Of a stretch of 64,000 nucleotides of DNA, positions 1 through 64,000 are shown one piece after another. Within the stretch, counting starts at the first letter, position 1; each line of letters opens with the position of its first letter. This DNA is from an uncultured Chloroflexia bacterium. Its GTDB lineage: Bacteria; Chloroflexota; Limnocylindria; Limnocylindrales; CSP1-4. Below the pieces are notes generated by a model. That model saw nothing but the letters and a program-made list of their open reading frames with translations. It made no database searches and was not told the origin of the DNA. The position numbers and the translations under genes are program-made. Where the stretch lies: NCBI GenBank assembly GCA_963794525.1, contig CAWCEC010000003.1, positions 124,003 to 188,002 on the forward strand, given 5' to 3'.

Positions 1-396
1 ACGAAGGTCGATTACACGACGACCGGCGAGCGCTACGACTGGATCCTCGATACCGACTCGCACAAGTCGATCCTTCGATCGCGTCGCGCCCTGAAGCCGA
101 AGGGCGTCTACGTCACGCTCGGCGGCAACTCCGGGCCGTTGGTCAAGGCGATGCTGCTCGGGCCGTTGCTGTCGCTCGTCAGCGACCGCTACTCAGGCCT
201 CGTGTTGTGGTGGAAGCCGTTCCACCGACCCGACGTCGACCGGCTCAAGGAGCTGATCGCGGCCGGCAAGGTGCGGCCGGTGATCGACCGGCGCTACCCG
301 TTGAGCGAGATCGTCGAAGCCCTCCGCCACGTCGAGGATGGCAAGGCCCGCGGCAAGGTCGTCGTCACCATGGACGAACCCGGCGGCCCGGGGTAG
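1..396 (+). CDS. zinc-binding alcohol dehydrogenase / quinone oxidoreductase (MDR family), C-terminal part; 5' end lies outside the window
   Basis: Frame 1 is open from position 1. The C-terminal sequence GKVRPVIDRRYPLSEIVEALRHVEDGKARGKVVV is a typical MDR-family tail. Confidence 0.65.
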   Translation, partial: TKVDYTTTGERYDWILDTDSHKSILRSRRALKPKGVYVTLGGNSGPLVKAMLLGPLLSLVSDRYSGLVLWWKPFHRPDVDRLKELIAAGKVRPVIDRRYPLSEIVEALRHVEDGKARGKVVVTMDEPGGPG

Positions 397-405
397 GGCG
401 GACGG

Positions 406-777
406 TCAGCGGTGCTGATCGACGAGGATCGGGTTGCCGTCCGGATCCTCGATGATGAAGCTGCCGGGACCCGGGCCCGACTCGTCGGCCTCGGCGATGA
501 ACTGGACGCCCTGCTCGCGGAGTCGGCGCTGCAGGTCCCTGATGTCGGTGAACGGGTCGACGGGCTGCGCGGCGCTGTCCCAGCCGGGATTGAATGTCAG
601 CGTGTTCTTCTCGAACATGCCATGGAACAGCCCGATCACGTAATCGGCGTTCTTGAGGATCACCCAGCCTTGCGACGCATCGCCGTGGAACTGCTCGAAC
701 CCGAGCTTCTCGTAGAACCGTTTCGACGCGTCGAGATCCTTGACCGAGAGACTCACCGAGAATGCGCCGAGGTCCAT
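406..777 (-). CDS. VOC / glyoxalase-bleomycin resistance family protein
   Basis: 123 aa with a glyoxalase-like fold signature (SVSLSVKDLDASKRFYEKLGF, GPGSFIIEDPDGNPI). Confidence 0.8.
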   Translation of the reverse strand: MDLGAFSVSLSVKDLDASKRFYEKLGFEQFHGDASQGWVILKNADYVIGLFHGMFEKNTLTFNPGWDSAAQPVDPFTDIRDLQRRLREQGVQFIAEADESGPGPGSFIIEDPDGNPILVDQHR

Positions 778-803
778 GCCGTTCCCTCCTCCGAGTCGTT
801 CCG

Positions 804-1481
804 ATGAGTCTACCGGGGCCGTCGGACGCGACTCCGTTGCGGGTCGTCATCGCCGAGGATTCGGCGCTGATCCGCGAGGGGATCGCACGGCTCATCGAGG
901 AATCGGGCGGGACCGTCGTCGCCAAGGTCGCTGACGGGGAGACATTCGTGGAGGCCGTGGAGCGCGAACGGCCCGACGTCTCGGTGGTCGACGTGCGCAT
1001 GCCCCCCAGCCAACGCGACGAGGGCCTGCGAGCAGCGATCGAGGCACGGCGGCGTGTGCCGGGCACTCCGATCCTCGTGCTCAGCCAGTACGTCGAGCGC
1101 CAGTACGCCACAGAGCTGCTCGCCGACGGCGCGGGTGGCGTCGGCTACCTGCTCAAGGATCGTGTCGGCGACATCCCGGAGTTCATGGACGCGCTCCGCC
1201 GCGTCGCACGCGGAGGGACGGCGCTCGATCCCGAGGTCGTCGCGCAGCTGATGGTCCGAAACCGCGCCGACCATCCGCTGTCCGCGCTGACCCCCCGCGA
1301 GCGCGACGTGCTCGCGGCGATGGCCGAGGGTCGCACGAACCTTGGGATCGCCAGGCTGCTGACCATCAGCGAGGGCGCGACGGAGAAGCACATCAGCAAC
1401 ATCTTCGGCAAGCTCGATCTGCCCGATTCGCAGGACGACCATCGGCGCGTGCTGGCGGTGTTGACCTACCTCGGGTCCTAG
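804..1481 (+). CDS. two-component response regulator, NarL/LuxR family (REC + HTH_LuxR)
   Basis: Receiver motifs (VVIAEDSALIREG, DVSVVDVRMP) and a C-terminal LuxR HTH (LTPRERDVLAAMAEGRTNLGIARLL). An internal ATG at 804 is chosen because it avoids overlap with the divergent glyoxalase gene. Confidence 0.85.
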   Translation: MSLPGPSDATPLRVVIAEDSALIREGIARLIEESGGTVVAKVADGETFVEAVERERPDVSVVDVRMPPSQRDEGLRAAIEARRRVPGTPILVLSQYVERQYATELLADGAGGVGYLLKDRVGDIPEFMDALRRVARGGTALDPEVVAQLMVRNRADHPLSALTPRERDVLAAMAEGRTNLGIARLLTISEGATEKHISNIFGKLDLPDSQDDHRRVLAVLTYLGS

Positions 1482-2842
1482 CTGGAGCCTCGCGGCACCT
1501 CTGCTGCGGCTGCTGTCAGCGGAAGCTCCGCCCGGACGACCGTCGGTCCGCCGTCCGGGCTGCTCACCGAGAACACACCGTCCACGCCCGCGACCCGTCC
1601 CGCCAGGCCCTCAAGTCCGCCGTCAGGCTCCTGACGTGCGCCACCCGCACCGTTATCCCACACCTCGACGACGAGCCGTCCGTCCTCACGGCGGCAACGG
1701 ATCTCGCACCGGGTCGCGCCGCTGTGCTTGGCGACGTTGGCCAGAGCTTCCGCGACGACGAAGTACGCGGCCCGCTCGACGGCGGGCGCGAAGCGCTCGC
1801 CAGCGGCCAGGTCGCTCCTGATCACGGTCGGCACGGGCCCACGCCCGCTGATCGATCCCAGCGCCGGCACGAGGCCCCGATCCAGCAGGATCGACGGCGC
1901 GATCCCGCGGACGAGCTCGCGGATCTCAGCGAGCGCCTCGCGCGCCTGTGTCTGACCCTCGAGGATGAGCTGTTTCGCACCCGCCGGATCGCTGTCGATC
2001 CGCTCGCTGGCGAGGCCGAGGTCGATCGAGAGCATGACCAGTCGCTGCTGAGCACCGTCATGAAGATCGCGCTCGATGCGGTGGAGCTCGCTCGCTTCCA
2101 CATCCAGCACGGCCGAGCGACTCTCGCGCAGCTGCTGGACCTGGCGCCGCAGTTCGCGGCTCTCCGACGTGCACAGCAACCCGGTCACGACGGCGCGATG
2201 CAGCCGCATGACCAGTTGTGACAACGAAGCGGCCACCGGCAGGAGCGCCAGCCCCGCGATCGAGCCGATCCAGCTCGGCGGTGCCCCGATCGGTGCGTCG
2301 TACCACGCCGGCATCGTGAGCATGACCACGGCGGCCACCCAGACGAGGCCGATGACGACGAACTCGATGATCGCGAGTGGCAGGTTGATCGCGACGTACA
2401 ACACATCGCGCCAACGGCTCTCGTCAGCGAATTCGGCGCGCAACAGGTCGACCACGCCGCCGCGAAGCGGCTTGTATGGATGGGCGGGCGGGCGGCTCGG
2501 CTCACCGACGAACACGCGCCAGCGCTCAAGCCGGGCAACGAGCCGCGAACCTTCGATCGCGAGCGCGAGCAGGACGACGCCGATCCCCACGAAGATCGTG
2601 CTCATCCCCGTCGACGCGACGGTCAGCACGACGGCGAACGCGCCGAGTCCGACGAACAGGCCGAGGATGATCGCGCCGTTCGCGTACCACGTGGTCGGAT
2701 GGAACGGGGCGAGGAGGAACGTGTCCAGTAGGGAACGACTGATCCCCGGCCGAGCGAACGTCGCTCCGCCGGGGATCCGGGCCGCCCCCAGCCCGGCGAG
2801 GATCAGCAGCAGCCCGAGAACGAGGACTGCCGCCTCGATCAC
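1478..2842 (-). CDS. sensor histidine kinase (HisKA_3 + HATPase_c) with an N-terminal multi-pass membrane sensor domain
   Basis: Carries an H-box (LHRIERDLHDGAQQRL) and an ATPase region (EALANVAKHSGA, VWDNGAGG). Its 3' end overlaps the regulator gene by 4 bp in convergent orientation. Confidence 0.85.
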   Translation of the reverse strand: MIEAAVLVLGLLLILAGLGAARIPGGATFARPGISRSLLDTFLLAPFHPTTWYANGAIILGLFVGLGAFAVVLTVASTGMSTIFVGIGVVLLALAIEGSRLVARLERWRVFVGEPSRPPAHPYKPLRGGVVDLLRAEFADESRWRDVLYVAINLPLAIIEFVVIGLVWVAAVVMLTMPAWYDAPIGAPPSWIGSIAGLALLPVAASLSQLVMRLHRAVVTGLLCTSESRELRRQVQQLRESRSAVLDVEASELHRIERDLHDGAQQRLVMLSIDLGLASERIDSDPAGAKQLILEGQTQAREALAEIRELVRGIAPSILLDRGLVPALGSISGRGPVPTVIRSDLAAGERFAPAVERAAYFVVAEALANVAKHSGATRCEIRCRREDGRLVVEVWDNGAGGARQEPDGGLEGLAGRVAGVDGVFSVSSPDGGPTVVRAELPLTAAAAEVPRGSS

Positions 2843-3318
2843 GCCTCCGGCTGCTCAGGCTGGCCGGGCTGGCCGGGCTGGCCGCGACGGACCGCCCAGG
2901 CGATCAGCAGGCCACCGACACCGACGAGGAACGCCGGCCACAGGTAGCGCCACGAGTCGGTCCAGGCGGGCAGCAGCGCATCGACGAGAGCCAGCGCCCC
3001 GAACAGGATCAGGACCGCACCGAGGAACATCGTGCCTCGACCGGAGCCCGCCCCGCGGGAGCTGTGCAGATGCCCACCGACGGCATCACCGCCGGTGGCG
3101 ACCACCGCGGCTTCCTCGGCCGTCACGGGCTCGAGGGGCACGATGATCACGAGGCCGAAGTAGAGCAGGATGCTGAGCCCGCCGGTCACGAAGATCGACA
3201 GGAACCAGAGCACCCGCATGAGGGTCGGGTCCAGTCCGTAGAACTCGGCAAGGCCTGCGGCGACCCCGGCGATCCTGCGGTCATGGCGGCAACGATAGAG
3301 ACGGCGGTTCACGAGCAT
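2839..3318 (-). CDS. PspC-domain membrane protein
   Basis: Canonical PspC motif RLYRCRHDRRIAGVAAGLAEFYGLDPTLMRVLWFLS followed by transmembrane segments. It overlaps the kinase gene by 4 bp. Confidence 0.8.
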   Translation of the reverse strand: MLVNRRLYRCRHDRRIAGVAAGLAEFYGLDPTLMRVLWFLSIFVTGGLSILLYFGLVIIVPLEPVTAEEAAVVATGGDAVGGHLHSSRGAGSGRGTMFLGAVLILFGALALVDALLPAWTDSWRYLWPAFLVGVGGLLIAWAVRRGQPGQPGQPEQPEA

Positions 3319-3722
3319 CCTCCGATCGGATGGTTATCGAGAGTATCGAGGTCGAGATCGCCGTGGACGTCGTCCCAGCCGTGCCACGACGGGCTGATGG
3401 CGTCCGCGATCTCGCGTTGGATGGCCTGCCTGATGGCGACCCGCGTGGACGCGTCGCAGTCAGGTAGGTGGGTCGGGGCGATGGCGATCGCGCCACCCAG
3501 GACGAGCCCCGGGAGCGCGGCGGCGAGCATCCCGCCCTGAAGGCTGAAGCGCGAGCGTCGAAGGACGAGGCTCACGCCGATGGCGATGACCGCCAGCGGC
3601 CAGAGGCGCAGGGCGTCGGCCAGCCGAGCGTCGTCGATGGCGCCGGCGTCGGCGGCCACCAGCACCCCGCCGATGGCGACCAGGAAGACGCCCGTATAGA
3701 GAAGTCCGCGGTTGACCCGCAT
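3309..3722 (-). CDS. membrane protein, LiaF-like / PspC-associated (function unknown)
   Basis: Internal ATG at 3722 preceded by GGAGGG; two transmembrane helices then a soluble C-terminus. Position upstream of the PspC-kinase pair matches LiaF-type modules. Confidence 0.5.
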   Translation of the reverse strand: MRVNRGLLYTGVFLVAIGGVLVAADAGAIDDARLADALRLWPLAVIAIGVSLVLRRSRFSLQGGMLAAALPGLVLGGAIAIAPTHLPDCDASTRVAIRQAIQREIADAISPSWHGWDDVHGDLDLDTLDNHPIGGCS

Positions 3723-4021
3723 CGAATGTCCGTCCCTCCTTCGTCCGTGGCACGCGGTCGGCACCCGATGGGCCTTCGACGTCGTGCCGGCTCCCAATGT
3801 CAGGGAACGGCAGGCCGGCGCCCAGCCAGCCACCGGGCGTCTTCGCCGCTGGGGCTAGCCGCACCCCGGTGCGGTGATGCCCTCACAAATCACCGCGCCG
3901 GTGCATCCGCGCACCCCGGCATAGGAAGAAAGGGCTATCCTCCAGCAGGACCCCGACCCTAGGGCTTCTGGCCCCCAATCGGCACCGGGTCGGGCCAGAC
4001 CAATCCTTAGGGGGACGGGTC

Positions 4022-5965
4022 ATGTCGCTGCTTCAACGGATGGAGCGCGCACAGCAGGCCAAAGCCGCGGAGGCTGCTGCGGCGGCTGGCACAGCCGCAC
4101 CTGCGGGCGCACCGGCGCCAGCGGAGGCGCCAGCCGGGTCGAACGGGAATGGGACCGCCCACGCGTTCGCCGCCACGGCTGCGGTCGCACCCGCTGCGGA
4201 GCCGGCGACACACGAGACGCCGCTCGTCGCCGTCGGACCCGCTCCCACCGGCCACCTGATGAAGTCGGGCCCCGCTCCCGTCCGCGACGACCTGATCCGC
4301 GAGGTGCGGCTCCGGCTGCAGAAGGAAGTCGTCGTCGCGTTCCAGGCGCTGCTGGACGCCAAAGACGAGGACGTCCACAAGAAGATCGAGGCGCTCGTCG
4401 ACAGGGTCATCGCGCAGAACGGCTTCGCCGTGACGCGCGAGGAACGCGGCCGCCTGGTCGAGGACATGGTCCACGACGTCACCGGCTTCGGGCCGCTGGA
4501 ACCGCTGCTCGCCGACCCGACCATCACCGAGGTCATGGTCAACGGCCCGGACCACATCTACATCGAGCGAGGCGGCAAGATCCAGCGCATCGAAAGCGTC
4601 TTCCTGAACAACGAGCACGTCCTGCGGATCATCGACCGCATCATCACCCCGCTCGGGCGGCGGATCGACGAAACGAGCCCTCGGGTCGATGCCCGCCTCC
4701 CGGACGGCTCCCGCGTGAACGCGGTGATCGAGCCGCTGTCGCTGGTGGGCCCGGTGATCACGGTCCGGAAGTTCGCACAGACGCCGTTCACCGTCGACGA
4801 CCTCGTCAAGTTCGGGACCGCCACACCCGAGATGTTCGACTTCCTGAAGGCGTGCATCGAGGCGCGCCTCAACCTGTTCGTCTCCGGCGGCACCGGATCG
4901 GGCAAGACGACGACCCTCAACGTGCTCTCATCCTTCATCCCCAACGACGAACGGATCGTCACCATCGAGGATGCCGCTGAGCTCCAACTCCGCCAGGACC
5001 ACGTGATCACGCTCGAGTCGCGACCTTCCAACCTCGAAGGCGAGGGCGAGATCACGATCCGAAGCCTGCTGCGGAACGCGATGCACATGCGCCCGGACCG
5101 GATCATCGTCGGCGAGTGCCGCGCGGGCGAGGCGCTCGACATGCTGCAGGCGATGACGACCGGCCACGACGGGTCACTCTCGACCGGCCACGCCAACAGC
5201 CCCAAGGACATGCTCCGCCGCCTCGAGACCATGGTGCTGATGACCGGTTACAAGTTGCCGCTGCGGGCCATCCGGGAGCAGATGTCGTCGGCGGTCGACG
5301 TCATCGTCCACACCGCGCGGCTCAAGGACGGCACGCGCAAGATCGTCAACATCACCGAGATCTACGGCACCGAGGATGACGAGATCCTCACACAGGACAT
5401 CTTCACGTTCGTGCAGTCCGGATACCACGAAGGCAAGATCGAGGGCGCCCTCAAACCGACCGGCATCAGGCCCACGTTCATGAGCCAGTTCAAGCGGGCC
5501 GGGGTCGATCTCCCCGAAGGCGAATTCGGCATCCCGCCCGAGGATCCCGAGAAACCGATCCGGCCGCTGAAGACCCGGTTCGGCGCCAAGATGAGCACCC
5601 ACGCCGAGTTCACACCCGTGCCGAGCAACGACGGTCATACGGTCGTCGCGGGCGGCATGGTCTACGTGTCGTCGATCGGGCCCATCGACCACGATACCGG
5701 CCAGGTCGTGACCGGCTCGATCAAGGATCAGGCCCGCCGGTGCATGGCGAACCTGAGTGAAAAGCTCGAGGGCGTCGGGAGCTCGCTCGAGAAGGTCGTC
5801 TGGGCGAACTGGTCGCTGAAGGATCCGACGGACTTCGACGAGTTCCAGGAAGAGTGGGTCCGCTGGTTCGCGGCCGATGCGCCGCTCGGCCAGATGACGA
5901 TCATGCCACCGCTCCAGCGCCGGGCCGGCTATGGCATCTCGCTCGGAGTGATCGCGACGCTCTAA
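4022..5965 (+). CDS. cpaF: CpaF/TadA-family secretion ATPase (aa 1-~515) read in frame with a RidA/YjgF-family domain (aa 524-647)
   Basis: Walker A GGTGSGKTT and the CpaF tail FVQSGYHEGKIEGALKPTGIRPTFMSQFKRAG. The RidA domain starts at an internal ATG at 5591 (MSTHAEF...GQMTIMPPLQRRAGYGISLGV). An alternative-frame TGA at 5568-5570 suggests the fusion may be an indel artefact. Confidence 0.75.
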   Translation: MSLLQRMERAQQAKAAEAAAAAGTAAPAGAPAPAEAPAGSNGNGTAHAFAATAAVAPAAEPATHETPLVAVGPAPTGHLMKSGPAPVRDDLIREVRLRLQKEVVVAFQALLDAKDEDVHKKIEALVDRVIAQNGFAVTREERGRLVEDMVHDVTGFGPLEPLLADPTITEVMVNGPDHIYIERGGKIQRIESVFLNNEHVLRIIDRIITPLGRRIDETSPRVDARLPDGSRVNAVIEPLSLVGPVITVRKFAQTPFTVDDLVKFGTATPEMFDFLKACIEARLNLFVSGGTGSGKTTTLNVLSSFIPNDERIVTIEDAAELQLRQDHVITLESRPSNLEGEGEITIRSLLRNAMHMRPDRIIVGECRAGEALDMLQAMTTGHDGSLSTGHANSPKDMLRRLETMVLMTGYKLPLRAIREQMSSAVDVIVHTARLKDGTRKIVNITEIYGTEDDEILTQDIFTFVQSGYHEGKIEGALKPTGIRPTFMSQFKRAGVDLPEGEFGIPPEDPEKPIRPLKTRFGAKMSTHAEFTPVPSNDGHTVVAGGMVYVSSIGPIDHDTGQVVTGSIKDQARRCMANLSEKLEGVGSSLEKVVWANWSLKDPTDFDEFQEEWVRWFAADAPLGQMTIMPPLQRRAGYGISLGVIATL

Positions 5966-5970
5966 GCGGG

Positions 5971-7308
5971 CTACGGGCTCCAGAAGGCGCTCTCGCCGTC
6001 GAGGTGCATGGGGTCCCTGCCGTCCACGAAGCGGACTGTCACGCGGGTGACGCCGTCCTCGCCGATCTCGGGCAACAGCATCGACGAGCTATCCGGGGCC
6101 CACGACTGATGGCTGAGCGCGTACTGGTCGAAGTACGCCAGGTGCGTCTCGATGAAACGCTGTCCGGGTGTCACGACCGGCTGCGATCGCGTCTCGCCCG
6201 ACTCGACGTCGACGAACAGCAACCGCACGACGCGCTCCGGCTCCTCGGGGGATGGGACGCCGCCCGACGGTGAGGCTGAGCCGACGGCCGGCTGGACCCG
6301 GAGCGCTGAGATCGTCCGACCATCCGGCGACCACCAGAAGCCGACCACGAAACCATCGATCAGCGTGCGGACCTCGCCGCTCATGACGTCGATCAGACGA
6401 AGCGGGCCGACCGGGAAGCCGACATCCGGCGGGACCGGCTCGTTCGGGCCGATGGTCGCCACGGTCGCGCCGGCGGCATCGAATGCCATCGCCGACGGTC
6501 CGAATACCGGCATCTCGTGCTCGTTGGATCCGTCACGCGAGGCGACGACGATCGCGCTGTCGGTGCGATCGGTGCCCCGGACGAACGCGATCGACGTGCC
6601 GTCGCGGTTCACGACGGCCGATCGGAACTCACCTGGATCCCTGAGGCCGGTCCCGATCGCATCGCCGTCCAGGCCGATCTCGCCGAGGAACGCCTCTGGC
6701 CCCGTCCCGATGTGGGCGAGCAACCTGTCCTGCCCGATCCAGTCGTAGTACAACGGGTTCCCGGTGCGGACCTTTGCCCCCGGCCCCGTGCCGTCCAGGG
6801 GCGCATTGCCATCACTCGGGGCAAGCCGCAGCGACAGGGCGTCCGCCTCGGTGGCGAGGAACGACACCGCCTGACTGTCCGGCGTCCAGTAGAGGTAGAA
6901 CGGTTCGATCGCCTCGTTGCTCAAGATGACCACGGGCTCGGTCGCGCCCGCCGCGGTGTCGAAGACGACGAGATCCGCGCCTGCGGTCTCCCGCGCCCGC
7001 ACCGTCGCGATGTGCGTCCCATCCGGCGACCAGGTCGGGAATCCGAACGTGCCACCCGACGCGTCGGCCAGCAGCGTCGACTGCCCGTCGGCGCCGACGA
7101 TCGACAGCGAGCCGTCCGCTCCCCGGACGGCGATCGAGCCACTCGACGCGATCGGTTGCGAAGGTCGGGTCGAGGCGCTTGGCCTGGCGCTCGCTACCGC
7201 AGAGGGCGCGACCGCCGCGCTTGGGACAAGGCTCCCGGATGGCGCCGGTCCGCCGCACGCGGCGACCGCGATCAGCGCCACCGAGCCCAGGAGCGCGACG
7301 CGCCTCAT
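5971..7308 (-). CDS. lipoprotein with TolB-like (PD40/WD40-like) beta-propeller
   Basis: Signal peptide and lipobox (LIAVAACGG) followed by repeated WSPDG motifs. Confidence 0.7.
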   Translation of the reverse strand: MRRVALLGSVALIAVAACGGPAPSGSLVPSAAVAPSAVASARPSASTRPSQPIASSGSIAVRGADGSLSIVGADGQSTLLADASGGTFGFPTWSPDGTHIATVRARETAGADLVVFDTAAGATEPVVILSNEAIEPFYLYWTPDSQAVSFLATEADALSLRLAPSDGNAPLDGTGPGAKVRTGNPLYYDWIGQDRLLAHIGTGPEAFLGEIGLDGDAIGTGLRDPGEFRSAVVNRDGTSIAFVRGTDRTDSAIVVASRDGSNEHEMPVFGPSAMAFDAAGATVATIGPNEPVPPDVGFPVGPLRLIDVMSGEVRTLIDGFVVGFWWSPDGRTISALRVQPAVGSASPSGGVPSPEEPERVVRLLFVDVESGETRSQPVVTPGQRFIETHLAYFDQYALSHQSWAPDSSSMLLPEIGEDGVTRVTVRFVDGRDPMHLDGESAFWSP

Positions 7309-7436
7309 CGACTAACGATACGCGCCACTCCCGGCCATGGATCCCGCGGGCGACATCCCGCTGGCGACGGCGGGCGCGCAGGCTTACCGTATCCTCGGGA
7401 CCCCAGCCTGTTGCGACATGGAGGCAAGTCCGTCCG

Positions 7437-9404
7437 ATGACGGTCGAGACAGTCGAGCTCGGTCGCGACGCGATCGATCGACGCGCCTGGGAGGAAGCGG
7501 TCGAGGCCTTCGACGCCGCCGACCGTGATGGTGCGCTGGCACCGGCAGACCTCGAGCTGCTGGGCGCCGCCCGGTGGTGGTCAGGACACCCCGCGGAGGC
7601 TGCCGACGCGCTCGAGCGTGCGTTCACGGGGTTCGTCGAGACCGGCGCGGTCAAGGAGGCCGCCTGGGTCGCGCTCCAGCTCGCGTATCAGGCATTCCGA
7701 CGTCGGCTGAGCTCCATCGGCGGCGGGTGGCTGATGCGCGCCGAACATCTCCTCGAGGGTCAGCCCGAGTCGAACATCCACGCCCGGGCCATGGTGTTCC
7801 AGGCCATCGGAGCGTTGATGGCGAGCCGCCTCACGGAAGGGACCGAGCTCGCCGATCGTGCGATGGAGCTGGCTCGGAAACACGATGACCTGAACTCGAT
7901 GTACATGGCGATGAGCCTCAAGGGCTTGGGGAACGTGTTCGGCGGCGACTGGCAAGCCGGCCTCGCCCTCATCGATGAGGCCGCAACGGCCGCATCATCC
8001 GGTCAACTCGACCTACGCGTAGCGAGTGACATCTACTGCAACACGATCGCCGCGTGCCGGGACATCGGGGACTACAAGCGGGCCGGGCAGTGGGCAGAGG
8101 AAGGCGAGCGCTGGATGCGCCGCCAGTCGATCGGCGGCTACCCGGGCATCTGTCGGGTCCATCGCGCGGAGCTCAAGATGCTGCGCGGCCTGTGGCCCGA
8201 GGCGGAGCAGGAGGCACGCCAGGCGTGCGAGGAACTCGAGCGTTTCGGGCTTCTCGATTCCATGGGTTGGGCGCACTACCAGGTCGGCGAGGTCCGCTTG
8301 CGGATGGGCGACCTCGATGGTGCAGCAGAGGCGTTCGACCGGGCATACGAGTACGGGCACGATGCCCAGCCCGGCTTGGCGCTGCTGCAACTGGCTCGTG
8401 GCGAGGTCGACGAAGCTGCCCGCTCCATCGCGCGGGCGATCGCCGTGACGAAGGGGGCCGACCGGAACATCGATCGGGCCACCCGCGCCCGCCTGTTGCC
8501 CGCCCAGATCGACATCGCGCTCGCCGCAGGCGATCTCGAAACGGCCGGTCCGGCCGTCGATGAGCTCGAGTCGATCGCGACCGACTTCCAGCGACCGGTC
8601 TTCGAGGCGGGCGCGCTGACGGCGCGGGGCGAACTCCTCCTCCGCGAGGACCGGCCGGCCGAGGCATCCCCGATCCTGGGGCGATCCTGGCGGCTCTGGC
8701 AGGAGTCCGACCTCCCGTACGAGAGCGCGCTGGCCCGCCTCCACTACGCCGAGGCGCTGGCGGCCGACGGTGACGAGACGGCTTCTCGGCGCGATCTTCG
8801 TGCGGCTCGAAGCGCGTTCGAGCGCCTGGGCGCGACGCGGGACCTGCAGCGGGTCGATGCCATGCTCGGCGAGGACGCGGCCATGGCTGCCCCGTCATCG
8901 CGGCGCGTGACCAAGACGTTCATGTTCACCGACATCGTCACCTCGACCGACCTGGTCGGCCTCATCGGCGACGACGCCTGGGAGGAGCTGCTGCGCTGGC
9001 ACGACCGGGAGCTGCGATCGGCGTTCGCGCACCATCGTGGCGAGGAGGTCAATTCGACGGGCGACGGCTTCTTCGTCGCCTTCGAGCGGGCGGCCGACGC
9101 CATCGACTGCGCGGTCGACATCCAGCGCCGGCTCACGCGCCACCGTCGTGAGCACGGCTTCGCCCCGTTGGTCCGCATCGGGATCCACACCACCGAGGCG
9201 GCACACCAGGGCAGGGACTACCGGGGTAAGGGTGTGCACGTCGCTGCTCGCGTCAGTGCTGCCGCGGCCGCGGAGGAGATCCTTGTCTCGAGCGCCGCGC
9301 TGAGCGGGACAGGGCCGATCCGGTTCAGCCTGTCCGAGCCGCGTCAGCTGACGCTCAAGGGCGTCGAGGAGCCCGTGGAGGCGCGCAGCGTCGACTGGCG
9401 CTAG
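7437..9404 (+). CDS. TPR-repeat protein with a C-terminal class III adenylate/guanylate cyclase domain
   Basis: Start at MTVETVELG; the upstream part of the ORF overlaps the convergent lipoprotein gene. Cyclase motifs FMFTDIVTSTDL and NSTGDGFFVAFE are present, with TPR-like helical repeats N-terminal to them. Confidence 0.8.
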   Translation: MTVETVELGRDAIDRRAWEEAVEAFDAADRDGALAPADLELLGAARWWSGHPAEAADALERAFTGFVETGAVKEAAWVALQLAYQAFRRRLSSIGGGWLMRAEHLLEGQPESNIHARAMVFQAIGALMASRLTEGTELADRAMELARKHDDLNSMYMAMSLKGLGNVFGGDWQAGLALIDEAATAASSGQLDLRVASDIYCNTIAACRDIGDYKRAGQWAEEGERWMRRQSIGGYPGICRVHRAELKMLRGLWPEAEQEARQACEELERFGLLDSMGWAHYQVGEVRLRMGDLDGAAEAFDRAYEYGHDAQPGLALLQLARGEVDEAARSIARAIAVTKGADRNIDRATRARLLPAQIDIALAAGDLETAGPAVDELESIATDFQRPVFEAGALTARGELLLREDRPAEASPILGRSWRLWQESDLPYESALARLHYAEALAADGDETASRRDLRAARSAFERLGATRDLQRVDAMLGEDAAMAAPSSRRVTKTFMFTDIVTSTDLVGLIGDDAWEELLRWHDRELRSAFAHHRGEEVNSTGDGFFVAFERAADAIDCAVDIQRRLTRHRREHGFAPLVRIGIHTTEAAHQGRDYRGKGVHVAARVSAAAAAEEILVSSAALSGTGPIRFSLSEPRQLTLKGVEEPVEARSVDWR

Positions 9405-9433
9405 CCGCCGCACGCCCTCGAAAGACTGCGCTC

Positions 9434-9913
9434 CTAGACCGCGAGCACTCGCCGCAACTCCTCCTCGGCCTCCGGCGGCAAGGTCGTCTGGATCAGGTCG
9501 CCCTTGAACGGACGAAGCGCGGCGATGAGAGTCCCGGCCGAGCCTTCCCGGATGACCAGGAACAGCGCCGACCTCCCGGGGCTGAGCTGCTGCTCCATCT
9601 CCTTGATGAACGCGGGCTCGACCCCGGACTTGAGCATCGAGCCGATCGCGCCCCCCGCCGCGGCTCCGATCGCCGCCCCAGCGACGGGGAAGAAGAACAC
9701 GACGAAGGAACCGACGACCGCCCCGATCGCGGCGCCGGTCTCGGTCGCACCTGTCAGCTCATTCTTGACGTGGACTTTGCCGTCGTCGGTTCGGGACAGG
9801 ACCGCCGAGTCCTCGAGCTTGATCTGGCCTTCCTTCTCGAGCCCACGCACATGCTGCATGGCCTTCTGCGCGTCGTCCAACTGGTCGAACGCGACGACGA
9901 GGAGATCGCTCAT
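9434..9913 (-). CDS. DUF1269-family membrane protein
   Basis: Gly-rich transmembrane core (GAAIGAVVGSFVVFFFPVAGAAIGAAAGGAIG) flanked by soluble domains. Confidence 0.7.
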   Translation of the reverse strand: MSDLLVVAFDQLDDAQKAMQHVRGLEKEGQIKLEDSAVLSRTDDGKVHVKNELTGATETGAAIGAVVGSFVVFFFPVAGAAIGAAAGGAIGSMLKSGVEPAFIKEMEQQLSPGRSALFLVIREGSAGTLIAALRPFKGDLIQTTLPPEAEEELRRVLAV

Positions 9914-9973
9914 CTGCTGTCCTCCGTATCGAGGGTCACTCTCGACGGGAATGCCCTCATTGGTTGTCCGCGC

Positions 9974-10411
9974 TCACACGCGGCGGGGATGACGGGCTCG
10001 TTGGGACGCAAGGCGCGCATGTGCCTCGGCAAGCAGCGGCACGACGACCTCGGCGAAGGTCGACTCGCTCGGGTTGAGGATCGCGACCCAGAGCTGACGC
10101 GCATAGTCGGGATGCGGCAGCACGCGGTCGAGCGTTGTGTAGTCGGGCTTGGGCTCCGCTGCGGCGATGCGCTCCAGCGTCCGTCGGTTGACGCCCATGC
10201 TCAGACGAAAGACGCCGGGCCGCGACAGGTCCGAGACCTGGTCGGTGTCGTCGGACCAGACGAGCGTCGCGAAGTTCGGCCAGTGCTTCTCTGGGTCGAT
10301 CGAGAAGAAGCGCATGCCGTCGATGCTCACGACGTCGACGTCGAGAAAGGTGCTGGTGATGTACTCGGTGATCGTCTCCGGGTCGGGCCCGGAAGGCAGT
10401 GAATTGCTCAT
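9974..10411 (-). CDS. hypothetical protein
   Basis: 145-aa ORF with coding-like GC3; no family recognised. Confidence 0.5.
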   Translation of the reverse strand: MSNSLPSGPDPETITEYITSTFLDVDVVSIDGMRFFSIDPEKHWPNFATLVWSDDTDQVSDLSRPGVFRLSMGVNRRTLERIAAAEPKPDYTTLDRVLPHPDYARQLWVAILNPSESTFAEVVVPLLAEAHARLASQRARHPRRV

Positions 10412-10621
10412 GAATTGAGCCTAAGACATGCATGTCAAGAGGCCCCACGCCGCCTGCGCGCGTCGCTATCCTGCGGCCGGTGCACCTCCAGCGATCGGTT
10501 CGACCGGCGGCACATCATCATCGTCGTCAACCTCGCTCGGGCAGCGGTCCTGGCGGCACTTGCCGGCATCATCGTCACCGGTGCCGTCGACATCGGCGTC
10601 GTCCTATTCGCACTATTTCGG

Positions 10622-12277
10622 TCAGAGCGTGCCCGTGTCGAGCGAGACATCCGCTTCCAGGCGCTGACGGGACGCAGCGTCCGCGAGCGCGCGGCTACGC
10701 GGTTGTCCGGTCAATGCCTCGAGGAAGGGGCCACGATCGAGCGCCAGCAGCTCGGTCGGTGTCACGGCGACCACGGTCGCGGTCCGGGGGACGTCGCGCA
10801 GGAGGGCGATCTCGCCGAACGAATCGCCGCTCGTCTGGTGGCGCACCGCGCCGCTCGTCGTCGACACCTCGACGTCGCCAGACAAGATCACGTAAAACCG
10901 ATCACCGACCTCACCGGCAGTGACGATCGCCCGTCCCGGGTCGACCGTGACCGGCGTCGCGCCATTCGCGAGGCGCTCCAGCACCGGCCCCGAGAGCGGC
11001 CCGAACATCGGCACGCCTCGGAGCGCCCGCGATCGGCGCAGTCGACCCGGGTCGACACGATCGGCGCTGATAAGCGTCGGCGCCGCGATCGCAACGATGA
11101 CGCCGAGGACGAGGCCGCTGACGACGATCGCGGGCAGCATCCCGACGGCTGCGATCAGCACCGGTACCGCCAGCGCACCGAGCGCCTGCGAGGCCATCAT
11201 GGTCGACTCCATGACGCCGAACACGCGGCTCATGACGTCGTCACCCGCCATGCGCTGTGCGAGCGTCAGCGCCTCGACGTAGACGAACGCCCAGCCGGCC
11301 CCAGCGGCGACGACACAGGCGAGGATCACGATCGGCCCCGGTCCCAACCCGATCAGGGCGACCGCCCCAGCGAACAACGCACCGGCCGCGACGTACGCCG
11401 TCGCGAGGCGGTCCCGACCCATGAGCAAGCCAGTCGCGGCAGCTCCAACGACCGATCCGAGTCCGGCGACCGCCGAGATATACCCGATGGTGCTCTCGTC
11501 ACCCCCCAGGAGATCGATGGCGATGATCGCAACCAGGACGTTGAACGCGCCAAGGAGCGCGATCGCGCCACTGAGGATGGCCATCACCGCGAACAGCCGC
11601 CGATCGCGGGCGACCGTGCGAAGGCCCGCCGCGAGATCCCGCGCCAGACCGGGCCGGCGCGGTACGACGGCCTGGCTCACCAGTGGCCGTGACGACCTCG
11701 CGAGGGGCAGGACCGCCAATACCGATCCGAGGGCCAGCACCGCGTTCGTCGCGTAGACCGCGGCCGGCCCGGCATGGCCCACCAGCAAACCGACTAGGAG
11801 CGGCCCGATCAGCGCCCCTAATCCCTCCACGGTCCCCGACGCAGCGTTCGCGACGGCTAGCTCATCGGGGGTCTGGGCGACCTCCGGCAGCAACGCTGCG
11901 TGGGCCGGCCGGATCAGCGTGATGCTCGTGGCGGCCACCGTGGCCATCGCGTAGGCGACGATCGGTGGGGCCAGGACGAGCGCGACGGCCGTCGCAGCCA
12001 TCGATGCCGACAGGATCGCGTACGCGCCCGCGAGCACGCGAGCGCGCGGCCATCGATCGCCGAACATCGACGCCGCCGGCGCCACGATGATCGACGGGAG
12101 GAACACGACGCCGGCGACCACGCCCGCTTCGACCGGCCCGCCCTGCGAGTAGGCGAACACCACGAGGCCGATCCAGGACGCCCATTCCGTGACGCTGAAC
12201 GCGAGGAACGCCGGGATGAGGCGCCGCAGCGACGGGAGCCGCAGGACCGCGCGAACCGTGACGAGTGCGCCGGTCAT
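10622..12277 (-). CDS. MFS transporter fused to a C-terminal cyclic-nucleotide-binding (cNMP) domain
   Basis: About 12 transmembrane segments, then a cNMP motif FGEIALLRDVPRTATVVA. Confidence 0.8.
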   Translation of the reverse strand: MTGALVTVRAVLRLPSLRRLIPAFLAFSVTEWASWIGLVVFAYSQGGPVEAGVVAGVVFLPSIIVAPAASMFGDRWPRARVLAGAYAILSASMAATAVALVLAPPIVAYAMATVAATSITLIRPAHAALLPEVAQTPDELAVANAASGTVEGLGALIGPLLVGLLVGHAGPAAVYATNAVLALGSVLAVLPLARSSRPLVSQAVVPRRPGLARDLAAGLRTVARDRRLFAVMAILSGAIALLGAFNVLVAIIAIDLLGGDESTIGYISAVAGLGSVVGAAATGLLMGRDRLATAYVAAGALFAGAVALIGLGPGPIVILACVVAAGAGWAFVYVEALTLAQRMAGDDVMSRVFGVMESTMMASQALGALAVPVLIAAVGMLPAIVVSGLVLGVIVAIAAPTLISADRVDPGRLRRSRALRGVPMFGPLSGPVLERLANGATPVTVDPGRAIVTAGEVGDRFYVILSGDVEVSTTSGAVRHQTSGDSFGEIALLRDVPRTATVVAVTPTELLALDRGPFLEALTGQPRSRALADAASRQRLEADVSLDTGTL

Positions 12278-12295
12278 CCGCCCCAGTCTGACGAG

Positions 12296-13327
12296 TCAGC
12301 GCCAGTCTGGGATACCGCCGAGCGCGTGGGCGATGCCGTCCGCACGCAGTTCCAACCGGCCCGTGCCATCCGGACGTACAACATACAGCGCGCGGCCCGA
12401 GACAAGGAGGTAGCGGCCGTCCGGCGACCAGGCGACGAACTGGCCGACCTCGCTCGTGACACGGTGTTGGTCCGAGCCGTCGACGTTCATGACCCAGATG
12501 TCGCGATACTGATCGTCGGGCTCTCCTGTTTGCCAGCACTCCTCGTCCGCATCACGGAACTCGCAGTCGTCGCGTTCTGAGGAGAAGGCGATCGACGCGC
12601 CATCGGGTGACCAGACCGCCCAGCTGTCGTCGCCGGGGTGGTCGGTCAGCTGTCCCGTCGCTCCGGTCGCGAGGTCGGCGACGTAGATCTCGTAGTCGCT
12701 TCCGTCGTGGCCCTCGTATGCGATCCGCTGGCCGTCGGGCGAGAACGACGGGTATTCGAACCAGCCGTCGACGTCGATCGCGCGCAGATTCGACCCGTCC
12801 GGATCGACGAGATAGCCGCGCAGCCGACCACCGCCCCGGTCCGAGTTGAAGACGATCGTGCGACCGTCCGGCGACCAATCCGGACCCCAGTCGTTCGCAG
12901 GATCGTTCGTGATGTTCCGCCGCTCAGAGCCGTCCGCGCGTGCCACGAAGACCTCATCGTTCTCGTTGAGGCCACGGGTCGAGTCGCGGTAGACGACCCA
13001 CTCGCCGTCCGGCGACCAGGCCCCGTCGAATTCCGGGCCGACCGCGCCGGCAACCGTGACGACGTTCGAGCCGTCGATGTCCATGGCGAAGACGTCCTCG
13101 AAGTCGTCGAACACGATTCGCCCCGAGAGCTCGGCGAGCTCGGTCGGCTCGCCGGTCGAGATCGGTTCCCAGCCGCTGTGGACGACTCGCGAGGGCAGGG
13201 GAGTGCCGATCGAGGACGCTGCCGATGGCGCTTCGAAGAAACTCGGGCTGGCCGTGACGCTCGGTCCGGCGCAGCCGGTGAGCGAGATCGCGAGCACGGC
13301 TGCCGCCACGGGTCGAAGCGATGCCAC
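12296..13327 (-). CDS. lipoprotein with TolB-like (PD40) beta-propeller repeats
   Basis: Repeated WSPDG motifs. The likely GTG start at 13327 gives a lipoprotein signal VASLRPVAAAVLAISLTGC; the longer ORF extends to 13486. Confidence 0.65.
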   Translation of the reverse strand: MASLRPVAAAVLAISLTGCAGPSVTASPSFFEAPSAASSIGTPLPSRVVHSGWEPISTGEPTELAELSGRIVFDDFEDVFAMDIDGSNVVTVAGAVGPEFDGAWSPDGEWVVYRDSTRGLNENDEVFVARADGSERRNITNDPANDWGPDWSPDGRTIVFNSDRGGGRLRGYLVDPDGSNLRAIDVDGWFEYPSFSPDGQRIAYEGHDGSDYEIYVADLATGATGQLTDHPGDDSWAVWSPDGASIAFSSERDDCEFRDADEECWQTGEPDDQYRDIWVMNVDGSDQHRVTSEVGQFVAWSPDGRYLLVSGRALYVVRPDGTGRLELRADGIAHALGGIPDWR

Positions 13328-13412
13328 GTGCGCTCTACACCTGGCGACGTGTTTCGGTTCCGCAAAGTCTGCGACAGCCGAGCTGTCATGGACCGACCAC
13401 AGGATCATCGGC

Positions 13413-13664
13413 ATGGCCAAGGGTTCGAACGACTTCCGACATGCCGAGGCGGCGTGGTCCGCGGCTCGCCGGATGATCGCCCGCAAGGACCGGCCGTGCT
13501 ACCGCGTCGCCGAGACGGGCGACGGCGCGACCGTCCACATCGTCGAGCTGCCCTGGATCGCGCCGATCGAAGCGAGCCGCCGCGACGCCATCGATCGCGC
13601 CCGCGAGACGATCGCAGGCTGGCTCGACGTCCAGCCCGACGCTTTCGATGTCGAGCGAGGGTAG
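13413..13664 (+). CDS. small hypothetical protein (HicB/UPF0150-like?)
   Basis: 83-aa ORF with AGGA 8 nt upstream. The HIVELPWIAPIEASRRDAIDRARETIAGWL region resembles the HicB N-terminal fold; weak. Confidence 0.35.
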   Translation: MAKGSNDFRHAEAAWSAARRMIARKDRPCYRVAETGDGATVHIVELPWIAPIEASRRDAIDRARETIAGWLDVQPDAFDVERG

Positions 13665-13906
13665 GACGAGGCCAGTCGCTATCCTCTGACGAAATGACCG
13701 ACGACGACCTACCCGCCAGCGAAGCCGCCCGTGCGCGACGACGCGACCGCGACATGGAGGCGGAGCGGCGGGCGTTGATGCGCCCCGGGCTGGCGAAGGT
13801 CTTCCGCCAGGTCACCGATGCCAGCGCGAAGCCGCCCACGCCCAAGCAGCAGAAGACGAAGCGCGCGAAACAGAGGTAGGAGCGGATCCGCCGGGCTGGC
13901 AGCCCG

Positions 13907-15050
13907 TCACCGATCCGAGGTCTTGGCCTCGAACAGCTCCCACTCGCCCGGCACGCCCCGCAGGCTGGTGGCGCCAAGCGGGCTGAATACCAGGTCGGTG
14001 CCGGTGACCAGGTCGCGCACGGTCCTGGTCACGACGACCTGACTGCGTTCGGCGGGACCGAGCAGTCGCGCGGCGATGTGGATCGCGATACCGCCGATGC
14101 CGGTCTCGCGACGCTCGATCTCGCCGGTGTGGATGCCCACCCGGGTCTCGCAACCGAGATCCCGCGCCGCCTCGACCAGACCGAACGCGCAGCGCAGCGC
14201 CCGTGTCGGGGCGTCGAAGACCGCCATGACGCCATCGCCGGCGAACTCGACGTGTTCGCCGTGCCACCGCTCGACCTCGACTTGGACGGCCCGCTCGTGC
14301 TGCTCGAGGAGCTTCTTCCAGGCGCGATCTCCCATCGCGGCCGCGCGACCGGTCGAAATCGACGATGTCCGCGAACAGGACCGTCGCCAATGTCCGATCG
14401 ATGTCCTCTGCAGCCTGCAGCGATCGGACCTGTTCGTTGGTCCACTGGTATTCGTCGACGAAGCGGCTCGTCGGGACGTCGGGGTCGGGTCGGTAGGTGA
14501 GCAGGACGACGCCGGAGCTGAAGGTGCGTGAGCCCACGAGGCGCAGGTGGTGGGTGTCGATGCGGTCGCGGAAGAGACGCTTGCCGCTGCCCAGGATCAC
14601 CGGGTAGACCTGCAGTCGGTACTCGTCCACCAGATCGTGACGCAGGAGCTCGTCGACCAGGTCCGGGCTGCCGAACACCACCAGGTCGCCGCCCGGTTTC
14701 GCCTTCAACGTCCTGACCTCGCCCGCCACGTCACCCGAGACGATCGTGGAGTTGCTCCAATCGGCCCGCTTGAGCGTGTTGGAAACGACGTACTTCGGGA
14801 CGCGGTTCATCCACTCGATGAATTCGGCATCGCCCCCGCTGGCCGTCGGCCAGAACGCCGCCCAGATCTGCCAGGTCCGACGGCCCAACAGCATCGCGTC
14901 GGCAGACATCGCCTGTTCCATGTTGTAGCGCTGATCCTCGTCGTTCTGGACGCGCAGAGCCCAGGCGTTCCGGCCGCTCCGATGCTCGTCGAACCCGGGC
15001 GCCTCGACGATGCCATCGACGGTCACGAAGGAGGCCACGACAAGCTTCAT
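13907..15050 (-). pseudogene. DHFR-like (RibD C-terminal domain) protein fused to a class III adenylate cyclase domain, interrupted by a single frameshift near 14335-14354
   Basis: The N-terminal RibD_C-like domain (MKLVVASFVTVDGIVEAPG, VVFGSPDLVDELLRHDLVDEYRLQVYPVILGSGKRLF) runs into the cyclase start LATVLFADIVDF. The cyclase continues in another frame (ORF 13907-14335: GDRAWKKLLEQHERAV...FAGDGVMAVFD). Confidence 0.7.
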
Positions 15051-15120
15051 CACCGCAAGACTAGTCGTCGCGAGCGGCGGCGGGGCTCTGCCACCTTCGC
15101 TACGCCATATCCTTCTGGTC

Positions 15121-15933
15121 GTGCCTCTTTTCATGGACCGTCACGAGCTCGCGGGTGCGACGCCAGAAGACATCGCGGCGGCCCATACCGCAGACCTCGA
15201 CGTCCAGGGCCGGTTCGGCGTCCAGTACCTCACCTACTGGCTCGACTACGAGCGTCAGCGGGCGTTCTGTCTGGCCAGCGGTCCGGACCGCGACTCTGTC
15301 GTCGCAGTCCATCGAGCGAGTCATGGGATGCTCCCCAACGAGGTCATCGAAGTCGATGGGGGAGATGTCGAGCGCTACCTCGGCCCGATCCGCAACCATG
15401 CGCCGGGGGAGGTCTACGTGGAGACTGCCTTCCGGACGATCGTGTTCACCGACATCGTCGGATCGACCCGGCTCACGCAGCAGCTCGGAGACAGCGCGGC
15501 GATGGAGCTCCTGCGGGTGCATGACCGGATCGCGCGGGGTGCCGTCGGGCAGCGCGGCGGATCGGAGGTCAAACACACCGGTGACGGATTGATGGCGTCA
15601 TTCGGATCGGTCAGCGCGGCACTGGAGTCGTCCGTGGCCATCCAGCGCGAACTCGCCGATCACAACCGGACTGCGCCGCATCCGGTGGAGGTCCGGATCG
15701 GCGTGGCCGCGGGGGAACCGGTCCTCGAGAACGACGACCTGTTCGGGGCGGCCGTGCAGCTCGCCGCACGCCTGTGCGATCGCGCTCGACCCGGATCGAT
15801 CCTCGTGTCGGGTGCGGTCCGCGACCTCTCCATCGGCAAGCGGTTCGACTTCCAGCGCCGCGGCCGACTCACGATGAAGGGCTTCGATGAACCGGTCACC
15901 CTGTTCGAGGTCAGCTGGCAGGGGCCGGCTTGA
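15121..15933 (+). CDS. DUF4242-domain protein fused to a class III adenylate cyclase domain
   Basis: GTG start gives (M)PLFMDRHELAG, as in DUF4242. Cyclase motifs FRTIVFTDIVGSTRL and HTGDGLMASF follow. It is divergent from the frameshifted cyclase gene, with about 70 bp between the start codons. Confidence 0.8.
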   Translation: MPLFMDRHELAGATPEDIAAAHTADLDVQGRFGVQYLTYWLDYERQRAFCLASGPDRDSVVAVHRASHGMLPNEVIEVDGGDVERYLGPIRNHAPGEVYVETAFRTIVFTDIVGSTRLTQQLGDSAAMELLRVHDRIARGAVGQRGGSEVKHTGDGLMASFGSVSAALESSVAIQRELADHNRTAPHPVEVRIGVAAGEPVLENDDLFGAAVQLAARLCDRARPGSILVSGAVRDLSIGKRFDFQRRGRLTMKGFDEPVTLFEVSWQGPA

Positions 15934-16322
15934 TGAGCGCCCCGGCCGCGATCGTCTTCGCGATCCTCACCCTCGTCGCCGTCGGGTTCCAGGTCGCCCT
16001 CGCGCTCGGCGCGCCGTGGGGCGAATACGCGATGGGCGGCGCCAACCGGGGCAGGCTTCCACCGGCGATGCGCATCGCGGCACTCGTCCAGGCGATCATC
16101 CTCAGCATCCTGGCCCTGGGCGTCCTCCAGCGGGCAGGGCTGGTCGATGTCCCGATCCTGCGGGATCTGCCGTGGCTGATCTGGGTAGCCGTGGCGTTCT
16201 CGGCGGTCAGCCTCGTGCTCAACGCCATCTCGCGAAGCGCCGGGGAGCGACGGATCTGGGTGCCGGTGGCGCTGTTGATGCTCGGCTCGAGCCTGCTGGT
16301 GGCCCTCACGGCGGGACCATAG
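15930..16322 (+). CDS. small integral membrane protein
   Basis: 130 aa with four predicted transmembrane helices. The start overlaps the stop of the upstream gene (ATGA). Confidence 0.55.
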   Translation: MMSAPAAIVFAILTLVAVGFQVALALGAPWGEYAMGGANRGRLPPAMRIAALVQAIILSILALGVLQRAGLVDVPILRDLPWLIWVAVAFSAVSLVLNAISRSAGERRIWVPVALLMLGSSLLVALTAGP

Positions 16323-16330
16323 AGGTCACC

Positions 16331-16840
16331 TTGGGAGCCTTGGAACCGCGCGTCGGCGTGGCCGAACTGCCTGTCGACTCGGCGCACGGCATCGTCAGCA
16401 TCGGCCGCGAGACGTTCCCGGAGTTCGACCACTTCGAGCAGCTCGGCGTGCATGTCCAGTCGGATCGAGTGCGACAGGCGAGCCCGGATCCTGTCTACGT
16501 CGAGACGGCGTTGACCGCGCTGCGCCAGGCGGCTCGTGAGCTCGGTGTGCCCGAGGTCGATGTCGTCTTCGTCGACACGGTCGTCGCGCCGCCGGCGTTC
16601 GGGCTGCGCTACGGCTTCAAGGGCGCGTACACCACCGACCACCCGACCCTGATCTGGGTATTCGCCAACTGGACGTCGCTGGACGAGCTCGCCGTCACCG
16701 TCCGCCACGAGGCTGCCCACCTGGCGTTCGCACGCACACACACGGCCGAGGAGTCCGCTGGACATGTCGGACCCTCGGAGGATTTCGCCCTGGCGTTCGA
16801 GCATGCGCCGCCGACTGAGGACGACGCCGCACCGCCATAA
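16331..16840 (+). CDS. hypothetical protein with an HExxH motif (putative small zinc metallopeptidase)
   Basis: TTG start at 16331 with AGAGG 5 nt upstream (alternative GTG at 16358). HEAAH motif in VTVRHEAAHLAF. Confidence 0.4.
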   Translation: MGALEPRVGVAELPVDSAHGIVSIGRETFPEFDHFEQLGVHVQSDRVRQASPDPVYVETALTALRQAARELGVPEVDVVFVDTVVAPPAFGLRYGFKGAYTTDHPTLIWVFANWTSLDELAVTVRHEAAHLAFARTHTAEESAGHVGPSEDFALAFEHAPPTEDDAAPP

Positions 16841-16884
16841 TCGCTCCACCGCTGGGGCGACCTGTCAGCGGCATCCCGCACGAG

Positions 16885-17892
16885 GTGCCTTCCGTGGCCA
16901 CACAGCGCTTCGAGTCATCCGTCACCGCGGTGTCGTGGATCCCGTCAGAGGCGATCAGCGGCCCATCCAAGATCCCGTTCGAGTTCGGTGTGACCCACTA
17001 CGACGATCCCCCGCCGGATCGGCTCGAGGACATCGAGCAGCTGCGGACGAGTGACCGCTTCCGCGAAGCGAACGAGCTGCGCGGGTTCATCGAGGTCGAG
17101 GACGGCAAGATCGTGCGTGCCGGCCACCTCGGGCAGGGCCACATCGGCGCCACCACCGTCCGGGTCGGGCCGGCCGCCCTGCGCTTCCCCGCGGTCCAGC
17201 TGCCGGACATCCAGGCCGAGCCGGAGATCGGCCCCTCGTCCGCCCGCTTCGTCCAGACGGTCGGCGGCCGCATGGGCCTTCCCACGCCGCGACCCGTGCC
17301 GCACAAGCCATTCGTCCAGTTCTGGCCATCGATCGCCTGGACGACGCTCGCGCTGACGATCAACGCCGACGGCAGCTCGAGCCATGAGCTCCTGGGCGCG
17401 AGCGCGTTCCCGCGCCATTGGATCTACGACGACGAGGGAACGCTGACCGAGAAGTCCGGGGTGATCGACTTCGGGAAGTGGTTCAACGACTCGTTCGGCG
17501 AGCGGACGCCGTGGGGCGACCAGGACTCACCGACGGTCGTGGCCGCGGTCGAGTCGGCGCTCGAGCGGTCGCTGTCGAGCGCGATCATGAGCGGCGGCAC
17601 CAAGCCGAAGATCCAGACCATCCCGGAGGGCACCAACCTCGTCCGCCAGGGTCAGGGCGGCACGGAGGTCTACCTGATCCTCGACGGGATCTTCGTGGTC
17701 GAGGTCGACGATCGTGAGGTCGCCGAGATCGGTCCGGGTGCTGTGGTCGGCGAGCGAGCCGCGCTCGTGAACGGCACGCGAACGGCCACGTTATGGGCCC
17801 GCACGCCTGGCCGCGTCGCCAGCGTTCCCTATGACGCGCTCGATTCGCAGGCGCTCGGGAGCCTCGCGGCGGCGCATCAGCGCGAAAGGTAA
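16885..17892 (+). CDS. protein with a C-terminal cyclic-nucleotide-binding domain; N-terminal domain unknown
   Basis: GTG start. cNMP region EVYLILDGIFVVEVDDREVAEIGPGAVVGERAALVNGTRTATLWA. Confidence 0.7.
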   Translation: MPSVATQRFESSVTAVSWIPSEAISGPSKIPFEFGVTHYDDPPPDRLEDIEQLRTSDRFREANELRGFIEVEDGKIVRAGHLGQGHIGATTVRVGPAALRFPAVQLPDIQAEPEIGPSSARFVQTVGGRMGLPTPRPVPHKPFVQFWPSIAWTTLALTINADGSSSHELLGASAFPRHWIYDDEGTLTEKSGVIDFGKWFNDSFGERTPWGDQDSPTVVAAVESALERSLSSAIMSGGTKPKIQTIPEGTNLVRQGQGGTEVYLILDGIFVVEVDDREVAEIGPGAVVGERAALVNGTRTATLWARTPGRVASVPYDALDSQALGSLAAAHQRER

Positions 17893-17933
17893 CGCCGCTC
17901 TCGCCACGGCCGGAGGGGGACTCGAGGGCAAGG

Positions 17934-19844
17934 ATGGATCGTGATCCGCTGGCACTGTCCGCCGAGTCCATGCGCGAGATGGGCTACGCGGTCGTGGACA
18001 TGCTCATCGCGCGGATCGAGGCGCTTCGGAGCGGACCGGTCCTTCGGACCGAAACCCTCGAGCGGATGCTGGAGCGCCTCGACGGACCGCCATCGGCCGG
18101 GCCGCGCGACTTCACGGAGCTCCTTCGTGGTCTCGATGAGGACGTCCTGCCATTCGTCGGCCACTTCGACCATCCGCAATTCTTCGGCTACATCCCGGGC
18201 GCCGGCACGTGGCCCGCGGCGCTCGGAGACCTGATCGCGGCAGCCACCAATATCGATGCCGGCGCCTGGCGGGAAGGCGTCGGGCCGACCACGCTGGAGC
18301 TCATCGTCCTCGACTGGTTCCGTGACTGGATCGGCTACCCCGAGTCGGCGTCTGGAGTCCTCGTGTCCGGCGGGTCGGCCGCGAACCTCACGGCGATCGC
18401 GTGTGCCAGAGAGGCGCTCATCGGTCCGATGTCACCGCGCATCGTCATGTACACCGGCGACCAGACCCACTCGTCGGTCGCTCGCGCCGCGCGCCACCTC
18501 GGCTTCCGGCCCGATCAGCTCCGCGTTCTGCCGAGCGACGAGTCATTCCGCCTGCGTCCAGGGGACGTCGCCGCGGCGATCGACGCCGACATCGCCGCGG
18601 ATCGGCTGCCGTTCCTCGTCAGCGCGAACGCCGGCACGACGAACACCGGTGCGGTCGACCCGATCGGCGACCTTGCCAAGGTGTGCCACGACCGTGGTGT
18701 CTGGCTCCATGTCGATGGGGCGTACGGCGCATTCGCGGTCCTGACGGAACGCGGTCGGCAAGCGATGCCCGACCTCGCTGCCGCGGATTCCGTGACCCTC
18801 GATCCGCATAAGTGGCTCGCGATGCCGTTCGAGGTCGGCTGTCTGCTCGTGCGGGATGGGGCGATGCTCGAGGGGGCATTCGAGTTGCACCCCGAGTACC
18901 TCAAGGACCGCGACGAGCACGCGGGCGTCAATTTCGCGGATCGAGGGCTGCAGCTGACACGGGCCAGCCGCTCGATCAAGGTCTGGCTGGCCATCGAAAC
19001 GTTCGGACTTGATGCCTTCCGGGCGGCCATCGACCGCGCGATCGATCAAACACTCGCGGCCCAGGCCCGGATCGAGGCCGACCCGCGGCTCGAGCTCATG
19101 ACCTCGGCCTCACTCGGGATCCTCACGTTCCGCCGTCGAGGCACGCCCAGCGAGCCCACCATCGTCACGGACCGCCGCAATGAAGCCATCGTCAAGTCGA
19201 TCGCTGCGAGCGGCAAGGTCCTGCTCACGTCGACGATGGTCCAGGGGCGCTATGCGATCCGCATGTGCGTGCTCAACCACACGACGGAGGATGAGGACGT
19301 CGTCTTCGCACTCGACCGTGTCGCCGAGGCGGACGTGTCGGACCTCGAGGTCGCGGCATCGCAGCCGACGGGGCGACAGGTCGCCGGGACGACCGTGGAG
19401 GCGGCTGCGGCGGCACCCTCAGGATCGCGCGGGGCTGACCTCAGGCGTGTGCGCGGGTTCGAATCGCTCACCGACGAGCAGGCGACGCGCTTTCTCGCGG
19501 TCGCACGAGAGGAAACGCGTCGGAGAGGCGAGACCATCACCGAGCGCTGGGCACATGCCCGCACGTTCTACATCGTGCTCGACGGCGAGGTGTCGATCAC
19601 GATCGATGGCGTCGAGGTGAACCGTCTGGCCGGCGGCGAGTCCTTCGGTGAGATCGCCGCGATCGATTGGGGCCGTGATTTCAGCTACGGCCGGACGGCG
19701 ACGGTGACCACGACGATGCCGACGCGGCTCCTGGCCGTGCCGGGCGCGGCGCTGCGCGAGCTGATGCTCGACGCACCACGGGTCGATGCCTCGATCCGCC
19801 AGATCGCCTTCGAACGCATGCGTCGCGTAGGGACCACCGTCTGA
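17934..19844 (+). CDS. group II PLP-dependent amino-acid decarboxylase (aromatic-L-amino-acid / glutamate decarboxylase family) fused to a C-terminal cNMP-binding domain
   Basis: PLP-lysine motif SVTLDPHKWL and conserved VSGGSAANLTA. C-terminal cNMP region FYIVLDGEVSITIDG...GESFGEIAAI...RTATV. Confidence 0.85.
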   Translation: MDRDPLALSAESMREMGYAVVDMLIARIEALRSGPVLRTETLERMLERLDGPPSAGPRDFTELLRGLDEDVLPFVGHFDHPQFFGYIPGAGTWPAALGDLIAAATNIDAGAWREGVGPTTLELIVLDWFRDWIGYPESASGVLVSGGSAANLTAIACAREALIGPMSPRIVMYTGDQTHSSVARAARHLGFRPDQLRVLPSDESFRLRPGDVAAAIDADIAADRLPFLVSANAGTTNTGAVDPIGDLAKVCHDRGVWLHVDGAYGAFAVLTERGRQAMPDLAAADSVTLDPHKWLAMPFEVGCLLVRDGAMLEGAFELHPEYLKDRDEHAGVNFADRGLQLTRASRSIKVWLAIETFGLDAFRAAIDRAIDQTLAAQARIEADPRLELMTSASLGILTFRRRGTPSEPTIVTDRRNEAIVKSIAASGKVLLTSTMVQGRYAIRMCVLNHTTEDEDVVFALDRVAEADVSDLEVAASQPTGRQVAGTTVEAAAAAPSGSRGADLRRVRGFESLTDEQATRFLAVAREETRRRGETITERWAHARTFYIVLDGEVSITIDGVEVNRLAGGESFGEIAAIDWGRDFSYGRTATVTTTMPTRLLAVPGAALRELMLDAPRVDASIRQIAFERMRRVGTTV

Positions 19845-19921
19845 GACTGTCTGGGCGGGCGCGTCACGAGCCTCGTCATCCGTCGCCGACGGACCACCGC
19901 TCGACGGACTAGGCTGCCGTC

Positions 19922-21328
19922 ATGACGTCCTCGCAAGCCGTTTCGCCAACAGCCGCCCAGCTCGAAACGTTTCGTCGGTCCTTCGCGGGCGAGGTGATCA
20001 CGCCCGATGCCGCCGGCTACGACGATGCCAGGCGGGTCTGGAACGCGATGTTCGATCGTCGACCGGCCATGGTCGTCCGACCCTCGAGTGTCGCCGACGT
20101 CGTCGCGGCCGTTCGCTTCGGCCGCGAGCTCGATCTCGAGATCGCGGTCCGCGGTGGTGGTCACAGCGCCGTCGGGCACTCGACGACCAACGGCGGCCTG
20201 GTCATCGACCTCGGGCGGATGAACGAGGTCACCGTCGACCCGGCGCAGCGACTCGCTCGCACGGGCGGTGGGGCGCTCCTCGGCAAGCTCGACATCGCGG
20301 CCCAGGAGCACGGGCTCGTCTGCCCGGTCGGAGTCGTCGGCCACACGGGTGTGGCCGGCTTGACGCTCGGTGGCGGCGTCGGGCGGCTCCAGCGGCGGTT
20401 CGGGCTGACGATCGATAGCCTTCGCTCGGTCGAGCTCGTGACCGCCGACGGGCGCCTGGTGCGGGCGAGCGCGGACGAGGAGCCGGAGCTGTTCTGGGGC
20501 CTCCGCGGCGCCGGCGCGAACTTCGGCGTCACGACGAGCCTGGAGCTCGAGCTGCACCCCTTTCCGGGAACGCTCCACCGAGGCGTCCACGTCCACCCGG
20601 CGACTGACATCCAGGAGCTCTGGCCGATCTTCCGCGAGTTCATGGCGACGGCCCCCGAAACCATCGCGGCGATCTTCACCGTCGCCCTCGCAGAGCCGGC
20701 GGCGAACTACCCCAATTCGGTCGCCGGTCGGCCGATCGTCGTCATCTCCTACAACCACAGCGGGGCAGGGGAGGACGCGGAGCGCGACGTCGCGCCATTG
20801 CTAAAGGGCCCGGCACCAGCCTCGAAGACCGCCACCAGCGAGGAGTACCTGGTCGCCCAGCGTTCGAGCGACCTCGACCTGGCATGGGGCTCCCGGACCG
20901 CCATCCTCGGTGGCTACGTCGCGGATTGTTCGCCGGCCGTGCTGGATGCGTTCGTCGGGCACGTGGAGCACGTGCCGGGCGACAGCAGCATCTCGGTAAC
21001 GGCGATGGGCGGCGCGATCGCTCGCGTGGCGGACGACGCGATGGCATTCACCGGCCGTCCCCACCCCTTCGACGTCAGCCCCGACACGGCCTGGTCCGAT
21101 CCGGCCCTCGACGAGGCGAACATGGAATGGGCACGGCGGGCGATGGCGATCATCGAGCCAGACATGCTTCCCGGCCGCTACATCAACGAGTTGTCCGATG
21201 CGGGTCCCGAGATCACGCGATCCAGCTACGGCGACGCCAAGCTGGAGCGATTACAGACGCTCAAGCGAGCCTGGGACCCGACCAACGTCTTCCACCTGAA
21301 CCACAACGTCGAGCCCGCCGGCGGCTGA
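19922..21328 (+). CDS. FAD-binding oxidoreductase (FAD_binding_4 / berberine-bridge-enzyme-like)
   Basis: RPSSVADVVAAVRFGRE, GGGHS and a C-terminal BBE-like tail LKRAWDPTNVFHLNHNV. Confidence 0.85.
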   Translation: MTSSQAVSPTAAQLETFRRSFAGEVITPDAAGYDDARRVWNAMFDRRPAMVVRPSSVADVVAAVRFGRELDLEIAVRGGGHSAVGHSTTNGGLVIDLGRMNEVTVDPAQRLARTGGGALLGKLDIAAQEHGLVCPVGVVGHTGVAGLTLGGGVGRLQRRFGLTIDSLRSVELVTADGRLVRASADEEPELFWGLRGAGANFGVTTSLELELHPFPGTLHRGVHVHPATDIQELWPIFREFMATAPETIAAIFTVALAEPAANYPNSVAGRPIVVISYNHSGAGEDAERDVAPLLKGPAPASKTATSEEYLVAQRSSDLDLAWGSRTAILGGYVADCSPAVLDAFVGHVEHVPGDSSISVTAMGGAIARVADDAMAFTGRPHPFDVSPDTAWSDPALDEANMEWARRAMAIIEPDMLPGRYINELSDAGPEITRSSYGDAKLERLQTLKRAWDPTNVFHLNHNVEPAGG

Positions 21329-21330
21329 CA

Positions 21331-21350
21331 CGGTGGGTTGATACTGCCGG
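21331..21350 (+). promoter_or_regulatory. 20-nt motif CGGTGGGTTGATACTGCCGG immediately 5' of the amine-oxidase ATG; copy 1 of a shared motif
   Basis: Near-identical to 27055-27075, CGGTGGGGTCGATACTGCCGG, which is 5' of the acyl-CoA synthetase ATG. The core GATACTGCCGG recurs, inverted, in the palindrome at 26375-26393. Confidence 0.4.
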
Positions 21351-21351
21351 C

Positions 21352-22798
21352 ATGACGATGCCGGCCGACCCTGAGCACCACGCGGAGCTCGATGTTGCGA
21401 TCGTGGGAGCGGGCGCGGCCGGAACGTACCTCGGCTATCGGCTGATCCGGGCCCGTCCGGACTGGCGGATCGCGATCTTCGAGCGGTCGACCCGGATCGG
21501 CGGCCGCCTCTGGAGTGTGAAGGTCGACGGGCTCGCGCACCCGATCGAGCTCGGGGGCATGCGCTACATGTCCGGGCATCCGCTGATCCAGTCGATCGTC
21601 GACGAGTTGGGGATCGAAACACGCGCCTTCGATACCGCCGAGCAACCCGAACGGACCTTCCTGCGTGGCGTGGTGGGTGACAGCCCGGACGATCCTGATG
21701 GCGGGCGTGGCTATGACCTGGCGGCCAAGGAGGCGGGACGGTCGGCGTCCGATCTCATGCGGGCTGCCTTCCTCAGGATCGTGCCGCAGGCCGGCGAGCT
21801 CGACGAGCCGGCCTGGCGTCGACATCGCGCGACGGCGACATTCGGCGGGCGGCCGCTCACGGACTGGTCGATCGAGGAGGCCGTCGCGACGATCCTCAGC
21901 CCGCAGGCCCATCGCTTCGCCACCGACGCGTTCGGCTACGACTCTGGCATCCGCCCCCATAACGCTGGCGACGCGATCCAGTACGTCATGGGCACCGGCT
22001 ATCCGTCGGGTGAGGCGCGCGTTCCCGTCGACGGCATGGACTGGATCCCGCGTGAGCTCGTCAAACAGTTCATGGCGCTCGGGGGGATCGTCGAGCTCGG
22101 CCACGACCTGCTTCGGGTCGATCCAGAGGAGAGGAGCGTCCTTCTCGGCTTCGCCGACGGCTCAGGCGTCCGGGCGCGAAGGCTTGTCCTCACGCTCCCG
22201 ATCCCCGCCCTCGAGGCACTGGCCGATGGCTCGCCACTCATCAACGGTCCGACATGGCGACGGCTGTACAGGTCGATCGCGGGCTACCCGGCGACGAAGC
22301 TGTACTGCTGGTACGACCGGCCCTGGTGGCGCGACGGCAAAGACGCCCCCACCGGCCTCCGGACGACGACAGACTTGCCGCCCCGCAAGATCTTCTACTT
22401 CGACGAGGGGCCCGATCGACCCGCCGCGATGCTCGCCGCCTTCACCGACTTTCGGCACAACGAGCCGATCGTCGCCCTGGCCGAGAGCCCGGGTGGCGGA
22501 GCACCGGCTCCAGGGCCGCTCCTGGAGGCGCTCCGGGGCTGGCTGCGCCCATCCGGGCGCGGAGGTCCCCACTCTGCCCCTCGGCTCCGCGTTCCAACAC
22601 TGGGGCGCCGACCCGCGGGAGGTCGCATGGCACTTCTGGCGGCAGGGCAGCAACTCCGACGAGATGATCGACCTCGCCGCGCAGCCAGACCCATCCCTGC
22701 CGATCCACCTGTGCGGCGAAGTGTTCTCGCGCCGCGGCGCTTGGGTGGAGGGCGCCCTCGAGACGGCGAAGGCTGTCGCCGACCGCGTCGTGGGCTGA
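21352..22798 (+). pseudogene. flavin-containing amine oxidase (NAD(P)/FAD-binding), single frameshift near 22535-22545
   Basis: Dinucleotide-binding fold DVAIVGAGAAGTY. The C-terminal tail GEVFSRRGAWVEGALETAKAVADRV lies in frame 2. Removing one C from a CCC run restores LRGWLRHPGAEVP. Confidence 0.7.
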
Positions 22799-23243
22799 GG
22801 TCTGCCTCGAGCCCAACGTCTTTGCGGCTTCGCGGCGAATGCCGGACTTCGGGCCGAAATTGCGGCTCGTCATGACGAACTGCGATCGCCCCGAGAACAT
22901 CGGGCCTGCTCATCGGAATCGGCCATCTTGAGGGCGCCGTACCCGAGGCCAGGGGCAGTCCTCGCCCCCCTCATGCGTCCGATCGACATCCTTTCTGGGC
23001 AGGGCTTATGTCGTCCGACCAACGCGACCGGCGGAGATTGAACCGAATCACTTCCCGCGACGCCTAGTCGATGAGGGGTCCACACCATGGACCAGCGTGT
23101 GCCGCGCCTGTTGCCGGCGCGGACGCTGAAGGGAGGGACGCGGATTGACCGATCTCGATCAGCCGTCGAGGGGCTGATCCGGGCTCTCGACACGCACGGG
23201 CGCTCGGTGATGACAACGAAGCACTGGTTCGAGGAAATACGTC

Positions 23244-24554
23244 ATGACGCACTATCGGCAGCGCTCGAGGGGCAGGCGCTGGCTTTCGATGCCCATGGCG
23301 ATCGCGCTGATCGCCATCTCACTGCTGATCCCGGCCACATCCGTCTCGGCCCGCGAGCCGACCGACATGGTCCTCGAGTGGAACATCAATGCGATCAACG
23401 CGATCGGCAACCCCGCGGACGCGACTCCGCCCGGCCTCGGTCAGCCACCCCCGCTTGCGCCGATCCACCTCGCGATGGTCCACGGCGCGATCTACGACGC
23501 CGTGATGGCGATCGTCGACACCCACGAGGAGTATCTGGACGGTCTCAACGCACGGAGGTCGTCCTCCCAGCCGGCCGCCGTCGCGGCTGCGGCGCACGGA
23601 GTGCTCGTTGGCCTCACGTCTGGGTCGCCGACGGTCAAGGCCAGCGTCGACAGCCTCTATGCCGCGTCCCTTGCGAAGATTCGCAACGGAACGGCCAAGC
23701 AGCGGGGGATCACCGTCGGCAAGGCCGCAGCGGCGGCGATGCTCGCCAACCGCGTTGGTGACGGCCGCTTTGGAACGTACGCGTTCGCAGTTGGCACGCA
23801 GCCGGGCGAATGGCGCCCCGTGCCGCCGGCCAACGCAAACACCTTCGGATGGATCAGCCTCGTCAAGCCGTTCACGCTGCGCCGAGCGGACCAATACCGG
23901 ATCGGGGCGCCATATCCCCTCACCAGTGCCGCCTACGCCAGGGAATTCAATGAGGTCAAGAGGCTCGGTGGGGCGACCTCTGTCCGGACACCCGAGCAGG
24001 CCCGGATCGCCAGCTGGGCGTCGGTCAATCCCTTCAGCATGGTCAACCGGGGGCTCCGGGACATCGCCACCAAGCGGCACCTCTCGACGAGCCAGCAGGC
24101 ACGACTGTTCGTGATGACGAGCATGTCGACGGCTGACTCCCTGATCGCCTGTTGGGAAAACAAGGATCACTGGCACTTCTGGCGACCGCAGACCGCGATC
24201 CAACTAGCAGATACAGACGGGAACCCGGCCACCGTGGCCGATCCCACCTGGACGTCGCTGATCGGAAACCCGGGCTACCCGGACCCGCCTTCAGGCTTCA
24301 ACTGCCTGGTGTCCGGGGCGATGAACGCCGCTCGCGCGTACTTCCGGACGGACAGGATGAAGTTCAGTCTCACAAGCGTAGGGGCCGCGCCCGTCACACG
24401 GAACTACACCCGATTCAGTGGCCCCATCAAGGACGCGATCGAGGGTCGCATCCTCGTCGGCATCCATTTCCGACGAGCTGATGTCCAGGGAGCCTGGCTC
24501 GGCGGGAAGGTCGCAAGATACCTCTCGACACATTACTTCGAGCGAGAAGACTGA
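23244..24554 (+). CDS. secreted PAP2-superfamily / vanadium-dependent haloperoxidase-like protein
   Basis: Signal peptide with an RR motif. Family resemblance in WHFWRPQTAI and RILVGIHFRRAD. Confidence 0.6.
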   Translation: MTHYRQRSRGRRWLSMPMAIALIAISLLIPATSVSAREPTDMVLEWNINAINAIGNPADATPPGLGQPPPLAPIHLAMVHGAIYDAVMAIVDTHEEYLDGLNARRSSSQPAAVAAAAHGVLVGLTSGSPTVKASVDSLYAASLAKIRNGTAKQRGITVGKAAAAAMLANRVGDGRFGTYAFAVGTQPGEWRPVPPANANTFGWISLVKPFTLRRADQYRIGAPYPLTSAAYAREFNEVKRLGGATSVRTPEQARIASWASVNPFSMVNRGLRDIATKRHLSTSQQARLFVMTSMSTADSLIACWENKDHWHFWRPQTAIQLADTDGNPATVADPTWTSLIGNPGYPDPPSGFNCLVSGAMNAARAYFRTDRMKFSLTSVGAAPVTRNYTRFSGPIKDAIEGRILVGIHFRRADVQGAWLGGKVARYLSTHYFERED

Positions 24555-24623
24555 CCACCCACCCAACAAACACACGACCCCCGGCCCGTTGGAGTGGGTC
24601 GGGGGTCGCATCCTGTCTGGCCT

Positions 24624-26168
24624 CTACTCCGAGGCGTACTCCCGAAGCTTGCGACTGCGGGACGGGTGTCGGAGCTTGCGCAGTGCGTGCGACTCGATCT
24701 GCCGGATCCGCTCACGCGTCAGGCCGAACTCCTGGCCGACCTCCTCGAGCGTCCGTGGACGCCCGTCGTCGAGGCCGAACCGCAGCCGGAGGACATGTTC
24801 CTCGCGGCCGTCGAGGCTGTCGAGCACGTGGTCGAGCTGCTCCTTGAGCAGCTGGTTCGTGGCAGCCTCCACCGGCGAAATGGCCGTCTCGTCCTCGATC
24901 AGGGCACCGAGCTCGGTATCGCCGTCCTCGCCGATCGGCGTCTCGAGCGAGATCGGCGTCCGACCGTAGCGCTTGACCTCTTCGACGCGTTCGGGCGTGA
25001 TGGTCCAGCGCGGATCCTCGGACAGGGTCGCGGCGATCTCAGCGGCCGTGGGCTCGCGCCCGAGCTGGACCGTCAGCTCGCGCGTCGTCCGGGTCACGCG
25101 CTGCATCGTCTCGACCATATGGACCGGGACGCGGATCGTCCGCGACTGGTCGGCGACGCCGCGCTGGATCGCCTGGCGGATCCACCACGTCGCGTACGTC
25201 GAGAACTTGAAGCCGCGCTGCCACTCGAACTTGTCGACGGCACGCATCAGCCCGGCGTTGCCCTCCTGGATCAGGTCCAGGAAGCCGAGGCCGCGGTTCA
25301 TGTACTTCTTGGCATTGGCGACGACGAGTCGCAGGTTGGCCGAGATCATGTGATCCCGGGCGACCTTCGCCTGGTCGATGAGGGTGCCGCTCGCCTCGCC
25401 ATCTGTCTCGGGTCGGTATCCCAGGGTCCCGAGACCGTCGGCGTCGTGACCAACCTCGACCCAGCGACGGAGCGCGGGGATGGCGACCTCGTCGCGCGCC
25501 CAAGCGAGCATCGCGCTGAGACTCTTCTCGTCCCGGAATGCCGGGCGCCGGCCGACCGCGTGCGCCCAATCGAGCAGCGCGAGGAACGCATCGACGTCGA
25601 GTCGCTCGTTGTAGACCGCCCGAAGCGCACGGCCGCGCTCCAGGAGCTCGGCCGAAGGGCCGCCCTGAGCTGAGCGGATCGCCTCGGTGAAGCCGAAGCG
25701 GGGTGCTGTGGTGAGCAGATCGCCCGCCGACTCGTCCGCGAGCGCGGTACGCACGATCCGATGAGCCTCTGCGCCGAACGGCAGGGCGTACAGCGGATGC
25801 TTGGCGCGCGCGGTCACTTCCGTGTCGTGGAGCGTCCACTCATGAAGGTCGAGGATGGCCGTCCAGGGCTCGGTCCGGATCCGGACACCGAGCTCGATGG
25901 CCTTGGCCAAGACGACTTCTTCTTCAGCCGTCAGCAGCGGCACGCGCGCGATCTCGCGGAGGTAGAGGCGCGTCGAGTCCTCGACGTCGAGGGCAGCATC
26001 GTCCGCGATCGCCTCGCCGTCGCGCTCGAGGTCGGGCTTGCTCTGACGTGCGGTCGGGATGTCTACGACGACCGTCTCGCGCTCGATCCGCTCGAGCTCG
26101 GCAGCGGCGACGACCGTATCCGCGGGCTCGGTGTCAGTCAGTTGGGCGTTGTCAGGGATCTGGATCAA
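24624..26168 (-). CDS. RNA polymerase sigma factor, RpoD/sigma-70 family, with a long non-conserved insertion between regions 1.2 and 2
   Basis: Region 1.2 ([17 protein letters not shown]), region 2 ([57 protein letters not shown]) and region 4 ([29 protein letters not shown]). Confidence 0.85.
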
Positions 26169-26301
26169 GGGTTCTCCGCGTGCAGACGATCACGCGTGGC
26201 GACGCGTCATCGCCCGATGATGGATTTCGGGCCGGGCCGATCCCATCCGCCATCGGGTTCGGCTCTCGTGCCGGCTCCGCCAAGTGCCGGACACAGTTGC
26301 T

Positions 26302-26324
26302 GGCGTGTCAAGTCTTGACACGCC
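26302..26324. promoter_or_regulatory. perfect 11-1-11 inverted repeat GGCGTGTCAAG-T-CTTGACACGCC in the divergent region between the sigma-factor gene and the PPOX/acs operon; candidate operator
   Basis: Read directly. A 1-nt spacer rules out an RNA hairpin, which points to a dimeric DNA-binding protein site. Confidence 0.45.
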
Positions 26325-26351
26325 CGCGTAGACAACATCCTAGCAGAAACC

Positions 26352-26393
26352 GGTTGCTTTGGCAACCTCAATTCGATACTCCCCGGCAGTATC
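26352..26393. promoter_or_regulatory. two further palindromes: GGTTGC-TTTG-GCAACC (26352-26367) and GATACTCCCCGGCAGTATC (26375-26393); the second contains the GATACTGCCGG motif
   Basis: Read directly; they lie 40-80 bp upstream of the PPOX start codon. Confidence 0.4.
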
Positions 26394-26435
26394 TCCTGTG
26401 ACATCGTTGGGCCACACCCTCGAAGGAGGAAGGCG

Positions 26436-26993
26436 ATGTCGCAGGAACGAACACCGGAACGCGAGCAGTCGATGCTGGGCGACAAGTCCGGTACGACGGC
26501 CTGGGAGATGGCGCGGAAACGTCTTGCCGATCCCGAGCACCAGCGGACCAGCTGGCTCGCGACGACGCACCCCGACGGTAGACCGCACCTCATGCCGGTG
26601 ATCACGACGTGGATCGATGGTGCGCTCCACCTCGTCGTAGGGGAGGGGACGCGAAAAGGGCGGAATCTCGCCGCCGATGATCGATGCGTCATCGCCATGA
26701 GCAGCACCACACTCCCATCCCTCGACATCGTCATCGAGGGCCGCGCCGAGCCCGTGACTGAGGACGAAGCCGTTCGAAAGATCGCCGAGGACCTCTCCAA
26801 GAGCGGTTGGCCACTCGAGGCGAAAGGGAGCAAGGTCGACGGTCCCAACGCACCGACCGCCGGCCCACCGCCGTACACGATCTTCCGGATCGTGCCGTCG
26901 AAGGCATTCGGACTCCCCGGCATGTACGGGATGGACCAGTTCGAGCAGTCAGAACTGCCGAAACCGACCCGCTGGGAGTTCGATAACGGCTGA
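26436..26993 (+). CDS. pyridoxamine 5'-phosphate oxidase (PPOX) family protein, split-barrel, possibly F420/FMN-dependent
   Basis: Strong RBS GAAGGAGGAAGG. Motif WLATTHPDGRPHLMPV. Confidence 0.7.
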   Translation: MSQERTPEREQSMLGDKSGTTAWEMARKRLADPEHQRTSWLATTHPDGRPHLMPVITTWIDGALHLVVGEGTRKGRNLAADDRCVIAMSSTTLPSLDIVIEGRAEPVTEDEAVRKIAEDLSKSGWPLEAKGSKVDGPNAPTAGPPPYTIFRIVPSKAFGLPGMYGMDQFEQSELPKPTRWEFDNG

Positions 26994-27054
26994 CTACGGG
27001 AGCTCGGGTCGTCCGACCGAAGCGCCGGTACGCGCGTGGCTGGACGCTGACCCG

Positions 27055-27075
27055 CGGTGGGGTCGATACTGCCGG
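27055..27075 (+). promoter_or_regulatory. copy 2 of the CGGTGGG-N-T-N-GATACTGCCGG motif, 4 nt before the acyl-CoA synthetase start
   Basis: See copy 1. Confidence 0.4.
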
Positions 27076-27079
27076 TCCG

Positions 27080-28999
27080 ATGACGGAACGCCCGGACGAT
27101 GACGCTCGCCGGCGCTACGACGAGCTCTACCGCCGGTCCCTGGACGACGGCGAAGCGTTCTGGCTCGAGGCCGCGCGCCGCCTCGACTGGACGACACCGC
27201 CACAGCGCGCCCTCGAACTGCGCGAACCGCCGACCTTCGCCTGGTACCCGGGCGGACGGACGAACCTTTCGACCAATGCGCTGGACCGACATGTCGATGC
27301 TGGACATGGCGATGCCACGGCACTCATCGCGCTCGACGAACGCGGCGGCCGCCGGTCGCTGACCTACCGCGAGTTGCTCGCGGAGGTCGAGCGGGTTGCC
27401 GCCGGCCTACGTGGTCTCGGCATAGGAAAGGGTGACCGCCTCACGATCTACATGCCCACGTCCGCCGAAGCGATCATCGCGATGCTTGCCACGGTCCGCA
27501 TCGGGGCGATCCACTGCGTGGTCTTCGCGGGCTTCGGGGCGGGAGCGCTCGGCGACCGGATCCGGGCCAGTGGATCACGACTCGTCCTCGCGACGGACGT
27601 CACGTATCGGAAAGGCAAGGCTGTCGACCTGCTCGCGATCGTTGACGATGCGCTCGCGGCCGATCGGGGTGACGTCGAGCACGTCGTCGTCATGCGCCGT
27701 GACACCGCCTCACGCCGACCGCGTGAGGGAGAGTTGTCGTGGGAGGAGTTGCTAGGCGCCGGCGTCGGACGGGATGGCCGCGTCGAGGACACCGCCGCCG
27801 AGGATCCGGCGTTCATCCTCGCGACGTCCGGCACGACCGCGAAGCCCAAGCTCGCGGTCCATACGCACGGCGGCTACGGCGTGCACATCGCCTCGATGGG
27901 TGATTGGGTGTTCGGGCTGCGCGATGGCGAGAGGTGGTGGTCGACCTCTGATATCGGGTGGGTCGTGGGCCACAGCTACATCGTCTACGCGCCTCTCATG
28001 GCCGGCGCCGCCACCATCGCTTGGGAAGGCGCATTGGACCATCCGGACGCCGACAACCCGTGGTCGATCATCGAGCGCGAGCGCGTCACGGGCGTCTTCT
28101 CCTCGCCGACTGGTATCCGACTCCTCATGCGCTACGGGGAGGACGTCCCGCGCCGCCACGACCTCGACACCCTCGAGCGCATGTTCTCGGCCGGTGAGGT
28201 GCTCAACGCGCCGGCCTGGGAGTGGCTGCAGCGGACCGTGTTCCAGGATCGCGTTCCCGTGATCGACCACATGTGGCAGACAGAGACCGGCGGGCCGATC
28301 TTCGGCAACCCGTACGGGGTCGGTCTGCTGCCGATCAAACCGGGCTCCGCCGGGCTGGCGTTGCCGGGGGTCGAGGCGGATATCGTCGACAGTGACGGAC
28401 GGCCGGTCGGGGCAGGCGAGAAGGGGATCATGCGGATCGTCCGTCCGTTTCCTGGCCTGATCACGACCCTCTGGGGGGAACCTGAGCGCTACGTCGCCGA
28501 TTACTGGGACCGCATCCCGGGCGGCTACTACGTCGGCGACGCGGCCCACATCGACGAGGATGGCTACGTCTGGTTCGCCGGCCGAGCCGACGAGATCATC
28601 AAGATCGCGGATCATCGGATCGGCACGATCGAGGTCGAGACCGCGTTCATGCGCCACCCGGCGGTCGCCGAGGCGGGCGTCACCGGTGTCCCGAACGAGC
28701 TCCGCGGGCAAGTCATCGAAGCGTTCGTGGCGCTCCGCGCCGGTCACGAGCCATCCGAGGCCCTGCGCGAGGAGCTCATCCAGACCGTGCGTCACGAGCT
28801 CGGGCCGCTCGCCGTGATCGAGCACGTGTCGTTCGTGGCGATCCTGCCGAAGACCCGCAGCGGGAAGATCATGCGCCGCGTGCTGAAGGCCGTCGCGGTC
28901 GACCGCGACCCGGGCGATATCAGCACGATCGAAGACGAGGGCTCGGTCGACGAGGCGCGGCGTGCCGTCGAGGAGCTTCGCTCCGGCCTCGTGTCGTGA
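27080..28999 (+). CDS. AMP-forming acyl-CoA synthetase, acetyl-CoA synthetase-like (Acs family)
   Basis: AMP-binding motif TSGTTAKPK and a C-terminal SGKIMRRVLKAV. Confidence 0.85.
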   Translation: MTERPDDDARRRYDELYRRSLDDGEAFWLEAARRLDWTTPPQRALELREPPTFAWYPGGRTNLSTNALDRHVDAGHGDATALIALDERGGRRSLTYRELLAEVERVAAGLRGLGIGKGDRLTIYMPTSAEAIIAMLATVRIGAIHCVVFAGFGAGALGDRIRASGSRLVLATDVTYRKGKAVDLLAIVDDALAADRGDVEHVVVMRRDTASRRPREGELSWEELLGAGVGRDGRVEDTAAEDPAFILATSGTTAKPKLAVHTHGGYGVHIASMGDWVFGLRDGERWWSTSDIGWVVGHSYIVYAPLMAGAATIAWEGALDHPDADNPWSIIERERVTGVFSSPTGIRLLMRYGEDVPRRHDLDTLERMFSAGEVLNAPAWEWLQRTVFQDRVPVIDHMWQTETGGPIFGNPYGVGLLPIKPGSAGLALPGVEADIVDSDGRPVGAGEKGIMRIVRPFPGLITTLWGEPERYVADYWDRIPGGYYVGDAAHIDEDGYVWFAGRADEIIKIADHRIGTIEVETAFMRHPAVAEAGVTGVPNELRGQVIEAFVALRAGHEPSEALREELIQTVRHELGPLAVIEHVSFVAILPKTRSGKIMRRVLKAVAVDRDPGDISTIEDEGSVDEARRAVEELRSGLVS

Positions 29000-29673
29000 C
29001 TGCCGCTGGGCCCGTCGACGCCGTCTTCTTCGACCTGTTCGGGACGCTGCTGTCTCTGGCGCCTCTCGATGACGCCTGCGAACGCCTGGCGCCCGGCCGA
29101 GGCGCGGAGATCGCCGCTCGATGGCGCGCGCGGCAGCTCGAGGCATCGTGGCTGCGCACGGCGATGGATCGGTGGGCCGACTTCGACACCGTCACCCACG
29201 AGGCCCTGGTAACGACGCTCGACGAGCTGGGGATCGCGACGCCCGATGACCAGGACGGGCTGGCCGACGCCTTCGCGGCGCTTCCGCTCATTCCGGACGC
29301 TGCCGACGTCGTCGGACGACTGCACGCCGCCGGGCTGACCACCGGCATCCTGACAAACGCCTCGGCGCGCAGCCTCGACCGCATCTGTGCGCGCCTTGAC
29401 CTGCCGATCGACCATCGCCTGTCGGTCGACCCGGCGCGACGGTTCAAGCCTCACCCCAGCGTCTACCGCCTCGCCGTCGACGCGACCGGGCTCGCGCCGG
29501 AACGCATCGGGTTCGTCACGGCGAACGGTTGGGACGCGGCGGGCGCGGGTGCGTTCGGGTTGCGCGTCGCCTGGCTCCGTGCTGACGGTGCCGCACGACT
29601 GCCTGCAGTCGGCGCGCCCGAACCCGTCATCACGACCTGGCCCGGGATCGCGAGCGTGTTCGTCGCTACTTGA
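28996..29673 (+). CDS. HAD-family hydrolase (haloacid dehalogenase-like)
   Basis: Motif I AVFFDLFGTLLSL; overlaps the synthetase gene by 4 bp. Confidence 0.75.
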   Translation: MTAAGPVDAVFFDLFGTLLSLAPLDDACERLAPGRGAEIAARWRARQLEASWLRTAMDRWADFDTVTHEALVTTLDELGIATPDDQDGLADAFAALPLIPDAADVVGRLHAAGLTTGILTNASARSLDRICARLDLPIDHRLSVDPARRFKPHPSVYRLAVDATGLAPERIGFVTANGWDAAGAGAFGLRVAWLRADGAARLPAVGAPEPVITTWPGIASVFVAT

Positions 29674-29700
29674 CGACGCGGGCCCGCCATAATCCTGGTC

Positions 29701-29931
29701 GTGAGACTCCGACCCAATCCGCCACGCATGGTCACGGTGGTCGTCGCCGTCGCGCTGGCTGTCGTCGGCGCCATCCTGGCGTGGCCGATCGACTCGGTCA
29801 TCGGCGTCCTCGCGCCACTCGACAGCTTCCTGTCGGTGGCCGGGCTGGGGCTCGATCGCGAGACGGGCTTCCTATTCCTGTTGCTGTCCCCGGCGCTCCT
29901 GGTCGTCGGCTCACTCCTGCCGCAGATCTGA
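29701..29931 (+). CDS. small membrane protein
   Basis: 76-aa ORF with two transmembrane segments. Confidence 0.4.
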   Translation: MRLRPNPPRMVTVVVAVALAVVGAILAWPIDSVIGVLAPLDSFLSVAGLGLDRETGFLFLLLSPALLVVGSLLPQI

Positions 29932-29944
29932 CCGGGGAGGTGAA

Positions 29945-30118
29945 ATGCGCCGGATGAATTTCGCCCCGACCGCGCGGACGATCATCGTCGCCCTCCTCCT
30001 CATCGTCGTCGGGCTGCTTGGCACATACGGGACGGTGGTGCCCGACGCCGCCGGCATCATCGCGTTCCTTGCCGCGACCGTGCTCCTCTTGTTCGGGATG
30101 GTCGTCCGGTGGTTCTGA
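29945..30118 (+). CDS. small membrane protein (57 aa), missing from the ORF track
   Basis: ATG at 29945 preceded by GGAGGTG. Translates MRRMNFAPTARTIIVALLLIVVGLLGTYGTVVPDAAGIIAFLAATVLLLFGMVVRWF with no stops. Confidence 0.4.
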   Translation: MRRMNFAPTARTIIVALLLIVVGLLGTYGTVVPDAAGIIAFLAATVLLLFGMVVRWF

Positions 30119-30135
30119 GCCTCCGCGCCGATTCT

Positions 30136-31344
30136 TCAGGCTGACGCGGGCGCGACCTGCTTCAGGCGTCGCGAAACCGCCACGGTCGTCGCTGCAGCAA
30201 GCGCCATGACCACGACCCCGTAGCCAAGTGCCGTCGACCGCAACCCAAAGACCGACACGAGGGCCCCGGCGATGATCGTCGGCATGCTGAACGAGACGAA
30301 TACCACCACGTAGATGGCCGCGACGAGCGCACCGCGCTGCTCGGGGAGGGCCAGCGGGGACGTCGCTCGTACGAACGCCGAGAAGCCTCCGCCAAGGCCG
30401 ACACCCGCTACGACGCTGCCGCCATAGAGGAGTGCCGGATTCCCCAAGAGCACACCGAGCAGCGTCACAGCGACGCCGAGGATCACGATGGCAGAGCCTG
30501 AAACCAACAACCGATTCGCATCGACACGACGCAACAAGAACGAGGCGGCCGCACCCGTACCGCAGAGGGCGAAGATGATCAGTCCGCCAACGAGGCGGTC
30601 GGTCGTTCCCAGCGTCTCCATCGCAAGCGACGGGCCGAGTGCCAGGTACAGGCCGCCGAGCGCCCACATCCCGACGATCGCGGGCGTGGCCGCGACGAAG
30701 GCCGGCCGGACGGTGGCCGGCACCCCGATGCTCGGGCGCATCGAGGCCTGCCACCCGGGTCTGCGGCGGTCGCCTCCCGGAACGGTGACCAAGGTGACGA
30801 TCGCGATCAGATAGATGACCGCAAGGACCTGATAGACGAGGGACAACGGATCCGGTCCGTACTCCGCGAGGACAGCCGCGAACAAGGCTCCGCCGCCGAG
30901 ACCGAGCAAGGGCCCGGCGCCATTGACCACACTTCCGACTTGCGGGTCCGCTGGCGGCGACAGATCGAGCAGCCACGCGCTGACGGCGCCGGCGGCGAGC
31001 CCTATTCCCGCCCCGGTGAGGATGCGTGCCGCGAACAACAGCAGGACGTCGGTGGCCGCGATGAAGAGCAGCATCGCGAAGACCTCTGTCGCGAGCGCCG
31101 CAATGAGCACCGGCCGACGCCCGAGATGGTCGGAGAGTCGTCCTGTCGTGAGCAGCGTCGCGATGCCGCCCGCGGCATACGAGGCGTAGATGGCGGTCAG
31201 CGTCAGAGGCGAGAACCCCATCGTGACCTGGTACTCGCGGTACAGCGGCGATGGCGCGCTCGCGGCGAACAGCAGGAGCGCGAGAATGAGCGCGAGGAGC
31301 CAGAAGGCAGGGCCGCGTCCAAGAGAGAGAGCCCCTCGGTCCAT
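30136..31344 (-). CDS. MFS transporter
   Basis: 402 aa, 12 transmembrane segments, MFS motif GRLSDHLGRRPV. Confidence 0.85.
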   Translation of the reverse strand: MDRGALSLGRGPAFWLLALILALLLFAASAPSPLYREYQVTMGFSPLTLTAIYASYAAGGIATLLTTGRLSDHLGRRPVLIAALATEVFAMLLFIAATDVLLLFAARILTGAGIGLAAGAVSAWLLDLSPPADPQVGSVVNGAGPLLGLGGGALFAAVLAEYGPDPLSLVYQVLAVIYLIAIVTLVTVPGGDRRRPGWQASMRPSIGVPATVRPAFVAATPAIVGMWALGGLYLALGPSLAMETLGTTDRLVGGLIIFALCGTGAAASFLLRRVDANRLLVSGSAIVILGVAVTLLGVLLGNPALLYGGSVVAGVGLGGGFSAFVRATSPLALPEQRGALVAAIYVVVFVSFSMPTIIAGALVSVFGLRSTALGYGVVVMALAAATTVAVSRRLKQVAPASA

Positions 31345-31503
31345 CGCGCGCCTCCCGCGCCTACTTCACCACGCGGTAGCAGGTGCGTGGGATGGTCTTC
31401 TCTCACTAGAAGATAGAGGTCCACAATACGCCCTGCGCGTCGACGGCCGAAGCGCCCGAAGGATGCCTATGGGCCGTTGCGTGCGCCGCGTATCGTCAGC
31501 GAC

Positions 31504-31971
31504 ATGTCACAGACACCGGCGAAGCCTTTCCTTCCACCGCGGTGGTTCATCCGCGGCGCCTGGGCCCTCCATCGAGCGATCTATCGGGTCAGCGGAGGCC
31601 GCCTCGGCCTCGGACCGCCGACGGCGAAAACGTACGGAACGATGCGCCTCCACACGATCGGCCGACGGAGTCGGAAGCCGCGCGAGGCGATCCTCGGCTA
31701 CTTCGAGGACGGCCCGAACCTGTACACGCTCGCGATGAACGGGTGGGGCGAGCCAGAACCGGCATGGTGGCTCAACCTCCAGGCGAATCCCGACGTGACG
31801 ATCGATCTGGTCGACGGTCCGCGCCGATTCCGTGCACATGAGGCGACGGGCGACGAGCGCGCCCGCCTGTGGGCCGCCATGGCGGGGGTCGAGACGAACC
31901 TTGATGCGTACGCAACGCGTCGGCCGAAGGGGACCGCCCTGGTCGTGTTCGAGCCACGCCCGGACCGGTAG
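31504..31971 (+). CDS. deazaflavin (F420)-dependent nitroreductase-family protein (DUF385)
   Basis: Core motif YRVSGGRLG and LTTIGRRSGKPR-like IGRRSRKPREAILGYFEDG. Start taken at MSQTPAKP. Confidence 0.7.
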   Translation: MSQTPAKPFLPPRWFIRGAWALHRAIYRVSGGRLGLGPPTAKTYGTMRLHTIGRRSRKPREAILGYFEDGPNLYTLAMNGWGEPEPAWWLNLQANPDVTIDLVDGPRRFRAHEATGDERARLWAAMAGVETNLDAYATRRPKGTALVVFEPRPDR

Positions 31972-33482
31972 TGGCCGAGACCGGCAGCGCGCACCCCGCT
32001 CCGCGGCTCGCACCGACCGTCGCCGCACTCCTAACGTTCATCGCCACGGCGAGCGTGCTCGTCCTCGAGATCGCCGCCGGGCGGCTCCTGGCGCCGTACG
32101 TTGGCGTTTCGCTCACCACCTACACCGGAATCATCGGCGCGATCCTGGCCGGGATCGCGCTGGGCGCCTGGCTCGGTGGACGGGCCGCAGATATCGTCGG
32201 TCCGCTCCCGCTTCTCGGGCCGGCGTTCGTCCTTGGTGGGCTCAGCGCGATCGCCGCGGTGCCGATCGTCGGGGTGTTCGGCGGCGTCGGGCTGGGGGAG
32301 GGGTTGGCCGGGATCGTCATCCTCGCGACGACCGCGTTCGTGCTGCCGGCCGCCATCCTCTCTGCGACGGCGCCGATGCTCGTGCGCGCCACGCTGACCG
32401 ATGTCGCGACCAGCGGCTCGATCGTCGGGCGGCTCTCGGCCGTCGGGACGGTGGGCGCCATCACGGGCACGTTCCTGACGGGCTTCGTGCTGCTCGGGCT
32501 GTTCCCGACCCGCGTCCTGATCGTGGCGATCGGCATCGGGCTGGCCGCCATCGGGGTCGTCCTAAGCCTGTGGCTACGGCGAGGCGGTCGAGGATCGGCG
32601 GCGTTGGCGGTCGGCGCGGTCCTGCTGACCGGCGGGCTCGCCGTTGCCCAGCCGTCCCCGTGTGACACGGAGAGTGCCTACTACTGCATCGCCATCGAGC
32701 GCGACTTCACCGACCCGAACATCCGCGTCCTCGTGCTCGATCGACTGACCCACGCGGCCGTCGACCTGGGCGACCCGACCCACCTCGAGTTCGGCTACGT
32801 GCGCCGGTTCGCTGATGCGACGGCACCGCTCCGGGCCGGGCTCGGCGCGTCACCCGACGTCCTGCACATCGGCGGCGGCGGGTTCACGTTCCCGCGCTAC
32901 ATCGAGGCCATGCATCCTGAGGCACGGCAGACCGTCCTGGAACTCGATCCACGGATCTACGAGATCGCGCAGTCGGAGCTCGGGTACGTGCCGGGCGACC
33001 GTATCGACGTGCGTCTGGGCGACGCGCGCCAGTCCATCCGCGCGCTTCCGTCCGAGGCGTTCGACATCGTGATGGGCGACGCCTTCGGCGGGCTCGCCGT
33101 GCCGTGGCATCTCACGACCCGCGAGATGCTCGACGAGGTCGCGCGGGTGCTCCGGCCTGATGGCGCCTACGTCGTGAACCTCATCGACTACCCGCCGCTC
33201 AGATTCGTCCGGGCCGAGGCGGCGACAGCGGCGACCGTGTTCTCGAACGTCGCGGTCATCGCCGATCGCGAGACGATCGCCGGCGAGGGCGGTGGCAACG
33301 TCGTGCTGGTCGCCAGCGACGAGCTGCTCGACAGGGCAGGGGTGGAGGCCGCCATCGAGACCTGGGGCGAGGGGGAGACGACCGCCATCCTCTCTGCCCC
33401 TGACGAGGTGACGGGGTTCATCGGGTCGTCATTCACCCTCACGGACGACTTCGCGCCGGTGGACCAGCTCCTAGGGCGTTAG
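31971..33482 (+). CDS. spermidine-synthase-like polyamine aminopropyltransferase fused to an N-terminal multi-pass membrane domain
   Basis: Transmembrane-rich N-terminal half. The C-terminal half has VLHIGGGGFTFPRY and DIVMGDAFGGLAVPWHLTTREMLDEV. Confidence 0.75.
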   Translation: MAETGSAHPAPRLAPTVAALLTFIATASVLVLEIAAGRLLAPYVGVSLTTYTGIIGAILAGIALGAWLGGRAADIVGPLPLLGPAFVLGGLSAIAAVPIVGVFGGVGLGEGLAGIVILATTAFVLPAAILSATAPMLVRATLTDVATSGSIVGRLSAVGTVGAITGTFLTGFVLLGLFPTRVLIVAIGIGLAAIGVVLSLWLRRGGRGSAALAVGAVLLTGGLAVAQPSPCDTESAYYCIAIERDFTDPNIRVLVLDRLTHAAVDLGDPTHLEFGYVRRFADATAPLRAGLGASPDVLHIGGGGFTFPRYIEAMHPEARQTVLELDPRIYEIAQSELGYVPGDRIDVRLGDARQSIRALPSEAFDIVMGDAFGGLAVPWHLTTREMLDEVARVLRPDGAYVVNLIDYPPLRFVRAEAATAATVFSNVAVIADRETIAGEGGGNVVLVASDELLDRAGVEAAIETWGEGETTAILSAPDEVTGFIGSSFTLTDDFAPVDQLLGR

Positions 33483-33505
33483 TCGCTTGACGTTGACGAA
33501 TGTGT

Positions 33506-33522
33506 TGATAGCATTGCTATCA
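33506..33522. promoter_or_regulatory. perfect 8-1-8 palindrome TGATAGCA-T-TGCTATCA ending 3 nt before the vapB ATG, in an AT-rich promoter-like stretch; candidate VapB autoregulatory operator
   Basis: Inverted repeat read directly from the sequence; position is typical of toxin-antitoxin autoregulation. Confidence 0.5.
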
Positions 33523-33524
33523 CC

Positions 33525-33773
33525 ATGTCAGAGACCGTCAGCAAGCGCCAGCTCATCGTCCGTGACATCCCATCGGAGGTGGTTGCGGCGCTGAAACGAC
33601 GCGCGTTGCGACACGGTCGGTCTGCTGAAGCCGAGCACCGGGTGATCCTGCGAGAGGCGCTCGAGTCGGACATACAGGGAGCATCGTTCAAGGCCGCCCT
33701 CGCTTCCATGCCCGATGTCGGCCGTGATGATGACTTCTTGGTGGATCGCGATCTCCCACGCTCGATGCCGTGA
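33525..33773 (+). CDS. vapB: type II antitoxin, VapB/FitA-like
   Basis: 82 aa. N-terminal IVRDIPSEVVAALKRRALRHGRSAEAEHRVILREAL is a FitA-like DNA-binding fold. Overlaps the PIN toxin gene by 4 bp. Confidence 0.7.
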   Translation: MSETVSKRQLIVRDIPSEVVAALKRRALRHGRSAEAEHRVILREALESDIQGASFKAALASMPDVGRDDDFLVDRDLPRSMP

Positions 33774-34192
33774 GCTGGCTGATCGATACGAACGTGCTCT
33801 CCGAACTCCGAAAGGGAGAGCGCGCTGACGAGGGGACCCGGGCGTGGTTCGCGACGACCGACGACGAGGACCTGTACACGAGCGTGCTGGTGCTCGGAGA
33901 GATCCGTCGGGGGATCGAGTCGATACGTCGACGCGACGCGGCCTCGGCGTTGGCTCTGGAACACTGGCTCGTACGCGTGGCGACTGGGTTCGGGGAGCGG
34001 ATCCTTCCGGTCGACGTCCGCGTAGCCGACCGCTGGGGCGCGCTCAACGTGCCGAACACCGTCCCCACCGTGGACGGTCTACTGGCGGCAACGGCCCTCG
34101 TCCACGATCTCGTGTTGGTGACGCGGAACATCCGCGATGTGGCCGCCACCGGTGTCGAGGTGCTCGACCCCTCGGACGGTCCGAGCGCGTGA
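33770..34192 (+). CDS. vapC: type II toxin, PIN-domain ribonuclease VapC/FitB-like
   Basis: PIN acidic residues in WLIDTNVLSE, LGEIRRGI and LVTRNIRDV. Confidence 0.85.
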   Translation: MSWLIDTNVLSELRKGERADEGTRAWFATTDDEDLYTSVLVLGEIRRGIESIRRRDAASALALEHWLVRVATGFGERILPVDVRVADRWGALNVPNTVPTVDGLLAATALVHDLVLVTRNIRDVAATGVEVLDPSDGPSA

Positions 34193-34262
34193 CGCTACCG
34201 TGATCGGGTCGAGACCTCGGTCATAGAGTCGCTGCCGACTGAGGCGGCATGATATCCGGGCC

Positions 34263-37088
34263 GTGCCGACACTGACCCACGAACAGATCCGGACGCTGGC
34301 GCCCGATGCGGCTGCTGCGCGCTCGGGTGAGGCGCTCGCCGATCGTCGTCGATGGGATTCGGCGGGCCGATCCGATGTGGCCGCCTGGGGCCTCTGCAAG
34401 GGCAGCGGCGCCAACCCGTACCAGGTGGCCGTCGACATCGCCGGTCCGGCCTACAAATGCTCGTGCCCATCTCGCAAGATCCCCTGCAAACACGCGCTGG
34501 GCCTGCTGTTCCTCGTCGCCGACGGCGGTGCCCCGACCGCCGATCCGCCTGACTGGGCACAGGCCTGGCTGGACAGCCGGGCCAGTCGGGCTGCCGCCGC
34601 CGCGACCCGGGCAGAACGGCCGACCGAGATCGACCCCGAAGCGCGCGCCAAACGGATCGCGACACGCGAACGGAAGGTCGCGGCTGGGATCGACGAGCTC
34701 GACCGGTGGCTGCGTGACCTGATGCGGCGCGGCCTGGATAGCACCCGGGGGGAGGGCTATCGCTTCTGGGACGCGATGGGCGCCCGGCTCGTGGACGCGC
34801 AGGCGGGCGGACTGGGACGGTCGGTGCGCGGCCTTGGATCCGCCGCCAACTCGGGCGATGCCTGGCCACATCTGCTGCTCGAGGGCGCCGGGCGCCTGCA
34901 TCTCCTTTCGGAGGCGTATCGACGCGCGGATCAACTCCCCGATGACCTCCGGGCAGACGTGCGCGCGCTGGTCGGCTGGAACGTGAAGGAGGATGAGCTC
35001 GACCCCGCCGATGCCGTCGAGGACAGGTGGCTGGTCATCGGGCAGCGCATCGATGACCGCGGCGACATCGTGACCGCCAGGACGTTCCTTCTCGGGCAGA
35101 CGTCGGGACGGATCGCGCTCCACCTCGCCTTTGGCGTCGGGGCCGCGCCGCCGACGCTCCTGGCCATCCCCGGCCAGGCGTTTCGGGCGACCCTGACCTT
35201 CTATCCGTCATCCACGCCGCTGCGGGCTGCCGTCCGACCACCGATCGAACCCGATGGCGACATCACCGGCGTTCCGGGCGCCCTGCCGCTCGCCAAGGTC
35301 GTCGACGAACACGCCGCCCGCCTCGCACGCAACCCGTTCACCGGGTCCTGGCCGGTCGTGATCGGCGAGGTCGTGCCGGTGCTAGTTGGCGATCGGCTGC
35401 TCGTGCGCGATGTCGACGGGACGGCCCTTCCGCTCCTGACCCCCGACGTCGCGCCGCGCCTCTTCGCCGTGTCGGGAGGCCACGCGGTCACCCTCGTTGC
35501 CGAGTGGGACGGCAACTGGCTTCGTCCCCTCGCGGCACACGCCGATGGACACCTCGCGTCCGTCACGACTGACGGGGAGGGCCTCGAAGCGAAGGTCGAC
35601 GACCCCGAATGGTCGGCGCTCGTCTCGGCGGCCCTCCTGGGAACGGAGCGAACCGGAGGGAGCGCCCCGATTCCAGCGACCGTGGCCGGTCTGGTCGCGG
35701 GTGCCGATACGGAGCAGGCGATCCTTGTCGCGGCCGGGTCGATGGCCGTCCGGCGGCGCGCAGGTCGAACCACGACGCTTGACGAGACGCCGAGCCCGCA
35801 ACCGGCCGAACCCGACCCGCGCCCGCAGCTCACGGGCGCGGCCGCAAGATACGTCGCCCTCGCCTTCGACGAACGACCGTCGTTGGCGCCCGAGCTCCTC
35901 GACCTCGTGCGTGCGACCGGTCGTCGCCTGCCTGACGAATGGCTCCCGAACCTCATGATGCTCGCCAGGCGGAGCGACGACGCCGCGGCCTATGTCGAGC
36001 TCGGTGGGACGCGAGCGGCCTGGCTCGCTCGGACCTTTTCGGAGCTTGCCGGGGATGTGTGGTGGGGGACGGGGGAGGACTGGGACGAAGCCTGGGCGGC
36101 AACAGAGACCGGGGCAGCCAAGGCTGCGGTGGTTCGCCGCACTCGTCGGTCGGACCTGCCTCGCGCCCGAGCGGCGCTGGCGACGTGGTGGGCATCGATC
36201 CCTTCTCCCGAGCGGGCGCGTGTGCTCGAAGCGGTCGAAGTGGGCATCGAACCGGCGGACGAACCGTTCCTCACTGATGCACTCACCGATCGACGGGCCG
36301 ACGTGCGCACGACCGCAGCTGGTCTCCTCGTGCTACTCCCGGATTCTGCGCTGACCCGTCGCATCGAGGACGAAGCGAAGCCACTCCTCGCGGCCGGCGG
36401 CCTGGTCCGCAAGAGTCTCAAGGTCACCCTGCCGTCGCCGTCGGAGGAGCTCGCGGCGATGGGGTTCGCCGGCCGACCCGAGGCTGGCTACGGCGAGCGC
36501 GCCTGGCTCCTGCGCTCGCTCCTCGCCCATGTCCGCCCGGGACGATGGAACGAGTGGCTCCGGGTCGATCCGCCGGGCCTCGTCGACCAGGCGTCACGAT
36601 CAGACGAAGCTCGCCCCCTGCTCGAGGGCTGGATCGTGGCAACAGCCCGCTTCGGCGATCCTGCTTGGGCGACGGCCATCCTCAGCAACCCGGCCGTTCC
36701 GAGCAAGGTCTTGACCGACATTGGTCATGTGCTGGACGGTCTGTCGTCGAGGGATCGCGACGCCACGGTGGCCGCCTCCGCCGCTGCCCTGCATCCTCCG
36801 GTGCTCGCAGCGCTCGCCGCGTCGATCCCGGCTCCCTGGCCGACGCCGCTCGCCGACGCGGTGCTCGATGTCGCCGAGCTGGTCGGTCGAGAGCAATTCC
36901 CGGGACCCGGCCTGTACGAGCTCGTACGCGCCGCCGCACTCCGCCTGCAGCCCGACCGAGTGGACGACCTGACCAAGGTTGCGTCATACAAGGACGAGCT
37001 CCGTCCGGCGCTCACCGACGTGGTCGAGACCATCCGTCTTCGCGCCCGCGTCCACGAAGCCTTCGCGTCCGTGACACCGCCAGCCTGA
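34263..37088 (+). CDS. SWIM zinc-finger family protein (large; DUF5691-like C-terminal region)
   Basis: SWIM CxCx(n)CxH signature YKCSCPSRKIPCKHALGLLF near the N-terminus. 941 aa. First gene of the SWIM / MoxR / DUF5682 / VWA operon. Confidence 0.75.
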   Translation: MPTLTHEQIRTLAPDAAAARSGEALADRRRWDSAGRSDVAAWGLCKGSGANPYQVAVDIAGPAYKCSCPSRKIPCKHALGLLFLVADGGAPTADPPDWAQAWLDSRASRAAAAATRAERPTEIDPEARAKRIATRERKVAAGIDELDRWLRDLMRRGLDSTRGEGYRFWDAMGARLVDAQAGGLGRSVRGLGSAANSGDAWPHLLLEGAGRLHLLSEAYRRADQLPDDLRADVRALVGWNVKEDELDPADAVEDRWLVIGQRIDDRGDIVTARTFLLGQTSGRIALHLAFGVGAAPPTLLAIPGQAFRATLTFYPSSTPLRAAVRPPIEPDGDITGVPGALPLAKVVDEHAARLARNPFTGSWPVVIGEVVPVLVGDRLLVRDVDGTALPLLTPDVAPRLFAVSGGHAVTLVAEWDGNWLRPLAAHADGHLASVTTDGEGLEAKVDDPEWSALVSAALLGTERTGGSAPIPATVAGLVAGADTEQAILVAAGSMAVRRRAGRTTTLDETPSPQPAEPDPRPQLTGAAARYVALAFDERPSLAPELLDLVRATGRRLPDEWLPNLMMLARRSDDAAAYVELGGTRAAWLARTFSELAGDVWWGTGEDWDEAWAATETGAAKAAVVRRTRRSDLPRARAALATWWASIPSPERARVLEAVEVGIEPADEPFLTDALTDRRADVRTTAAGLLVLLPDSALTRRIEDEAKPLLAAGGLVRKSLKVTLPSPSEELAAMGFAGRPEAGYGERAWLLRSLLAHVRPGRWNEWLRVDPPGLVDQASRSDEARPLLEGWIVATARFGDPAWATAILSNPAVPSKVLTDIGHVLDGLSSRDRDATVAASAAALHPPVLAALAASIPAPWPTPLADAVLDVAELVGREQFPGPGLYELVRAAALRLQPDRVDDLTKVASYKDELRPALTDVVETIRLRARVHEAFASVTPPA

Positions 37089-38197
37089 TGGGAGACCCGA
37101 TGACCGCGACACCGCCAGCCGTCCTGCGCGCCCACGCCGAGCAGGCCAGGGCCGACGAACTCGAGGCCCTCGCCCGTCTCGACGAGAAGCAGCGCCCGCC
37201 CGGGTGGCGTCTCTCGCCCTGGGCGGTCGTGACGTTCGTCATGGGCGGCAAGCTCAAAGACGGCACCAACGTCACGCCCAAATACATCGGGGACCGACGT
37301 CTGGTGGAGATCGCCGTGGCCACGCTCGCCACGGACCGCGCCTTGCTCCTCCTCGGCGTGCCCGGAACCGCCAAGAGCTGGCTGTCCGAACACCTGGCCG
37401 CCGCGATCAGCGGCGACTCGACGCTGCTCGTGCAGGGGACCGCCGGCACGGGCGAGGAGGCGATCCGCTTCGGCTGGAACTACGCGCGGCTTCTGGCCGA
37501 TGGCCCATCGCGGGCCGCTCTCGTCCCAAGCCCGGTGATGGTCGGCATGGCCGCGGGCAAACAGGTGCGCATCGAGGAGCTGACCAGGATCCCCGCGGAC
37601 GTCCAGGACGCCCTGATCACGATCCTGTCCGAGAAGTCCCTGCCGATCGCTGAGCTCGGCGAGGAGGTCCAGGCGGTCAATGGCTTCAATGTGATCGCCA
37701 CCGCGAACAACCGCGACAGAGGCGTCAACGAGCTCTCGTCCGCGCTACGACGGCGCTTCAACACCGTGGTGCTGCCGCTGCCGGCGTCGGTCGAGCAGGA
37801 GGTCGAGATCGTCCAGCAGCGGGTGGGGGAGATGGGTCGCGCGCTCGATCTCCCTGCCGAGCCGCCGGCGCTCGAGGAGATCCGCCGAATCGTCACGATC
37901 TTCCGCGAGCTTCGCTCGGGTCAGACGGAGGACGGCAAGAACAAGCTCAAGGTCCCGTCGGCGACGCTGTCGACAGCCGAGGCGATCGCGGTCGTCAACC
38001 AGGGTCTCTCGCTGGCGGCGCATTTCGGCGAGGGACGGCTCAAGCCACGCGACGTCGCCGCTGGCCTGACGGGCGCGATCATCCGCGATCCAGTCCAGGA
38101 CGCAGCCGTGTGGCGCGAGTACCTCGAGACCGTGATGAAGGAACGTGACGGCGGCTGGCGCGAGCTGTACAAGGCCTGCCGCGAGGAAGCCGAATAG
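37088..38197 (+). CDS. MoxR-like AAA+ ATPase
   Basis: Walker A GVPGTAKS, Walker B region and arginine finger context (IATANNRD, ALRRRF). The start overlaps the SWIM gene stop (TGATG). Confidence 0.85.
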   Translation: MGDPMTATPPAVLRAHAEQARADELEALARLDEKQRPPGWRLSPWAVVTFVMGGKLKDGTNVTPKYIGDRRLVEIAVATLATDRALLLLGVPGTAKSWLSEHLAAAISGDSTLLVQGTAGTGEEAIRFGWNYARLLADGPSRAALVPSPVMVGMAAGKQVRIEELTRIPADVQDALITILSEKSLPIAELGEEVQAVNGFNVIATANNRDRGVNELSSALRRRFNTVVLPLPASVEQEVEIVQQRVGEMGRALDLPAEPPALEEIRRIVTIFRELRSGQTEDGKNKLKVPSATLSTAEAIAVVNQGLSLAAHFGEGRLKPRDVAAGLTGAIIRDPVQDAAVWREYLETVMKERDGGWRELYKACREEAE

Positions 38198-38213
38198 GCG
38201 CGGCGGCGCAACC

Positions 38214-40502
38214 GTGACCACGATCCTCGGCATCCGCCACCACGGCCCGGGTTCGGCGCGGAGCGTGCTGGCCGAGCTCGAGCGGCTGCAACCGGACGCC
38301 CTGCTCGTCGAGGGACCGTCGGACGCGTCCGGCCTGATCGACCTGATCGCGGATCCGGGGATGCGGCCACCCGTCGCGCTCCTCATCTACGCGCCCGACG
38401 AACCGCGCGTCGCGACGTTCTACCCGATGGCCGAGTTCAGTCCGGAATGGGTGGCCCTGCGCTGGGCGCTGGAGCATGGCATCCCGGCACGGTTCATCGA
38501 TCTCGCCGCTGGCGCCCAGTTCGCCGTTGAGAAGGCCAGGTTCCAGCAACGGATGGCCGAGGCCGCGAAGGCCGCCGAAGCGACCGACGCCGACGACGGC
38601 GGGGCAGGGGAGGGAGAGGACGCCCCCGACACCCCGGACACCCCGGACGCCGAGGAGATCCGCCACGACCCACTCAACGAGCTCGCCCAAGCCGCTGGTG
38701 AGGAGGATGGAGAACGCTTCTGGGATCGCCTCGTCGAGTCGCGACGCGAACCCGGCGACCTGTTCGCCGCCGTCTCCGAAGCGATGACCGCCGTGCGCGA
38801 CGCACTGCCGGAAGGAGAGAGCCTGACCCTCCAGCGCGAGGCCGCGATGCGACGCGGCATCCGGCAAGCCGCCAAGGACGGCTTCGAAAACGTCGCCGTC
38901 GTATGCGGGGCGTGGCACGCGCCCGCCCTCGAGAAGCTGCCGCCCGCCGCCCAGGACGACCGGATCCTCCGCGCCCTGCCCAAGGCCATGAAGACCGCGG
39001 CGGCCTGGGTGCCCTGGACGTTCGACCGGTTGGCCGCCGAGTCGGGCTACGGCGCCGGTGTCGAGTCGCCGGGCTGGTACGCCCACCTGTGGTCGGGTAC
39101 GGAACCGCTCGCCGTCTCGTGGATGGCCAAAGTCGCCGCGCTCTTCCGCGAGGAGGGCCTCGATGCCTCCGCGGCGCACCTGGTCGAAGCCGTCCGCCTC
39201 GCCGAGACCCTCGCCGCGATGCGCGGCCGGGCCGTGCCGTCCCTGTCCGAGCTCAACGAGGCCGTGCGCGCGTGCCTCGCCATGGGTTCCGACCTGCCGC
39301 TCAAGCTCGTGCGCGACCGCCTGATCGTGGGCCAGGTCATGGGCGAGACACCGCCCGACGCCCCGGTGGCACCGCTCGCCGCCGACCTCGAGCAGCTGAC
39401 CCGCCGACTCCGCATGCGGCCGGAGCCCGGTGAGAAGACCATCGACCTGGACCTCCGGTCGGACACCGATCGCGCGCGGAGCCACCTCCTGCATCGACTC
39501 GGGATCCTCGGCGTCCACTGGGGCCATACGCAGGAGGTCCGCGGCAAGAGCGGCACGTTCCACGAGGTCTGGGCGCTCGCCTGGCAGCCCGAGTTCGTGA
39601 TCGACCTGGTCGCGGCCAGCCGCTTCGGCAACACGATCGAGGAAGCGGCGTCGAACTCGTCGATCGAAGCCGCCAACGCCGCCGACGAGCTGCCCGCGCT
39701 GACCTCGCTGATCGAGGCGGTGCTCCTCGCCGAGCTTCCGAAGGCGATCGAGCTCGTCGTCGACCGGATCGGCGATGTGGCGGCGGTCGGTGCGGACGTG
39801 CCCGCCCTCATGGACGCCCTCCCGCCGCTTGCCCGGGTCCTGCGCTACGGCAACGTCCGGGGCACGGACGCGACTGCCGTGTCCACGGTCGTCGACGGGC
39901 TCGTCGCCCGCGTCTGCATCGGGCTCTCGAGCGCGGCCGCCTCGCTCGACGACGATGCGGCCGCGACCTTCGCAAGCCAGATCGACGGGGTCCACGGCGC
40001 CATCGCCCTGCTCGACGATGCCGACGACCGAGCAGCCTGGCGCGAGTCCTTGCTTCGCCTGATCGACCAGGAGGGCCTCCATGGCCTTGTCGCCGGACGG
40101 GCGACCCGCCTCCTCCTCGACGAAGGCGTCATCGACAGCGCCGACGCGGCTCGCCGGATGCGCCTCGCCCTCTCGCCTGGCGCGGATCCGGCCGTCGGCG
40201 CGGGCTGGGTCGAAGGCTTCCTCCGTGACAGCGGCACGATCCTGCTCCACGACCAGGACCTGTTCGACACCATCGACCGCTGGGTCACGGATATGCCCCA
40301 GGACGCCTTCGACAACGTGCTGCCGCTGCTGCGCCGGACGATCGCGACCTTCAGCGTCCCGGAGCGGAGGTCGATCGGTGAGCGGATCCTGGCCGGTCGA
40401 CGCGATCGCGCCGCGGCGGCGTCGGCCGGGATAGACGAGGAACGGGCCGATCTCGTCATGCCGATCCTCGCCCGGATCCTGGGCGTCGAGGAGCGGCGAT
40501 GA
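38214..40502 (+). CDS. DUF5682-family protein (partner of MoxR/VWA; function unknown)
   Basis: GTG start after the AAA stop. About 760 aa with no recognised catalytic motif. Confidence 0.6.
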   Translation: MTTILGIRHHGPGSARSVLAELERLQPDALLVEGPSDASGLIDLIADPGMRPPVALLIYAPDEPRVATFYPMAEFSPEWVALRWALEHGIPARFIDLAAGAQFAVEKARFQQRMAEAAKAAEATDADDGGAGEGEDAPDTPDTPDAEEIRHDPLNELAQAAGEEDGERFWDRLVESRREPGDLFAAVSEAMTAVRDALPEGESLTLQREAAMRRGIRQAAKDGFENVAVVCGAWHAPALEKLPPAAQDDRILRALPKAMKTAAAWVPWTFDRLAAESGYGAGVESPGWYAHLWSGTEPLAVSWMAKVAALFREEGLDASAAHLVEAVRLAETLAAMRGRAVPSLSELNEAVRACLAMGSDLPLKLVRDRLIVGQVMGETPPDAPVAPLAADLEQLTRRLRMRPEPGEKTIDLDLRSDTDRARSHLLHRLGILGVHWGHTQEVRGKSGTFHEVWALAWQPEFVIDLVAASRFGNTIEEAASNSSIEAANAADELPALTSLIEAVLLAELPKAIELVVDRIGDVAAVGADVPALMDALPPLARVLRYGNVRGTDATAVSTVVDGLVARVCIGLSSAAASLDDDAAATFASQIDGVHGAIALLDDADDRAAWRESLLRLIDQEGLHGLVAGRATRLLLDEGVIDSADAARRMRLALSPGADPAVGAGWVEGFLRDSGTILLHDQDLFDTIDRWVTDMPQDAFDNVLPLLRRTIATFSVPERRSIGERILAGRRDRAAAASAGIDEERADLVMPILARILGVEERR

Positions 40503-41647
40503 GCGACGAACGGCTGCGACGCTGGCGCCTGGCGCTCGGCGGTGGGGACGCTGATGGGACCGGCCTCGCCCTGGCGGGGGACGACCTGAAGCGCGACCAG
40601 GCCCTCGAGCGGCTGTACGACGCGGAGCGGACCGCCGGCATGGGCGCATCGTCGCCCCAGGTCGTCCGCTGGCTCGGCGACATCCGGACGTATTTCCCAT
40701 CGTCGGTCGTGTCGGTGATGCAGCAGGACGCGCTCGAGCGGCTGAACCTGCGCCGGATGCTCCTGGAGCCAGAACTGCTGGCGACGATCCAGCCGGACCT
40801 CAACCTCGCCACCGAGCTGATCGCGTTGGGCTCGGTGATGCCCGCCGAGACACGGACCACGGCGCGGGAGATCGTCCGCGAGGTCGTCGAGGACGTCATG
40901 CGCCGGCTGGAGAGCCCGCTGCGCCAGGCCATCAGCGGTGCCCTCAACCGGGCGGCGGTCACCCGACGCCCGCGCCAGCGCGACATCGACTGGGACCGCA
41001 CGATCCGACGGAACCTGCGTCACTACCAGCCGGACCTCAAGACGGTCATCCCCGAGACGTTGCTGGGACACGCCCGTCGATCGAACGCCCTGCGCGACGT
41101 CGTGATCGCGGTCGACCAGTCGGGCTCGATGGCTGCCTCGGTCGTGTACTCGTCTGTGTTCGCCGCCGTCATGGCGTCCATCCGCTCGGTGGAGACGAAG
41201 CTCATCGTCTTCGACACCTCGGTCGTCGACCTGACCGACGTGCTGGACGATCCGGTCGAGGTCCTGTTCTCGACCCAACTCGGCGGCGGCACCGACATCA
41301 ACCGCGCGGTGGGCTACTGCCAGACCCTCGTCGCCCGACCGACGGATACGATCTTCGTGCTCATCAGCGACCTGTTCGAGGGCGGCGTCGAGCGGGAGCT
41401 GATCGCCCGGGTCTCGCAATTGCTGGCCTCGGGCGTGACCGTGATCGTGCTGCTGGCGCTGTCGGACAAGGGCACGCCGTCGTTCGACCACGAGCTCGCG
41501 GCGAAGCTGGCTGCCCTCGGTGCCCCCGCATTCGCCTGCACGCCGGACCACTTCCCGGGTCTCATGGCCGCCGCCATCGAGAAACGCGACGTCGGCCGCT
41601 GGGCAGCAGAGCAGGGGATCGCGCTGGAGCGCCCGAAGGACACGTGA
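40499..41647 (+). CDS. VWA-domain protein (MoxR partner)
   Basis: MIDAS motif VVIAVDQSGSM in a C-terminal VWA fold. Overlaps the DUF5682 gene by 4 bp. Confidence 0.8.
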   Translation: MSDERLRRWRLALGGGDADGTGLALAGDDLKRDQALERLYDAERTAGMGASSPQVVRWLGDIRTYFPSSVVSVMQQDALERLNLRRMLLEPELLATIQPDLNLATELIALGSVMPAETRTTAREIVREVVEDVMRRLESPLRQAISGALNRAAVTRRPRQRDIDWDRTIRRNLRHYQPDLKTVIPETLLGHARRSNALRDVVIAVDQSGSMAASVVYSSVFAAVMASIRSVETKLIVFDTSVVDLTDVLDDPVEVLFSTQLGGGTDINRAVGYCQTLVARPTDTIFVLISDLFEGGVERELIARVSQLLASGVTVIVLLALSDKGTPSFDHELAAKLAALGAPAFACTPDHFPGLMAAAIEKRDVGRWAAEQGIALERPKDT

Positions 41648-41683
41648 CGACCGAGCCAAGCCCGTAACGCTAGGAGACCAGCC

Positions 41684-42331
41684 ATGTCACTCGCGCGCGT
41701 CCAATTCTTCTCGATCTCGCTCGACGGTTTCGGCACCGGCGAAGGTCAGAGCCTTGAGGCACCGTTCGGCCACGCCGGCGAACGGCTGCACGAGTGGATG
41801 TTCGTCACTCGGTGGTGGAGCGACAGGGTCGGCGAGCCGGGCGGCAGCGGCGGCGTCGACGACGCCTTCTTGCGGCTGCACGATCCGGGGATCGGCGCCG
41901 AGATCATGGGTGCCGGGAAGTTCGGCCCACCCGGATGGCACGAAGACCCGGAGTGGAAGGGCTGGTGGGGTCCCAACCCGCCATTCCACACCCCGGTCTT
42001 CGTCCTCACCCACCACCCGCGCCCATCGATCGAGATGGAGGGCGGCACGACGTTCCACTTCATCGACGCTTCGCCCGCCGAAGCGCTCGAGAAGGCCCGT
42101 GAGGCTGCGGGCGGCCAGGACGTACGACTCGGGGGAGGGGCCACCATGATCCGCGAGTTCCTTGCTGCACGGCTCGTCGACCATATGCACGTCGCGGTGG
42201 TCCCGATCCTGCTGGGCCGGGGCGAACGCCTCTGGGACGGACTGGAGGGCCTCGAGAAGGACTACGTGATCGAGGCAACCTCGTCGCCCAGCGGCGTGAC
42301 GCACCTGACGTTCACGCGCGCGGCTGTCTGA
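41684..42331 (+). CDS. dihydrofolate-reductase-family protein (RibD C-terminal domain / YwjB-like)
   Basis: Motifs ISLDGFGTG, GGGATMIREFLAARLVDHMHVAVVPILLG and GRGERLW. A paralog of the N-terminal domain of the frameshifted cyclase fusion. Confidence 0.8.
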   Translation: MSLARVQFFSISLDGFGTGEGQSLEAPFGHAGERLHEWMFVTRWWSDRVGEPGGSGGVDDAFLRLHDPGIGAEIMGAGKFGPPGWHEDPEWKGWWGPNPPFHTPVFVLTHHPRPSIEMEGGTTFHFIDASPAEALEKAREAAGGQDVRLGGGATMIREFLAARLVDHMHVAVVPILLGRGERLWDGLEGLEKDYVIEATSSPSGVTHLTFTRAAV

Positions 42332-42356
42332 AAGGCCTCATCCGATCGGAGGCGGT

Positions 42357-42391
42357 CTCAACAGTCCTCGGCAGCGGCCGGCGGGATCTCG
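42357..42391 (+). repeat. left direct repeat (33/35 identical to 46721-46755): a decayed copy of the 3' end of the lipoprotein gene; left boundary of the kinase-LanC cassette
   Basis: Reverse-complement translation gives ...ADEIPPAAAEDC*, versus the intact lipoprotein C-terminus ...AEIPPAAAEGC*. Weaker similarity extends about 80 nt further. Confidence 0.55.
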
Positions 42392-42504
42392 TCGGCTGAA
42401 TCGACGCGGCTGCCTTCCTAGCCGATTGACATCAGTGTCACGATGAAGGCGTTGCGGTCGCTGTCCAGCGTTCACGGCCCGTCGGCCGAACGAGGGTGTT
42501 GGTC

Positions 42505-43002
42505 ATGAGACAGTTCAGAGTCCGCGATCTGATGATCAACGTGCTGCCCGAGGGCGGGCTGCCGCCGATCTGCAGGGTGGTCACCCTGCTGGACTGCGCA
42601 AACGACACCGAGATGGTGGCTGATTGTGGGATCAGCCTCTGCCGACCTATCAGTCGGTGCGTGCAGGTCACACTCCTGGCGGCCTGCGACGCCGACGGCG
42701 GCTCGAGCTGTGACGCCTGCGTCACCAAGGGCACCGTCACCACGGGCGGATGCAAGCCAGGCACGGGCGGCAAGATCGCCGCCGACGTGGGGCAGTACCT
42801 CGATGAGCTGGCGATCCTCAAGGCGGAGCTCACGGCGACGTTGAGCCGGGTCGAGGCGCGGGAGCGGGTGGTCGAAGAGAGCTTGGGGCCGCAGAGTCTG
42901 GACGAGGTTCAGCAACTCGAAGAGAGGCTCACCGGGGCGCTGGAGGAGTTGCGCGCGCGCCGAACCGAGATCGAGCGGACGACGCCCAAGTCGGCCGAGT
43001 AA
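42505..43002 (+). CDS. Cys-rich small protein with a C-terminal coiled coil (hypothetical)
   Basis: GAGGG 9 nt before the ATG. 10 Cys in residues 23-85 (CRVVTLLDCANDTEMVADCGISLCRPISRCVQVTLLAACDADGGSSCDACVTKGTVTTGGC), then a heptad-like helix. Confidence 0.5.
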   Translation: MRQFRVRDLMINVLPEGGLPPICRVVTLLDCANDTEMVADCGISLCRPISRCVQVTLLAACDADGGSSCDACVTKGTVTTGGCKPGTGGKIAADVGQYLDELAILKAELTATLSRVEARERVVEESLGPQSLDEVQQLEERLTGALEELRARRTEIERTTPKSAE

Positions 43003-43014
43003 TCGGCGCGTCGT

Positions 43015-44226
43015 TTGGCCGCCGGGACCAACGCGCCGCGAGGAGATCCGGACGACCTCCTCGAGGCGACCTATCGCGCTAACCCACGGTACGCGCTCGT
43101 CCAGTTCGACCGTCTTCCGCCCGCCGAACAGGCGGCCCTTTCTGGCCTCGAGCTGGACCCAGACTTCTATGGAGTCCTCGTGTCTCGGGGACAAACAAAC
43201 CAAGGCGTGAAAGCGGTGGGCAGGGATGCAGCCCTGCTGTTTCTCACGTTGGAAACGCCCGGGAAGCTTCCCAGGTATGTGCGGCGCCAGTTCGGGGACA
43301 ACTACCGGCAAGCGATCGCGGAGCTAGTGCTCGACGGCCTTCTCGAGATCGAGGCGGATGGGGCGTTCGTTTCCGGCCCCGCGGCGCATCGACGCATCAT
43401 CGGGGACGGCGAGGCGGCAGCAGGCGGGATCCTCGCCCGCCGGTCGATCGAGGCGCTCGAGTACGCCCAGGCCCTCGAAATCACGGACAGCCGCACGCTC
43501 TCTGCGCGCATCTACGGCTACGGGCGACATCCCTTGTCACCGCAGCTCCATCGGGATTTCCCGACGCCCGCGGCCGTCTCCGAGTATCTGGGTGTCCATG
43601 CGAGGGATGCCACCGGAGCGATTCTGGCCAAGTCGTGGTTCGCGGTACCGTCTTCTCAACCGGGTGATATGTGGCTCGCGTGGAACTCGCGCTCCATACG
43701 CCGCAGGCCGTCGGCGTCCGAGCCCACCTACAAGCTCTACGTCAGCCCACAACCCGAGTCCATGCGAGATGCATTCCAGACGACGGTCCAGGTCATCTCC
43801 AAGATGGCCGCCCCGTCGTTCAAGGTGGGTGGGGATGTGTACGGGCTGCTGCGGCCGGACAAGCTCGTCATCTATTTCGAGAACGTTGACGACCTCCAGC
43901 GAGCATCGAGTGCGCTGACCGACCGCCTCCACGGTTGTCTCCCACATGGCGTTCCGTTCACTGCAGAGATCGCCGGCGATGGCCTGTTGTCGTGGGGGAT
44001 CGACCCCCCACGAGACCTGTCGATGCCGGGGTGGCAACAATCGGGGAGCTGGCGCATCTGGGTCACGAATTGGCTGGCCGTTGCGCTGCTCTCGGCGAAG
44101 GCCGCTGCCACGGACGCGGTCGAGCCGTGGATGTTCGCACTAGATCGTCTTCGATTGGATGGCGTTGACACGACATCATGGATCCCGACGCCGACGATCT
44201 GGCGTGACGCCGTTTCGAGCGGCTAA
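43015..44226 (+). CDS. hypothetical 403-aa protein, candidate partner of the downstream kinase-LanC protein
   Basis: Long ORF with coding GC3 and tight spacing to both neighbours. No confidently recognised domain from sequence alone. Confidence 0.55.
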   Translation: MAAGTNAPRGDPDDLLEATYRANPRYALVQFDRLPPAEQAALSGLELDPDFYGVLVSRGQTNQGVKAVGRDAALLFLTLETPGKLPRYVRRQFGDNYRQAIAELVLDGLLEIEADGAFVSGPAAHRRIIGDGEAAAGGILARRSIEALEYAQALEITDSRTLSARIYGYGRHPLSPQLHRDFPTPAAVSEYLGVHARDATGAILAKSWFAVPSSQPGDMWLAWNSRSIRRRPSASEPTYKLYVSPQPESMRDAFQTTVQVISKMAAPSFKVGGDVYGLLRPDKLVIYFENVDDLQRASSALTDRLHGCLPHGVPFTAEIAGDGLLSWGIDPPRDLSMPGWQQSGSWRIWVTNWLAVALLSAKAAATDAVEPWMFALDRLRLDGVDTTSWIPTPTIWRDAVSSG

Positions 44227-46630
44227 GTTGAACGACCCTGCCATCACTGCGCCGTTGCTCCTGCCGACGGACGTCGTCCTGACGCCGGTTGCCGAGCTAC
44301 CCGAGAGACTCCGAGAGCACTTGGAACACGTGGACGGGGACTACGCGATCGCTCGGCGCCGGTCGAGGGCCCCGACGAGGATCGTCAATTCGCACGCGGC
44401 GAAGCTCCTCGACCAGTTTCGAACGGCGACCACCATCGTCCAGGCCGTCATCAATTTCGGGCTGGCAACCGGCGAGGATCCCGCGGAGGTCCTTGACGCC
44501 TCTTATCCGATGCTCAAGCGCCTGCTGGACTCGAATGTTCTCGTTCCCGCGGAGTCCGACGCAGCTGGCGAGATCATTCAGTCGTACGCCGTTGGCGAAC
44601 GCATCGCCGGGTTCACGGTCCTGCGCTGCCTGCACGTCCTCGAAGACACGGAGCTCTACCAGGTCAGGGGCCCGAACGGTCAAGAGGTCGCGCTCAAGAT
44701 CTCGCGGTCTGATCCCTCGGCCGATCTGCGGCGCATGTTCGGGCGGGAGGCCTCCGTCCTTCGCCACCTGGAGGGCAGCGTCAGCCCCGGATTCCTTCAA
44801 GAGGGCCCATTCGAAGATCGGCTGTTCCTCGCGATGGGGTGGTGCGCCGGGGTGCCGGCGAACACCGTCGCCGCAGAGGTTCGCGAGGTGGGCCGCGGCG
44901 ATGGGCCACGACAACTCCTCGACCTCGGTTGCACGATCCTGGAACAGTACGCCCGTCTCCATGCGCGGAACGTCATCCACTCGGACGTTCACCAGTCGAA
45001 CCTGCTCATCGCCGCCGACGGATCGATCAAGATCATCGACTTCGGCCTGGCGCGCCTGCCTGACGCAAGCGAGCCCTTGGACCACGCTCACCGCGGCGGT
45101 GTCGGCTTCTACTTCGAGCCCGAGTGTGCCTCCGCCTTGCGCGCCGGCCGCCAGCCCCCGGAATCCAGCTTCCTCGGCGAGCAATATGCACTCGCCGCGA
45201 TGCTGTATTTCCAGTTCACAGGCGTGCATCAGCTCGACTACTCGCTCGAGCGGGACGAGATGCTTCGCCAGATCTCCGAAGATCCGATGCTGCCGTTCTC
45301 GAAACGCGGAGTCAGCGCCTGGCCCGATGTCGAGCGGATCCTCGCGAGGGCGCTGAGCAAGGAACCACAGGCGCGCTTTCCCTCCGTTGCCGATTTCGCC
45401 CGGGCGCTCCGCGGCGTCGAGGTCACGGGCGACCAGGGCGTCGCCGCCGGGCGCGGCCGGACTCCGACCAAGGGCATGTCGCCGGCTGCAGAGGATGTCC
45501 TACGTGATGTGCTTGACCGTGTCCAGATTTCCGGTCCGCTGCAGCAGACCGGGCTCGCCAGGCCGACTGCCTCGGTCAACTATGGTGCGGCCGGCATCGC
45601 ATACGCGCTGTACCGCATCGCCCGCGTCCGGGGCGATCCCGCGCTCCTCGCCCTCTCGGACGTCTGGGCGAGCCGGTCGACTCGCGACCTCGACGATGAG
45701 GCCGCGTTCGTCAATACCGACCTTCAGATCGTCCCGGAGGTCGTTGGTGCGATCTCGCCGTACCACACCGCGAGCGGTGTCCATTGCGTCCAGGCACTCA
45801 TCGCTCATGCCATGGGCGATGCGGCCGCCCAGCAGGGAGAGATCGAGCACTTCATCGCGGCATCGGCAGCGCCGTGTCCGGACCTCGACCTTACCTTGGG
45901 CCGGTCGTCCTCGCTGCTGGCCGCGTCGCTGTTGAGGGACACGGCCCCCGACAACGACAAGCTACTTGGGTTCGGCAACGCGCGTTTGGCGGGCATCTGG
46001 GAGGAGGTCGGTGTATTCCCGCCGATCCGAGAATTCGCCGATATCTCCTACCTCGGGATCGCCCACGGATGGGCGGGGATCCTGTACGCGACGATGCGGT
46101 GGGCCGAGGCGTCAGGCATGCCGATGCCCACCTCGCTCCGTGAGCGCCTCGATCAGCTGGCCGAGCTCGCCGAGCACAAGGGCCGTGGCATTCGCTGGCC
46201 GGTGTACACCGAGACTCGATCGCACAAGCTCGAGCCGTACATGGCCGGCTGGTGTCACGGCAGCGCCGGCTACGTCCATCTCTGGATGCTTGCACACCGG
46301 GCGTTCAAGGACGAGAGGTACCTCGGCCTAGCCGAAAGCGCCGCCTGGAACGCGTGGGAGGAGCCCGACGCGAACGGCAGCCTCTGTTGTGGCCTGGCCG
46401 GGCGGGCGTATGCGCTGTTGAACCTCCATCGAGCCACGGGTGGGTCCGAATGGCTAGGCCGTGCCCGCCATCTCGCGAACAAGGCGGCCGGCGGCATCAG
46501 GAGTCGGGACGTGCCGGTGAATAGCCTGTACAAGGGCGAGGTGGGCATCGCTGTCTTGGCCGCCGACCTCTCGAAACCCGAATGGTCTTCGATGCCCTTC
46601 TTCGAAGCTGAGGGCTGGTCGACGACCTAA
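44159..46630 (+). CDS. Ser/Thr protein kinase fused to a C-terminal LanC-like (lanthionine synthetase C-like) cyclase domain
   Basis: Kinase motifs VALKI, HSDVHQSNLLI and IIDFGLAR. LanC motifs GIAHGWAGILYA, GWCHGSAGY and SLCCGLAGRAYAL. Start uncertain: the ATG at 44159 overlaps the upstream gene by 68 nt; alternatives are GTG 44204 and TTG 44228. Confidence 0.8.
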   Translation: MALTRHHGSRRRRSGVTPFRAAKLNDPAITAPLLLPTDVVLTPVAELPERLREHLEHVDGDYAIARRRSRAPTRIVNSHAAKLLDQFRTATTIVQAVINFGLATGEDPAEVLDASYPMLKRLLDSNVLVPAESDAAGEIIQSYAVGERIAGFTVLRCLHVLEDTELYQVRGPNGQEVALKISRSDPSADLRRMFGREASVLRHLEGSVSPGFLQEGPFEDRLFLAMGWCAGVPANTVAAEVREVGRGDGPRQLLDLGCTILEQYARLHARNVIHSDVHQSNLLIAADGSIKIIDFGLARLPDASEPLDHAHRGGVGFYFEPECASALRAGRQPPESSFLGEQYALAAMLYFQFTGVHQLDYSLERDEMLRQISEDPMLPFSKRGVSAWPDVERILARALSKEPQARFPSVADFARALRGVEVTGDQGVAAGRGRTPTKGMSPAAEDVLRDVLDRVQISGPLQQTGLARPTASVNYGAAGIAYALYRIARVRGDPALLALSDVWASRSTRDLDDEAAFVNTDLQIVPEVVGAISPYHTASGVHCVQALIAHAMGDAAAQQGEIEHFIAASAAPCPDLDLTLGRSSSLLAASLLRDTAPDNDKLLGFGNARLAGIWEEVGVFPPIREFADISYLGIAHGWAGILYATMRWAEASGMPMPTSLRERLDQLAELAEHKGRGIRWPVYTETRSHKLEPYMAGWCHGSAGYVHLWMLAHRAFKDERYLGLAESAAWNAWEEPDANGSLCCGLAGRAYALLNLHRATGGSEWLGRARHLANKAAGGIRSRDVPVNSLYKGEVGIAVLAADLSKPEWSSMPFFEAEGWSTT

Positions 46631-46720
46631 GAGGCGCTTCCTCGAGCAGCGCTAGTGCGACCTCGTCGGGATACCAAGATGGGCCTGGTGCGCTCGTGGC
46701 TCCCACAGGTCTCCGACCGC

Positions 46721-46755
46721 CTCAACAGCCCTCGGCGGCGGCCGGCGGGATCTCG
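46721..46755 (+). repeat. right direct repeat, overlapping the stop and last codons of the lipoprotein gene 46722-47423; right boundary of the kinase-LanC cassette
   Basis: CTCAACAGCCCTCGGCGGCGGCCGGCGGGATCTCG versus CTCAACAGTCCTCGGCAGCGGCCGGCGGGATCTCG. Confidence 0.55.
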
Positions 46756-47423
46756 GCGAGTGGATCGCCGATCACGATGCTGATCACGTCGCAGTCGGCG
46801 ATCACGACGGCACGGGCGTCGGCGACCGGCTCGCCGTTGACCTGCGCCGCGACGGGCTTGTCAGGCGCGCAGAGATCGGCGAAGCACGTTCCGTCGAGCT
46901 TGACGCCCCAAGAGTCGGCGAACTGCCCGAGCGTCAGCTCGATCGGTTCCTCCGCCTCGAGGTGGACCGTGCCCGAGCAGTCGTGCGTGTGGAGTCCGGC
47001 GATGCGGTGCCCATCGTTGTCGATGCCGATCCCCGCGGGGACGATCTGGGGTTCGCCGTCGACGAACACGCCCACGTACGTATGCACGTGGTGACTGAGC
47101 CACTCCACCGGGTCGACGGGTACGCCGGCGGTTGCGGCGAGGTCGACCGTATCGTTTGCGACCGGCCATCGCGCATACGCGCATTCCTCGCTGAAGAACT
47201 GGTCGGGCGCCGAGAAGACCCGGCCATCCGCGGTCTTGTATGTGCCGTCCGGCTGCTGGACCGCGTCCGCGAGCTCCGGTGGTAGACCCGCGGCAGTCGA
47301 GGGCGCTGCCTGGCTGGGACTGGGCGGCGTCGAGGCAGTGGTGCCGGTCCCGCACGCGATCGAGCCCAACGCGAGGACGAGTGCGGCGCCGACGACGAGG
47401 ACGCGCGACCGAAGAACCCTCAT
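46722..47423 (-). CDS. lipoprotein with His/Cys-rich motifs (possible metal binding)
   Basis: ATG at 47423 preceded by GGAGGG. Signal and lipobox LVLALGSIACG; motifs HHVHTY and HTHDC. Its last 35 nt are duplicated at 42357-42391. Confidence 0.6.
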   Translation of the reverse strand: MRVLRSRVLVVGAALVLALGSIACGTGTTASTPPSPSQAAPSTAAGLPPELADAVQQPDGTYKTADGRVFSAPDQFFSEECAYARWPVANDTVDLAATAGVPVDPVEWLSHHVHTYVGVFVDGEPQIVPAGIGIDNDGHRIAGLHTHDCSGTVHLEAEEPIELTLGQFADSWGVKLDGTCFADLCAPDKPVAAQVNGEPVADARAVVIADCDVISIVIGDPLAEIPPAAAEGC

Positions 47424-47464
47424 GCCACCCTCCGAAGACGAGTCGACCGCCATCCTAGCCGGCC

Positions 47465-48019
47465 TCAGTGCCGGGTTCGGAGCAACTCAAGCAATGCCGT
47501 CGTCGTTTGCCAGCTGCGGATCGTCATCGATCGATAGGCGGGCGTTCCGATGATCTTGCCCAGTCGGCTCTTCGTTCGTTGCGAGCTGAGACGCTGCGAG
47601 TAGATGACACCGTTCACCCGGCCAAACCTGATCGACGCCTTCTCTCGGATCGAAGACTGCGAGTGCTTCTGCAGGATCAAGGTCCATCAGGAAGATGGCA
47701 TCGCTGTGATATCTGCTCGGCTGCTCACCGAAGCGCTTGGGTCGTTCTTGACGACGCCTTCGAGCTGATCGCGAGACATGACCAGCACCTTGATGAGTTC
47801 AGCATCCAGCTTGAAGGCCTTCGGTAATGCCTCCTCGATCTGCGCCTTGATGGCAGCAGGTCGCTTCGCGGATTCCAGGAACACGTTGCCGCTGGCGATA
47901 TAGGTCGAGACCTTCGAATACCCCATGTCTTCCAGGAGGGTCCGCAGGTCCGCCATCGGCACCCGGTTCTTGCCGCCGACATTGATCCCTCGAAGAAGCA
48001 CCAGATAGGGTTGCGTCAT
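47465..48019 (-). pseudogene. DUF1697-family protein, lower-GC paralog with two frameshifts
   Basis: N-terminus MTQPYLVLLRGINVGGKNRVPMADL matches the intact copy at 49306-49866. The middle and C-terminal segments appear in the two other frames (ORFs 47487-47687 and 47465-47680). Confidence 0.6.
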
Positions 48020-48126
48020 CTCACCTCCCTTCGAGTCGGTTTGGGGCCAGCCTAGCGAAACCGGTCGCTCGCGACGGACGTACCGGTCGGCACACGCGTG
48101 CGTTCGAGACTCCTGGGAGGCGACCG

Positions 48127-49230
48127 ATGCGCAGTCCGATCAACTTGCGGATCGCCAGCGTGAGCGTGGGGGCGGTCCTGGCTATGGGGCTCGTCATCAC
48201 GAGCACGGCGGGAGTCGATGCCAAACCACCCAAGCCCACGCCGAAGCCGACGCCGACGGCGACATCGACGCCCACGCCGCCCTCTGTCTCGGCCACGGTC
48301 GAGATCGCCCCGACCGGAACGCTGGAGCCGAGTCGCCAATACAGCAACGTGGATGTGACGGTCACGTGTCCGACAGGCTGGACGTGGGTCCGTGGCGGCC
48401 TCTACGTGCGGCAGGCAGATCCCGGGGGCGCCGGCAGCTTCAGCGCTTCGTGCACAGACTCGCCGCAGATCGTGCGCGTCAGGGTCGTGAACGGGAACAA
48501 ATGGACGCTCGGCAACGCGACCGCACAGGCCTTCGTCACCATCGCGCGGAGCGGCCGTGAAACACAGGTCAGCAGCACGCGCACGATCAGCCTGCAGCCC
48601 GGCGTCACCGCGCGGATCGCGGACCAAGGCCAGCTGACGGGTACCGGAGGCGGCGGCGTGAAGATCGCGGTCGCCGCGGCCTGCCCGACCGGAGCGACGG
48701 GCCAGCCATCGTCCATCTCGGTATCCCAGGGCGGCACGGCGCAAGGCTCCGGGACCTTCACGCCGCTGTGCGATGGCACGTCGCGCACGTTCGTCGTGTC
48801 GATCGGGACGTCCACGGGACCGTTCCACACGGGGAGCGCGACGAGTGCGGCATCCGCCACGGTCGCGTGGAATGGCCAGAGCTTCGACGGGACCGATAGC
48901 CGCGGGATCACGCTGCTCGAGTCCTCGACGGGTGACACGACACCGCCGACCCCACCCAACGGCCTCAGTGCGAACGTCTTCGGAGACGGCGAGACGTGGC
49001 TGTCCTGGGGTGCGTCGACCGACAATGCCACGCCGACAGGCCTGATCGTGTACGAGGTCTTCCTGAACGGTCGATTCGACCAGGGGACCGGCGGCGGCTA
49101 CACCCAGGCGATCCTCTATGCCGATCTCGGAGTCATGAACACGATCGAGGTCGTTGCCGTCGACGGCGCGGGAAACCGGTCAGCGCCAGCATCCGTGACG
49201 GTCGACTGCACCTCCGGTGGCTGCCAGTGA
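48127..49230 (+). CDS. secreted protein with a Pro/Thr-rich linker and a C-terminal fibronectin-III-like domain
   Basis: Signal peptide, a KPPKPTPKPTPTATSTPTPP linker and an FN3-like tail (PPTPPNGLSANVFGDGETWLSWGAST...YEVFLNG). Confidence 0.6.
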   Translation: MRSPINLRIASVSVGAVLAMGLVITSTAGVDAKPPKPTPKPTPTATSTPTPPSVSATVEIAPTGTLEPSRQYSNVDVTVTCPTGWTWVRGGLYVRQADPGGAGSFSASCTDSPQIVRVRVVNGNKWTLGNATAQAFVTIARSGRETQVSSTRTISLQPGVTARIADQGQLTGTGGGGVKIAVAAACPTGATGQPSSISVSQGGTAQGSGTFTPLCDGTSRTFVVSIGTSTGPFHTGSATSAASATVAWNGQSFDGTDSRGITLLESSTGDTTPPTPPNGLSANVFGDGETWLSWGASTDNATPTGLIVYEVFLNGRFDQGTGGGYTQAILYADLGVMNTIEVVAVDGAGNRSAPASVTVDCTSGGCQ

Positions 49231-49305
49231 AGCGTCGAGCGTTGGCCAGGGAGGTTGGAGCCGCTCGCGCGACCTCCAGCAACACGGGGGAGTCGTGACC
49301 GGCGG

Positions 49306-49866
49306 TCAGCCGTCGGTGGCGGACGCCTCCATGCGCTCGAGCAGGGCCAGCGTCGTCGCCCAGCTGCGGATGGTCATCGACTTGTAGGCCGGCGTGCCGA
49401 CGATCTTGCTGAGGCGGCTCCTGGTCCGTTGCGCGCTGAGTCGCTGTGAATAGATCACGCCGGTTCCAGGCCATACCTCGTCAACGCCGGGCCGCGGGTC
49501 GAAGACCTTCATCGCGGTCGGCGCGTCGATCCCCATCAGGAAGACCGCGTCGCTGTGGTACGTCCCCGGTCGATCGCCGAAGCCCTTGGGCCGCTTCTGG
49601 ACGACGGCCCGAAGCTGGGCACGCGTCAGGACGAGGACCGCGATCAGCTCACTGTCGAGCTTGAACGTCTTGGGGAGAGCCGCTTCGAGCTCCCGCCGGA
49701 TCGTTGCTGCAGATCGGTCAGAGCTCAGGATCACGTTACCGCTGGCGATGTATGTGGACACCTTCGTATGGCCGTGGCTCTCGAGGAGCTCGCGCAGGGC
49801 CGCCATCGGGACCTTGTTCCGGCCGCCGACGTTGATGCCGCGCAGGAGCACGAGGTATCTGGTCAT
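49306..49866 (-). CDS. DUF1697-family protein
   Basis: Full-length 186 aa (MTRYLVLLRGINVGGRNKVPMAAL). Confidence 0.8.
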   Translation of the reverse strand: MTRYLVLLRGINVGGRNKVPMAALRELLESHGHTKVSTYIASGNVILSSDRSAATIRRELEAALPKTFKLDSELIAVLVLTRAQLRAVVQKRPKGFGDRPGTYHSDAVFLMGIDAPTAMKVFDPRPGVDEVWPGTGVIYSQRLSAQRTRSRLSKIVGTPAYKSMTIRSWATTLALLERMEASATDG

Positions 49867-50067
49867 CGTGATCGGCAGGATGCCACGGCCATCGATCCGC
49901 GGGATCAGCGCCCGAAGGCGACCTTGCCTGCCGTTGGGGTCTCATCGTTTCCCGAATCCGGGGAGCGCGGCGGCCTGTCCCATCCACAACGCAGGCCAGT
50001 GTCCACGGCGTCGATCGACGGAAGTCGCCATCATCGATCCCAAACGGAGGCTGCATGAGAGCAAAGG

Positions 50068-50436
50068 ATGCCCGACGACACACGAATTGATCGCTGGTTG
50101 TGCGCGGTGCGCCTCGTCAAGACCCGGCCCATCGCGACCCAGCTGTGCGATGGCGGGCACGTCCGCGTGAACGGCAACCCGGCGAAGCCGTCGACGAAGG
50201 TTCGGGCCGGCGACGTGGTGCACGCGCTCATCGCCGAACGTGAGCGCATCGTCGAGGTCGTGCGACCGATCGAAACGCGCGTCGGAGCGCCAGTCGCCGC
50301 CACGTGCTACGTTGACAACAGCCCACCGCCGGTTATCCGAGAGATCGCGCCCGGCATCAAGGCGGTCCGGGGGGAGGGCCGGCCGAGCAAGCGTCTCCGC
50401 CGCGAGCTCGAGCGGATGCGGCGGGCCGGAGGCTAG
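50068..50436 (+). CDS. S4-domain RNA-binding protein (Hsp15/HslR-like)
   Basis: S4 motif RIDRWLCAVRLVKTRPIATQLCDGGHVRVNG. Confidence 0.8.
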   Translation: MPDDTRIDRWLCAVRLVKTRPIATQLCDGGHVRVNGNPAKPSTKVRAGDVVHALIAERERIVEVVRPIETRVGAPVAATCYVDNSPPPVIREIAPGIKAVRGEGRPSKRLRRELERMRRAGG

Positions 50437-50705
50437 GGGCCGAGCTGGCTCGCAAGCGCGCGAGTGATCAGGAAGATGGCGACGGGCAGGAGCAGCGCCG
50501 AGAGGAAGCCGCTCAGGACTTGTGGCCGCCATGGCCAGGTCGTGATGTCGGCGATCCGCTTCCGGAGATCGGTCAACCCGGCAAGGGCTTCGCTGATGAC
50601 CTTCGTCGCATCGAACTGCCCCGCGTCGACCCGTCGGTACATCTCGTCGCCAAGCCGGCGTCCTGCCTCGGCAATGACGAGACGCTCACCAGACGCCCGG
50701 GGCAT
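50433..50705 (-). CDS. hypothetical tail-anchored membrane protein
   Basis: Internal ATG at 50705. Amphipathic N-terminus and C-terminal transmembrane segment LSALLLPVAIFLITRAL. GC3 is high. The long ORF to 50840 conflicts with the upstream (+) ORF. Confidence 0.35.
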   Translation of the reverse strand: MPRASGERLVIAEAGRRLGDEMYRRVDAGQFDATKVISEALAGLTDLRKRIADITTWPWRPQVLSGFLSALLLPVAIFLITRALASQLGP

Positions 50706-50848
50706 AGAGTCTCGACATGGCAGAGCGCTCACGCCCTCCGAAGCAGGAGTCCCAGCCGCTTCCGAGTCCCGGACGGTTCGACGCCACGATCCACCCAGGC
50801 TTCGGTCGCAAGAGCCTCCACGAGCTCGACGGGGAGCCACTGGACCGC

Positions 50849-51076
50849 ATGCCCGATCGATATGGCCGTCTGAGGGTGCTGATCACCGCCGAGGGGATCG
50901 TCGACCTCGTCGACCGAGGCTACGAGGTCCGCATCCGTCGACATCACCCCATCCAAGGGTCCCCGCGTGAACTGATCGCCACGGATGCGTCCGTCGAGCG
51001 GTGGCTCGAGGAAACGTTTGGTGACCTTCCTCAGGAGCCGCCGACGAACGCCTCCCGCAGGACGAAGCCGCGATGA
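50849..51076 (+). CDS. hypothetical small protein, translationally coupled to the M14 peptidase gene
   Basis: Internal ATG chosen to avoid overlap with the divergent gene. Its stop overlaps the M14 start (ATGA). Confidence 0.3.
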   Translation: MPDRYGRLRVLITAEGIVDLVDRGYEVRIRRHHPIQGSPRELIATDASVERWLEETFGDLPQEPPTNASRRTKPR

Positions 51077-52615
51077 CGGCGGTCTACCGGACGGCCGATC
51101 AGATTGACGCCATCATGCTGCACCTGGCGAACCACTTCCCGTTCCTGTGCGAGCGACGGGAACTGCCCCATGGAACAGAAGGGGGTCGCTCGGTCTACGC
51201 GCTCAAAATCGCATCCGGCGGCGGCTCGGGTCGGCGGGCCTTCCTCGCGGTCGGCGGGATGCATGCCCGGGAGTACATGAACCCCGACGCGATCATCGAG
51301 CTCGCCGGCGACCTCGTGCGGGCGTACCTGCTCGGCCACGGCATCACGTACAAGGGCTCGACCGGCACCCAGGGCCGCACCTGGACGGCCCAGGACGTCA
51401 GGCTGATGGTCGAGACGCTCGACATCTGGTTCATCCCGACCGCCAATCCCGATGGCCGGGATTACGCGATGGATCACGACGACATGTGGCGCATGAACCG
51501 CCACGACAACGACAACTCGCCGTGCTTCGGCGTCGACGTCAACCGAAACTTCGATATCGCATGGGCCACCACCACATCGGCGACGTCGTGCACCGTCTGT
51601 GATCCGAAATCAGGTTTACTGCGGCCCTCGCGCCTTCTCCGAGCCGGAAGCTCGCAACGTCCGGACCTTCGTGGAGACGTTCAATATCAACGTCTTCGTG
51701 GACGTGCACTCTTTTAAGGAGTGGATCATGTATCCGTGGGGCCACGCGCCCCTCCAGACCACGGACCCGGCCCAGAACTTCAAGACCCTCGCCTCCGGAA
51801 GCTGCGCCTGGTTGAACCCGCCGAAGTACAAGGAGTACATCCCGTCGGCGGATCTGCGGCGCTACCAGACGGTCGCCCAGAGGGTCGTCAACTCGGTCCG
51901 GATGGTCCGAGGACGAAACTACACGCCGAATCCCATCAACTCGATCTACCCGACGGGCGCCTCGGGGACGAGCTCCGACTACGTCTACAGCCAGCATATG
52001 CGGGACCCGGCACTCCACAAGACCTATGCCTTCGCCTTCGAGTGTGGTCAGAAAACAGGCAACGACCAGGAGGACTTCCACCCTTCGACTGAACCCCGGC
52101 TGGCCGACACCAAGAAGGACACGAAGGCGGCCATCCTGGCCCTCATCGAGCAGACGGTCTGCGCGATCGAGTTCATCGGCGTGTCGCTCTTTGACAACGT
52201 TCGAGATGTCCAGACGATCCGATCGCTGCGGGACACGACGCTCGCGACAACCGATGCCGGCCAGGGCTGGATCGAGCTCTTCGACCGCGTCCAGCGACCG
52301 GTCCTCGCCGCCGTCCTCGAGGACGAGGAGCTGCAGCGGGAGGCGGCCGAGCTCCTCGGGCGAGCAACCGAGCTGATCGATGGCGACTCCAGCAAGCTGA
52401 CCGCCGACGACGTCGCCCGCGCGAAGAGCTTCGTCCGACGCGTGTCCCGGCGCATTGAGGACCCTGAAGTCAAACGCGGCCTGGCCCAGGTCCAGAAGCG
52501 GCTTGCCGCGGCCCAGGGGCGGACAGTCTCCAGGGTCGTGGCGACACTCATGCGTGAGGCGCCGACCATTCCTTCGACCAAACGGAAGCGACGCCCGGCG
52601 AAGTCCGACCGATGA
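51073..52615 (+). pseudogene. M14-family zinc carboxypeptidase with a C-terminal extension; single frameshift near 51600-51615
   Basis: HxxE zinc motif GGMHAREYMNPD and VDVNRNF in frame 1. It continues in another frame from CGPRAFSEPEARNVRTFVETFNINVFVDVHSF. Confidence 0.7.
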
Positions 52616-52827
52616 TCCAGCCGAATTCTACGGATTGATCCGTCAATTCGTTGCACTTGCCCGGGCAGACCTGCGCATCCCGGCTCGATCCCGAGGTGGT
52701 GAGCGAGCCGCTCCGCAGACATAACTCACCTTATCGGAAGCGAAGTGACCCACCAGTGGTCCGCAAGAAGGACGCCCTGGTCGGCCACTAGAAGCTGCAC
52801 CCGCGGCAATCACCCGCGAAGGGAATT
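52616..52827. other. low-GC non-coding block sharing short motifs with 55083-55535
   Basis: CCTTATCGG-NN-GCGAAG occurs at 52729 and 55191; GAAGGA-N-CCTGGTC occurs at 52767 and 55107. Confidence 0.3.
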
Positions 52828-53079
52828 TCAATGCTCGTCCCGCTGCTTGCGGACGATCGACGCCCAGTCAGGCATCGGCCCGCCCGAGAACGCCTGCTTC
52901 CAGTGGTCCGGCATCGGCACCGAGGGCCTGGATCGTCGCAGCACTTCCGCGCGGTCGGCTTCTTCAAGAACGTGCTGCGTCCCGACCTTGCGGGCGCGCA
53001 GCTTGCCTTCTCGGATCCACCGACGGATCGTCGCGGGATTGCGGCCAGCGCGGCGAGCGGCTTCGGACACTGTCAGCAT
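52828..53079 (-). CDS. helix-turn-helix DNA-binding protein (excisionase / MerR-superfamily type)
   Basis: 83 aa. HTH at the N-terminus: LTVSEAARRAGRNPATIRRWIREGKLRARKVG. Confidence 0.6.
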   Translation of the reverse strand: MLTVSEAARRAGRNPATIRRWIREGKLRARKVGTQHVLEEADRAEVLRRSRPSVPMPDHWKQAFSGGPMPDWASIVRKQRDEH

Positions 53080-53226
53080 CGCTGCAAACTACAACAGAGT
53101 CCGCTCGCCGCGAGCAACACCGCGTTCCAGAAGGGGGAAGCCGTCACAACGCACAGATGTTCTAGTCTGCCCGCCTCCTACGCCAGCGCTTCCCTGTCCT
53201 GACGCTTCCCTGCGGACCCCACGCCC

Positions 53227-54045
53227 CTACGGCCGGCAGGCGAACGCGAAGTAGATCGGGATGTCGAGTCCGATATGCACCGCGATCGGGATCAGTAATG
53301 AGCGCGTCCGGATCGCGACGAGGCCCGCCAGCAGACCGCCGAGGCCCATCGCCAGCATCAACGGCAGGCGGAAGCCGATGACGTCCGTGCCGGAGTGCGC
53401 GAGACCGAACACGACCGCCTGCCCGACCAGCGCCGGGCCGACACCCATCACCCGACCCGACCAGCCCATCAGTGCGCCGCGGTAGATGAGCTCCTCCATC
53501 ACGCCGTTCGACACCGCGAAGATCAGCGCGGGAACCAGGGCGCCGGCCAGGATCACGTACGACACGTCGCCGAAGAACGGGCGGGCGAGGTACGGCCCGA
53601 CCAGCAACGCGACGGGACCGGCCACGAGGAAGCCGGCGATCGCCCAGGCGAGCCAGCGCCTGGCCGGCCAGCGCAGGTAGAGCGATCCAGGCACGGCCTT
53701 GAGGACCAGCGCCACGATCGCCAGGCTGACCAGCACGACGACCGCCTCGAGCGCCCGCCACGACGCGACCGGCGATGCCGGGTTCGCGCAGTCCCCGAGC
53801 TCAGCGGCGGCGAGGGGCGACCCGAGCGTGCCCCAGAACAGGCTCACCGCCACGGGTACGGCGCCGGCCCACGTCCAGCGGACCGGGGCGTTGCGGGACA
53901 CCGCGATCGCGGTGCCCGTCGCGATGATGATCAGCGCCGCGATCCGCATCGGCGGCACCACGGAGGCCACCGACAGCAAGGCGATCGGGACGAGCGACCG
54001 CGCCAGATCGGCCGGGTCGAACGGCAGGGTCCGGGTGGAGGCCAC
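53227..54045 (-). CDS. CPBP-family (CAAX) intramembrane metalloprotease
   Basis: Motifs EELIYRGALMGW and FGLAHSG, HIGLD. Confidence 0.8.
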   Translation of the reverse strand: MASTRTLPFDPADLARSLVPIALLSVASVVPPMRIAALIIIATGTAIAVSRNAPVRWTWAGAVPVAVSLFWGTLGSPLAAAELGDCANPASPVASWRALEAVVVLVSLAIVALVLKAVPGSLYLRWPARRWLAWAIAGFLVAGPVALLVGPYLARPFFGDVSYVILAGALVPALIFAVSNGVMEELIYRGALMGWSGRVMGVGPALVGQAVVFGLAHSGTDVIGFRLPLMLAMGLGGLLAGLVAIRTRSLLIPIAVHIGLDIPIYFAFACRP

Positions 54046-54046
54046 G

Positions 54047-55012
54047 CTAGACGTTGCTGCCGGTGACGATCACGAGCGCCGGTCCATCCTGCGAGGCGCC
54101 GGCCAGCAACCCCGCCCACGACGCCGCAGCGGCGCCCTCCACGGTGATGCCCAGCACGTCGGTCAGCTCCGCTTGCGCCTCGTGGAGCGCCGCCTCGCTC
54201 ACGGTCAGCATCGCATCGACCCGACCGGCCATCAGCTCGACCGCACGCGGGATCGCGATGCGCGAGGCGATGCCATCGGCATACGTGGCGGCCGCGTCGG
54301 TGTCGATGGGCCGCCCGGCCGCGAACGATCTCGTCATGGCGTCAGCGCCCGCAGCCTGGACGCCGACGATGCGGGTCGATGGGGACGCGTGCCGGAGCCA
54401 CGACCCGACGCCGTTGATGAGCGCGCCGTTACCGACCGGCACCGAGGCGACCGCCACTGTCGGCAGCGCACCAGCGTCGATCGCGTCGGTCAGCTCGAGC
54501 GCCATGGTCGCCGCTCCTGTGGAGATGCGCGGATCGTCGCCATCGACCAGCAGCTCGGCGCCGTGCTCGTCGGCGTACGCCTCCGACGCCAGACGGGCAT
54601 CGTCGAAGTCCTCCCCCGACTCGATGACGGTCGCACCGAGGGCGCGCATCCGGGCGATCTTGCCGCGATTCGCGTTGCGCGACGTGAACACGACCGCCGG
54701 CGCGCCGACCGCGCGCGCGGCGTACGCCACGCCCTGCCCGAAGTTGCCTGCCGACGCGACCACCACCGCGCGATCCGGCCCGATCCTCCCCTCCCCCGCC
54801 AGGCCATGGACTGCCACCCACGTCCCGCGACCCTTGAACGAGCGGATGGGGTTCACGGTCTCGACCTTGACGATGACGGGCACGCCGAGCCGCGCGCTCA
54901 GCCCGTCGTGGACGAACTGGGGCGATCGCGTGAATGCTGGATCGATCTCGCCGGCCGCCGCGCGGATGGTCTCGGGCGTGAGTTCGGGCGTGAAGGCTGG
55001 GGCATCCGGCAT
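54047..55012 (-). CDS. PLP-dependent threonine/serine dehydratase (threonine ammonia-lyase-like, no ACT domain)
   Basis: PLP lysine context NPIRSFKGRG; glycine loops (ASAGNFGQGVAYAA, PVGNGALI). Start at internal MPDAPAF; the upstream ORF extension has no support. Confidence 0.8.
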   Translation of the reverse strand: MPDAPAFTPELTPETIRAAAGEIDPAFTRSPQFVHDGLSARLGVPVIVKVETVNPIRSFKGRGTWVAVHGLAGEGRIGPDRAVVVASAGNFGQGVAYAARAVGAPAVVFTSRNANRGKIARMRALGATVIESGEDFDDARLASEAYADEHGAELLVDGDDPRISTGAATMALELTDAIDAGALPTVAVASVPVGNGALINGVGSWLRHASPSTRIVGVQAAGADAMTRSFAAGRPIDTDAAATYADGIASRIAIPRAVELMAGRVDAMLTVSEAALHEAQAELTDVLGITVEGAAAASWAGLLAGASQDGPALVIVTGSNV

Positions 55013-55082
55013 CAGCCGATGATGCCACGGGCCTCGGTCAGCACGGGAGGGAAAGGAGCAGGGTTCCCTACGCGCTCGCGCG

Positions 55083-55535
55083 ATGGGCGGACAAAGAGAA
55101 ACGCCCGAAGGAACCTGGTCCGTAGCCATCAATACCGATGCAGAACACCGGTACCGCTGCTTTCGGTCCACGCCCCTTCAGGCACGACTACCTTATCGGT
55201 TGCGAAGCGGGTCTGGGAACCCGTTTATCCACGAGTTTCGAGATTTCAGGCCCGAATGTCGCCCTATCTATCCACCGTCCGTCCACCATGGCGCGGGACG
55301 GGTGTCAAGGGGGTGCACACGAAAAGGCCCGACGAGGGCGCACACGAAAACGCCCGAAGGAACTCGATCACTAGTTGCCCCGACCAATGTAAACACCAGT
55401 CAGATCACTAGATGTTCGTGCCCCTTCGAGCAACGCGAACGATACGGTGCGCCCCATCACCGCGGCAAGGTGGTTATCCACGAGATTCATCGCAAACACA
55501 TCGTTTTCGAAGGCGTTGTCCACACGCTTCCCACA
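55083..55535. other. low-GC (about 50-55%) non-coding block with internal repeats; candidate structured ncRNA or integration remnant
   Basis: No long ORF. Repeated units include GAAAACGCCCGAAGGAAC (55096 and 55345), TTATCCACGAG-TT (55228 and 55465), a tandem CACACGAAAAGGCCCGACGAGG / CACACGAAAACGCCCGAAGG, and GATCACTAG twice. No tmRNA, RNase P or tRNA signature found by eye. Confidence 0.3.
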
Positions 55536-56102
55536 CTACGGCTCGAGCGGCCACGCGACGTCGTCGGTCAGCAGCGGTCGCCCGTCATCGCCGACCGTGA
55601 GGCGCCGCTCGTCGGTGCCGTCCATGTCGCGCAGGTGCCAGGCGTGACGAGCGGTGCGCTCCACGTTCCAGCGCGCCGGTCGGGGATCGAGCGCATCGTC
55701 GATCCGTAGGACGTCGAGCACCCGAGTCGCCCCGACGACGAGGGTCCCGGCCAGCCGCCGCAGCGTGATCGTCGCCGACGCCGGCGAGCCGAAGATCAGC
55801 AGCTCGTGTTCACCGCTCCAGGGGAACGCCAGGTGACGGATCCCATCCGCCCCGACCACGTTGCCGTGCAGCTCCGACTCGTCAGGCTCCGGGTGGAGCG
55901 TCAGCAATCCGGCCGTGGCGGTCATCTCGAGTCGGGTCGGTCGACCGGCGGTCGACACCTCGAGGAGCAGCGACCGGATCAGCGCACCGTCGCGAACGAG
56001 CGACTCCCGCCAGCGCGTGCCACGGGCGCCCTCGGCCTCGGACCAGACCAGCTGCTCGCCGCCGATCGTCGTCGCGCGCCCGCCACGACGGACCGGCGCC
56101 AC
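55536..56102 (-). CDS. hypothetical protein
   Basis: GTG start 17 nt after the hflX stop; very high GC3; no family recognised. Confidence 0.4.
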   Translation of the reverse strand: MAPVRRGGRATTIGGEQLVWSEAEGARGTRWRESLVRDGALIRSLLLEVSTAGRPTRLEMTATAGLLTLHPEPDESELHGNVVGADGIRHLAFPWSGEHELLIFGSPASATITLRRLAGTLVVGATRVLDVLRIDDALDPRPARWNVERTARHAWHLRDMDGTDERRLTVGDDGRPLLTDDVAWPLEP

Positions 56103-56119
56103 GCCGCTGCGCGCCCCCG

Positions 56120-57506
56120 TCAGCCGGCCCGGCGGCGAGCGGGCGCGGCCGGGGCTGCGGCGGCGGCCGTCCCGCCGGCAGCGGCTGTCGTCACATCTGC
56201 CCCGGACCCGTTCATGGCATCGGCCCAGCGACCGGCAGCCGCTTCCAGCTCGCCGGCCAGCGACGGCGCCACGCGTCCCCGGACGTGGACATCGCGCTCG
56301 CGATACTCGATCTCGATGGTCCCGCGCTCGCGCACGCGCGCCAGCAACTCTCCGTCGGCGTACGGCAGCGCGACATCGACGTCGACCCACAGCGATGCCA
56401 GCAAGGCGGCGATCTCGGCCCGCAGCGTCTCCATGCCGTAGCCGGTGAGCGCTGACACGAGGACCGCCCCCGCGATCGACGGTGCGACAGCCGTCCCGTC
56501 CGCGGCCACCCGCTCGATCAGGTCTGCCTTGTTGTGCACCACCAACCGCGGCTTGTCCCCTGCCCCGAGCTCGTCGAGCACGGTCTGGACGGTCAGGCGG
56601 TGCTCCGCGGCGTGCGGATCGGCCGCGTCGATGACCTCGAGCAGCACGTCGGCGCGGTTGACCTCCTCGAGCGTGGCACGGAACGCATCGACCAGCTGGT
56701 GCGGCAGCTTGTGGATGAAGCCCACGGTGTCGGTCACGATGGCGGTCTGGCCATCACCGAGCTTGACCTGCCGGCTGGTCGGGTCGAGCGTCGCAAAGAG
56801 CTTGTCCTCGGCGCGGGCCACCTCCGACCCGACGAGCGTGTTCAGCAGCGTCGACTTGCCGGCGTTCGTGTAGCCGACGATGCCGACCGTCGGCCACAAC
56901 CGCCGATCGCGGCCGCGGGCCGCGGTCGCGCGATGCTGGCGGACCTGTTCGACCCGCTCCTTCATCTTGGCGATCCGGGTCCGGATGACGCGGCGGTCGG
57001 TCTCGAGCTGGCTCTCACCGGGTCCACGCGATCCGATGCCACCCTGGGTCCGCGACAGGTGGGTCCACAGCCTGGTCAACCTGGGGAGCTGGTACTCGAG
57101 CTGGGCGAGCTCGACCTGGAGACGACCCTCGTGGGTCTGGGCGTGCTGCGCGAAGATGTCGAGGATCAGCCGGCTGCGGTCGATGACCTTGACGCGCAGC
57201 AGCTCCTCGAGCGCGCGCTGCTGAGCGGGCGATAGCTCGTCGTCCGCGATGAGCATGTCGAACCCGGTCTCGCGCTTGGCGGATGCCAGCTCCTCGGCCT
57301 TGCCCTTTGCCGATGTACCAATTCGGGTCGACGTGGCGGCGGTTCTGCCACTCGGCGCCCACGACGTCTGCCCCGGCCGTGACGGCCAGGTTGGCAAGCT
57401 CGGTGAGCGATTCCTGTGCGGTCCAGCCGTCCTCACCGCCGGTATCGACGGCGACGAGGAAGACCTTCTCGACCGGTGGTTCGAGATCGATAAGGTGTCG
57501 GGCCAT
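56120..57506 (-). pseudogene. hflX: GTPase HflX, single frameshift at a G homopolymer near 57303-57308 (probable sequencing indel)
   Basis: HflX N-terminal domain ([24 protein letters not shown]...NWYIGKG) in one frame. The G-domain ([21 protein letters not shown]) continues in the 56120-57739 frame. AAAGGGCAAGGCC should read AAAGGCAAGGCC to give GKGKAEEL. Confidence 0.8.
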
Positions 57507-57596
57507 GGGCCTGCAGGATACCGTGAGCGTTCGAGACGAGCGGTAGACGCCCCTGCAAGGGTCACCGCAGCACGATCGTGTGCGAGGAGGTGCCCA

Positions 57597-57812
57597 GTGA
57601 CCGACCCACGCTTGCACAGCACCAAGCCGATCGACGACGAAGTCCCGTTCGAGGACGCCAAGGAGGTCGACCGCGACGAAGCGCCACAGGACGAGGACGC
57701 GTTGGTGACGCCGGCAGCCGCTGAGCGGCAGCGCGTCATGCCGGACCGCGATGTCGAGCCGTCTGCGCGTCAATCCGACGATCTCGTCGAGGACAAGGGG
57801 GAGGCCTCGTGA
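57597..57812 (+). CDS. small acidic hypothetical protein
   Basis: GTG start with GAGGAGG 6 nt upstream; 71 aa, Asp/Glu-rich. Overlaps the next gene by 4 bp. Confidence 0.35.
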
Positions 57813-58372
57813 CCGAGGAGCGCAGGGCCACCCGGGAGGCAGCCGATGACCTGCCGCTGGATGATGTGCTCGAGGTCCAGGGTGACGCGCTACCGGCCGA
57901 GCAGGACGCCGTGATCTCGCCCGACGAGATGGAGCACGCGCGTCCGGCCACCCGCACCGAATTCGACCGGGGCGAGGACTCGGTCGGCACCAGCTCGAAC
58001 GATGTGACTTCCCTCGACGGTCTCGCCCTGGACGACCTGCGCGAGGGCGAGACCGACGACCCTGACGTCGCCGCGGAGGAAGGGCTTGCCTACGTCGCAC
58101 CGACCGCGCCACCGCTGGCGTTCGACGACGAGGATGACGAGCTCGCTACCGAATCGGACCTGACAGCCCAGATCCGGGACGCGCTCCGCGCCGACGCGGC
58201 GACGACCGAGCTGGCCGATCGGCTGGTGATCGGGACGCGCGGCTCGACGGTCGTGATCCGAGGCGTCCTGGACGGCATCGAGGACAGCGACGCGATCGTC
58301 GAGGTCGTCGAGCGGGTCGAAGGCGTCGAGAACGTCGTCGACCAGACGGACCTGGCCCAGGCCAGTCGCTAG
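57809..58372 (+). CDS. acidic protein with a C-terminal BON domain
   Basis: BON-like region LADRLVIGTRGSTVVIRGVLDGIEDSDAIVEVVERVEGVENV. Confidence 0.6.
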   Translation: MTEERRATREAADDLPLDDVLEVQGDALPAEQDAVISPDEMEHARPATRTEFDRGEDSVGTSSNDVTSLDGLALDDLREGETDDPDVAAEEGLAYVAPTAPPLAFDDEDDELATESDLTAQIRDALRADAATTELADRLVIGTRGSTVVIRGVLDGIEDSDAIVEVVERVEGVENVVDQTDLAQASR

Positions 58373-59297
58373 TCGACGATCGAGCGGACGAGCCCGAGGC
58401 TCCGCTCGAAGGGGTCGCCGGTGGTGACGTCGAGCCAGGCGATGTCGGGCTCCGATCGGAACCACGTCCGCTGGCGCTTGGCGAAGGTCACGTTCCGGGC
58501 GGCGTCGTCGGCGATGGCCCCCTCGAGCGTCCGCTGGCCATCGGCGACAGCCCACGCCTCCCGGTAGCCGATCGCGGAGAACGCCGGCAGCGACGGATCG
58601 AACCGCTCTCGGAGGGCCACGGCCTCGTCGACCAGCCCGGCGTCGAATTGGCCACGCGCCCGCTCGGTGATCCTGCGAGCGTGCTCATCGCGATCGAGGT
58701 CGAGCCCGATCCACGTCACGGGGCCGCCATAGCCTTGCGGCCGTGGTCGCGGCCCATCACCGCGCAGCTCGGCGATCTCCAGCGCCCGGATGACCCGCCG
58801 TGGATTGGCGAGATGGATCTCGGCGGCGAGCGTCGGCGCCGTCGACTGCAGCCGCGCAGTCAGCGGTTCCAGTCCCTCTGCTGCGAACTCCGCCTCGAGC
58901 CTGGCACGGACGGCGGGGTCATCCGGCAGGGCCCCGAGGTCGAGGCCGCGCGCGACGGCACGGAGATACAGCCCGGTCCCACCGACGAGGAGGGCGACGC
59001 CGTCGCGATCCGCGAGGTCGGCGAGCATGCGGGTCGCGTGCGCGACGAAATCGGACAGGGCGAAGCGCTCGTCCGGCTCGACGAGGTCGAGGCCTGCGTG
59101 CGGCACTCGCGCCCGATCGGCGGCGGTCACCTTGGCCGTCCCGATATCGAGGCCGCGGTAGACCTGCCGCGAGTCGGCCGAGATGACAGTCGCGGGCCGC
59201 CCCTCGCCGATCAGCGTCTCCGCGAGCCGGATGCCAGTTTGGTCTTGCCGGTCGCGGTGGGGCCGGCGACGACGATGAGCGGTGGACGGCTGGCCAT
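58369..59297 (-). pseudogene. miaA: tRNA dimethylallyltransferase MiaA, single frameshift near 59225-59231 (probable sequencing indel)
   Basis: True N-terminus MASRPPLIVVAGPTATGKTKLA lies in another frame, starting at the minus-strand ATG at 59297. The rest of the protein (ISADSRQVYRGLDIGTAK...) is in the 58369-59319 frame. Confidence 0.8.
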
Positions 59298-59317
59298 GGC
59301 CGCATACTGCACGGCCC

Positions 59318-61382
59318 ATGCCGTTCCCGCATGTCTTCGAGCCGCTGACGATCCGTCATCGCACGCTGAAGAGCCGGATCACGTTCGGGGCGCATACGGC
59401 GAACATGGCCGAGGACGGGTTGCCCGGCGAGCGGCACATCGGCTACTACCGCGAGCGGGCGCTCGGCGGTGCCGGGATGATCGTGGTGGAGCCGGTCCCC
59501 GTCCATCGGACGGCGGTGCTCACACGCGGCAACTTCCGGCACGACGACGATGCGGTCGTCCCGCCGTTCCGGCGGCTGATCGACGCCTGCCGCGACGCCG
59601 ACCCGGACGTCGTGATGATCCAGCAGCTGTACCACGTCGGTCAGCACGGCGACGCCGACAACTCGTTCGCTCCGAACTGGTCGCCGTCCGGGCTGCCGTC
59701 GTACCACGACGCCGACGGAAGCCACGCGATGACCGAGCCCGACATCGAGGCGGTCATCGCCGGGTTCGTCGCCGCTTCCCGGCGGGCGCGCGAGGCCGGT
59801 TTCGACGGGGTCGAGCTGTTCGGGGCCTACCACGGCCTCATCGAGCAGTTCTGGACGCCGTGGTCGAATCGGCGGACCGACGCCTGGGGAGGCTCGTTCG
59901 AGGCGCGCATGCGGTTCTCGTGCACGATCCTCGAGCGGATCCGCGCGACCTGCGGGGACGACTTCATCGTCGGGTTGGCCGTGAGCGTCGACGAGCGGTC
60001 GGCGCCGACCCTGTCGATCGACGAGCTGTGCGAGGTCGTCGCCTGGCACGACGAGCGAGGACTGATCGACTACGTCACCTGTGGGACGGGCTCGTACTTC
60101 GACTTCTTCCCGATCATCCCGGTGTCGCTGTACGAGGCGAATCTCGGCGTGCCATACGCGGCGGCACTCAAGAAGGTCGTGACGCGGGCGGTCGTCCAGG
60201 CGGAGAGCCACATCGGGACGCCCGAGGCCGCCGAGGCGGTCCTCGCGGCCGGTGAGGCCGACTTGGTGAGCATCGTGCGGGGCCAGATCGCGGATCCGCA
60301 CATGGTGGCGAAGGCCCGCGCCGACCGCGCCGATGAGGTCCGGCCGTGCATCTCGTGCAACCAGCTGTGCTGGGGTCGGCGGTCTCGCGACTACTGGATC
60401 TCGTGCCTCGTCAATCCGTCCGCGGGCCGCGAGTTCGAGTGGGGCGGTGACCGGTTCGAGCCGGCGTCGACGCCCCGCTCCGTCCTGGTGATCGGCGGCG
60501 GGCCGGCCGGCCTCGAAACGGCGCGCGTGGCCGCCGAACGGGGTCACATCGGTGACGCTGCTGGAACGGGCCGGCATCATCGGCGGTCAGTTCCTGCTCG
60601 CCGGTCGGCAACCGTCGCGAGGTCGCATCGGTCGGCTGCTGCGGTGGTACGCGGAGCGACTGGATGCGCTCGGTGTCGACGTCCGGCTCGGCACCGAGGC
60701 CACGGCCGACGGCATCGCCGCAGCCGGTGCCGATCTGGTCGTCCTCGCGACCGGCGTCACGTCCTCCGGGAGCCGGCTTCCAGCGTGCGCTCCCGATGGT
60801 CGACCGCCTGCCGGGTGCCGAGCGTGACGACGCGCTGTCGATCCAGGCCGTGCTCGGGGGCGCGGCGGCGTGCGCGCGGGCACGTGCTGCGTGCTCGACG
60901 ACCTCAACGACTGGCGTGGTCTCGGGACGGCGTTGTTCCTCCTCGAGGAGGGTCATGACGTCACCATCGTCACGTCGGCGCCGGTCGTGGGCGGCGGGCT
61001 CTTCCACAGTGCTGCGGACGGTCCGCTCCGGGAGCGGTTCGCCTCCCTGGCCGGCGTCATGCGACCATCCACCGTCGTGCTCGACTGGGACGGCACCGGC
61101 GCGACCGTGCGGTCGACACTGAGCGGCACCGAGGAACGCATCGCGGCCGACACCCTGGTGATCGCCGAGACGCCGGTCGCGGAGACGGCCCTCGCCACAG
61201 AATTGCGCGAACGCGGCATCGCGTTCGAGGCGATCGGCGACTGCGTGGCGCCGCGCCGCGCGAGCCTCGCCTTCTACGAGGCACGCGAGCTCGCCCGTCG
61301 AGCTCTGAGGGGCGCGTACCATGGACCCGGCCATGGCGACCCGGGAACTGGACCACGCAGCGCCGACGCGACGCGGTCGTAG
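59318..61382 (+). pseudogene. Old-Yellow-Enzyme-family NADH:flavin oxidoreductase / 2,4-dienoyl-CoA reductase-like, with at least three frameshifts between 60540 and 60890
   Basis: TIM-barrel part is intact (FEPLTIRHRTLKSRITFGAHT, GFDGVELFGAYHGLIEQFW, CISCNQLC). The C-terminal FAD/NAD(P) domain is spread over frames 2, 0, 1, 0 (VLVIGGGPAGLETA | VTLLERAGIIGGQF | GFQRALPMVDRLPG | CVLDDLNDWRGLGTA...IGDCVAP). The 3' end is uncertain. Confidence 0.65.
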
Positions 61383-62884
61383 CGCGCGACAGGCCGCCCG
61401 GCTCGCCCGGGCGATGGAGTCGCTCCCCTACCTGACCCGGACGCTCCCACCCGTCGAGGTCATCTCGACCGAGGGCCTCGAGGCGATCGAGCACAACGCC
61501 GACACCCTCCTCCAGGAAGTCGGCATCGAGATCGTCAACTACCCGGAGGCGGCCGACATCTTCCGCGCGGCCGGCGCCGACGTGCAGGGCACCCGTGTCC
61601 GGTTCGAGCGCGGCATGTGCCGACAGCTCATCCAGGCGAGCGCACCGCCGCAGCTTCACCCAGACCGCGCGGAACCCGGCCCGCAGCGTGGTCATCGGCG
61701 ACCCGCACATGGTCCTCGCGCCGACCTACGGCTCCCCGTTCATCCACAACCTCGACGACGGCCGCCGCTACGCCACGATCGAGGACTTCCGCAACTTCGT
61801 GAAGCTCACCTACAGCAGCACGACGCTTCACCACGGTGGGGGCACGCTGTGCGAACCGGTCGACCTACCGGTCAACAAGCGCCATCTCGAGATGGTCTAC
61901 AGCCACATCCGCTATTCGGACCGCGCGTTCATGGGCTCGGTGACCCATCCGAGCCGCGCGCAGGACTCGGTCGACATGGCGAAGATCGTGTTCGGCGCCG
62001 ACACGCTCGAGCGCGAGCACGTGATCATGGGCCTGGCCAACGCCAACTCGCCGATGTCGTGGGACTTCAACATGCTGGGCTCGGCGAAGGTCTACGCCGA
62101 GAACAACCAGGTCATGCTGATCACCCCGTTCATCCTCGGCGGGGCGATGGCGCCGGTGACGGTCGCCGCGGACGCCACGCAGACGCTCGCCGAGGCCCTG
62201 GCCGGCATGGCCTTCTGTCAGATCGTGCGACCCGGGGCACCCGTGATCTTCGGCTCATTCGCGTCGTCGATGTCGATGCAGACGGGCGCGCCGACCTTCG
62301 GCACGCCCGAGCCCCAGCTCGTGCTGTTCGTGCTCGCCGCGCTGGCGCGGCGGCTCGGCGTGCCGTTCCGCAGCGGCGGCAACTTCACGGCATCCAAGCT
62401 CCCCGACTACCAGGCCGCGTACGAGAGCGCGATCAGCTTCATGGCGACGATGCAGGCCGGCGTGAACTTCAACCTCCACACCGCCGGCTGGCTCGAGGGC
62501 GGGCTCGCGGTCGGCTACGAGAAGTTCATGCTCGACGAGGACCAGGCGTCGATGGCAGAGGCGTACATCGGTGGCGTCGACCTGACCGACAACGGCCTGG
62601 CGCTCGACGCGATGCTCGCGGGTGGTCCCGGACAGCACTTCCTGGGCTCGCCGCATACGCTGGCCAACTTCGAGAACGCGTTCTGGCGCTCGGAGCTGTC
62701 GGACAACAACAGCTTCGAGCAGTGGGAGCTGAACGGGGCGCATGACGCTGCGGCACGCGCGAATGCCGCGTGGAAGCGCCGGCTGGCGGAGTACGAACAG
62801 CCGCCGCTCGACGAGGGCATACACGAGGAGCTGCTCGACTGGATCGAGCGGCGACGGGCGAGCTTCCCCGACTCGGACGTCTAG
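61321..62884 (+). pseudogene. MttB-family methyltransferase (non-pyrrolysine; glycine-betaine / quaternary-amine methyltransferase-like), single frameshift near 61640-61660
   Basis: N-terminus (LPYLTRTLPPVEVISTEGLEAIEHNADTLLQEVGIEIVNYPEAADIFRAAGADV) in frame 1. The remainder (ARNPARSVVIGDPHMVLAPTYGSPF...) is in the 61595-62884 frame. Confidence 0.7.
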
Positions 62885-63355
62885 GCGCGCCGGATCCCGA
62901 TCCGCCGCCCGACCTCGAGCGGCCGCGGCAGACCAGCGTGGCTTGCCGCCATCGCGCGGACCATCTCGGCCTGATCGTCTGGCATCGGCTCGACCTTGCC
63001 GCTCTCTCGGCGGACGTGGACGAACATCAACTCGGCTACGGCGAGTCGGTCCCCGGTCACGGCGTCGAGCATGTCGTGGATGACGTGGATCCGCTTCGTG
63101 TCCCAGTCGAGCACGATCGTGGCGAACGACAGTGGGGTGTCGCTCGACACCTCACGGCGATAGGTGATGTGCGCTTCGGCCGTGTAGATCGTGCAACCGC
63201 GTGCGCTCGCGGTACGCAGCGCCGAACCCGAGCTCGGCGAGCACCCCCTCCGTCGCGTCGCTGAACGCGACGAGGTAGTAGCCATCCATCAGGTGGCCGT
63301 TGTAGTCGATCCATTCCGGGCGTACGCGGGTGCCGGTCGTGATGAGGGCGGTCAC
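62881..63355 (-). pseudogene. hotdog-fold acyl-CoA thioesterase (4HBT family), single frameshift near 63190-63220
   Basis: N-terminal 60 aa (MTALITTGTRVRPEWIDYNGHLMDGYYLVAF) are in the 63152-63355 frame; the rest is in the 62881-63285 frame. Confidence 0.6.
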
Positions 63356-64000
63356 GCCTGCGGTGTGCCGTCGGGGACGTGACGCTCGCGCAGGGCGAGC
63401 AGGTCGACCAGGAACTCGTCGCGCTCGCGCTCGAGCTCATTGATCGACCGACCATCGGCCTCGCGCTGGCATCCCTCGACCATCCGGTCGCGCAGCTCCG
63501 GGGTCAGCTCGGGCGCCTCGAGGCGGGTCCAGGGTTCCAGCAGAGCGGTCCCGAAATGGTCGAGCATGTGGCCCATCCCGCCCGCACCGCCAGCCAGGTG
63601 GAAGGTCAGGCACGGACCCATCAGCGCCCAGCGGAGGCCCGGGCCATAGGTGATCGACGCATCGATCTCTTCGACGGTCGCCTCGCCAGCCGCCACCATG
63701 TGGAGCGCCTCGCGCCACATCGCCTCCTGCAGCCTGTTGCCGAGGAAACCGGGAAGTTCCCGGGTCAGCTTCAGGCCGTACTTGTCGACGTGGGTGTAGA
63801 ACGCGACCGTCCAGTCGACCACGTCGGGATCTGTACGCTCCCCGCCGACCACCTCCACGAGTGGGATGAGGTAGGGCGGATTGAAGGGGTGTCCGACGAC
63901 GAGTCGCTCCGCGTGGACGGCGTCACGCTGCAGCATCGTCATCGAGAAGCCGGACGTGCTCGAGGCGATGATCGAAGCTGGGTCGGCGGCGCTGTCGATG
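63352..64000 (-). CDS. 3-hydroxyacyl-CoA dehydrogenase family protein (possibly L-carnitine dehydrogenase-like), partial; 5' end outside the window
   Basis: C-terminal 3HCDH domain (ERLVVGHPFNPPYLIPLVEVVGG). The frame stays open to position 64000. Confidence 0.75.
   Translation of the reverse strand, partial: IDSAADPASIIASSTSGFSMTMLQRDAVHAERLVVGHPFNPPYLIPLVEVVGGERTDPDVVDWTVAFYTHVDKYGLKLTRELPGFLGNRLQEAMWREALHMVAAGEATVEEIDASITYGPGLRWALMGPCLTFHLAGGAGGMGHMLDHFGTALLEPWTRLEAPELTPELRDRMVEGCQREADGRSINELERERDEFLVDLLALRERHVPDGTPQA

Follow-up and report, generated by a model that had tools for sequence, protein, structure and literature searches.

An uncultured soil Chloroflexota (Limnocylindria) genome carries, within the 64-kb stretch of DNA analyzed here (the window), a 12-kb region with three nucleotide cyclases and three cyclic nucleotide (cNMP)-binding effector proteins. 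The region is probably a lineage-specific cNMP-signalling neighbourhood in a variable part of the chromosome, with a circuit, possibly a cGMP circuit, that would allosterically control aromatic-amine metabolism and transport. Its recurring core, a RibD_C-cyclase gene beside a gene for a decarboxylase fused to a cNMP-binding (CNB) domain, is uncharacterised, yet common in the lineage. The intact catalytic residues of all three cyclases and the Glu-Gly pair of the RibD_C-cyclase family are new here. Pfam searches confirmed the six domain architectures that a sequence-only reading had described, including the RibD_C and DUF4242 assignments, and the divergent arrangement of the RibD_C-cyclase and SCO4226-cyclase genes, 70 bp apart, was likewise found (Table 1).

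Table 1. Genes and other features of the cNMP-signalling region and its adjoining oxidase genes.
Feature	Coordinates	Strand	Basis or remark
TPR-cyclase, 655 aa: N-terminal MalT-like TPR (TPR_MalT), C-terminal Guanylate_cyc	7437..9404	+	Pfam
MFS-CNB, 551 aa: MFS_1, C-terminal cNMP_binding	10622..12277	-	Pfam
RibD_C (DHFR-like)-cyclase	13907..15050	-	Pfam; 380 aa after removal of one T
TTT run with single extra T	14356..14358	-	Nucleotide alignment with 7 relatives
SCO4226-like (DUF4242)-cyclase	15121..15933	+	Pfam; 270 aa, GTG start
Small hydrophobic protein of 130 aa with four apparent membrane helices	15930..16322	+	Conserved in L087
Unannotated ORF, coding-type GC3, HEAAH motif, start uncertain	16331..16840	+	ORF
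X-CNB, 332 aa: ~235-aa beta-rich N-domain, C-terminal cNMP_binding	16894..17892	+	Pfam (CNB), homologue lengths
Decarboxylase-CNB, 636 aa: Pyridoxal_deC, C-terminal cNMP_binding	17934..19844	+	Pfam
BBE-type FAD-linked oxidase, 468 aa	19922..21328	+	Commonest RibD_C-cyclase neighbour in relatives
Flavin-containing amine oxidase	21352..22875	+	Domain search

The local concentration of cNMP-signalling genes noted in that reading is real. The flanks of SCO4226-cyclase genes hold about 12 extra cyclase and three CNB domains in 870 kb, from which about 0.2 such genes would be expected per 12.4 kb, against the six found, and the clustering exceeds chance. Searches with HMMs derived from the domains of the window itself, each seeded with three sequences so that divergent domains may escape, gave no additional cyclase or CNB match in the rest of the window (about 51 kb). 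Conserved genes flank the region, with a Sensor/HisKA_3 kinase at one end and a sigma-70 gene at the opposite end, and the gene content between them differs among relatives; no tRNA gene, compositional shift or integrase was seen. Gene order and content are different in every relative examined, the same set and order being present in none, and the six genes form neither a fixed operon nor a conserved unit. Two earlier descriptions are not supported. The fusions had been called unusual, but RibD_C-cyclases and SCO4226-cyclases are both common. A reversal of the cyclase-first arrangement had also been claimed, but sensors usually lie N-terminal to the catalytic domain in bacterial class III cyclases (Rv1264, Rv1900c and the GAF, PAS and BLUF cyclases), Rv0386, with its cyclase-AAA-TPR-LuxR order, being the exception.

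All three cyclases retain the metal-binding Asp pair (motifs FxDIxxST and GDG) and the transition-state Arg, which argues against pseudo-cyclases, and they are predicted to be catalytically competent. The Asp pair is conserved in 100% of 127 RibD_C-cyclase and 79 SCO4226-cyclase relatives and the Arg is invariant in both families, while the TPR-cyclase residues were read from the single protein. The transition-state Asn is replaced by His in the TPR-cyclase and RibD_C-cyclase and by Gln in the SCO4226-cyclase. This replacement is no argument for inactivity, because two active enzymes, Rv1900c and Ma1120, have His and Ala, respectively, at the Asn position. The TPR-cyclase, whose 655-aa product is identical to the public gene call, has an Asn/Asp specificity pair when aligned to Ma1120 and Rv1900c.

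The SCO4226-cyclase matches PF14026 (formerly DUF4242) end to end at 60.7 bits and Guanylate_cyc at 57.8 bits, and its N-domain matches the structure 4oi3. The family has 291 confirmed matches in GTDB species genomes of many phyla. Residues D111, K151, D155, D206 and R217, together with D6, H8, H22, D25, H64 and H68 of the N-domain, are invariant in all 79 sequences aligned. Because of its Lys/Asp specificity pair, the protein is predicted to be an adenylyl cyclase making cAMP. Its gene is a local addition to the recurring RibD_C-cyclase neighbourhood and was found at none of the 44 RibD_C-cyclase loci. Its nearest relatives, in L007 and L008, have no cNMP neighbours and lie beside an AMP-binding enzyme, a HAD hydrolase and a plain MFS transporter. 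Two small ORFs follow it in the window. A weak relative of the 130-aa hydrophobic protein is encoded upstream of a SCO4226-cyclase in L015, and the second ORF, which matches no Pfam or NCBIfam model, has its position occupied by a P450 gene in L087.

The RibD_C-cyclase is a conserved 380-aa protein, with 78–88% identity to all 120 of the 120 best matches listed, from Limnocylindria metagenomes; an automatic JGI annotation names it "class 3 adenylate cyclase/dihydrofolate reductase". Its RibD_C domain is a full-length match to PF01872 (87.8 bits, profile positions 2–197 of 197) and resembles the structures 8jsv (116.9 bits) and YyaP (2gd9; 88 bits), with its Gly-rich VFGSPDL loop aligned to their GS/GG loops. 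Across the family, the N-domain is as conserved as the cyclase domain (mean top-residue frequencies of 0.87 and 0.88). A folate or pterin input might be imagined from the fold alone, and the domain might instead have an enzymatic role and not serve as a sensor. At 41648–42331 the window does contain the standalone RibD_C gene that had been taken for a paralog, but it is only a distant relative (28% identity over 74 aa).

The three effectors each carry a C-terminal CNB domain in which the phosphate-binding cassette keeps the Glu that contacts the ribose 2'-OH and the Arg that contacts the phosphate, and the domains are predicted to be ligand-competent. The cassettes read FGEIALL..PRTATV in MFS-CNB, VGERAAL..TRTATL in X-CNB and FGEIAAI..GRTATV, with a 5-residue insert, in decarboxylase-CNB; their RTAT motif does not discriminate cGMP from cAMP. 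Genes for MFS-CNB proteins with 48% identity lie near the RibD_C-cyclase in L003 and L088. The N-domain of X-CNB is conserved and has no Pfam family, and homologues of 332 aa favor the GTG at 16894 over position 16885 as the start of this protein. The decarboxylase-CNB matches PF00282 at 226 bits. Its best solved relatives are 4obu (252 bits), to which its PLP lysine motif DPHKW aligns, followed by Tyr, DOPA and Trp decarboxylases; the NCBIfam diaminobutyrate decarboxylase model scores 198 bits, which is below its cut-off of 900. It is a group II PLP enzyme of the aromatic-L-amino-acid-decarboxylase type, and its substrate is predicted to be an aromatic amino acid.

The genes for X-CNB, decarboxylase-CNB, the BBE oxidase and the amine oxidase are co-directional with short gaps between them. 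Among 44 RibD_C-cyclase loci, many of them on short contigs, the BBE oxidase is present at 21, the decarboxylase-CNB at nine (on eight separate contigs, L089 and L092 being one and the same), the TPR-cyclase at six and X-CNB at three. These four partners recur in shuffled orders. The TPR-cyclase adjoins the RibD_C-cyclase in L001, L002, L090, L110 and L120. Orientations vary as well, being convergent in L087 and divergent in L088 and L089, with a separation of about 2 kb in L097–L099. L171 combines, within 12 kb, a BBE oxidase, X-CNB, a second decarboxylase, a P450, the decarboxylase-CNB, a GGDEF gene and the RibD_C-cyclase, and in L004–L006 the BBE oxidase is the only partner nearby. The linkage of the RibD_C-cyclase with its partners is loose.

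Such looseness invites the explanation that numerous cyclases and CNB proteins simply pile up in a recombination-prone variable region, and that the six genes form no mutual circuit. The content of the island does vary between close relatives: in one with about 88% identity the RibD_C-cyclase sits at a different place, and comparison with L087 reveals translocation, deletions and swaps. The unrelated neighbours of the SCO4226-cyclase in L007 and L008, the decarboxylase-CNB of L170 (67% identity), with neither a cyclase nor a CNB gene within 10 kb, and the other cyclases scattered through the flanks of relatives such as L001 and L088 point the same way. However, at least 10 distinct contigs have the same partners beside the RibD_C-cyclase, in differing orders and orientations, which is the pattern expected from selection for proximity, and the background density of cyclase and CNB genes in the flanks is far lower, so that mere co-location is an unlikely account. 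A similarly improbable reading concerns the RibD_C-cyclase itself, which would be a true pseudogene in this strain, the core cyclase having been lost and its role taken by the adjacent SCO4226-cyclase. In the deposited sequence its reading frame is indeed broken, as had been noted, with the RibD_C domain in one frame and the remainder of the cyclase domain in another. This is also the only locus with a SCO4226-cyclase beside the RibD_C-cyclase, both inserted as one block relative to L087. One additional T, which turns GATTCG into GATTTCG within the FxDIVDST metal-binding motif, causes the break. With it the gene is 1144 nt long, while six relatives have 1143 nt and the seventh 1140 nt, and this is the sole window-specific indel in the alignment. 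The repaired protein has no change at positions that are at least 97% conserved, and a GC3 coding signal is kept in both halves. An unrelated Peptidase_M14 gene in the window is likewise split, at an AAA run, and genes are split into separate pieces in the related long-contig assemblies L007 and L008. A single indel in a homopolymer, unchanged conserved positions and the break of a second window gene at a homopolymer make an assembly or sequencing error in the homopolymer the most likely cause of the frameshift, although a genuine recent mutation could also explain it.

The nucleotide specificity of the RibD_C-cyclase bears on a third alternative. In the repaired protein, the key residues are D228 and D272 (metal), E268 and G317 (specificity), H324 and R328; D228, D272 and R328 are conserved in 100% of 127 family sequences, and 124 have the E268-G317-H324 combination. 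K-D-H is found instead in L112 and L113, the two most divergent members (about 60% identity), where both specificity positions have switched together from E-G to K-D or the reverse. Among the window cyclases, only the RibD_C-cyclase has the guanylyl-type pair, in which Glu takes the place of the Lys, and Gly or Cys that of the Asp; the SCO4226-cyclase (K/D) and TPR-cyclase (N/D) lack it. In Ma1120, the mutant K101E/D157G showed the best guanylyl cyclase activity (PMC4215837), and the Glu and Gly of the RibD_C-cyclase align with exactly these engineered residues in 5d0g. The specificity positions of Rv1900c-type domains are said, after Sinha et al. in 2005, to tolerate mutation. Because this clade carries the Glu-Gly pair of the guanylyl cyclase Cya2 (PMC4215837), the product of the RibD_C-cyclase may be cGMP or a mixture of cGMP and cAMP; the pair alone does not prove the use of GTP. 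A cAMP-only network, in which all three cyclases are adenylyl and the pair has no effect on the product, is a serious alternative, if one that we lean against. Both Rv1900c and Ma1120, the nearest relatives of known structure, are adenylyl cyclases, and guanylyl cyclases are rare in bacteria (PMC3770947). The Tyr three residues past the Asn position, which raises guanylyl cyclase activity in Cya2 (PMC4215837), is absent from the family, where position 327 is Ala (96%) or Ser (4%). Even the triple mutant of Ma1120 reached no more than equal efficiency on ATP and GTP (PMC4215837). Against this stand Cya2 itself, a bona fide guanylyl cyclase with E-G, and the retention of E-G in nearly all of the family, with K-D only in its most divergent members, which argues for selection on a distinct specificity.

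In the favored reading, that of a signalling neighbourhood, three N-terminal inputs (TPR, the DHFR-like RibD_C domain and an SCO4226-like ferredoxin fold with its Asp/His cluster) are joined to catalytic domains of the Rv1900c/Ma1120 type, and each cyclase would convert its own signal into a cNMP. The core would comprise the RibD_C-cyclase, decarboxylase-CNB, X-CNB and BBE oxidase, joined in some relatives by the TPR-cyclase and MFS-CNB. Domain architectures, conserved residues, gene linkage and the nature of the indel are observed directly; the ligand of each sensor domain, the enzymatic products and the allosteric control are inferred. The cNMP from the RibD_C-cyclase would bind the CNB domains and allosterically switch the decarboxylase, the X domain, which may be an enzyme or adaptor under cNMP control, and the MFS transporter. 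The switched decarboxylase would turn an aromatic amino acid into an aromatic amine, which the BBE oxidase and flavin amine oxidase may process further.

The catalytic domains belong to the same subtype as the adenylyl cyclases Rv1900c (LipJ) of Mycobacterium tuberculosis and Ma1120 of M. avium. The window cyclases score 137.8, 88.8 and 78.2 bits against 1ybt (Rv1900c) and 75–94 bits against 4wp3/4wp9; the highest value is that of the repaired RibD_C-cyclase, whose alignment runs straight across the frameshift site. Rv1900c also has an N-terminal non-cyclase domain, an alpha/beta hydrolase, before its C-terminal cyclase, and shares the Asn/Asp pair with the TPR-cyclase; none of these proteins has Asn at the transition-state position. 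RibD_C, SCO4226-like and TPR domains take the N-terminal place in the window cyclases, unlike in Rv1900c and Ma1120, and the RibD_C-cyclase has Glu-Gly rather than Asn-Asp or Lys-Asp. Synechocystis Cya2 resembles the RibD_C-cyclase family in having Glu and Gly at both purine-specifying positions but differs in its GC-enhancing Tyr, which is Ala or Ser in the family. The RibD_C-cyclase has a catalytic domain of another subgroup, and Cya2 (2w01) is not among its sequence matches at E <= 0.01. The stand-alone SCO4226 of Streptomyces coelicolor (82 aa) shares its PF14026 domain with the N-domain of the 15121–15933 cyclase. It binds nickel at low-affinity, surface-exposed and poorly conserved sites (PMC4186839), whereas the cyclase-fused family has its own invariant Asp/His set. 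In the cGMP pathway of Xanthomonas campestris, the class III cyclase XC_0250 is genetically linked to XC_0249, a CNB-controlled enzyme fusion (PMC3770947). The window shares this linkage of a cyclase to a CNB-enzyme fusion, for which allosteric control is predicted. The effector XC_0249 is, however, a GGDEF diguanylate cyclase, whereas those here are a PLP decarboxylase, an MFS transporter and an X domain, and the active-site substitutions of XC_0250 differ from those of the window cyclases. The mycobacterial cAMP-regulated acetyltransferase Pat (Rv0998) is likewise an enzyme with a fused CNB domain that acts as its allosteric switch, and the window CNB domains match the Pat model NF058543 (NCBIfam) and the structure 4ava; the CNB domain is N-terminal in Pat but C-terminal here, where its catalytic partner is a fold-type I PLP decarboxylase.

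The cyclase and cyclic-nucleotide-binding (CNB; cyclic nucleotide, cNMP, denoting cAMP or cGMP) genes are truly clustered in the window. Since the window has ~69% G+C, reading frames were selected by third-position GC, and each domain architecture proposed in the sequence-only reading was borne out by Pfam (see table). The divergent pair formed by the RibD_C-cyclase and the SCO4226-cyclase was also recovered, with 70 bp between the genes. HMMs made from the window's own domains detected no extra cyclase or CNB domain in the other ~51 kb, although they were built from three sequences each and divergent domains may escape them. In 870 kb of sequence flanking SCO4226-cyclase genes in other genomes, ~12 extra cyclase and 3 CNB domains were counted, a density corresponding to ~0.2 such genes per 12.4 kb, against the six observed. 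The earlier observation as a whole is sound, and its interpretation holds in part only.

Features of the window discussed in the text, with position, strand, content and basis
Feature	Position	Strand	Content	Basis
Secretion ATPase fusion	3878-5965	+	type II/IV secretion ATPase (T2SSE) + C-terminal endoribonuclease L-PSP (RidA-like)	
TPR-cyclase	7437-9404	+	TPR_MalT + Guanylate_cyc	Pfam
MFS-CNB	10622-12277	-	MFS_1 + cNMP_binding	Pfam
63-aa ORF	13473-13664	+	between PD40 gene and RibD_C-cyclase	
RibD_C-cyclase	13907-15050	-	RibD_C in one frame, rest of cyclase domain in another	Pfam
SCO4226-cyclase	15121-15933	+	SCO4226-like (PF14026, formerly DUF4242) + Guanylate_cyc	Pfam
HEAAH ORF	16331-16840	+	HEAAH (HExxH-like) motif	
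X-CNB	16885-17892	+	unannotated N-domain + cNMP_binding	Pfam
X N-domain	16894-17600	+	near-invariant polar D37, R57, Q121, R126, S170, R174, H175	
Decarboxylase-CNB	17934-19844	+	Pyridoxal_deC + cNMP_binding	Pfam
SWIM to VWA_CoxE segment	34227-41647	+	SWIM/DUF5691 protein (953 aa), gap, DUF5682 (872 bits), VWA_CoxE protein	
Kinase-LanC protein	44144-46630	+	Ser/Thr protein kinase domain + LanC-like domain	
Carboxypeptidase	51025-52615	+	Peptidase_M14 in two frames, profile positions 2-144 and 148-265	

The RibD_C frame leads into 'TLATVLFADIVDF' and the cyclase resumes as 'STGRAAAMGD...' in the +1 frame, and taking one T out of the TTT at 14356-14358 gives FADIVDSTG, the canonical metal-binding motif. 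The repaired protein of 380 aa aligned without a break to Rv1900c over its cyclase domain (137.8 bits), and to the DHFR-family proteins 8jsv (116.9 bits) and YyaP. The frameshift is probably an assembly error, because the extra T is the sole window-specific indel when the gene is aligned at the nucleotide level with its counterparts in seven relatives, the repaired protein has zero substitutions at positions at least 97% conserved among 127 relatives, the Peptidase_M14 gene is split by a second homopolymer frameshift at an AAA run near 51606-51612, and L007 and L008, two related assemblies with long contigs, likewise have genes in separate pieces. In metagenome assemblies of this type, a frameshift calls for read support before the gene is declared a pseudogene. 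A further frameshift, suspected at 15891-16840 from a flip in GC3 phase, was rejected, as two separate genes lie there. The first, for a small membrane protein, is also conserved in L087, the closest relative of the window (~88% nucleotide identity); the second, the HEAAH ORF, has good coding GC3, matched no family, and stands where L087 carries a cytochrome P450.

Catalytic residues were assigned from alignments to Ma1120 and Rv1900c, following published residue roles (PMC4215837). The metal-binding Asp pair and the Arg are present in all three cyclases. The specificity pair is Lys-Asp in the SCO4226-cyclase (invariant in 79 relatives), Asn-Asp in the TPR-cyclase, as in Rv1900c, and Glu-Gly in the RibD_C-cyclase, and the Asn position is occupied by Gln, His, and His, respectively. 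Since the active enzymes Rv1900c and Ma1120 likewise lack this Asn, having His and Ala there, all three seem to be genuine cyclases rather than pseudo-cyclases, and the degeneration against which the sequence-only reading had cautioned was not found. The SCO4226-cyclase is predicted to be an adenylyl cyclase because of its Lys-Asp pair. Within the RibD_C-cyclase family, 124 of 127 members carry E-G-H, while the two most divergent (L112 and L113, metagenome contigs with ~60% identity) carry K-D-H, so that the two residues switch together, precisely at the positions that specify the purine; the Lys-Asp members can serve as natural controls when the Glu-Gly clade is studied. An E-G pair is found in the guanylyl cyclase Cya2, and guanylyl cyclase activity was highest in the Ma1120 mutant K101E/D157G (PMC4215837). 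The E and G encoded in the window align with the engineered Ma1120 residues in 5d0g. The Tyr that raises the guanylyl cyclase activity of Cya2 is missing from the family.

The named matches belong to 'Candidatus Limnocylindrales' or Chloroflexota metagenome-assembled genomes. Both domains of the RibD_C-cyclase were present in all 120 best matches listed, which share 78-88% identity and are nearly all of 376-383 aa, and the JGI automatic name is 'class 3 adenylate cyclase/dihydrofolate reductase'. The SCO4226-cyclase had 291 confirmed matches among GTDB species genomes, in Chloroflexota, Actinomycetota, Binatia, Verrucomicrobiota, and Proteobacteria, including one cultured Vibrio. Because both fusions are common, the partner domains, previously called unusual, are better described as uncharacterised than as rare. 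Nor is the domain order reversed, as had been claimed: bacterial cyclases usually carry the sensor on the N-terminal side of the catalytic domain, as do Rv1264, Rv1900c, and the GAF, PAS, and BLUF types. Literature searches for Limnocylindria cyclases, RibD_C with cyclase, 8JSV, and the Rv3728 MFS-CNB found nothing, and the papers found on DUF4242 and CNB-decarboxylase fusions do not characterise these fusions. What is new about the region is an uncharacterised, though common, version of familiar signalling parts that is specific to the lineage and leads to a cGMP hypothesis open to testing.

In all three CNB domains, the phosphate-binding cassette retains its Glu and Arg. Selectivity for cGMP versus cAMP was sought from the ranking of PDB matches and the RTAT motif, which were judged uninformative. 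The decarboxylase-CNB retains the DPHKW lysine motif, and its nearest solved protein is the PLP-dependent decarboxylase 4obu, which we take to be the Ruminococcus gnavus tryptophan decarboxylase, followed by plant tyrosine and animal DOPA decarboxylases. The CNB domain was kept in nearly all of its best 120 matches (identity 64-100%), and X-CNB matches shared 84-94% identity; both are conserved families. The X N-domain family comprises 1267 50%-cluster representatives (E <= 0.001) without a Pfam model, and 28 of 40 sampled members have a CNB domain, a fusion that marks the N-domain as a regulated output module. An alignment-based AlphaFold model (pLDDT 84.7) contains a beta-rich domain, for which 3c5p (BAS0735, a protein of unknown function) is the sole fold lead. 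The near-invariant polar residues of the X N-domain (see table) suggest an active site.

The X-CNB, decarboxylase-CNB, BBE (FAD-linked) oxidase, and flavin amine oxidase genes are co-directional with short gaps (16894-22875). Among 44 RibD_C-cyclase loci, many of them on short contigs, the neighbours included the BBE oxidase in 21, the decarboxylase-CNB in 9 (8 distinct contigs), the TPR-cyclase in 6, X-CNB in 3, and the SCO4226-cyclase in none. One locus (L171) holds BBE, X-CNB, a second decarboxylase, a P450, the decarboxylase-CNB, a GGDEF gene, and the RibD_C-cyclase within 12 kb. No cNMP neighbours were found for the nearest SCO4226-cyclase relatives or, within 10 kb, for a decarboxylase-CNB gene of 67% identity. 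On one side the region is bordered by a conserved Sensor/HisKA_3 kinase and on the other by a sigma-70 gene, and every relative examined has a different gene content there. Locus orientation is convergent in L087 and divergent in L088 and L089; relative to L087, the block of RibD_C- and SCO4226-cyclases has moved to a different junction, and the MFS-CNB and PD40 genes are kept in the window and deleted or truncated in L087. The 63-aa ORF (81% identity in L087) forms one edge of the rearranged block. A 580-bp internal deletion in the L087 MFS-CNB (3306-4484) removes most of the transporter core, leaving a 392-aa CNB protein next to a separate plain MFS gene. A horizontally acquired island is unsupported, because the window has no tRNA genes, no Rfam families, and no compositional shift (GC flat at 0.66-0.72), and mobility genes are absent. 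A promoter and terminator scan yielded nothing exceeding shuffled expectation. Taken together, the region is a functional neighbourhood whose conservation is loose and whose genes undergo rearrangement; it is neither an operon nor a mobile island.

Elsewhere in the window, the kinase-LanC protein shares its domain layout with class III/IV lanthipeptide synthetases, the secretion ATPase is an unusual-looking fusion, and a DUF5691/SWIM gene also occurs in the relative L006 (1-2373).

The nickel sites of SCO4226 are of low affinity and poorly conserved (PMC4186839). The three sensor domains may each feed cNMP pools, with the RibD_C-cyclase, possibly guanylyl or dual-specificity, as the partner of the CNB-gated decarboxylase, X, and MFS transporter, and the amine made by the decarboxylase would serve the oxidases as substrate. 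It is a tentative and rather unlikely proposal that the Glu-Gly clade represents a naturally occurring guanylyl cyclase of bacteria, whose DHFR-like RibD_C domain responds to NADPH or to a metabolite of the pterin or flavin type, with cGMP directly gating the decarboxylase-CNB, X-CNB, and MFS-CNB. Guanylyl-cyclase-type specificity residues occur in a large cyclase family from a soil Chloroflexota lineage that ranks among the commonest, and the family shows genetic linkage to CNB-fused enzymes and transporters. Cyclic-nucleotide allostery on a PLP-dependent aromatic amino-acid decarboxylase would introduce a regulatory principle new to amine production. The guanylyl-cyclase proposal would, if true, mean that cGMP controls a biogenic-amine pathway in soil Chloroflexota that are abundant and uncultured; to our knowledge, the decarboxylase would also be the first second-messenger-gated PLP decarboxylase. 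Only a handful of bacterial cGMP systems are known, their role being described as poorly understood (PMC3770947), and this one would, if true, add a fourth well-defined example. The closest precedents for the mechanism are mycobacterial CNB-enzyme fusions and the linked cGMP pair XC_0250/XC_0249 of Xanthomonas (PMC3770947).

Follow-up and report, generated by a model that had tools for sequence, protein, structure and literature searches.

Within the 64,000-nt stretch of DNA analysed here (the window), we found a gene that, judging from its sequence, encodes a group II PLP amino-acid decarboxylase of homodimer type (DDC/AADC-like), with a cyclic-nucleotide-binding (CNB) domain attached at its C-terminal end through a linker of ~40 residues. 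The fusion represents a conserved, uncharacterised enzyme family. Few decarboxylases have this architecture, yet the case is not isolated, and through these enzymes cAMP probably controls the production of amines or polyamines directly. The reading that best explains the locus as a whole, to which we give an even chance, is that a cAMP-gated decarboxylase makes an exported amine and that the two flavin oxidases encoded downstream (Table 1) form a separate pair.

Table 1. Positions of the genes and sites discussed, numbered from the first nucleotide of the window.
Feature	Position	Strand	Basis
MalT-like TPR protein with C-terminal class III cyclase	7179..9404	+	Pfam TPR_MalT, Guanylate_cyc E 1.2e-7
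MFS transporter with C-terminal canonical CNB (MFS-CNB), 551 aa	10622..12277	-	Pfam MFS_1 E 8.4e-23, CNB E 1.1e-18
PD40/WD40-like beta-propeller protein	12296..13486	-	Pfam PD40 E 4.7e-28
RibD_C domain with class III cyclase, frameshifted	13910..15050	-	Homology to 380-aa L004 protein
SCO4226-like domain with class III nucleotide cyclase	15133..15933	+	Pfam SCO4226-like E 1.6e-16, Guanylate_cyc E 1.4e-15; NCBIfam matches
335-aa protein, conserved 230-aa N-terminal domain with canonical CNB	16885..17892	+	Pfam CNB E 2.8e-13
Decarboxylase-CNB fusion, 636 aa	17934..19844	+	Pfam domains, full-length homologues
PLP-binding Lys293 codon, motif DPHKWL	18810..18812	+	Invariant in 38 members; aligns with human DDC K303
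Catalytic-loop Tyr322 codon, HPEYLKD	18897..18899	+	Invariant in 38 members; aligns with DDC Y332
Phosphate-binding cassette FGEIAAIDWGRDFSYGRTATV, aa 571-591	19644..19706	+	Invariant residues, 89% cassette identity
Putative EncM-like FAD-dependent oxidase/oxygenase, BBE/VAO superfamily, 468 aa	19922..21328	+	Pfam FAD_binding_4 and BBE
L-amino-acid-oxidase-like flavoprotein, frameshifted	21352..22798	+	Pfam Amino_oxidase in two frames
Vanadium-haloperoxidase/PAP2-like protein, signal-peptide-like N-terminus	23244..24554	+	PDB 4CIT E 3e-14, NapH3 8CXL E 7e-8
Group 1-type sigma-70 factor	24624..26168	-	Pfam sigma-70 regions 1.2, 2, 3, 4

The fusion can be divided into a decarboxylase domain (residues 1-464), a variable linker (465-505) and the CNB domain (506-636), and a GGAGG-like ribosome-binding site lies ~14 nt 5' of its gene. 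Pfam matches to Pyridoxal_deC (PF00282; residues 57-400, E 6.6e-67) and cNMP_binding (PF00027; residues 530-611, E 6.7e-11, 42.5 bits with the cut-off at 27.5) bear out both domains called in the initial annotation, and the DPHKWL motif noted there is intact. The catalytic set is complete, comprising the PLP lysine K293, D261, the stacking histidine H179 and the loop residue Tyr322. Tyr322 aligns with F338 of Arabidopsis phenylacetaldehyde synthase (AtPAAS, 6EEI), and because a loop Tyr marks true decarboxylases and a Phe aldehyde synthases (PMC11308512), the fusion is classed as a true decarboxylase. With the full catalytic residue set in place, it is predicted to make an amine and CO2. An AlphaFold model of the fusion is of moderate quality (pLDDT 69.5), with low confidence in the catalytic loop, the linker and the cassette insertion described below, and carries no interface information.

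Full-length homologues of the fusion share 61-89% identity with it. The claim that the fusion is rare held among decarboxylases at large, where only ~8-10 full-length fusions occur among the 150 best representatives (50%-identity cluster library; 2179 proteins match at E<1e-30), but the family itself is well populated, since both domains are present in 117 of the best 120 listed 90%-identity clusters, all of them close relatives. Its members come from Chloroflexota (Limnocylindria/Limnocylindrales, 61-81% identity) and Actinomycetota (48-51%), with more distant fused representatives at 41-50%. One relative (P0355) has the architecture decarboxylase-CNB-GNAT-CNB, and a related lineage (P0362) carries a HATPase_c_2 domain on the same decarboxylase instead of a CNB domain. 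The host of the window's gene is a soil Chloroflexota genome.

Mean identity among 38 fusion members is 75% in the decarboxylase domain, 66% in the CNB domain and 29% in the linker, and reaches 89% in the phosphate-binding cassette. Invariant residues include G572, E573, W579, G580, R581, D582, F583, G586, R587, T588 and A589, and we read the CNB domain as being under purifying selection. The Gly-Glu and Arg-Thr-Ala residues of the cassette, which make the ribose and phosphate contacts, are present; the initial annotation had named a lack of phosphate-binding cassette residues as refuting its proposal. The loop from the cassette helix to the Arg is five residues longer than in the canonical cassettes of the window's MFS-CNB transporter and 335-aa CNB protein (GERAALVNGTRTAT in the latter); the extra, family-specific residues lie within an IDWGRDFSYG loop (nt 19665-19679, residues 578-582), and this aromatic insertion (DWGxG[FY]) is common to all of the fused clades, the distant representatives included. 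Depending on the clade, the cassette Arg is followed by T, L, M, V or N. Searches for this CNB subtype with other output domains returned only fragments of the same fusion.

Since the insertion sits exactly in the cNMP-pocket loop and the post-Arg residue varies, the domain could bind a ligand other than cAMP or could have lost the ability to bind one. We consider it unlikely that the CNB-like domain senses neither cAMP nor cGMP and instead binds another ligand (substrate, product or a different nucleotide) or serves as a structural or oligomerisation module. The Trp/Phe/Tyr-rich insertion in every family member, the variable post-Arg residue and the HATPase_c_2 replacement in P0362 are consistent with such a role, and the CNB fold binds non-nucleotide ligands in CooA, NtcA and CprK. 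Against it, the window's clade shows no variation in Gly-Glu and Arg-(Thr)-Ala, the defining residues of nucleotide binding; the gene has cyclases and canonical CNB proteins all around it; and the partner found across phyla is a transporter with a canonical CNB.

The fusion gene lies within a cAMP-signalling island that comprises three class III cyclases, the upstream CNB protein and the MFS-CNB transporter; the neighbouring cyclases invoked in the initial annotation are thus real. For the MalT-like protein, tblastn gave cyclase matches at 8886-9416. The RibD_C-cyclase aligns with its L004 counterpart from 15050 to 14358 in frame -3 and then from 14356 to 13910 in frame -1 (86-87% identity), and DNA alignment places a 1-nt frameshift at ~14357, where a run of T has one letter too many (GATTTCG versus GA-TTCG). 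The gene for the 335-aa CNB protein ends 41 nt 5' of the fusion gene, and a 95% identical counterpart occupies the same position in L004; its N-terminal domain has no relatives in the PDB. The beta-propeller and MFS-CNB genes share a strand, the former 18 nt 5' of the latter, a pairing also seen in L004.

By analogy with known systems, cAMP made by the neighbouring cyclases would bind the CNB domain of the fusion and switch the enzyme on, most likely by relieving C-terminal autoinhibition of the decarboxylase. In the mycobacterial protein acetyltransferase Pat (Rv0998/MSMEG_5458), cAMP binding relieves autoinhibition, and Pat resembles the fusion in joining a bacterial CNB directly to a metabolic enzyme; it differs in its GNAT output and in its N-terminal CNB, which has a canonical cassette without the insertion. 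In the window, the MFS-CNB protein is matched over its CNB part by NCBIfam's Pat model. In E. coli GadB (the C-terminal plug) and in plant GAD (the calmodulin-binding autoinhibitory tail), the active site is gated by a C-terminal extension; the plant trigger is the second messenger Ca2+/calmodulin. These enzymes belong to the same Pfam family and provide a precedent for control by a C-terminal module, but their extensions are short peptides, whereas the fusion has a folded ligand-binding domain; they respond to pH or Ca2+ and not to a cyclic nucleotide, and AADCs are far nearer relatives of the fusion than GADs are.

By PDB bit scores the fusion falls on the aromatic side, not with the glutamate or diaminobutyrate enzymes (R. 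gnavus Trp decarboxylase, 252; plant and animal AADCs, 194-228; GAD, 130-140; DABA decarboxylase, 118-138); the grouping with housekeeping glutamate decarboxylases that the initial annotation had listed under refuting outcomes is not seen. The best match, R. gnavus tryptophan decarboxylase (4OBU/4OBV; E 9e-74; Foldseek E 3.6e-34), and the eukaryotic AADCs (DDC, plant TDC/TyDC) share with the fusion the fold, the Lys, Asp and His, and the loop Tyr; the R. gnavus enzyme also shares the PG and QLTR/ELTR pocket motifs. Identity to these enzymes is only ~29%, however, and they have no CNB domain. The pocket differs from that of DDC at T82 (Gly89), Ile101 (Asp108), Phe103 (Gly110) and Gly354 (Thr342), so substrate specificity cannot be transferred from DDC-type enzymes. 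The fusion is thus closest by homology to AADC-like decarboxylases, with a predicted pocket that carries an Asp; this Asp108 is invariant in the fusion, and unfused relatives have Phe there.

Because of the pocket Asp, and because agmatinase and a SpeY-like gene share an operon with the fusion in a sister clade, we tentatively favour a basic amino acid as substrate, with a diamine or agmatine-type product; an aromatic amine is a possible product, though a somewhat doubtful one. We know of no arginine, ornithine or lysine decarboxylase class with a DDC-like group II fold and a CNB domain. Agmatinase genes that pass the TIGR01230 equivalog cut-off (233, 177 and 178 bits; cut-off 174.3) adjoin the fusion in L091, L090 and L094; in L091 the agmatinase start overlaps the decarboxylase stop, and L094 has a SpeY/DHS-like gene besides. 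The arrangement matches the ADC-SpeY-SpeB cluster pattern, with the three fusions in the position of the arginine decarboxylase (PMC13625781). At the pocket position this clade has Tyr, not Asp, which bars reading the substrate of the window enzyme from it, and in the window no agmatinase gene lies within 10 kb of the fusion gene.

The other recurrent partner is a transporter. MFS-CNB lies directly 5' of the fusion on the same strand in L031, L032, L033 and L096 and is divergent in L041; L031-L033 and L041 are Actinomycetota loci, and in Actinomycetota the transporter is operonic with the fusion. It is 2-8 kb away in L004, L008, L023, L030 and the window (here 5.6 kb, on the opposite strand), and a plain MFS gene adjoins the fusion in L086 and is 1 kb away in L088. 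MFS genes are common enough that chance alone should place some of them nearby, and the link is not universal, since the 61-67% identity Chloroflexota clade has no conserved fusion neighbour. The best NCBIfam matches of MFS-CNB, none of which reaches its cut-off, are to efflux proteins (DHA3 H+ antiporter, EntS, MefA). A cationic amine could be exported by this efflux-type protein, which would respond to the same signal. The pairing recalls CadA/CadB, SpeF/PotE and TyrDC/TyrP, in which a decarboxylase gene stands beside the transporter for its amine product, but the fusion-linked transporters are MFS proteins (DHA/EntS-like) with their own CNB and not APC antiporters.

The gene directly downstream of the fusion does encode a BBE-like FAD oxidase, as first annotated, and the protein is a putative EncM-like enzyme. 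It resembles EncM, the enterocin flavin-N5-oxide oxygenase (3W8W), over nearly its full length (residues 12-466, E 3e-103), shares its FAD_binding_4 and BBE domains and keeps the RGGGHS His. The setting differs: no type II polyketide synthase genes were found among the window genes scanned, and NCBIfam equivalog cut-offs are not reached (BagK/FevA1, 173 bits against 800). Only the clade of at least 78% identity has a BBE-like gene within 10 kb of the fusion, in shuffled positions (eight of the nine intact loci there). It is directly 3' of the fusion in the window only, lying elsewhere 1.3-7 kb off on either side with genes between, and is absent from the 61-67% identity clade, the Actinomycetota loci and the metagenome clades.

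These neighbours could instead mark a variable, cAMP-tuned specialised-metabolite island, in which the fusion supplies an amine building block to the EncM-like enzyme, a P450 (in relatives) and other tailoring enzymes, a reading we hold to be rather improbable. The fusion, EncM-like oxidase, CNB protein, RibD_C-cyclase and sigma factor stay within ~10 kb despite heavy rearrangement, the cyclase being conserved near the fusion in the clade of at least 78% identity. A P450 belongs to the gene set of L001, L004, L007 and L008; in L001 it adjoins a second, unfused decarboxylase, with the CNB-protein gene two genes upstream, and one fused relative bearing a GNAT domain lies among acyl-CoA ligase and WS/DGAT genes. 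The co-location is limited to close relatives, however, and explicable by inherited synteny; deeper clades share none of these neighbours, and no PKS, NRPS or terpene core genes were found among the window genes scanned.

The second downstream gene had been called a flavin amine oxidase; the Amino_oxidase match stands, but the protein groups with bacterial L-amino-acid oxidases (8JHE, E 8e-32), and enzymes of this type are its best PDB matches. The frameshift suspected near 22540 was placed at 22547/22548 by comparison with the homologous loci L084 and L085, relative to which 5 nt are missing. The N-terminal part continues to 22875 in the wrong frame, and intact homologues (~483 aa, 85% identical) have the junction between WL and AAAHPG. 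The ELGGMR Arg is kept and aligns with the Arg of 8JHE that binds the substrate carboxylate in bacterial L-amino-acid oxidase (PMC10517122); on this account its substrates should be amino acids and not the amines left after decarboxylation. Such a gene adjoins the fusion in none of 40 other loci, and it occurs together with the BBE-like gene without the fusion in L084 and in L085, where an orthologue of the SCO4226-like cyclase adjoins the two. The EncM-like gene and the L-amino-acid-oxidase-like gene form a pair of their own that recurs, and do not stand for steps in the processing of the amine. The three-step operon originally proposed, in which a cAMP-gated decarboxylase, the BBE-like oxidase and a flavin amine oxidase convert amino acid to amine to oxidised product, has the shared strand, gaps of 77 and 23 nt and the BBE-like orthologue near most fusions of the close clade in its favour, but the oxidase type, its frameshift in the assembly, its absence beside other fusions, the clade-limited BBE-like gene and the fusion-free pairs make it very improbable.

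Two further genes lie downstream. The haloperoxidase-like protein noted at the outset has a weak but real match to the Zobellia vanadium iodoperoxidase; it has PSGF in place of the haloperoxidase SGH, its Pfam VCPO_2nd match is below cut-off, and none of the other loci has its gene near the fusion. The sigma-70 factor gene serves as a synteny anchor, with 74-90% identical copies in L004, L007, L009, L030 and L084.

The 636-residue fusion protein consists of an N-terminal group II PLP decarboxylase domain (Pfam PF00282, Pyridoxal_deC, residues 57–400; 226.3 bits against a cut-off of 27, E = 6.6e-67), a linker (residues 465–505) and a C-terminal cyclic-nucleotide-binding (CNB) domain (Pfam PF00027, cNMP_binding, residues 530–611; 42.5 bits against a cut-off of 27.5, E = 6.7e-11). 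This conserved fusion of a second-messenger sensor to a PLP decarboxylase, encoded within a cAMP island, is the core finding, and we regard it as real and moderately novel.

A BLASTP comparison with human DDC gave 29% identity (E = 2e-69) and paired K293, D261, H179 and Y322 of the fusion with DDC K303, D271, H192 and Y332. All four residues are invariant in a 38-member family alignment, including the lysine of the DPHKWL motif (K293), which the initial annotation had described as intact. Tyr322 (in HPEYLKD) also aligns with F338 of AtPAAS (6EEI, PEFLK). The Tyr at this position of the catalytic loop protonates the α-carbon in decarboxylases, and aldehyde synthases have a Phe instead (PMC11308512). 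Tyr322 thus predicts that the fusion is a canonical group II decarboxylase that releases an amine. A reading as an aromatic acetaldehyde synthase, which took the invariant Phe334 (in VNFADRG) as the catalytic position, was rejected because Phe334 corresponds to DDC Y346; residue counts place DDC Y332 (in PTYLK) and 6EEI F338 (in PEFLK) at Tyr322. An AlphaFold2 model of the full protein, built from the 38-sequence alignment (pLDDT 69.5, pTM 0.65), has low confidence at residues 76–118 and in the catalytic loop, the linker and the cassette insertion described below, and is uninformative on domain docking.

The PDB matches of the CNB domain are the CNB domains of PKG and PKA. In CNB cassettes, a Gly-Glu pair contacts the ribose 2'-OH and an Arg-Ser/Thr-Ala element contacts the phosphate. 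The fusion cassette, FGEIAAIDWGRDFSYGRTATV, keeps both elements: G572, E573, R587, T588 and A589 are invariant in the 38 members, as is most of the cassette, and the loss of phosphate-binding residues that would have spoken against nucleotide sensing is not seen. The residue following the cassette Arg is variable in the distant fused clades. The cassette is not of canonical length, with 14 residues from Glu573 to Arg587 as against 9–10. The window has two CNB domains of the canonical form, in an MFS transporter (MFS-CNB; FGEIALLRDVPRTATV) and in a 335-residue CNB protein (GERAALVNGTRTATL); compared with theirs, the fusion cassette has an insertion of five residues. This insertion (DWG-x-G-[FY]) recurs in all the fused clades that were compared, including those at only 41% identity. 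Averaged over the family, identity to the window protein amounts to 75% in the decarboxylase domain and 66% in the CNB domain, with 89% in the cassette and 29% in the linker; the contrast between the linker and the CNB domain with its cassette indicates that the sensor is under selection. When the CNB domain was searched by itself, the matches were short pieces of this fusion and no other architectures came up, so this CNB subtype seems to be dedicated to the decarboxylase.

The fusion is widespread among close relatives. The best 120 clusters at 90% identity are all at least 64% identical to the window protein, and 117 of them have both domains. Among species-representative genomes, full-length fusions occur in Chloroflexota/Limnocylindrales MAGs (61–81% identity) and in Actinomycetota (48–51%); the nearest unfused relatives are from Gemmatimonadota (40–43%). 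A library clustered at 50% identity contained 2179 proteins at E < 1e-30; of its 150 top-ranked representatives, only approximately 8–10 have the complete fusion. Two typical Limnocylindria-type fusions (loci L011 and L027; 67% and 79%) carry the labels Verrucomicrobiia and Patescibacteria, which are probably binning or taxonomy errors and not true occurrences in those phyla. Related architectures include a 1024-residue decarboxylase-CNB-GNAT-CNB protein (P0355; locus L087, 3465–6539), whose gene appears to share an operon with genes for WS/DGAT, a HAD hydrolase and an acyl-CoA ligase, and a related decarboxylase fused to an anti-sigma kinase-like HATPase_c_2 domain (P0362). We found no characterized decarboxylase-CNB fusion in the literature searched, which included a 2007 survey of CNB modules.

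The window has a G+C content of 69%, and real genes were distinguished from spurious open reading frames by third-position GC content together with homology. The elements listed in the initial annotation were all recovered by homology and profile searches (see table). Three class III cyclases and three CNB proteins are packed into approximately 13 kb, making the region a dense cyclic-nucleotide signalling island. Scans around the genes for promoters, terminators, Rfam families and tRNAs gave nothing informative. The 335-residue CNB protein has a strongly conserved 230-residue N-terminal domain with no match in Pfam or NCBIfam, and a PDB profile search matched its CNB part only. Its gene lies directly upstream of the fusion in the window and in locus L004, lies two genes upstream of a second, unfused decarboxylase in L001, and is also present in L006, L024 and L085.

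Genes and features in the window (nucleotide positions)
Feature	Position	Strand	Remark
T2SSE (type II/IV secretion ATPase) domain with C-terminal RidA/L-PSP (Ribonuc_L-PSP) domain	4022-5965	+	
MalT-like TPR protein with C-terminal class III cyclase domain	7179-9404	+	
MFS transporter with C-terminal CNB domain (MFS-CNB)	10622-12277	-	
PD40 beta-propeller	12296-13486	-	
RibD_C + class III cyclase	13910-15050	-	frameshift ~14357
SCO4226-like + class III cyclase	15133-15933	+	
Small conserved protein	15930-16322	+	
335-residue protein, uncharacterized N-terminal domain + canonical CNB domain	16885-17892	+	
Decarboxylase-CNB fusion	17934-19844	+	
BBE-like (EncM-like) FAD enzyme	19922-21328	+	
Amino_oxidase-family gene	21352-22798	+	two reading frames
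Haloperoxidase/PAP2-like protein	23244-24554	+	
Sigma-70 factor	24624-26168	-	
MFS transporter	30136-31344	-	
Fused MFS/spermidine synthase	31971-33479	+	
SWIM + DUF5691 and DUF5682 genes	34263-40502	+	

The order of the decarboxylase and the two flavoenzyme genes had been taken to suggest a pathway from amino acid to amine to oxidized product. We compared the window proteins with 31 other genome loci encoding a full-length fusion and with 12 metagenome loci. Neither the Amino_oxidase-family gene (hereafter, the oxidase) nor the haloperoxidase-like gene occurs with the fusion in any of these 31 genome and 12 metagenome loci. An orthologue of the EncM-like gene lies within 10 kb of the fusion in eight of the nine intact loci of the clade at least 78% identical to the window protein, 1.3–7 kb away and on either side, and is absent from all deeper clades. 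Homologues of the two flavoenzyme genes are neighbours in loci without the fusion, in the order EncM-like, Kelch, oxidase ... sigma in L084 and SCO4226-cyclase, F420H2 reductase, oxidase, BBE-like in L085. This pairing, together with the absence of the oxidase from fusion loci elsewhere, argues that the two flavoenzymes form a module of their own, by gene content merely juxtaposed with the fusion in the window.

The identity of the oxidase also bears on the pathway. Its top PDB matches are L-amino-acid oxidases (8JHE, E = 8e-32, followed by L-Lys oxidase and AncLAAO), and putrescine oxidase matches at only 1.5e-9. The Arg of its ELGGMR motif falls at the position of the Arg with which HTAncLAAO2 binds the substrate carboxylate, numbered R67 in PMC10517122 and R65 in chain numbering. 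From these relatives and this Arg, the oxidase should act on amino acids rather than on decarboxylated amines. Its relatives and its Arg set it apart from flavin oxidases of free amines (MAO/putrescine-oxidase type), and its reading frame is not intact in the window. With an L-amino-acid-oxidase-type enzyme that is never near the fusion elsewhere, and an EncM-like gene confined to the clade of at least 78% identity, the attractive three-enzyme pathway (decarboxylase, BBE-like enzyme, amine oxidase) is unsupported for the window and is corrected here.

The BBE-like protein matches EncM over its full length (E = 3e-103), with FAD_binding_4 and BBE domains and a retained RGGGHS motif containing the FAD-linking His. 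The type II polyketide context of EncM was not seen: the neighbouring genes scanned in the window include no PKS genes. The vanadium-haloperoxidase/PAP2-like protein has a signal-peptide-like N-terminus and contains PSGF where the Zobellia iodoperoxidase (4CIT) has SGH; NapH3 (8CXL) shares PSGF. Because of this replacement, the protein may not be a true haloperoxidase.

The oxidase gene is split between two frames: compared with L084 and L085 it lacks 5 nt at 22547/8, and the deposited gene call (P0214) is a 507-residue read-through. Intact homologues are approximately 483 residues long and at most 85% identical, with WL-AAA-HPG at the junction. The C-terminal piece (83–87%) is conserved as well as the N-terminal piece (76–80%), indicating that the lesion is recent or an artefact. 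A second lesion bears on this choice. In the RibD_C-cyclase gene a run of T is longer by one T at ~14357 (GATTTCG, compared with GA-TTCG in L004 and L001), both halves of the gene are 86–87% identical to an intact 380-residue homologue, and the extra T looks like a long-read homopolymer error. In sister long-read MAGs many conserved genes are likewise broken: the EncM-like gene of L084 (5072–6468 of that locus) is in three frames, P0309 is also broken, and the fusion gene itself is broken in L034, L035 and L054. An assembly error is a plausible origin of the oxidase frameshift. The 5-nt gap may nevertheless be real, as 5 nt is not typical of homopolymer error. Frameshifts in this MAG source are not evidence of pseudogenes unless supported by reads.

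We placed the decarboxylase by bit score against solved PDB structures. Ruminococcus gnavus tryptophan decarboxylase scores highest (252 bits), followed by plant and animal aromatic decarboxylases (194–228 bits), histidine decarboxylase (188 bits), DfoJ (168 bits), GAD65/67 (130–140 bits) and diaminobutyrate (DABA) decarboxylases (118–138 bits). A Foldseek search with the AlphaFold model again ranked aromatic decarboxylases at the top. Clustering with glutamate decarboxylases, which the initial annotation had named as a finding that would weigh against its proposal, is not observed (130–140 against 252 bits for the tryptophan decarboxylase), and the closest similarity does not lie with the DABA decarboxylases either (118–138 against 252 bits). 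A search of plasmid collections for annotated references returned generic names and two annotated plasmid DABA decarboxylases, RhbB and Pantoea Ddc, 28.9% and 27.3% identical to the fusion. On the fusion, the NCBIfam model for RhbB gives 198 bits, below its cut-off of 900, and no NCBIfam equivalog cut-off was reached by the decarboxylase or the oxidase, nor by the EncM-like, CNB and haloperoxidase-like proteins.

In DDC, Thr82, Ile101' and Phe103' belong to a hydrophobic substrate pocket suited to aromatic substrates (Trp, Tyr, Phe or DOPA). The substrate pocket of the fusion differs from that of DDC at four positions: Thr82 is replaced by Gly89, Ile101' by an invariant Asp108, Phe103' by Gly110 and Gly354 by Thr342. 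At the Ile101' position, unfused relatives from Gemmatimonadota and Nostoc have Phe, one fused clade has Tyr, and the window's clade and the Actinomycetota fusions have Asp; by this pattern the position looks like a specificity switch. DABA decarboxylases have an Asp in the same pocket loop, two residues further along.

The fused clade with Tyr at this position (43–50% identical to the window protein) is the one in which agmatinase genes, scoring above the TIGR01230 equivalog cut-off, adjoin the fusion. In L091 the start of the agmatinase gene overlaps the stop of the decarboxylase gene, in L090 the agmatinase gene begins ~90 nt downstream, and L094 has an agmatinase plus a SpeY/deoxyhypusine-synthase-like gene. 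This is the arrangement of the described arginine decarboxylase-SpeB-SpeY homospermidine clusters (PMC13625781) and suggests that members of the agmatinase-linked clade are arginine decarboxylases; if so, they would represent one more independent origin of that activity. The window enzyme was not given the arginine/agmatine assignment of L090, L091 and L094, because their pocket residue is Tyr and its own is Asp. No agmatinase or SpeY homologue lies within 10 kb of the fusion in the window and its clade. For the window enzyme we lean towards a basic amino acid as substrate, on account of Asp108 and the polyamine-linked sister clade; against this, its nearest solved relatives are aromatic decarboxylases. 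Twelve kilobases downstream of the decarboxylase is a fused MFS/spermidine synthase gene (NCBIfam NF037959, 343 bits against a cut-off of 40), adjoined by a second MFS transporter gene; it is a possible distant polyamine link.

A recurrent partner of the fusion is a transporter. In three Actinomycetota loci (L031, L032, L033) an MFS-CNB gene lies directly upstream of the fusion on the same strand, with gaps of 6–50 nt; it is divergent from the fusion in a fourth (L041), and in the metagenome locus L096 it is again directly upstream on the same strand. In two other distant fusion loci the MFS gene is a plain one, next to the fusion in L086 and 1 kb from it in L088. Within Chloroflexota, MFS-CNB is 2–8 kb from the fusion in the window, L004, L008, L023 and L030. 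The MFS part resembles the DHA3, EntS and MefA efflux transporters (NCBIfam, below cut-offs). The Chloroflexota clade of 61–67% identity has no conserved neighbours of the fusion, indicating that the fusion works as a self-contained unit.

Mycobacterial Pat, and GadB and plant GAD with their C-terminal regulation, provide precedents for control of this kind. By analogy with them, cAMP binding to the CNB domain would most likely release a C-terminal autoinhibition of the decarboxylase, and the cationic amine product would most likely leave through the CNB-gated MFS exporter. To our knowledge, bacterial cAMP effectors other than CRP-type regulators are few and come mostly from mycobacteria. The boldest form of the proposal, which we put forward as an unlikely one, is that the family constitutes a new class of direct cAMP effector, a PLP decarboxylase of DDC fold whose products are precursors of polyamines (agmatine, or a diamine derived from Arg, Lys or Orn), gated by the DWGxG[FY]-type CNB domain and working with a cNMP-gated MFS exporter. 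If true, basic-amino-acid (arginine) decarboxylases would gain a fold class not recognized before, and a bacterial enzyme of polyamine or biogenic-amine synthesis would for the first time be seen under direct second-messenger control. A widespread soil-bacterial family of this kind would give cAMP signalling a new output, a sensor-decarboxylase often accompanied by a cyclic-nucleotide-sensing exporter, putting amine or polyamine production and release under direct control of the messenger. Such a family would further offer a compact model of allostery (one polypeptide, one ligand and a simple CO2/amine read-out) and possibly a ligand-controlled decarboxylase for engineering.

Two further features lie in the outer parts of the window. 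Upstream, the fusion of a T2SSE domain to a C-terminal RidA/L-PSP domain is an unusual combination. Downstream, the large adjoining genes encoding SWIM + DUF5691 and DUF5682 domains (E = 4e-86 and 4e-262) form a conserved pair with an uncharacterized function.

Follow-up and report, generated by a model that had tools for sequence, protein, structure and literature searches.

Putative leaderless-type promoter boxes and a candidate operator palindrome in a gene region of an uncultured Chloroflexota bacterium

In bacteria, including Actinobacteria, Deinococcus-Thermus and Chloroflexi, leaderless genes bear as their signature a TANNNT hexamer that precedes the start codon by about 12 bp (PMC3160421). 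The symmetry of the -10 element gives rise to bidirectional promoters (bioRxiv 10.1101/2020.01.31.928960; PMC12825309). For the repressors of the CsoR/RcnR/FrmR family, the operator of E. coli RcnR reads TACT-G6-N-AGTA and that of E. coli FrmR consists of ATAC/GTAT around a 9-bp G/C tract (PMC3902906, PMC5146963). We analyzed a 64-kb stretch of DNA, here called the window, from a high-GC, Limnocylindria-like Chloroflexota lineage (and thus not of actinobacterial origin), and compared it with Chloroflexota/Limnocylindrales MAGs.

The region upstream of a flavin amine oxidase gene (AO) in this window resembles the published leaderless promoters in several respects: a -10-like hexamer (A at position -11, T at position -7) precedes ATG or GTG by 6 nt, a Shine-Dalgarno sequence is lacking, a -35 element is weak or absent, and the box is enriched lineage-wide. 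It differs from them in that the first base is G (or C) and the middle bases are fixed (ATACT). The gene for an acetate-CoA-ligase-like AMP-binding enzyme (ACS) and a further gene starting at 59318 depart from the model by a box 9 nt before the start, which would give a leader of up to ~3 nt. As in bidirectional promoters, ATACTG reads NANNNT on both strands (xATACT, CAGTAT), and the core at 59303-59309 is flanked by two start codons of opposite orientation, one at a distance of 6 nt and the other of 9 nt. Unlike in bidirectional promoters, the two boxes of a palindrome upstream of a gene for a PNPOx/F420-type PPOX protein face each other and do not overlap back to back.

With a probability of roughly 0.7, we propose that the core shared by these sites represents -10 boxes of leaderless or near-leaderless promoters, that the additional identity between two of them stems from common descent and that the palindrome is a distinct element, probably an operator. 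The promoter arrangement as such is already known and mostly ordinary, and it leaves current concepts unchanged.

Copies of the motif and their statistics

An initial annotation had described a 20-nt motif shared by the start regions of AO and ACS, with an inverted copy of its core upstream of PPOX. All coordinates and sequences given there proved correct when re-checked against the window (Table 1), and the identities of the three genes stand. The FAD-binding GxGxxG motif of the AO protein starts at about residue 17. Exact-protein look-ups for AO and ACS returned no record. The 11-mer GATACTGCCGG occurs at 21340 and 27065, and inverted at 26393.

Table 1 Sequence features of the window discussed in the text.
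Feature	Position	Strand	Remarks
TAGGCT, predicted canonical leaderless -10 box of BBE/FAD oxidase gene	19910..19915	+	6 nt before ATG 19922
CGGTGGGTTGATACTGCCGG, AO-proximal motif copy	21331-21350		ATG at 21352
CGGTGGGTT, upstream motif half, predicted promoter spacer	21331..21339	+	2-10 nt past BBE/FAD oxidase stop
GATACT, putative AO -10 hexamer	21340..21345	+	exactly 6 nt before ATG 21352
GCCGGC, putative discriminator, then start codon ATG	21346..21354	+	geometry fits lineage TANNNT-N6/7-start enrichment
TTGCCA, 17 nt, TAGGAT, upstream TG; predicted sigma-70-type promoter of divergent rpoD-like gene	26337..26365	-	promoter scan
GATACTCCCCGGCAGTATC, palindrome	26375-26393		minus strand = GATACTGCCGG
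G-ATACT-CCCCGGC-AGTAT-C (TACT-N7-AGTA, G/C centre)	26375..26393	.	candidate operator over -10-like GATACT of PPOX
TGGACG, -35-like hexamer of putative ACS promoter	27041..27046	+	TGGAC(G/T) kept 17-18 nt 5' of GATACT
CGGTGGGGTCGATACTGCCGG, ACS-proximal motif copy	27055-27075		ATG at 27080
GATACT, putative ACS -10 hexamer	27065..27070	+	9 nt before ATG 27080; kept in L090, L011, L012
GCCGGTCCG, putative discriminator or very short leader, then start codon ATG	27071..27082	+	
CATACT, ATACT-type box	59303..59308	+	9 nt before ATG 59318, NADH:flavin oxidoreductase gene

Taken by itself, the bare 11-mer is unimpressive: allowing up to one mismatch, at least three matches appeared in 13 of 100 shuffles. 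The 21-mer with up to three mismatches had no other match in the window and none in 100 shuffles. When the 38-mer upstream of AO was used as the query against both strands of the 64 kb, the region upstream of ACS gave the best non-self local alignment (score 34; next best 23; background mean 12.6, sd 2.6, 4262 windows), and the TAGGCT site of the BBE gene was the third-best match. The reciprocal search with the sequence upstream of ACS had the same outcome, the two start-proximal copies being mutual best matches. The shared motif is real, although its extent had been drawn too narrowly, as the similarity reaches beyond 20 nt and follows the pattern GCTGAC...CGGTGGG..GATACTGCCGG...ATGACG in an alignment of the AO and ACS sites made by hand.

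The extended similarity could be fortuitous, a shared hexamer between G/C-rich flanks that look alike in a genome of 69% G+C. By estimate, 64 kb of biased composition should contain many exact 11-mer repeats, which counts in favor of such a coincidence, as do the non-significance of the 11-mer alone and the lack of flank conservation among orthologues. We nevertheless attach little probability to it, because each site is the best match of the other across both strands (128 kb), with a score some 8 sd over the mean, because they hold equivalent positions before start codons and because ACS promoters of other genomes also resemble AO promoters.

The occurrence of the 11-mer three times within 6 kb would also suit a dispersed repeat of the REP or MITE type, and abundance as a common repeat was the outcome that the initial annotation had named as speaking against its own proposal. 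The 64-kb window, however, contains just these three copies, all in promoter regions, and about 280 kb of related sequence yielded only orthologous promoters and one AO remnant. Neither terminal repeats nor target duplications accompany the copies, and this origin has next to no probability. A general repeat search between 20.5 and 28 kb returned only weak chance pairs.

Start-proximal boxes of the AO and ACS genes

The frequency of TANNNT before start codons was determined in 345 kb comprising the window and its relatives. TANNNT-N6-[A/G]TG had 47 occurrences and its N7 counterpart 38, compared with 5-13 at each of the spacings 3-5 and 9-11 and 21 at spacing 8. Long high-GC3 open reading frames close to an upstream in-frame stop were opened by 24 of the 47 N6 sites and by 11 of the 38 N7 sites. 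Judged from sequence, this pile-up of TANNNT 6-7 nt before start codons is the signature of leaderless mRNAs, and the arrangement is common in the lineage. The commonest leaderless hexamer of the lineage is TAGGCT, which precedes the BBE gene of the window and occurs in the same arrangement in L004 and L007. Typical leaderless boxes of the lineage have T at -12, and GANNNT as a class was not enriched at spacing 6-7 in the 345 kb, which counts against the proposed reading of the GATACT sites.

The AO box fits this geometry: A occupies position -11 and T position -7, the G at -12 being atypical. RNA polymerase would begin transcription with the first base of the ATG (A, 21352) and produce a leaderless mRNA. 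The pattern [G/C]ATACT-N6(7)-[A/G]TGACG is retained in eight orthologous AO sequences, the flanks of which are otherwise unalignable, and the middle bases TAC are invariant among them. The first base of the hexamer is G, replaced by C in L001 and by A in some PPOX copies; T occupies this position only before copA of L009 (TATACT) and before ACS of L010 (TAGGCT). The counterpart of CGGTGGGTT varies among the AO orthologues (CCGTGGGTT, CGATGCGGT, CGGTGAGGT) and is replaced by unrelated sequence in L001, L005 and L006. Note that the invariance of TAC exceeds the constraint on a generic TANNNT box and leaves room for a specific factor.

For ACS, a promoter composed of the GATACT box and, 18 nt upstream, the -35-like TGGACG would be expected to yield a 5' UTR of 0-3 nt. 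The window shares the arrangement TGGAC(G/T)-N17/18-GATACT-N9-ATG with L090, L011 and L012; among these four genomes the upstream neighbors differ, as does all sequence 5' of TGGAC(G/T). Since the upstream neighbor in L090 lies on the opposite strand, the promoter must be located directly 5' of ACS there. In L010, a close relative (94% protein identity), TAGGCT takes the place of GATACT in exactly the same register. The 9-nt distance between box and ATG, which is outside the usual range of 6-7, is conserved in five genomes, and the spacer between the hexamers varies (CGGTGGGG, CGGCGGGG, CGGCAGG, GTCGGA). The start at 27080 is the earliest possible one for the ACS reading frame. In a distant ACS orthologue (L014), the homologous codon is an ATG preceded by a Shine-Dalgarno sequence, and the orthologues of other phyla possess a Shine-Dalgarno sequence and lack the box. 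Also note that the wider spacing at ACS and at the gene starting at 59318, whose product matches the Pfam Oxidored_FMN profile from residue 6, makes the exact transcription start uncertain at these two sites, and that gene callers over-extended the ACS orthologue of L090 to 719 residues.

These comparisons favor the earlier view of the motif as a control element of transcription or translation start, and they agree with the statement that there is no space for a Shine-Dalgarno sequence: only GCCGGC (AO) or GCCGGTCCG (ACS) separates box and ATG, a lack that would be explained by leaderless or near-leaderless mRNAs. The suggested comparison of orthologous upstream regions bore out hexamer and register and revealed diverging flanks. 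With only [G/C]ATACT and its distance to the start conserved, the proposal that a repressor or an RNA-binding protein co-regulates the two genes by specifically recognizing the 20-mer finds no support. Its CGGTGGG half is not conserved and coincides in ACS with the spacer between the -35-like TGGAC(G/T) and the -10 box.

Other assignments of the same letters were discarded. GCTGAC or CTGACA as a -35 element would be only 9-13 nt from GATACT, at variable spacing. GGTGGG, which is not conserved, would as a Shine-Dalgarno sequence be 13 nt (AO) and 18 nt (ACS) away from the ATG, and TGn plus TACTGC as an extended -10 would have C at -7 and a start inside the codon.

Could the element instead act at the RNA level on polycistronic read-through, as a leader structure or protein-binding site? 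A hairpin of the form GCCGGCAU-GACG-AUGCCGGC would bury the AO start codon; its 8-bp stem, which extends across that codon in the window (z = -2.5), persists in L004 despite changes on both sides and is retained in L097 and in the L007 remnant. However, the folds of ACS, L004 and L007 are no better than those of shuffled sequences (z +0.4, -0.5 and -0.5), the alignment fold comprises four pairs without net covariation support, and the stem is missing in L001, L005 and L006. No Rfam match was obtained up to E = 1 for positions 19000-30000, and the left hairpin arm would not even be transcribed if the transcript is leaderless. A leader structure, as considered in the initial annotation, is accordingly backed by neither an RNA family nor a significant fold, and action at the RNA level strikes us as very improbable.

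The practical use of these results lies in annotation. Leaderless genes appear to be numerous in this poorly known lineage, and AT-rich hexamers just 5' of its start codons should accordingly be annotated as promoters and not as translational operators. Such hexamers can also help to fix start codons.

The palindrome between the sigma-factor and PPOX genes

The description of the third site as an operator-like palindrome was borne out by its conservation and by an independent copy at another promoter. It is kept in six genomes between an rpoD-like sigma factor gene and PPOX, with invariant arms and a variable centre (CCGGGGC, CCCCGCC, CCTGGGC, CCTGGGT and CCCGGGG in place of CCCCGGC in the window), and TACT-N7-AGTA occurs once in the window compared with 0.03 expected occurrences. 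The independent copy (L009:5860-5876) resides between ogt and copA, overlaps the start of copA, whose product is a copper P-type ATPase (TIGR01511, 616 bits). In the window, the palindrome is located 43 nt before PPOX, which is preceded by a Shine-Dalgarno sequence (GAAGGAGGAAGGCG before its ATG), and lies about 10 bp upstream of the -35 element of the sigma gene. The promoter hexamers of the latter read TTGTCA / TAAGAT in relatives. The sigma gene does not require the minus-strand GATACT in the palindrome for its -10 element, because the canonical promoter TTGCCA-17-TAGGAT is closer to that gene. The left arm is the -10-like box of PPOX, and the whole dyad is probably an operator at which a repressor, dimeric or tetrameric, would occlude this box. 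It looks like a separate repressor site, distinct from the promoter boxes of AO and ACS.

Compared with type-1 operators of CsoR/RcnR/FrmR, TACT-N7-AGTA (= ATAC-N9-GTAT) with its 7-bp G/C tract fits the published pattern. Further likenesses are the invariant arms around a variable tract, the overlapped -10-like box and the independent copy at the start of the copper-ATPase gene in L009. Unlike type-1 operators, the palindrome in the window is single and not tandem, its neighbors encode a sigma factor and a PPOX-class flavoprotein and not metal efflux, and the copies at AO and ACS are half-sites only. Searches by tblastn of the window and loci L001-L089, with approximate sequences of CsoR from M. 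tuberculosis and of RcnR and FrmR from E. coli as queries, gave no hit below E = 0.1, and a regex search for CsoR/RcnR/FrmR genes found none. The palindrome is a testable candidate operator common to the sigma-factor/flavoprotein promoter region and a copper-ATPase gene.

Another reading treats GATACT(G/C)CC(G)G as a dedicated promoter subclass or regulon, in which AO, ACS and PPOX, perhaps together with the OYE-type oxidoreductase, copA and an ArsR-like gene, are co-regulated by an alternative sigma factor (e.g., the adjacent rpoD-like protein) or by a palindrome-binding repressor, a view close to that of the initial annotation. ATACT is invariant in the eight AO orthologues, whereas generic boxes of the lineage vary at the middle three positions and begin with T. 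Each of the four ATACTGC heptamers of the window is either close to a start codon or part of the palindrome, and different bases follow ATACT in its remaining five copies, which apparently fall within coding reading frames. The AO box and one palindrome arm share a half-site in the window (GATACTGCCGG) and again in L004 (GATACTCCGGG), and the genes with the box are redox or metal related. Against this stand the TAGGCT in the box register of L010, the complete absence of conservation beyond the hexamer across orthologues, the heterogeneous gene set with only about six independent examples and the fact that the sigma gene owns a canonical promoter. Moreover, AO and ACS are devoid of a second arm, and a half-site did not suffice for CsoR binding in vitro (PMC3902906). 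We regard such a regulon as unlikely. A bolder variant, rather improbable in our estimation, takes ATACT plus the G/C tract as the recognition unit of one stress-responsive system, read as a dyad at sigma/PPOX and copA and as single units at the leaderless starts of the amine oxidase, the acetate-CoA ligase, the OYE-type reductase and the ArsR-like regulator. The reader would then be a CsoR/RcnR/FrmR-like repressor or a dedicated sigma factor, and the unit would be a mobile promoter cassette traveling with genes shuffled around the sigma gene in this uncultured Chloroflexota class.

Rearrangement of the region and descent of the promoter segments

The gene order around these sites is variable. 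AO adjoins the 3' side of PPOX in L004, L007 and L097, and adjoins BBE in the window, where the BBE stop codon (TGA, 21326-21328) lies just 5' of the AO motif. The BBE gene of the window ends with GGCGGCTGA, the same sequence as the PPOX end in L004, L007 and L097. L007 carries a remnant of about 95 nt of the AO promoter and 5' end, and in L090 there is no AO between BBE and the next gene. PPOX and ACS, formerly placed in one operon, do not necessarily form one, as an opposite-strand gene separates them in L090, the closest relative.

In this heavily rearranged region, the two promoter segments most likely owe their extended 20-nt identity to common descent. The identical flank positions (GCTGAC..CGGTGGG..T, GCCGG) would then be a legacy of that descent and not a conserved protein-binding site. 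Such rearrangements indicate that a promoter and the 5' end of its gene move as a unit, which even donated a two-codon tail (GG-stop) to a neighboring gene. A point against our reading is that the likeness between AO and ACS promoters persists in several genomes (16/19 positions for ACS of L011 versus AO of the window) and is somewhat above the expectation from simple neutral decay.

A motif common to the amine oxidase and ligase starts

The three occurrences of GATACTGCCGG, at 21340-21350 and 27065-27075 on the plus strand and at 26393-26383 on the minus strand, lie where the initial annotation had placed them. The 20/21-mers that contain the first two end 1 nt before ATG 21352 of the flavin amine oxidase gene (AO) and 4 nt before ATG 27080 of the acetate-CoA-ligase-like gene (ACS). 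The 11-mer alone is unremarkable, with at least three matches in 13 of 100 shuffles when one mismatch is allowed. When both strands of the window were scanned by local alignment with the 38-mer upstream of AO, the best non-self match was the ACS upstream region (score 34 vs 23 for the next best; mean 12.6, sd 2.6), and the reciprocal scan returned the same pairing. Aligned by hand, the similarity reads GCTGAC-(2-4)-CGGTGGG(G)T(T/C)GATACTGCCGG-(1-4)-ATGACG. This extended match is a remarkable, real and non-random similarity.

We consider it likely, with a probability of about 0.7, that the shared element is a -10 promoter box serving leaderless or near-leaderless genes and that the palindrome between the two genes is a separate element. 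The control element originally sensed at the start sites thus holds up as a -10 box, an arrangement that is already known, while the idea of the 20-mer as a conserved binding site had to be given up, as its upstream half varies among AO orthologues and among ACS genomes. At AO, GATACT (21340-21345) ends 6 nt before the ATG, and seven more orthologous sequences from related loci (L001, L004, L005, L006, L007 and L097, plus a remnant copy from L007) share [G/C]ATACT-N6(7)-[A/G]TGACG and no other conserved element upstream. The nine bases preceding the hexamer (CGGTGGGTT) are replaced by CCGTGGGTT, CGATGCGGT and CGGTGAGGT in close relatives and are unrelated in L001, L005 and L006. The more distant orthologues in L008 and L009 are operonic or led by a Shine-Dalgarno (SD) sequence. 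An inverted repeat, GCCGGCAT-GACG-ATGCCGGC (21346-21365), has the AO start codon at its centre (fold z = -2.5), and its 8-bp stem, GCCGGCAU-GACG-AUGCCGGC, would bury the AUG in read-through transcripts. Close relatives alone retain the stem, L004 with a double change, and it is absent in L001, L005 and L006; the alignment fold gave no net covariation support for it, and no Rfam match was found.

For ACS, the arrangement TGGAC(G/T), 17-18 nt, GATACT, 9 nt, ATG is common to the window, L090, L011 and L012, and upstream of about -45 each genome has a different sequence. The CGGTGGGG part of the motif falls into the promoter spacer, where CGGCGGGG, CGGCAGG and GTCGGA occur as variants. The ACS protein of L010 is 94% identical; in that genome, homology to the window ends inside the hexamer, and the TAG stop codon of the upstream gene completes TAGGCT in a register identical to that of GATACT. 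In L090 an opposite-strand hydrolase gene separates ACS from the PNPOx/F420-type flavoprotein gene (PPOX), and ACS must therefore own a promoter there. Two observations support ATG 27080 as the start codon: it is the first start of its ORF, and it corresponds to an SD-led ATG at the homologous codon in the distant orthologue L014. Judging from the 9 nt between box and ATG, we expect a leader of 0-3 nt. The public gene call for the L090 orthologue (9354-11513, 719 residues) is about 80 codons too long relative to the conserved GATACT-N9-ATG start at 9594, which illustrates how start codons are miscalled in leaderless lineages.

Leaderless genes and the ATACT box

Leaderless genes appear to be common in this lineage. 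Across 345 kb made up of the window and related loci, TANNNT precedes ATG or GTG by 6 nt in 47 cases, by 7 nt in 38 and by 8 nt in 21, and spacings of 3-5 and 9-11 nt account for only 5-13. Of the 47 N6 sites, 24 begin a high-GC3 ORF of 100 or more codons whose upstream in-frame stop is near, as do 11 of the 38 N7 sites. A clean example is the start of the BBE/FAD oxidase gene (BBE), TAGGCT-GCCGTC-ATG at 19910-19924, which is the same in L004 and L007. The enrichment at N6 and N7 matches the published bacterial leaderless-gene signature, in which a -10 box precedes the start codon by about 12 bp and for which Chloroflexi are among the groups reported (PMC3160421). At the leaderless-type starts at window position 10411 and L008 position 1456 (both minus strand), TTGACATGCATGTCT and TTGACATGCATCTTT, respectively, lie directly upstream of the -10 box; the palindromic GACATGCATGTC at these starts looks like another candidate operator.

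The main rival to a generic -10 box is that boxes of the ATACT type mark a specific promoter subclass or regulon. In this lineage the first base of generic leaderless boxes is T and their middle bases differ (TAGGCT, TATCGT, TAGTCT and others), whereas the AO box preserves ATACT across all orthologues and lacks T at -12 throughout. Moreover, each of the window's four ATACTGC heptamers is either close to a start or part of the palindrome, and other ATACT boxes, at distances of the leaderless type, precede an NADH:flavin oxidoreductase gene (CATACT type, 59303-59308, N9), an ArsR-type HTH gene in L008 (N6) and copA in L009. Because ATACT is fixed, start-proximal and recurrent at other genes, we retain this alternative, which we nevertheless regard as improbable, and prefer the generic leaderless -10 box.

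At 59295-59320 two start codons of opposite orientation flank a single ATACT core (59304-59308): CATACT-N9-ATG leads into the flavin oxidoreductase gene on the plus strand and CAGTAT-N6-ATG into a P-loop (GPTATGKT, MiaA-like) reading frame on the minus strand. Since the latter ends after 28 codons and the long ORF goes on in another frame, there may be a frameshift or assembly error.

The palindrome in the sigma/PPOX intergenic region

G-ATACT-CCCCGGC-AGTAT-C (26375-26393) is the sole TACT-N7-AGTA in the window, where 0.03 would be expected. It occupies the same place in all six genomes in which PPOX diverges from the rpoD-like sigma gene, with invariant arms and a variable G/C centre (CCCCGGC, CCGGGGC, CCTGGGT, CCCCGCC, CCTGGGC), and is absent in L092-L096, where PPOX has other contexts. 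The one further copy among 89 related loci (L009:5860-5876, TATACTCCCGGGGAGTATG) lies between ogt and the copper P-type ATPase gene copA, whose ATG falls inside the right arm. The L009 ATPase (5875-8173) is split over two frames, an HMA-domain ORF (5875-6162) and the main ORF (5996-8173), which could reflect an assembly error, a pseudogene or a frameshift site.

The pattern fits the published definition of type-1 operators of the CsoR/RcnR family, such as TACT-G6-N-AGTA for RcnR (PMC3902906) and ATAC/GTAT around 9 G/C-rich bp for FrmR (PMC5146963). As one query each for CsoR, RcnR and FrmR detected no homologue in the window or L001-L089, this is a resemblance, not a demonstration. The operator-like character first ascribed to the palindrome is plausible for a repressor, albeit as an element distinct from the AO and ACS boxes. 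These hold one arm only, and a half-site was not bound by CsoR in vitro (PMC3902906). Because the sigma gene owns a canonical promoter (TTGCCA-17-TAGGAT, 26365-26337, minus strand) that is conserved in relatives, the most fitting role for the palindrome is that of a candidate operator covering the -10-like box of PPOX, or else of an upstream site serving the sigma promoter.

The same intergenic region contains a perfect 11+1+11 palindrome, GGCGTGTCAAG-T-CTTGACACGCC (26302-26324), nearly invariant among the window, L004, L007, L090, L091 and L097. Its position just downstream of the predicted sigma promoter suggests that it either serves as an operator or forms a hairpin in the 5' leader of the sigma mRNA. 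The inverted repeat GGTTGC-TTTG-GCAACC (26352-26367; GGTTGTC-TT-GACAACC in L004) overlaps the -35 element of that promoter and was also flagged as terminator-like on the minus strand.

Rearrangement and gene neighbourhood

This region is a hot spot of rearrangement, with the divergent sigma/PPOX pair as its anchor. AO comes directly after PPOX in L004, L007 and L097, where the junction reads ...GGCGGCTGACAC.GTG.G.TGATACT. In the window it follows BBE instead, and BBE ends (21313-21328) with GGCGGCTGA (Gly-Gly-stop), with which PPOX ends in the genomes that place AO behind it; the BBE 3' ends of L004, L007, L090 and L097 differ from it. L090 has a VCPO-like gene directly after BBE, without AO, and L091 carries, after PPOX, the AO 3' flank and then the VCPO-like gene. 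Compared with L090, the AO cassette (~21320-23010) looks like an insertion that carried the GGCGGCTGA tail along. A remnant of about 95 nt in L007 (4722-4815) comprises the AO promoter and roughly the first 20-25 codons before unrelated sequence sets in, and is nearer to the AO start of the window than to the intact AO of L007 at 10001. Together with the rearranged junctions, it indicates that promoter and 5' end move and duplicate as a unit.

ACS promoters likewise begin after a GCTGAC, and we infer that the AO and ACS flanks may share a common origin, for which duplication of a junction, perhaps followed by gene conversion, would be the simplest source. This account leaves something to be desired, as the ACS promoters of other genomes also stay fairly AO-like; that of L011 agrees with the AO promoter of the window at 16 of 19 positions.

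Genes surrounding the motif sites (window positions)
Feature	Position	Strand
cNMP-binding protein	16885-17892	+
PLP decarboxylase with C-terminal cNMP-binding domain	17934-19844	+
BBE/FAD oxidase	19922-21328	+
Flavin amine oxidase (AO)	21352-22875	+
Protein with weak VCPO-like match	23244-24554	+
rpoD-like sigma factor, regions 1.2, 2, 3 and 4	24624-26168	-
PNPOx/F420-type PPOX protein	26436-26993	+
Acetate-CoA-ligase-like enzyme (ACS)	27080-28999	+
HAD hydrolase	28996-29673	+
MFS transporter	30136-31344	-

The G+C content of the window is 66-72%. All AO relatives found in genomes belong to Chloroflexota, "Candidatus Limnocylindrales" or uncultured Chloroflexia MAGs, a placement that rules out an actinobacterial origin. 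The fusion of a PLP-dependent decarboxylase to a C-terminal cyclic-nucleotide-binding domain, which adjoins a second cNMP-binding protein in the window, is also called in L090.
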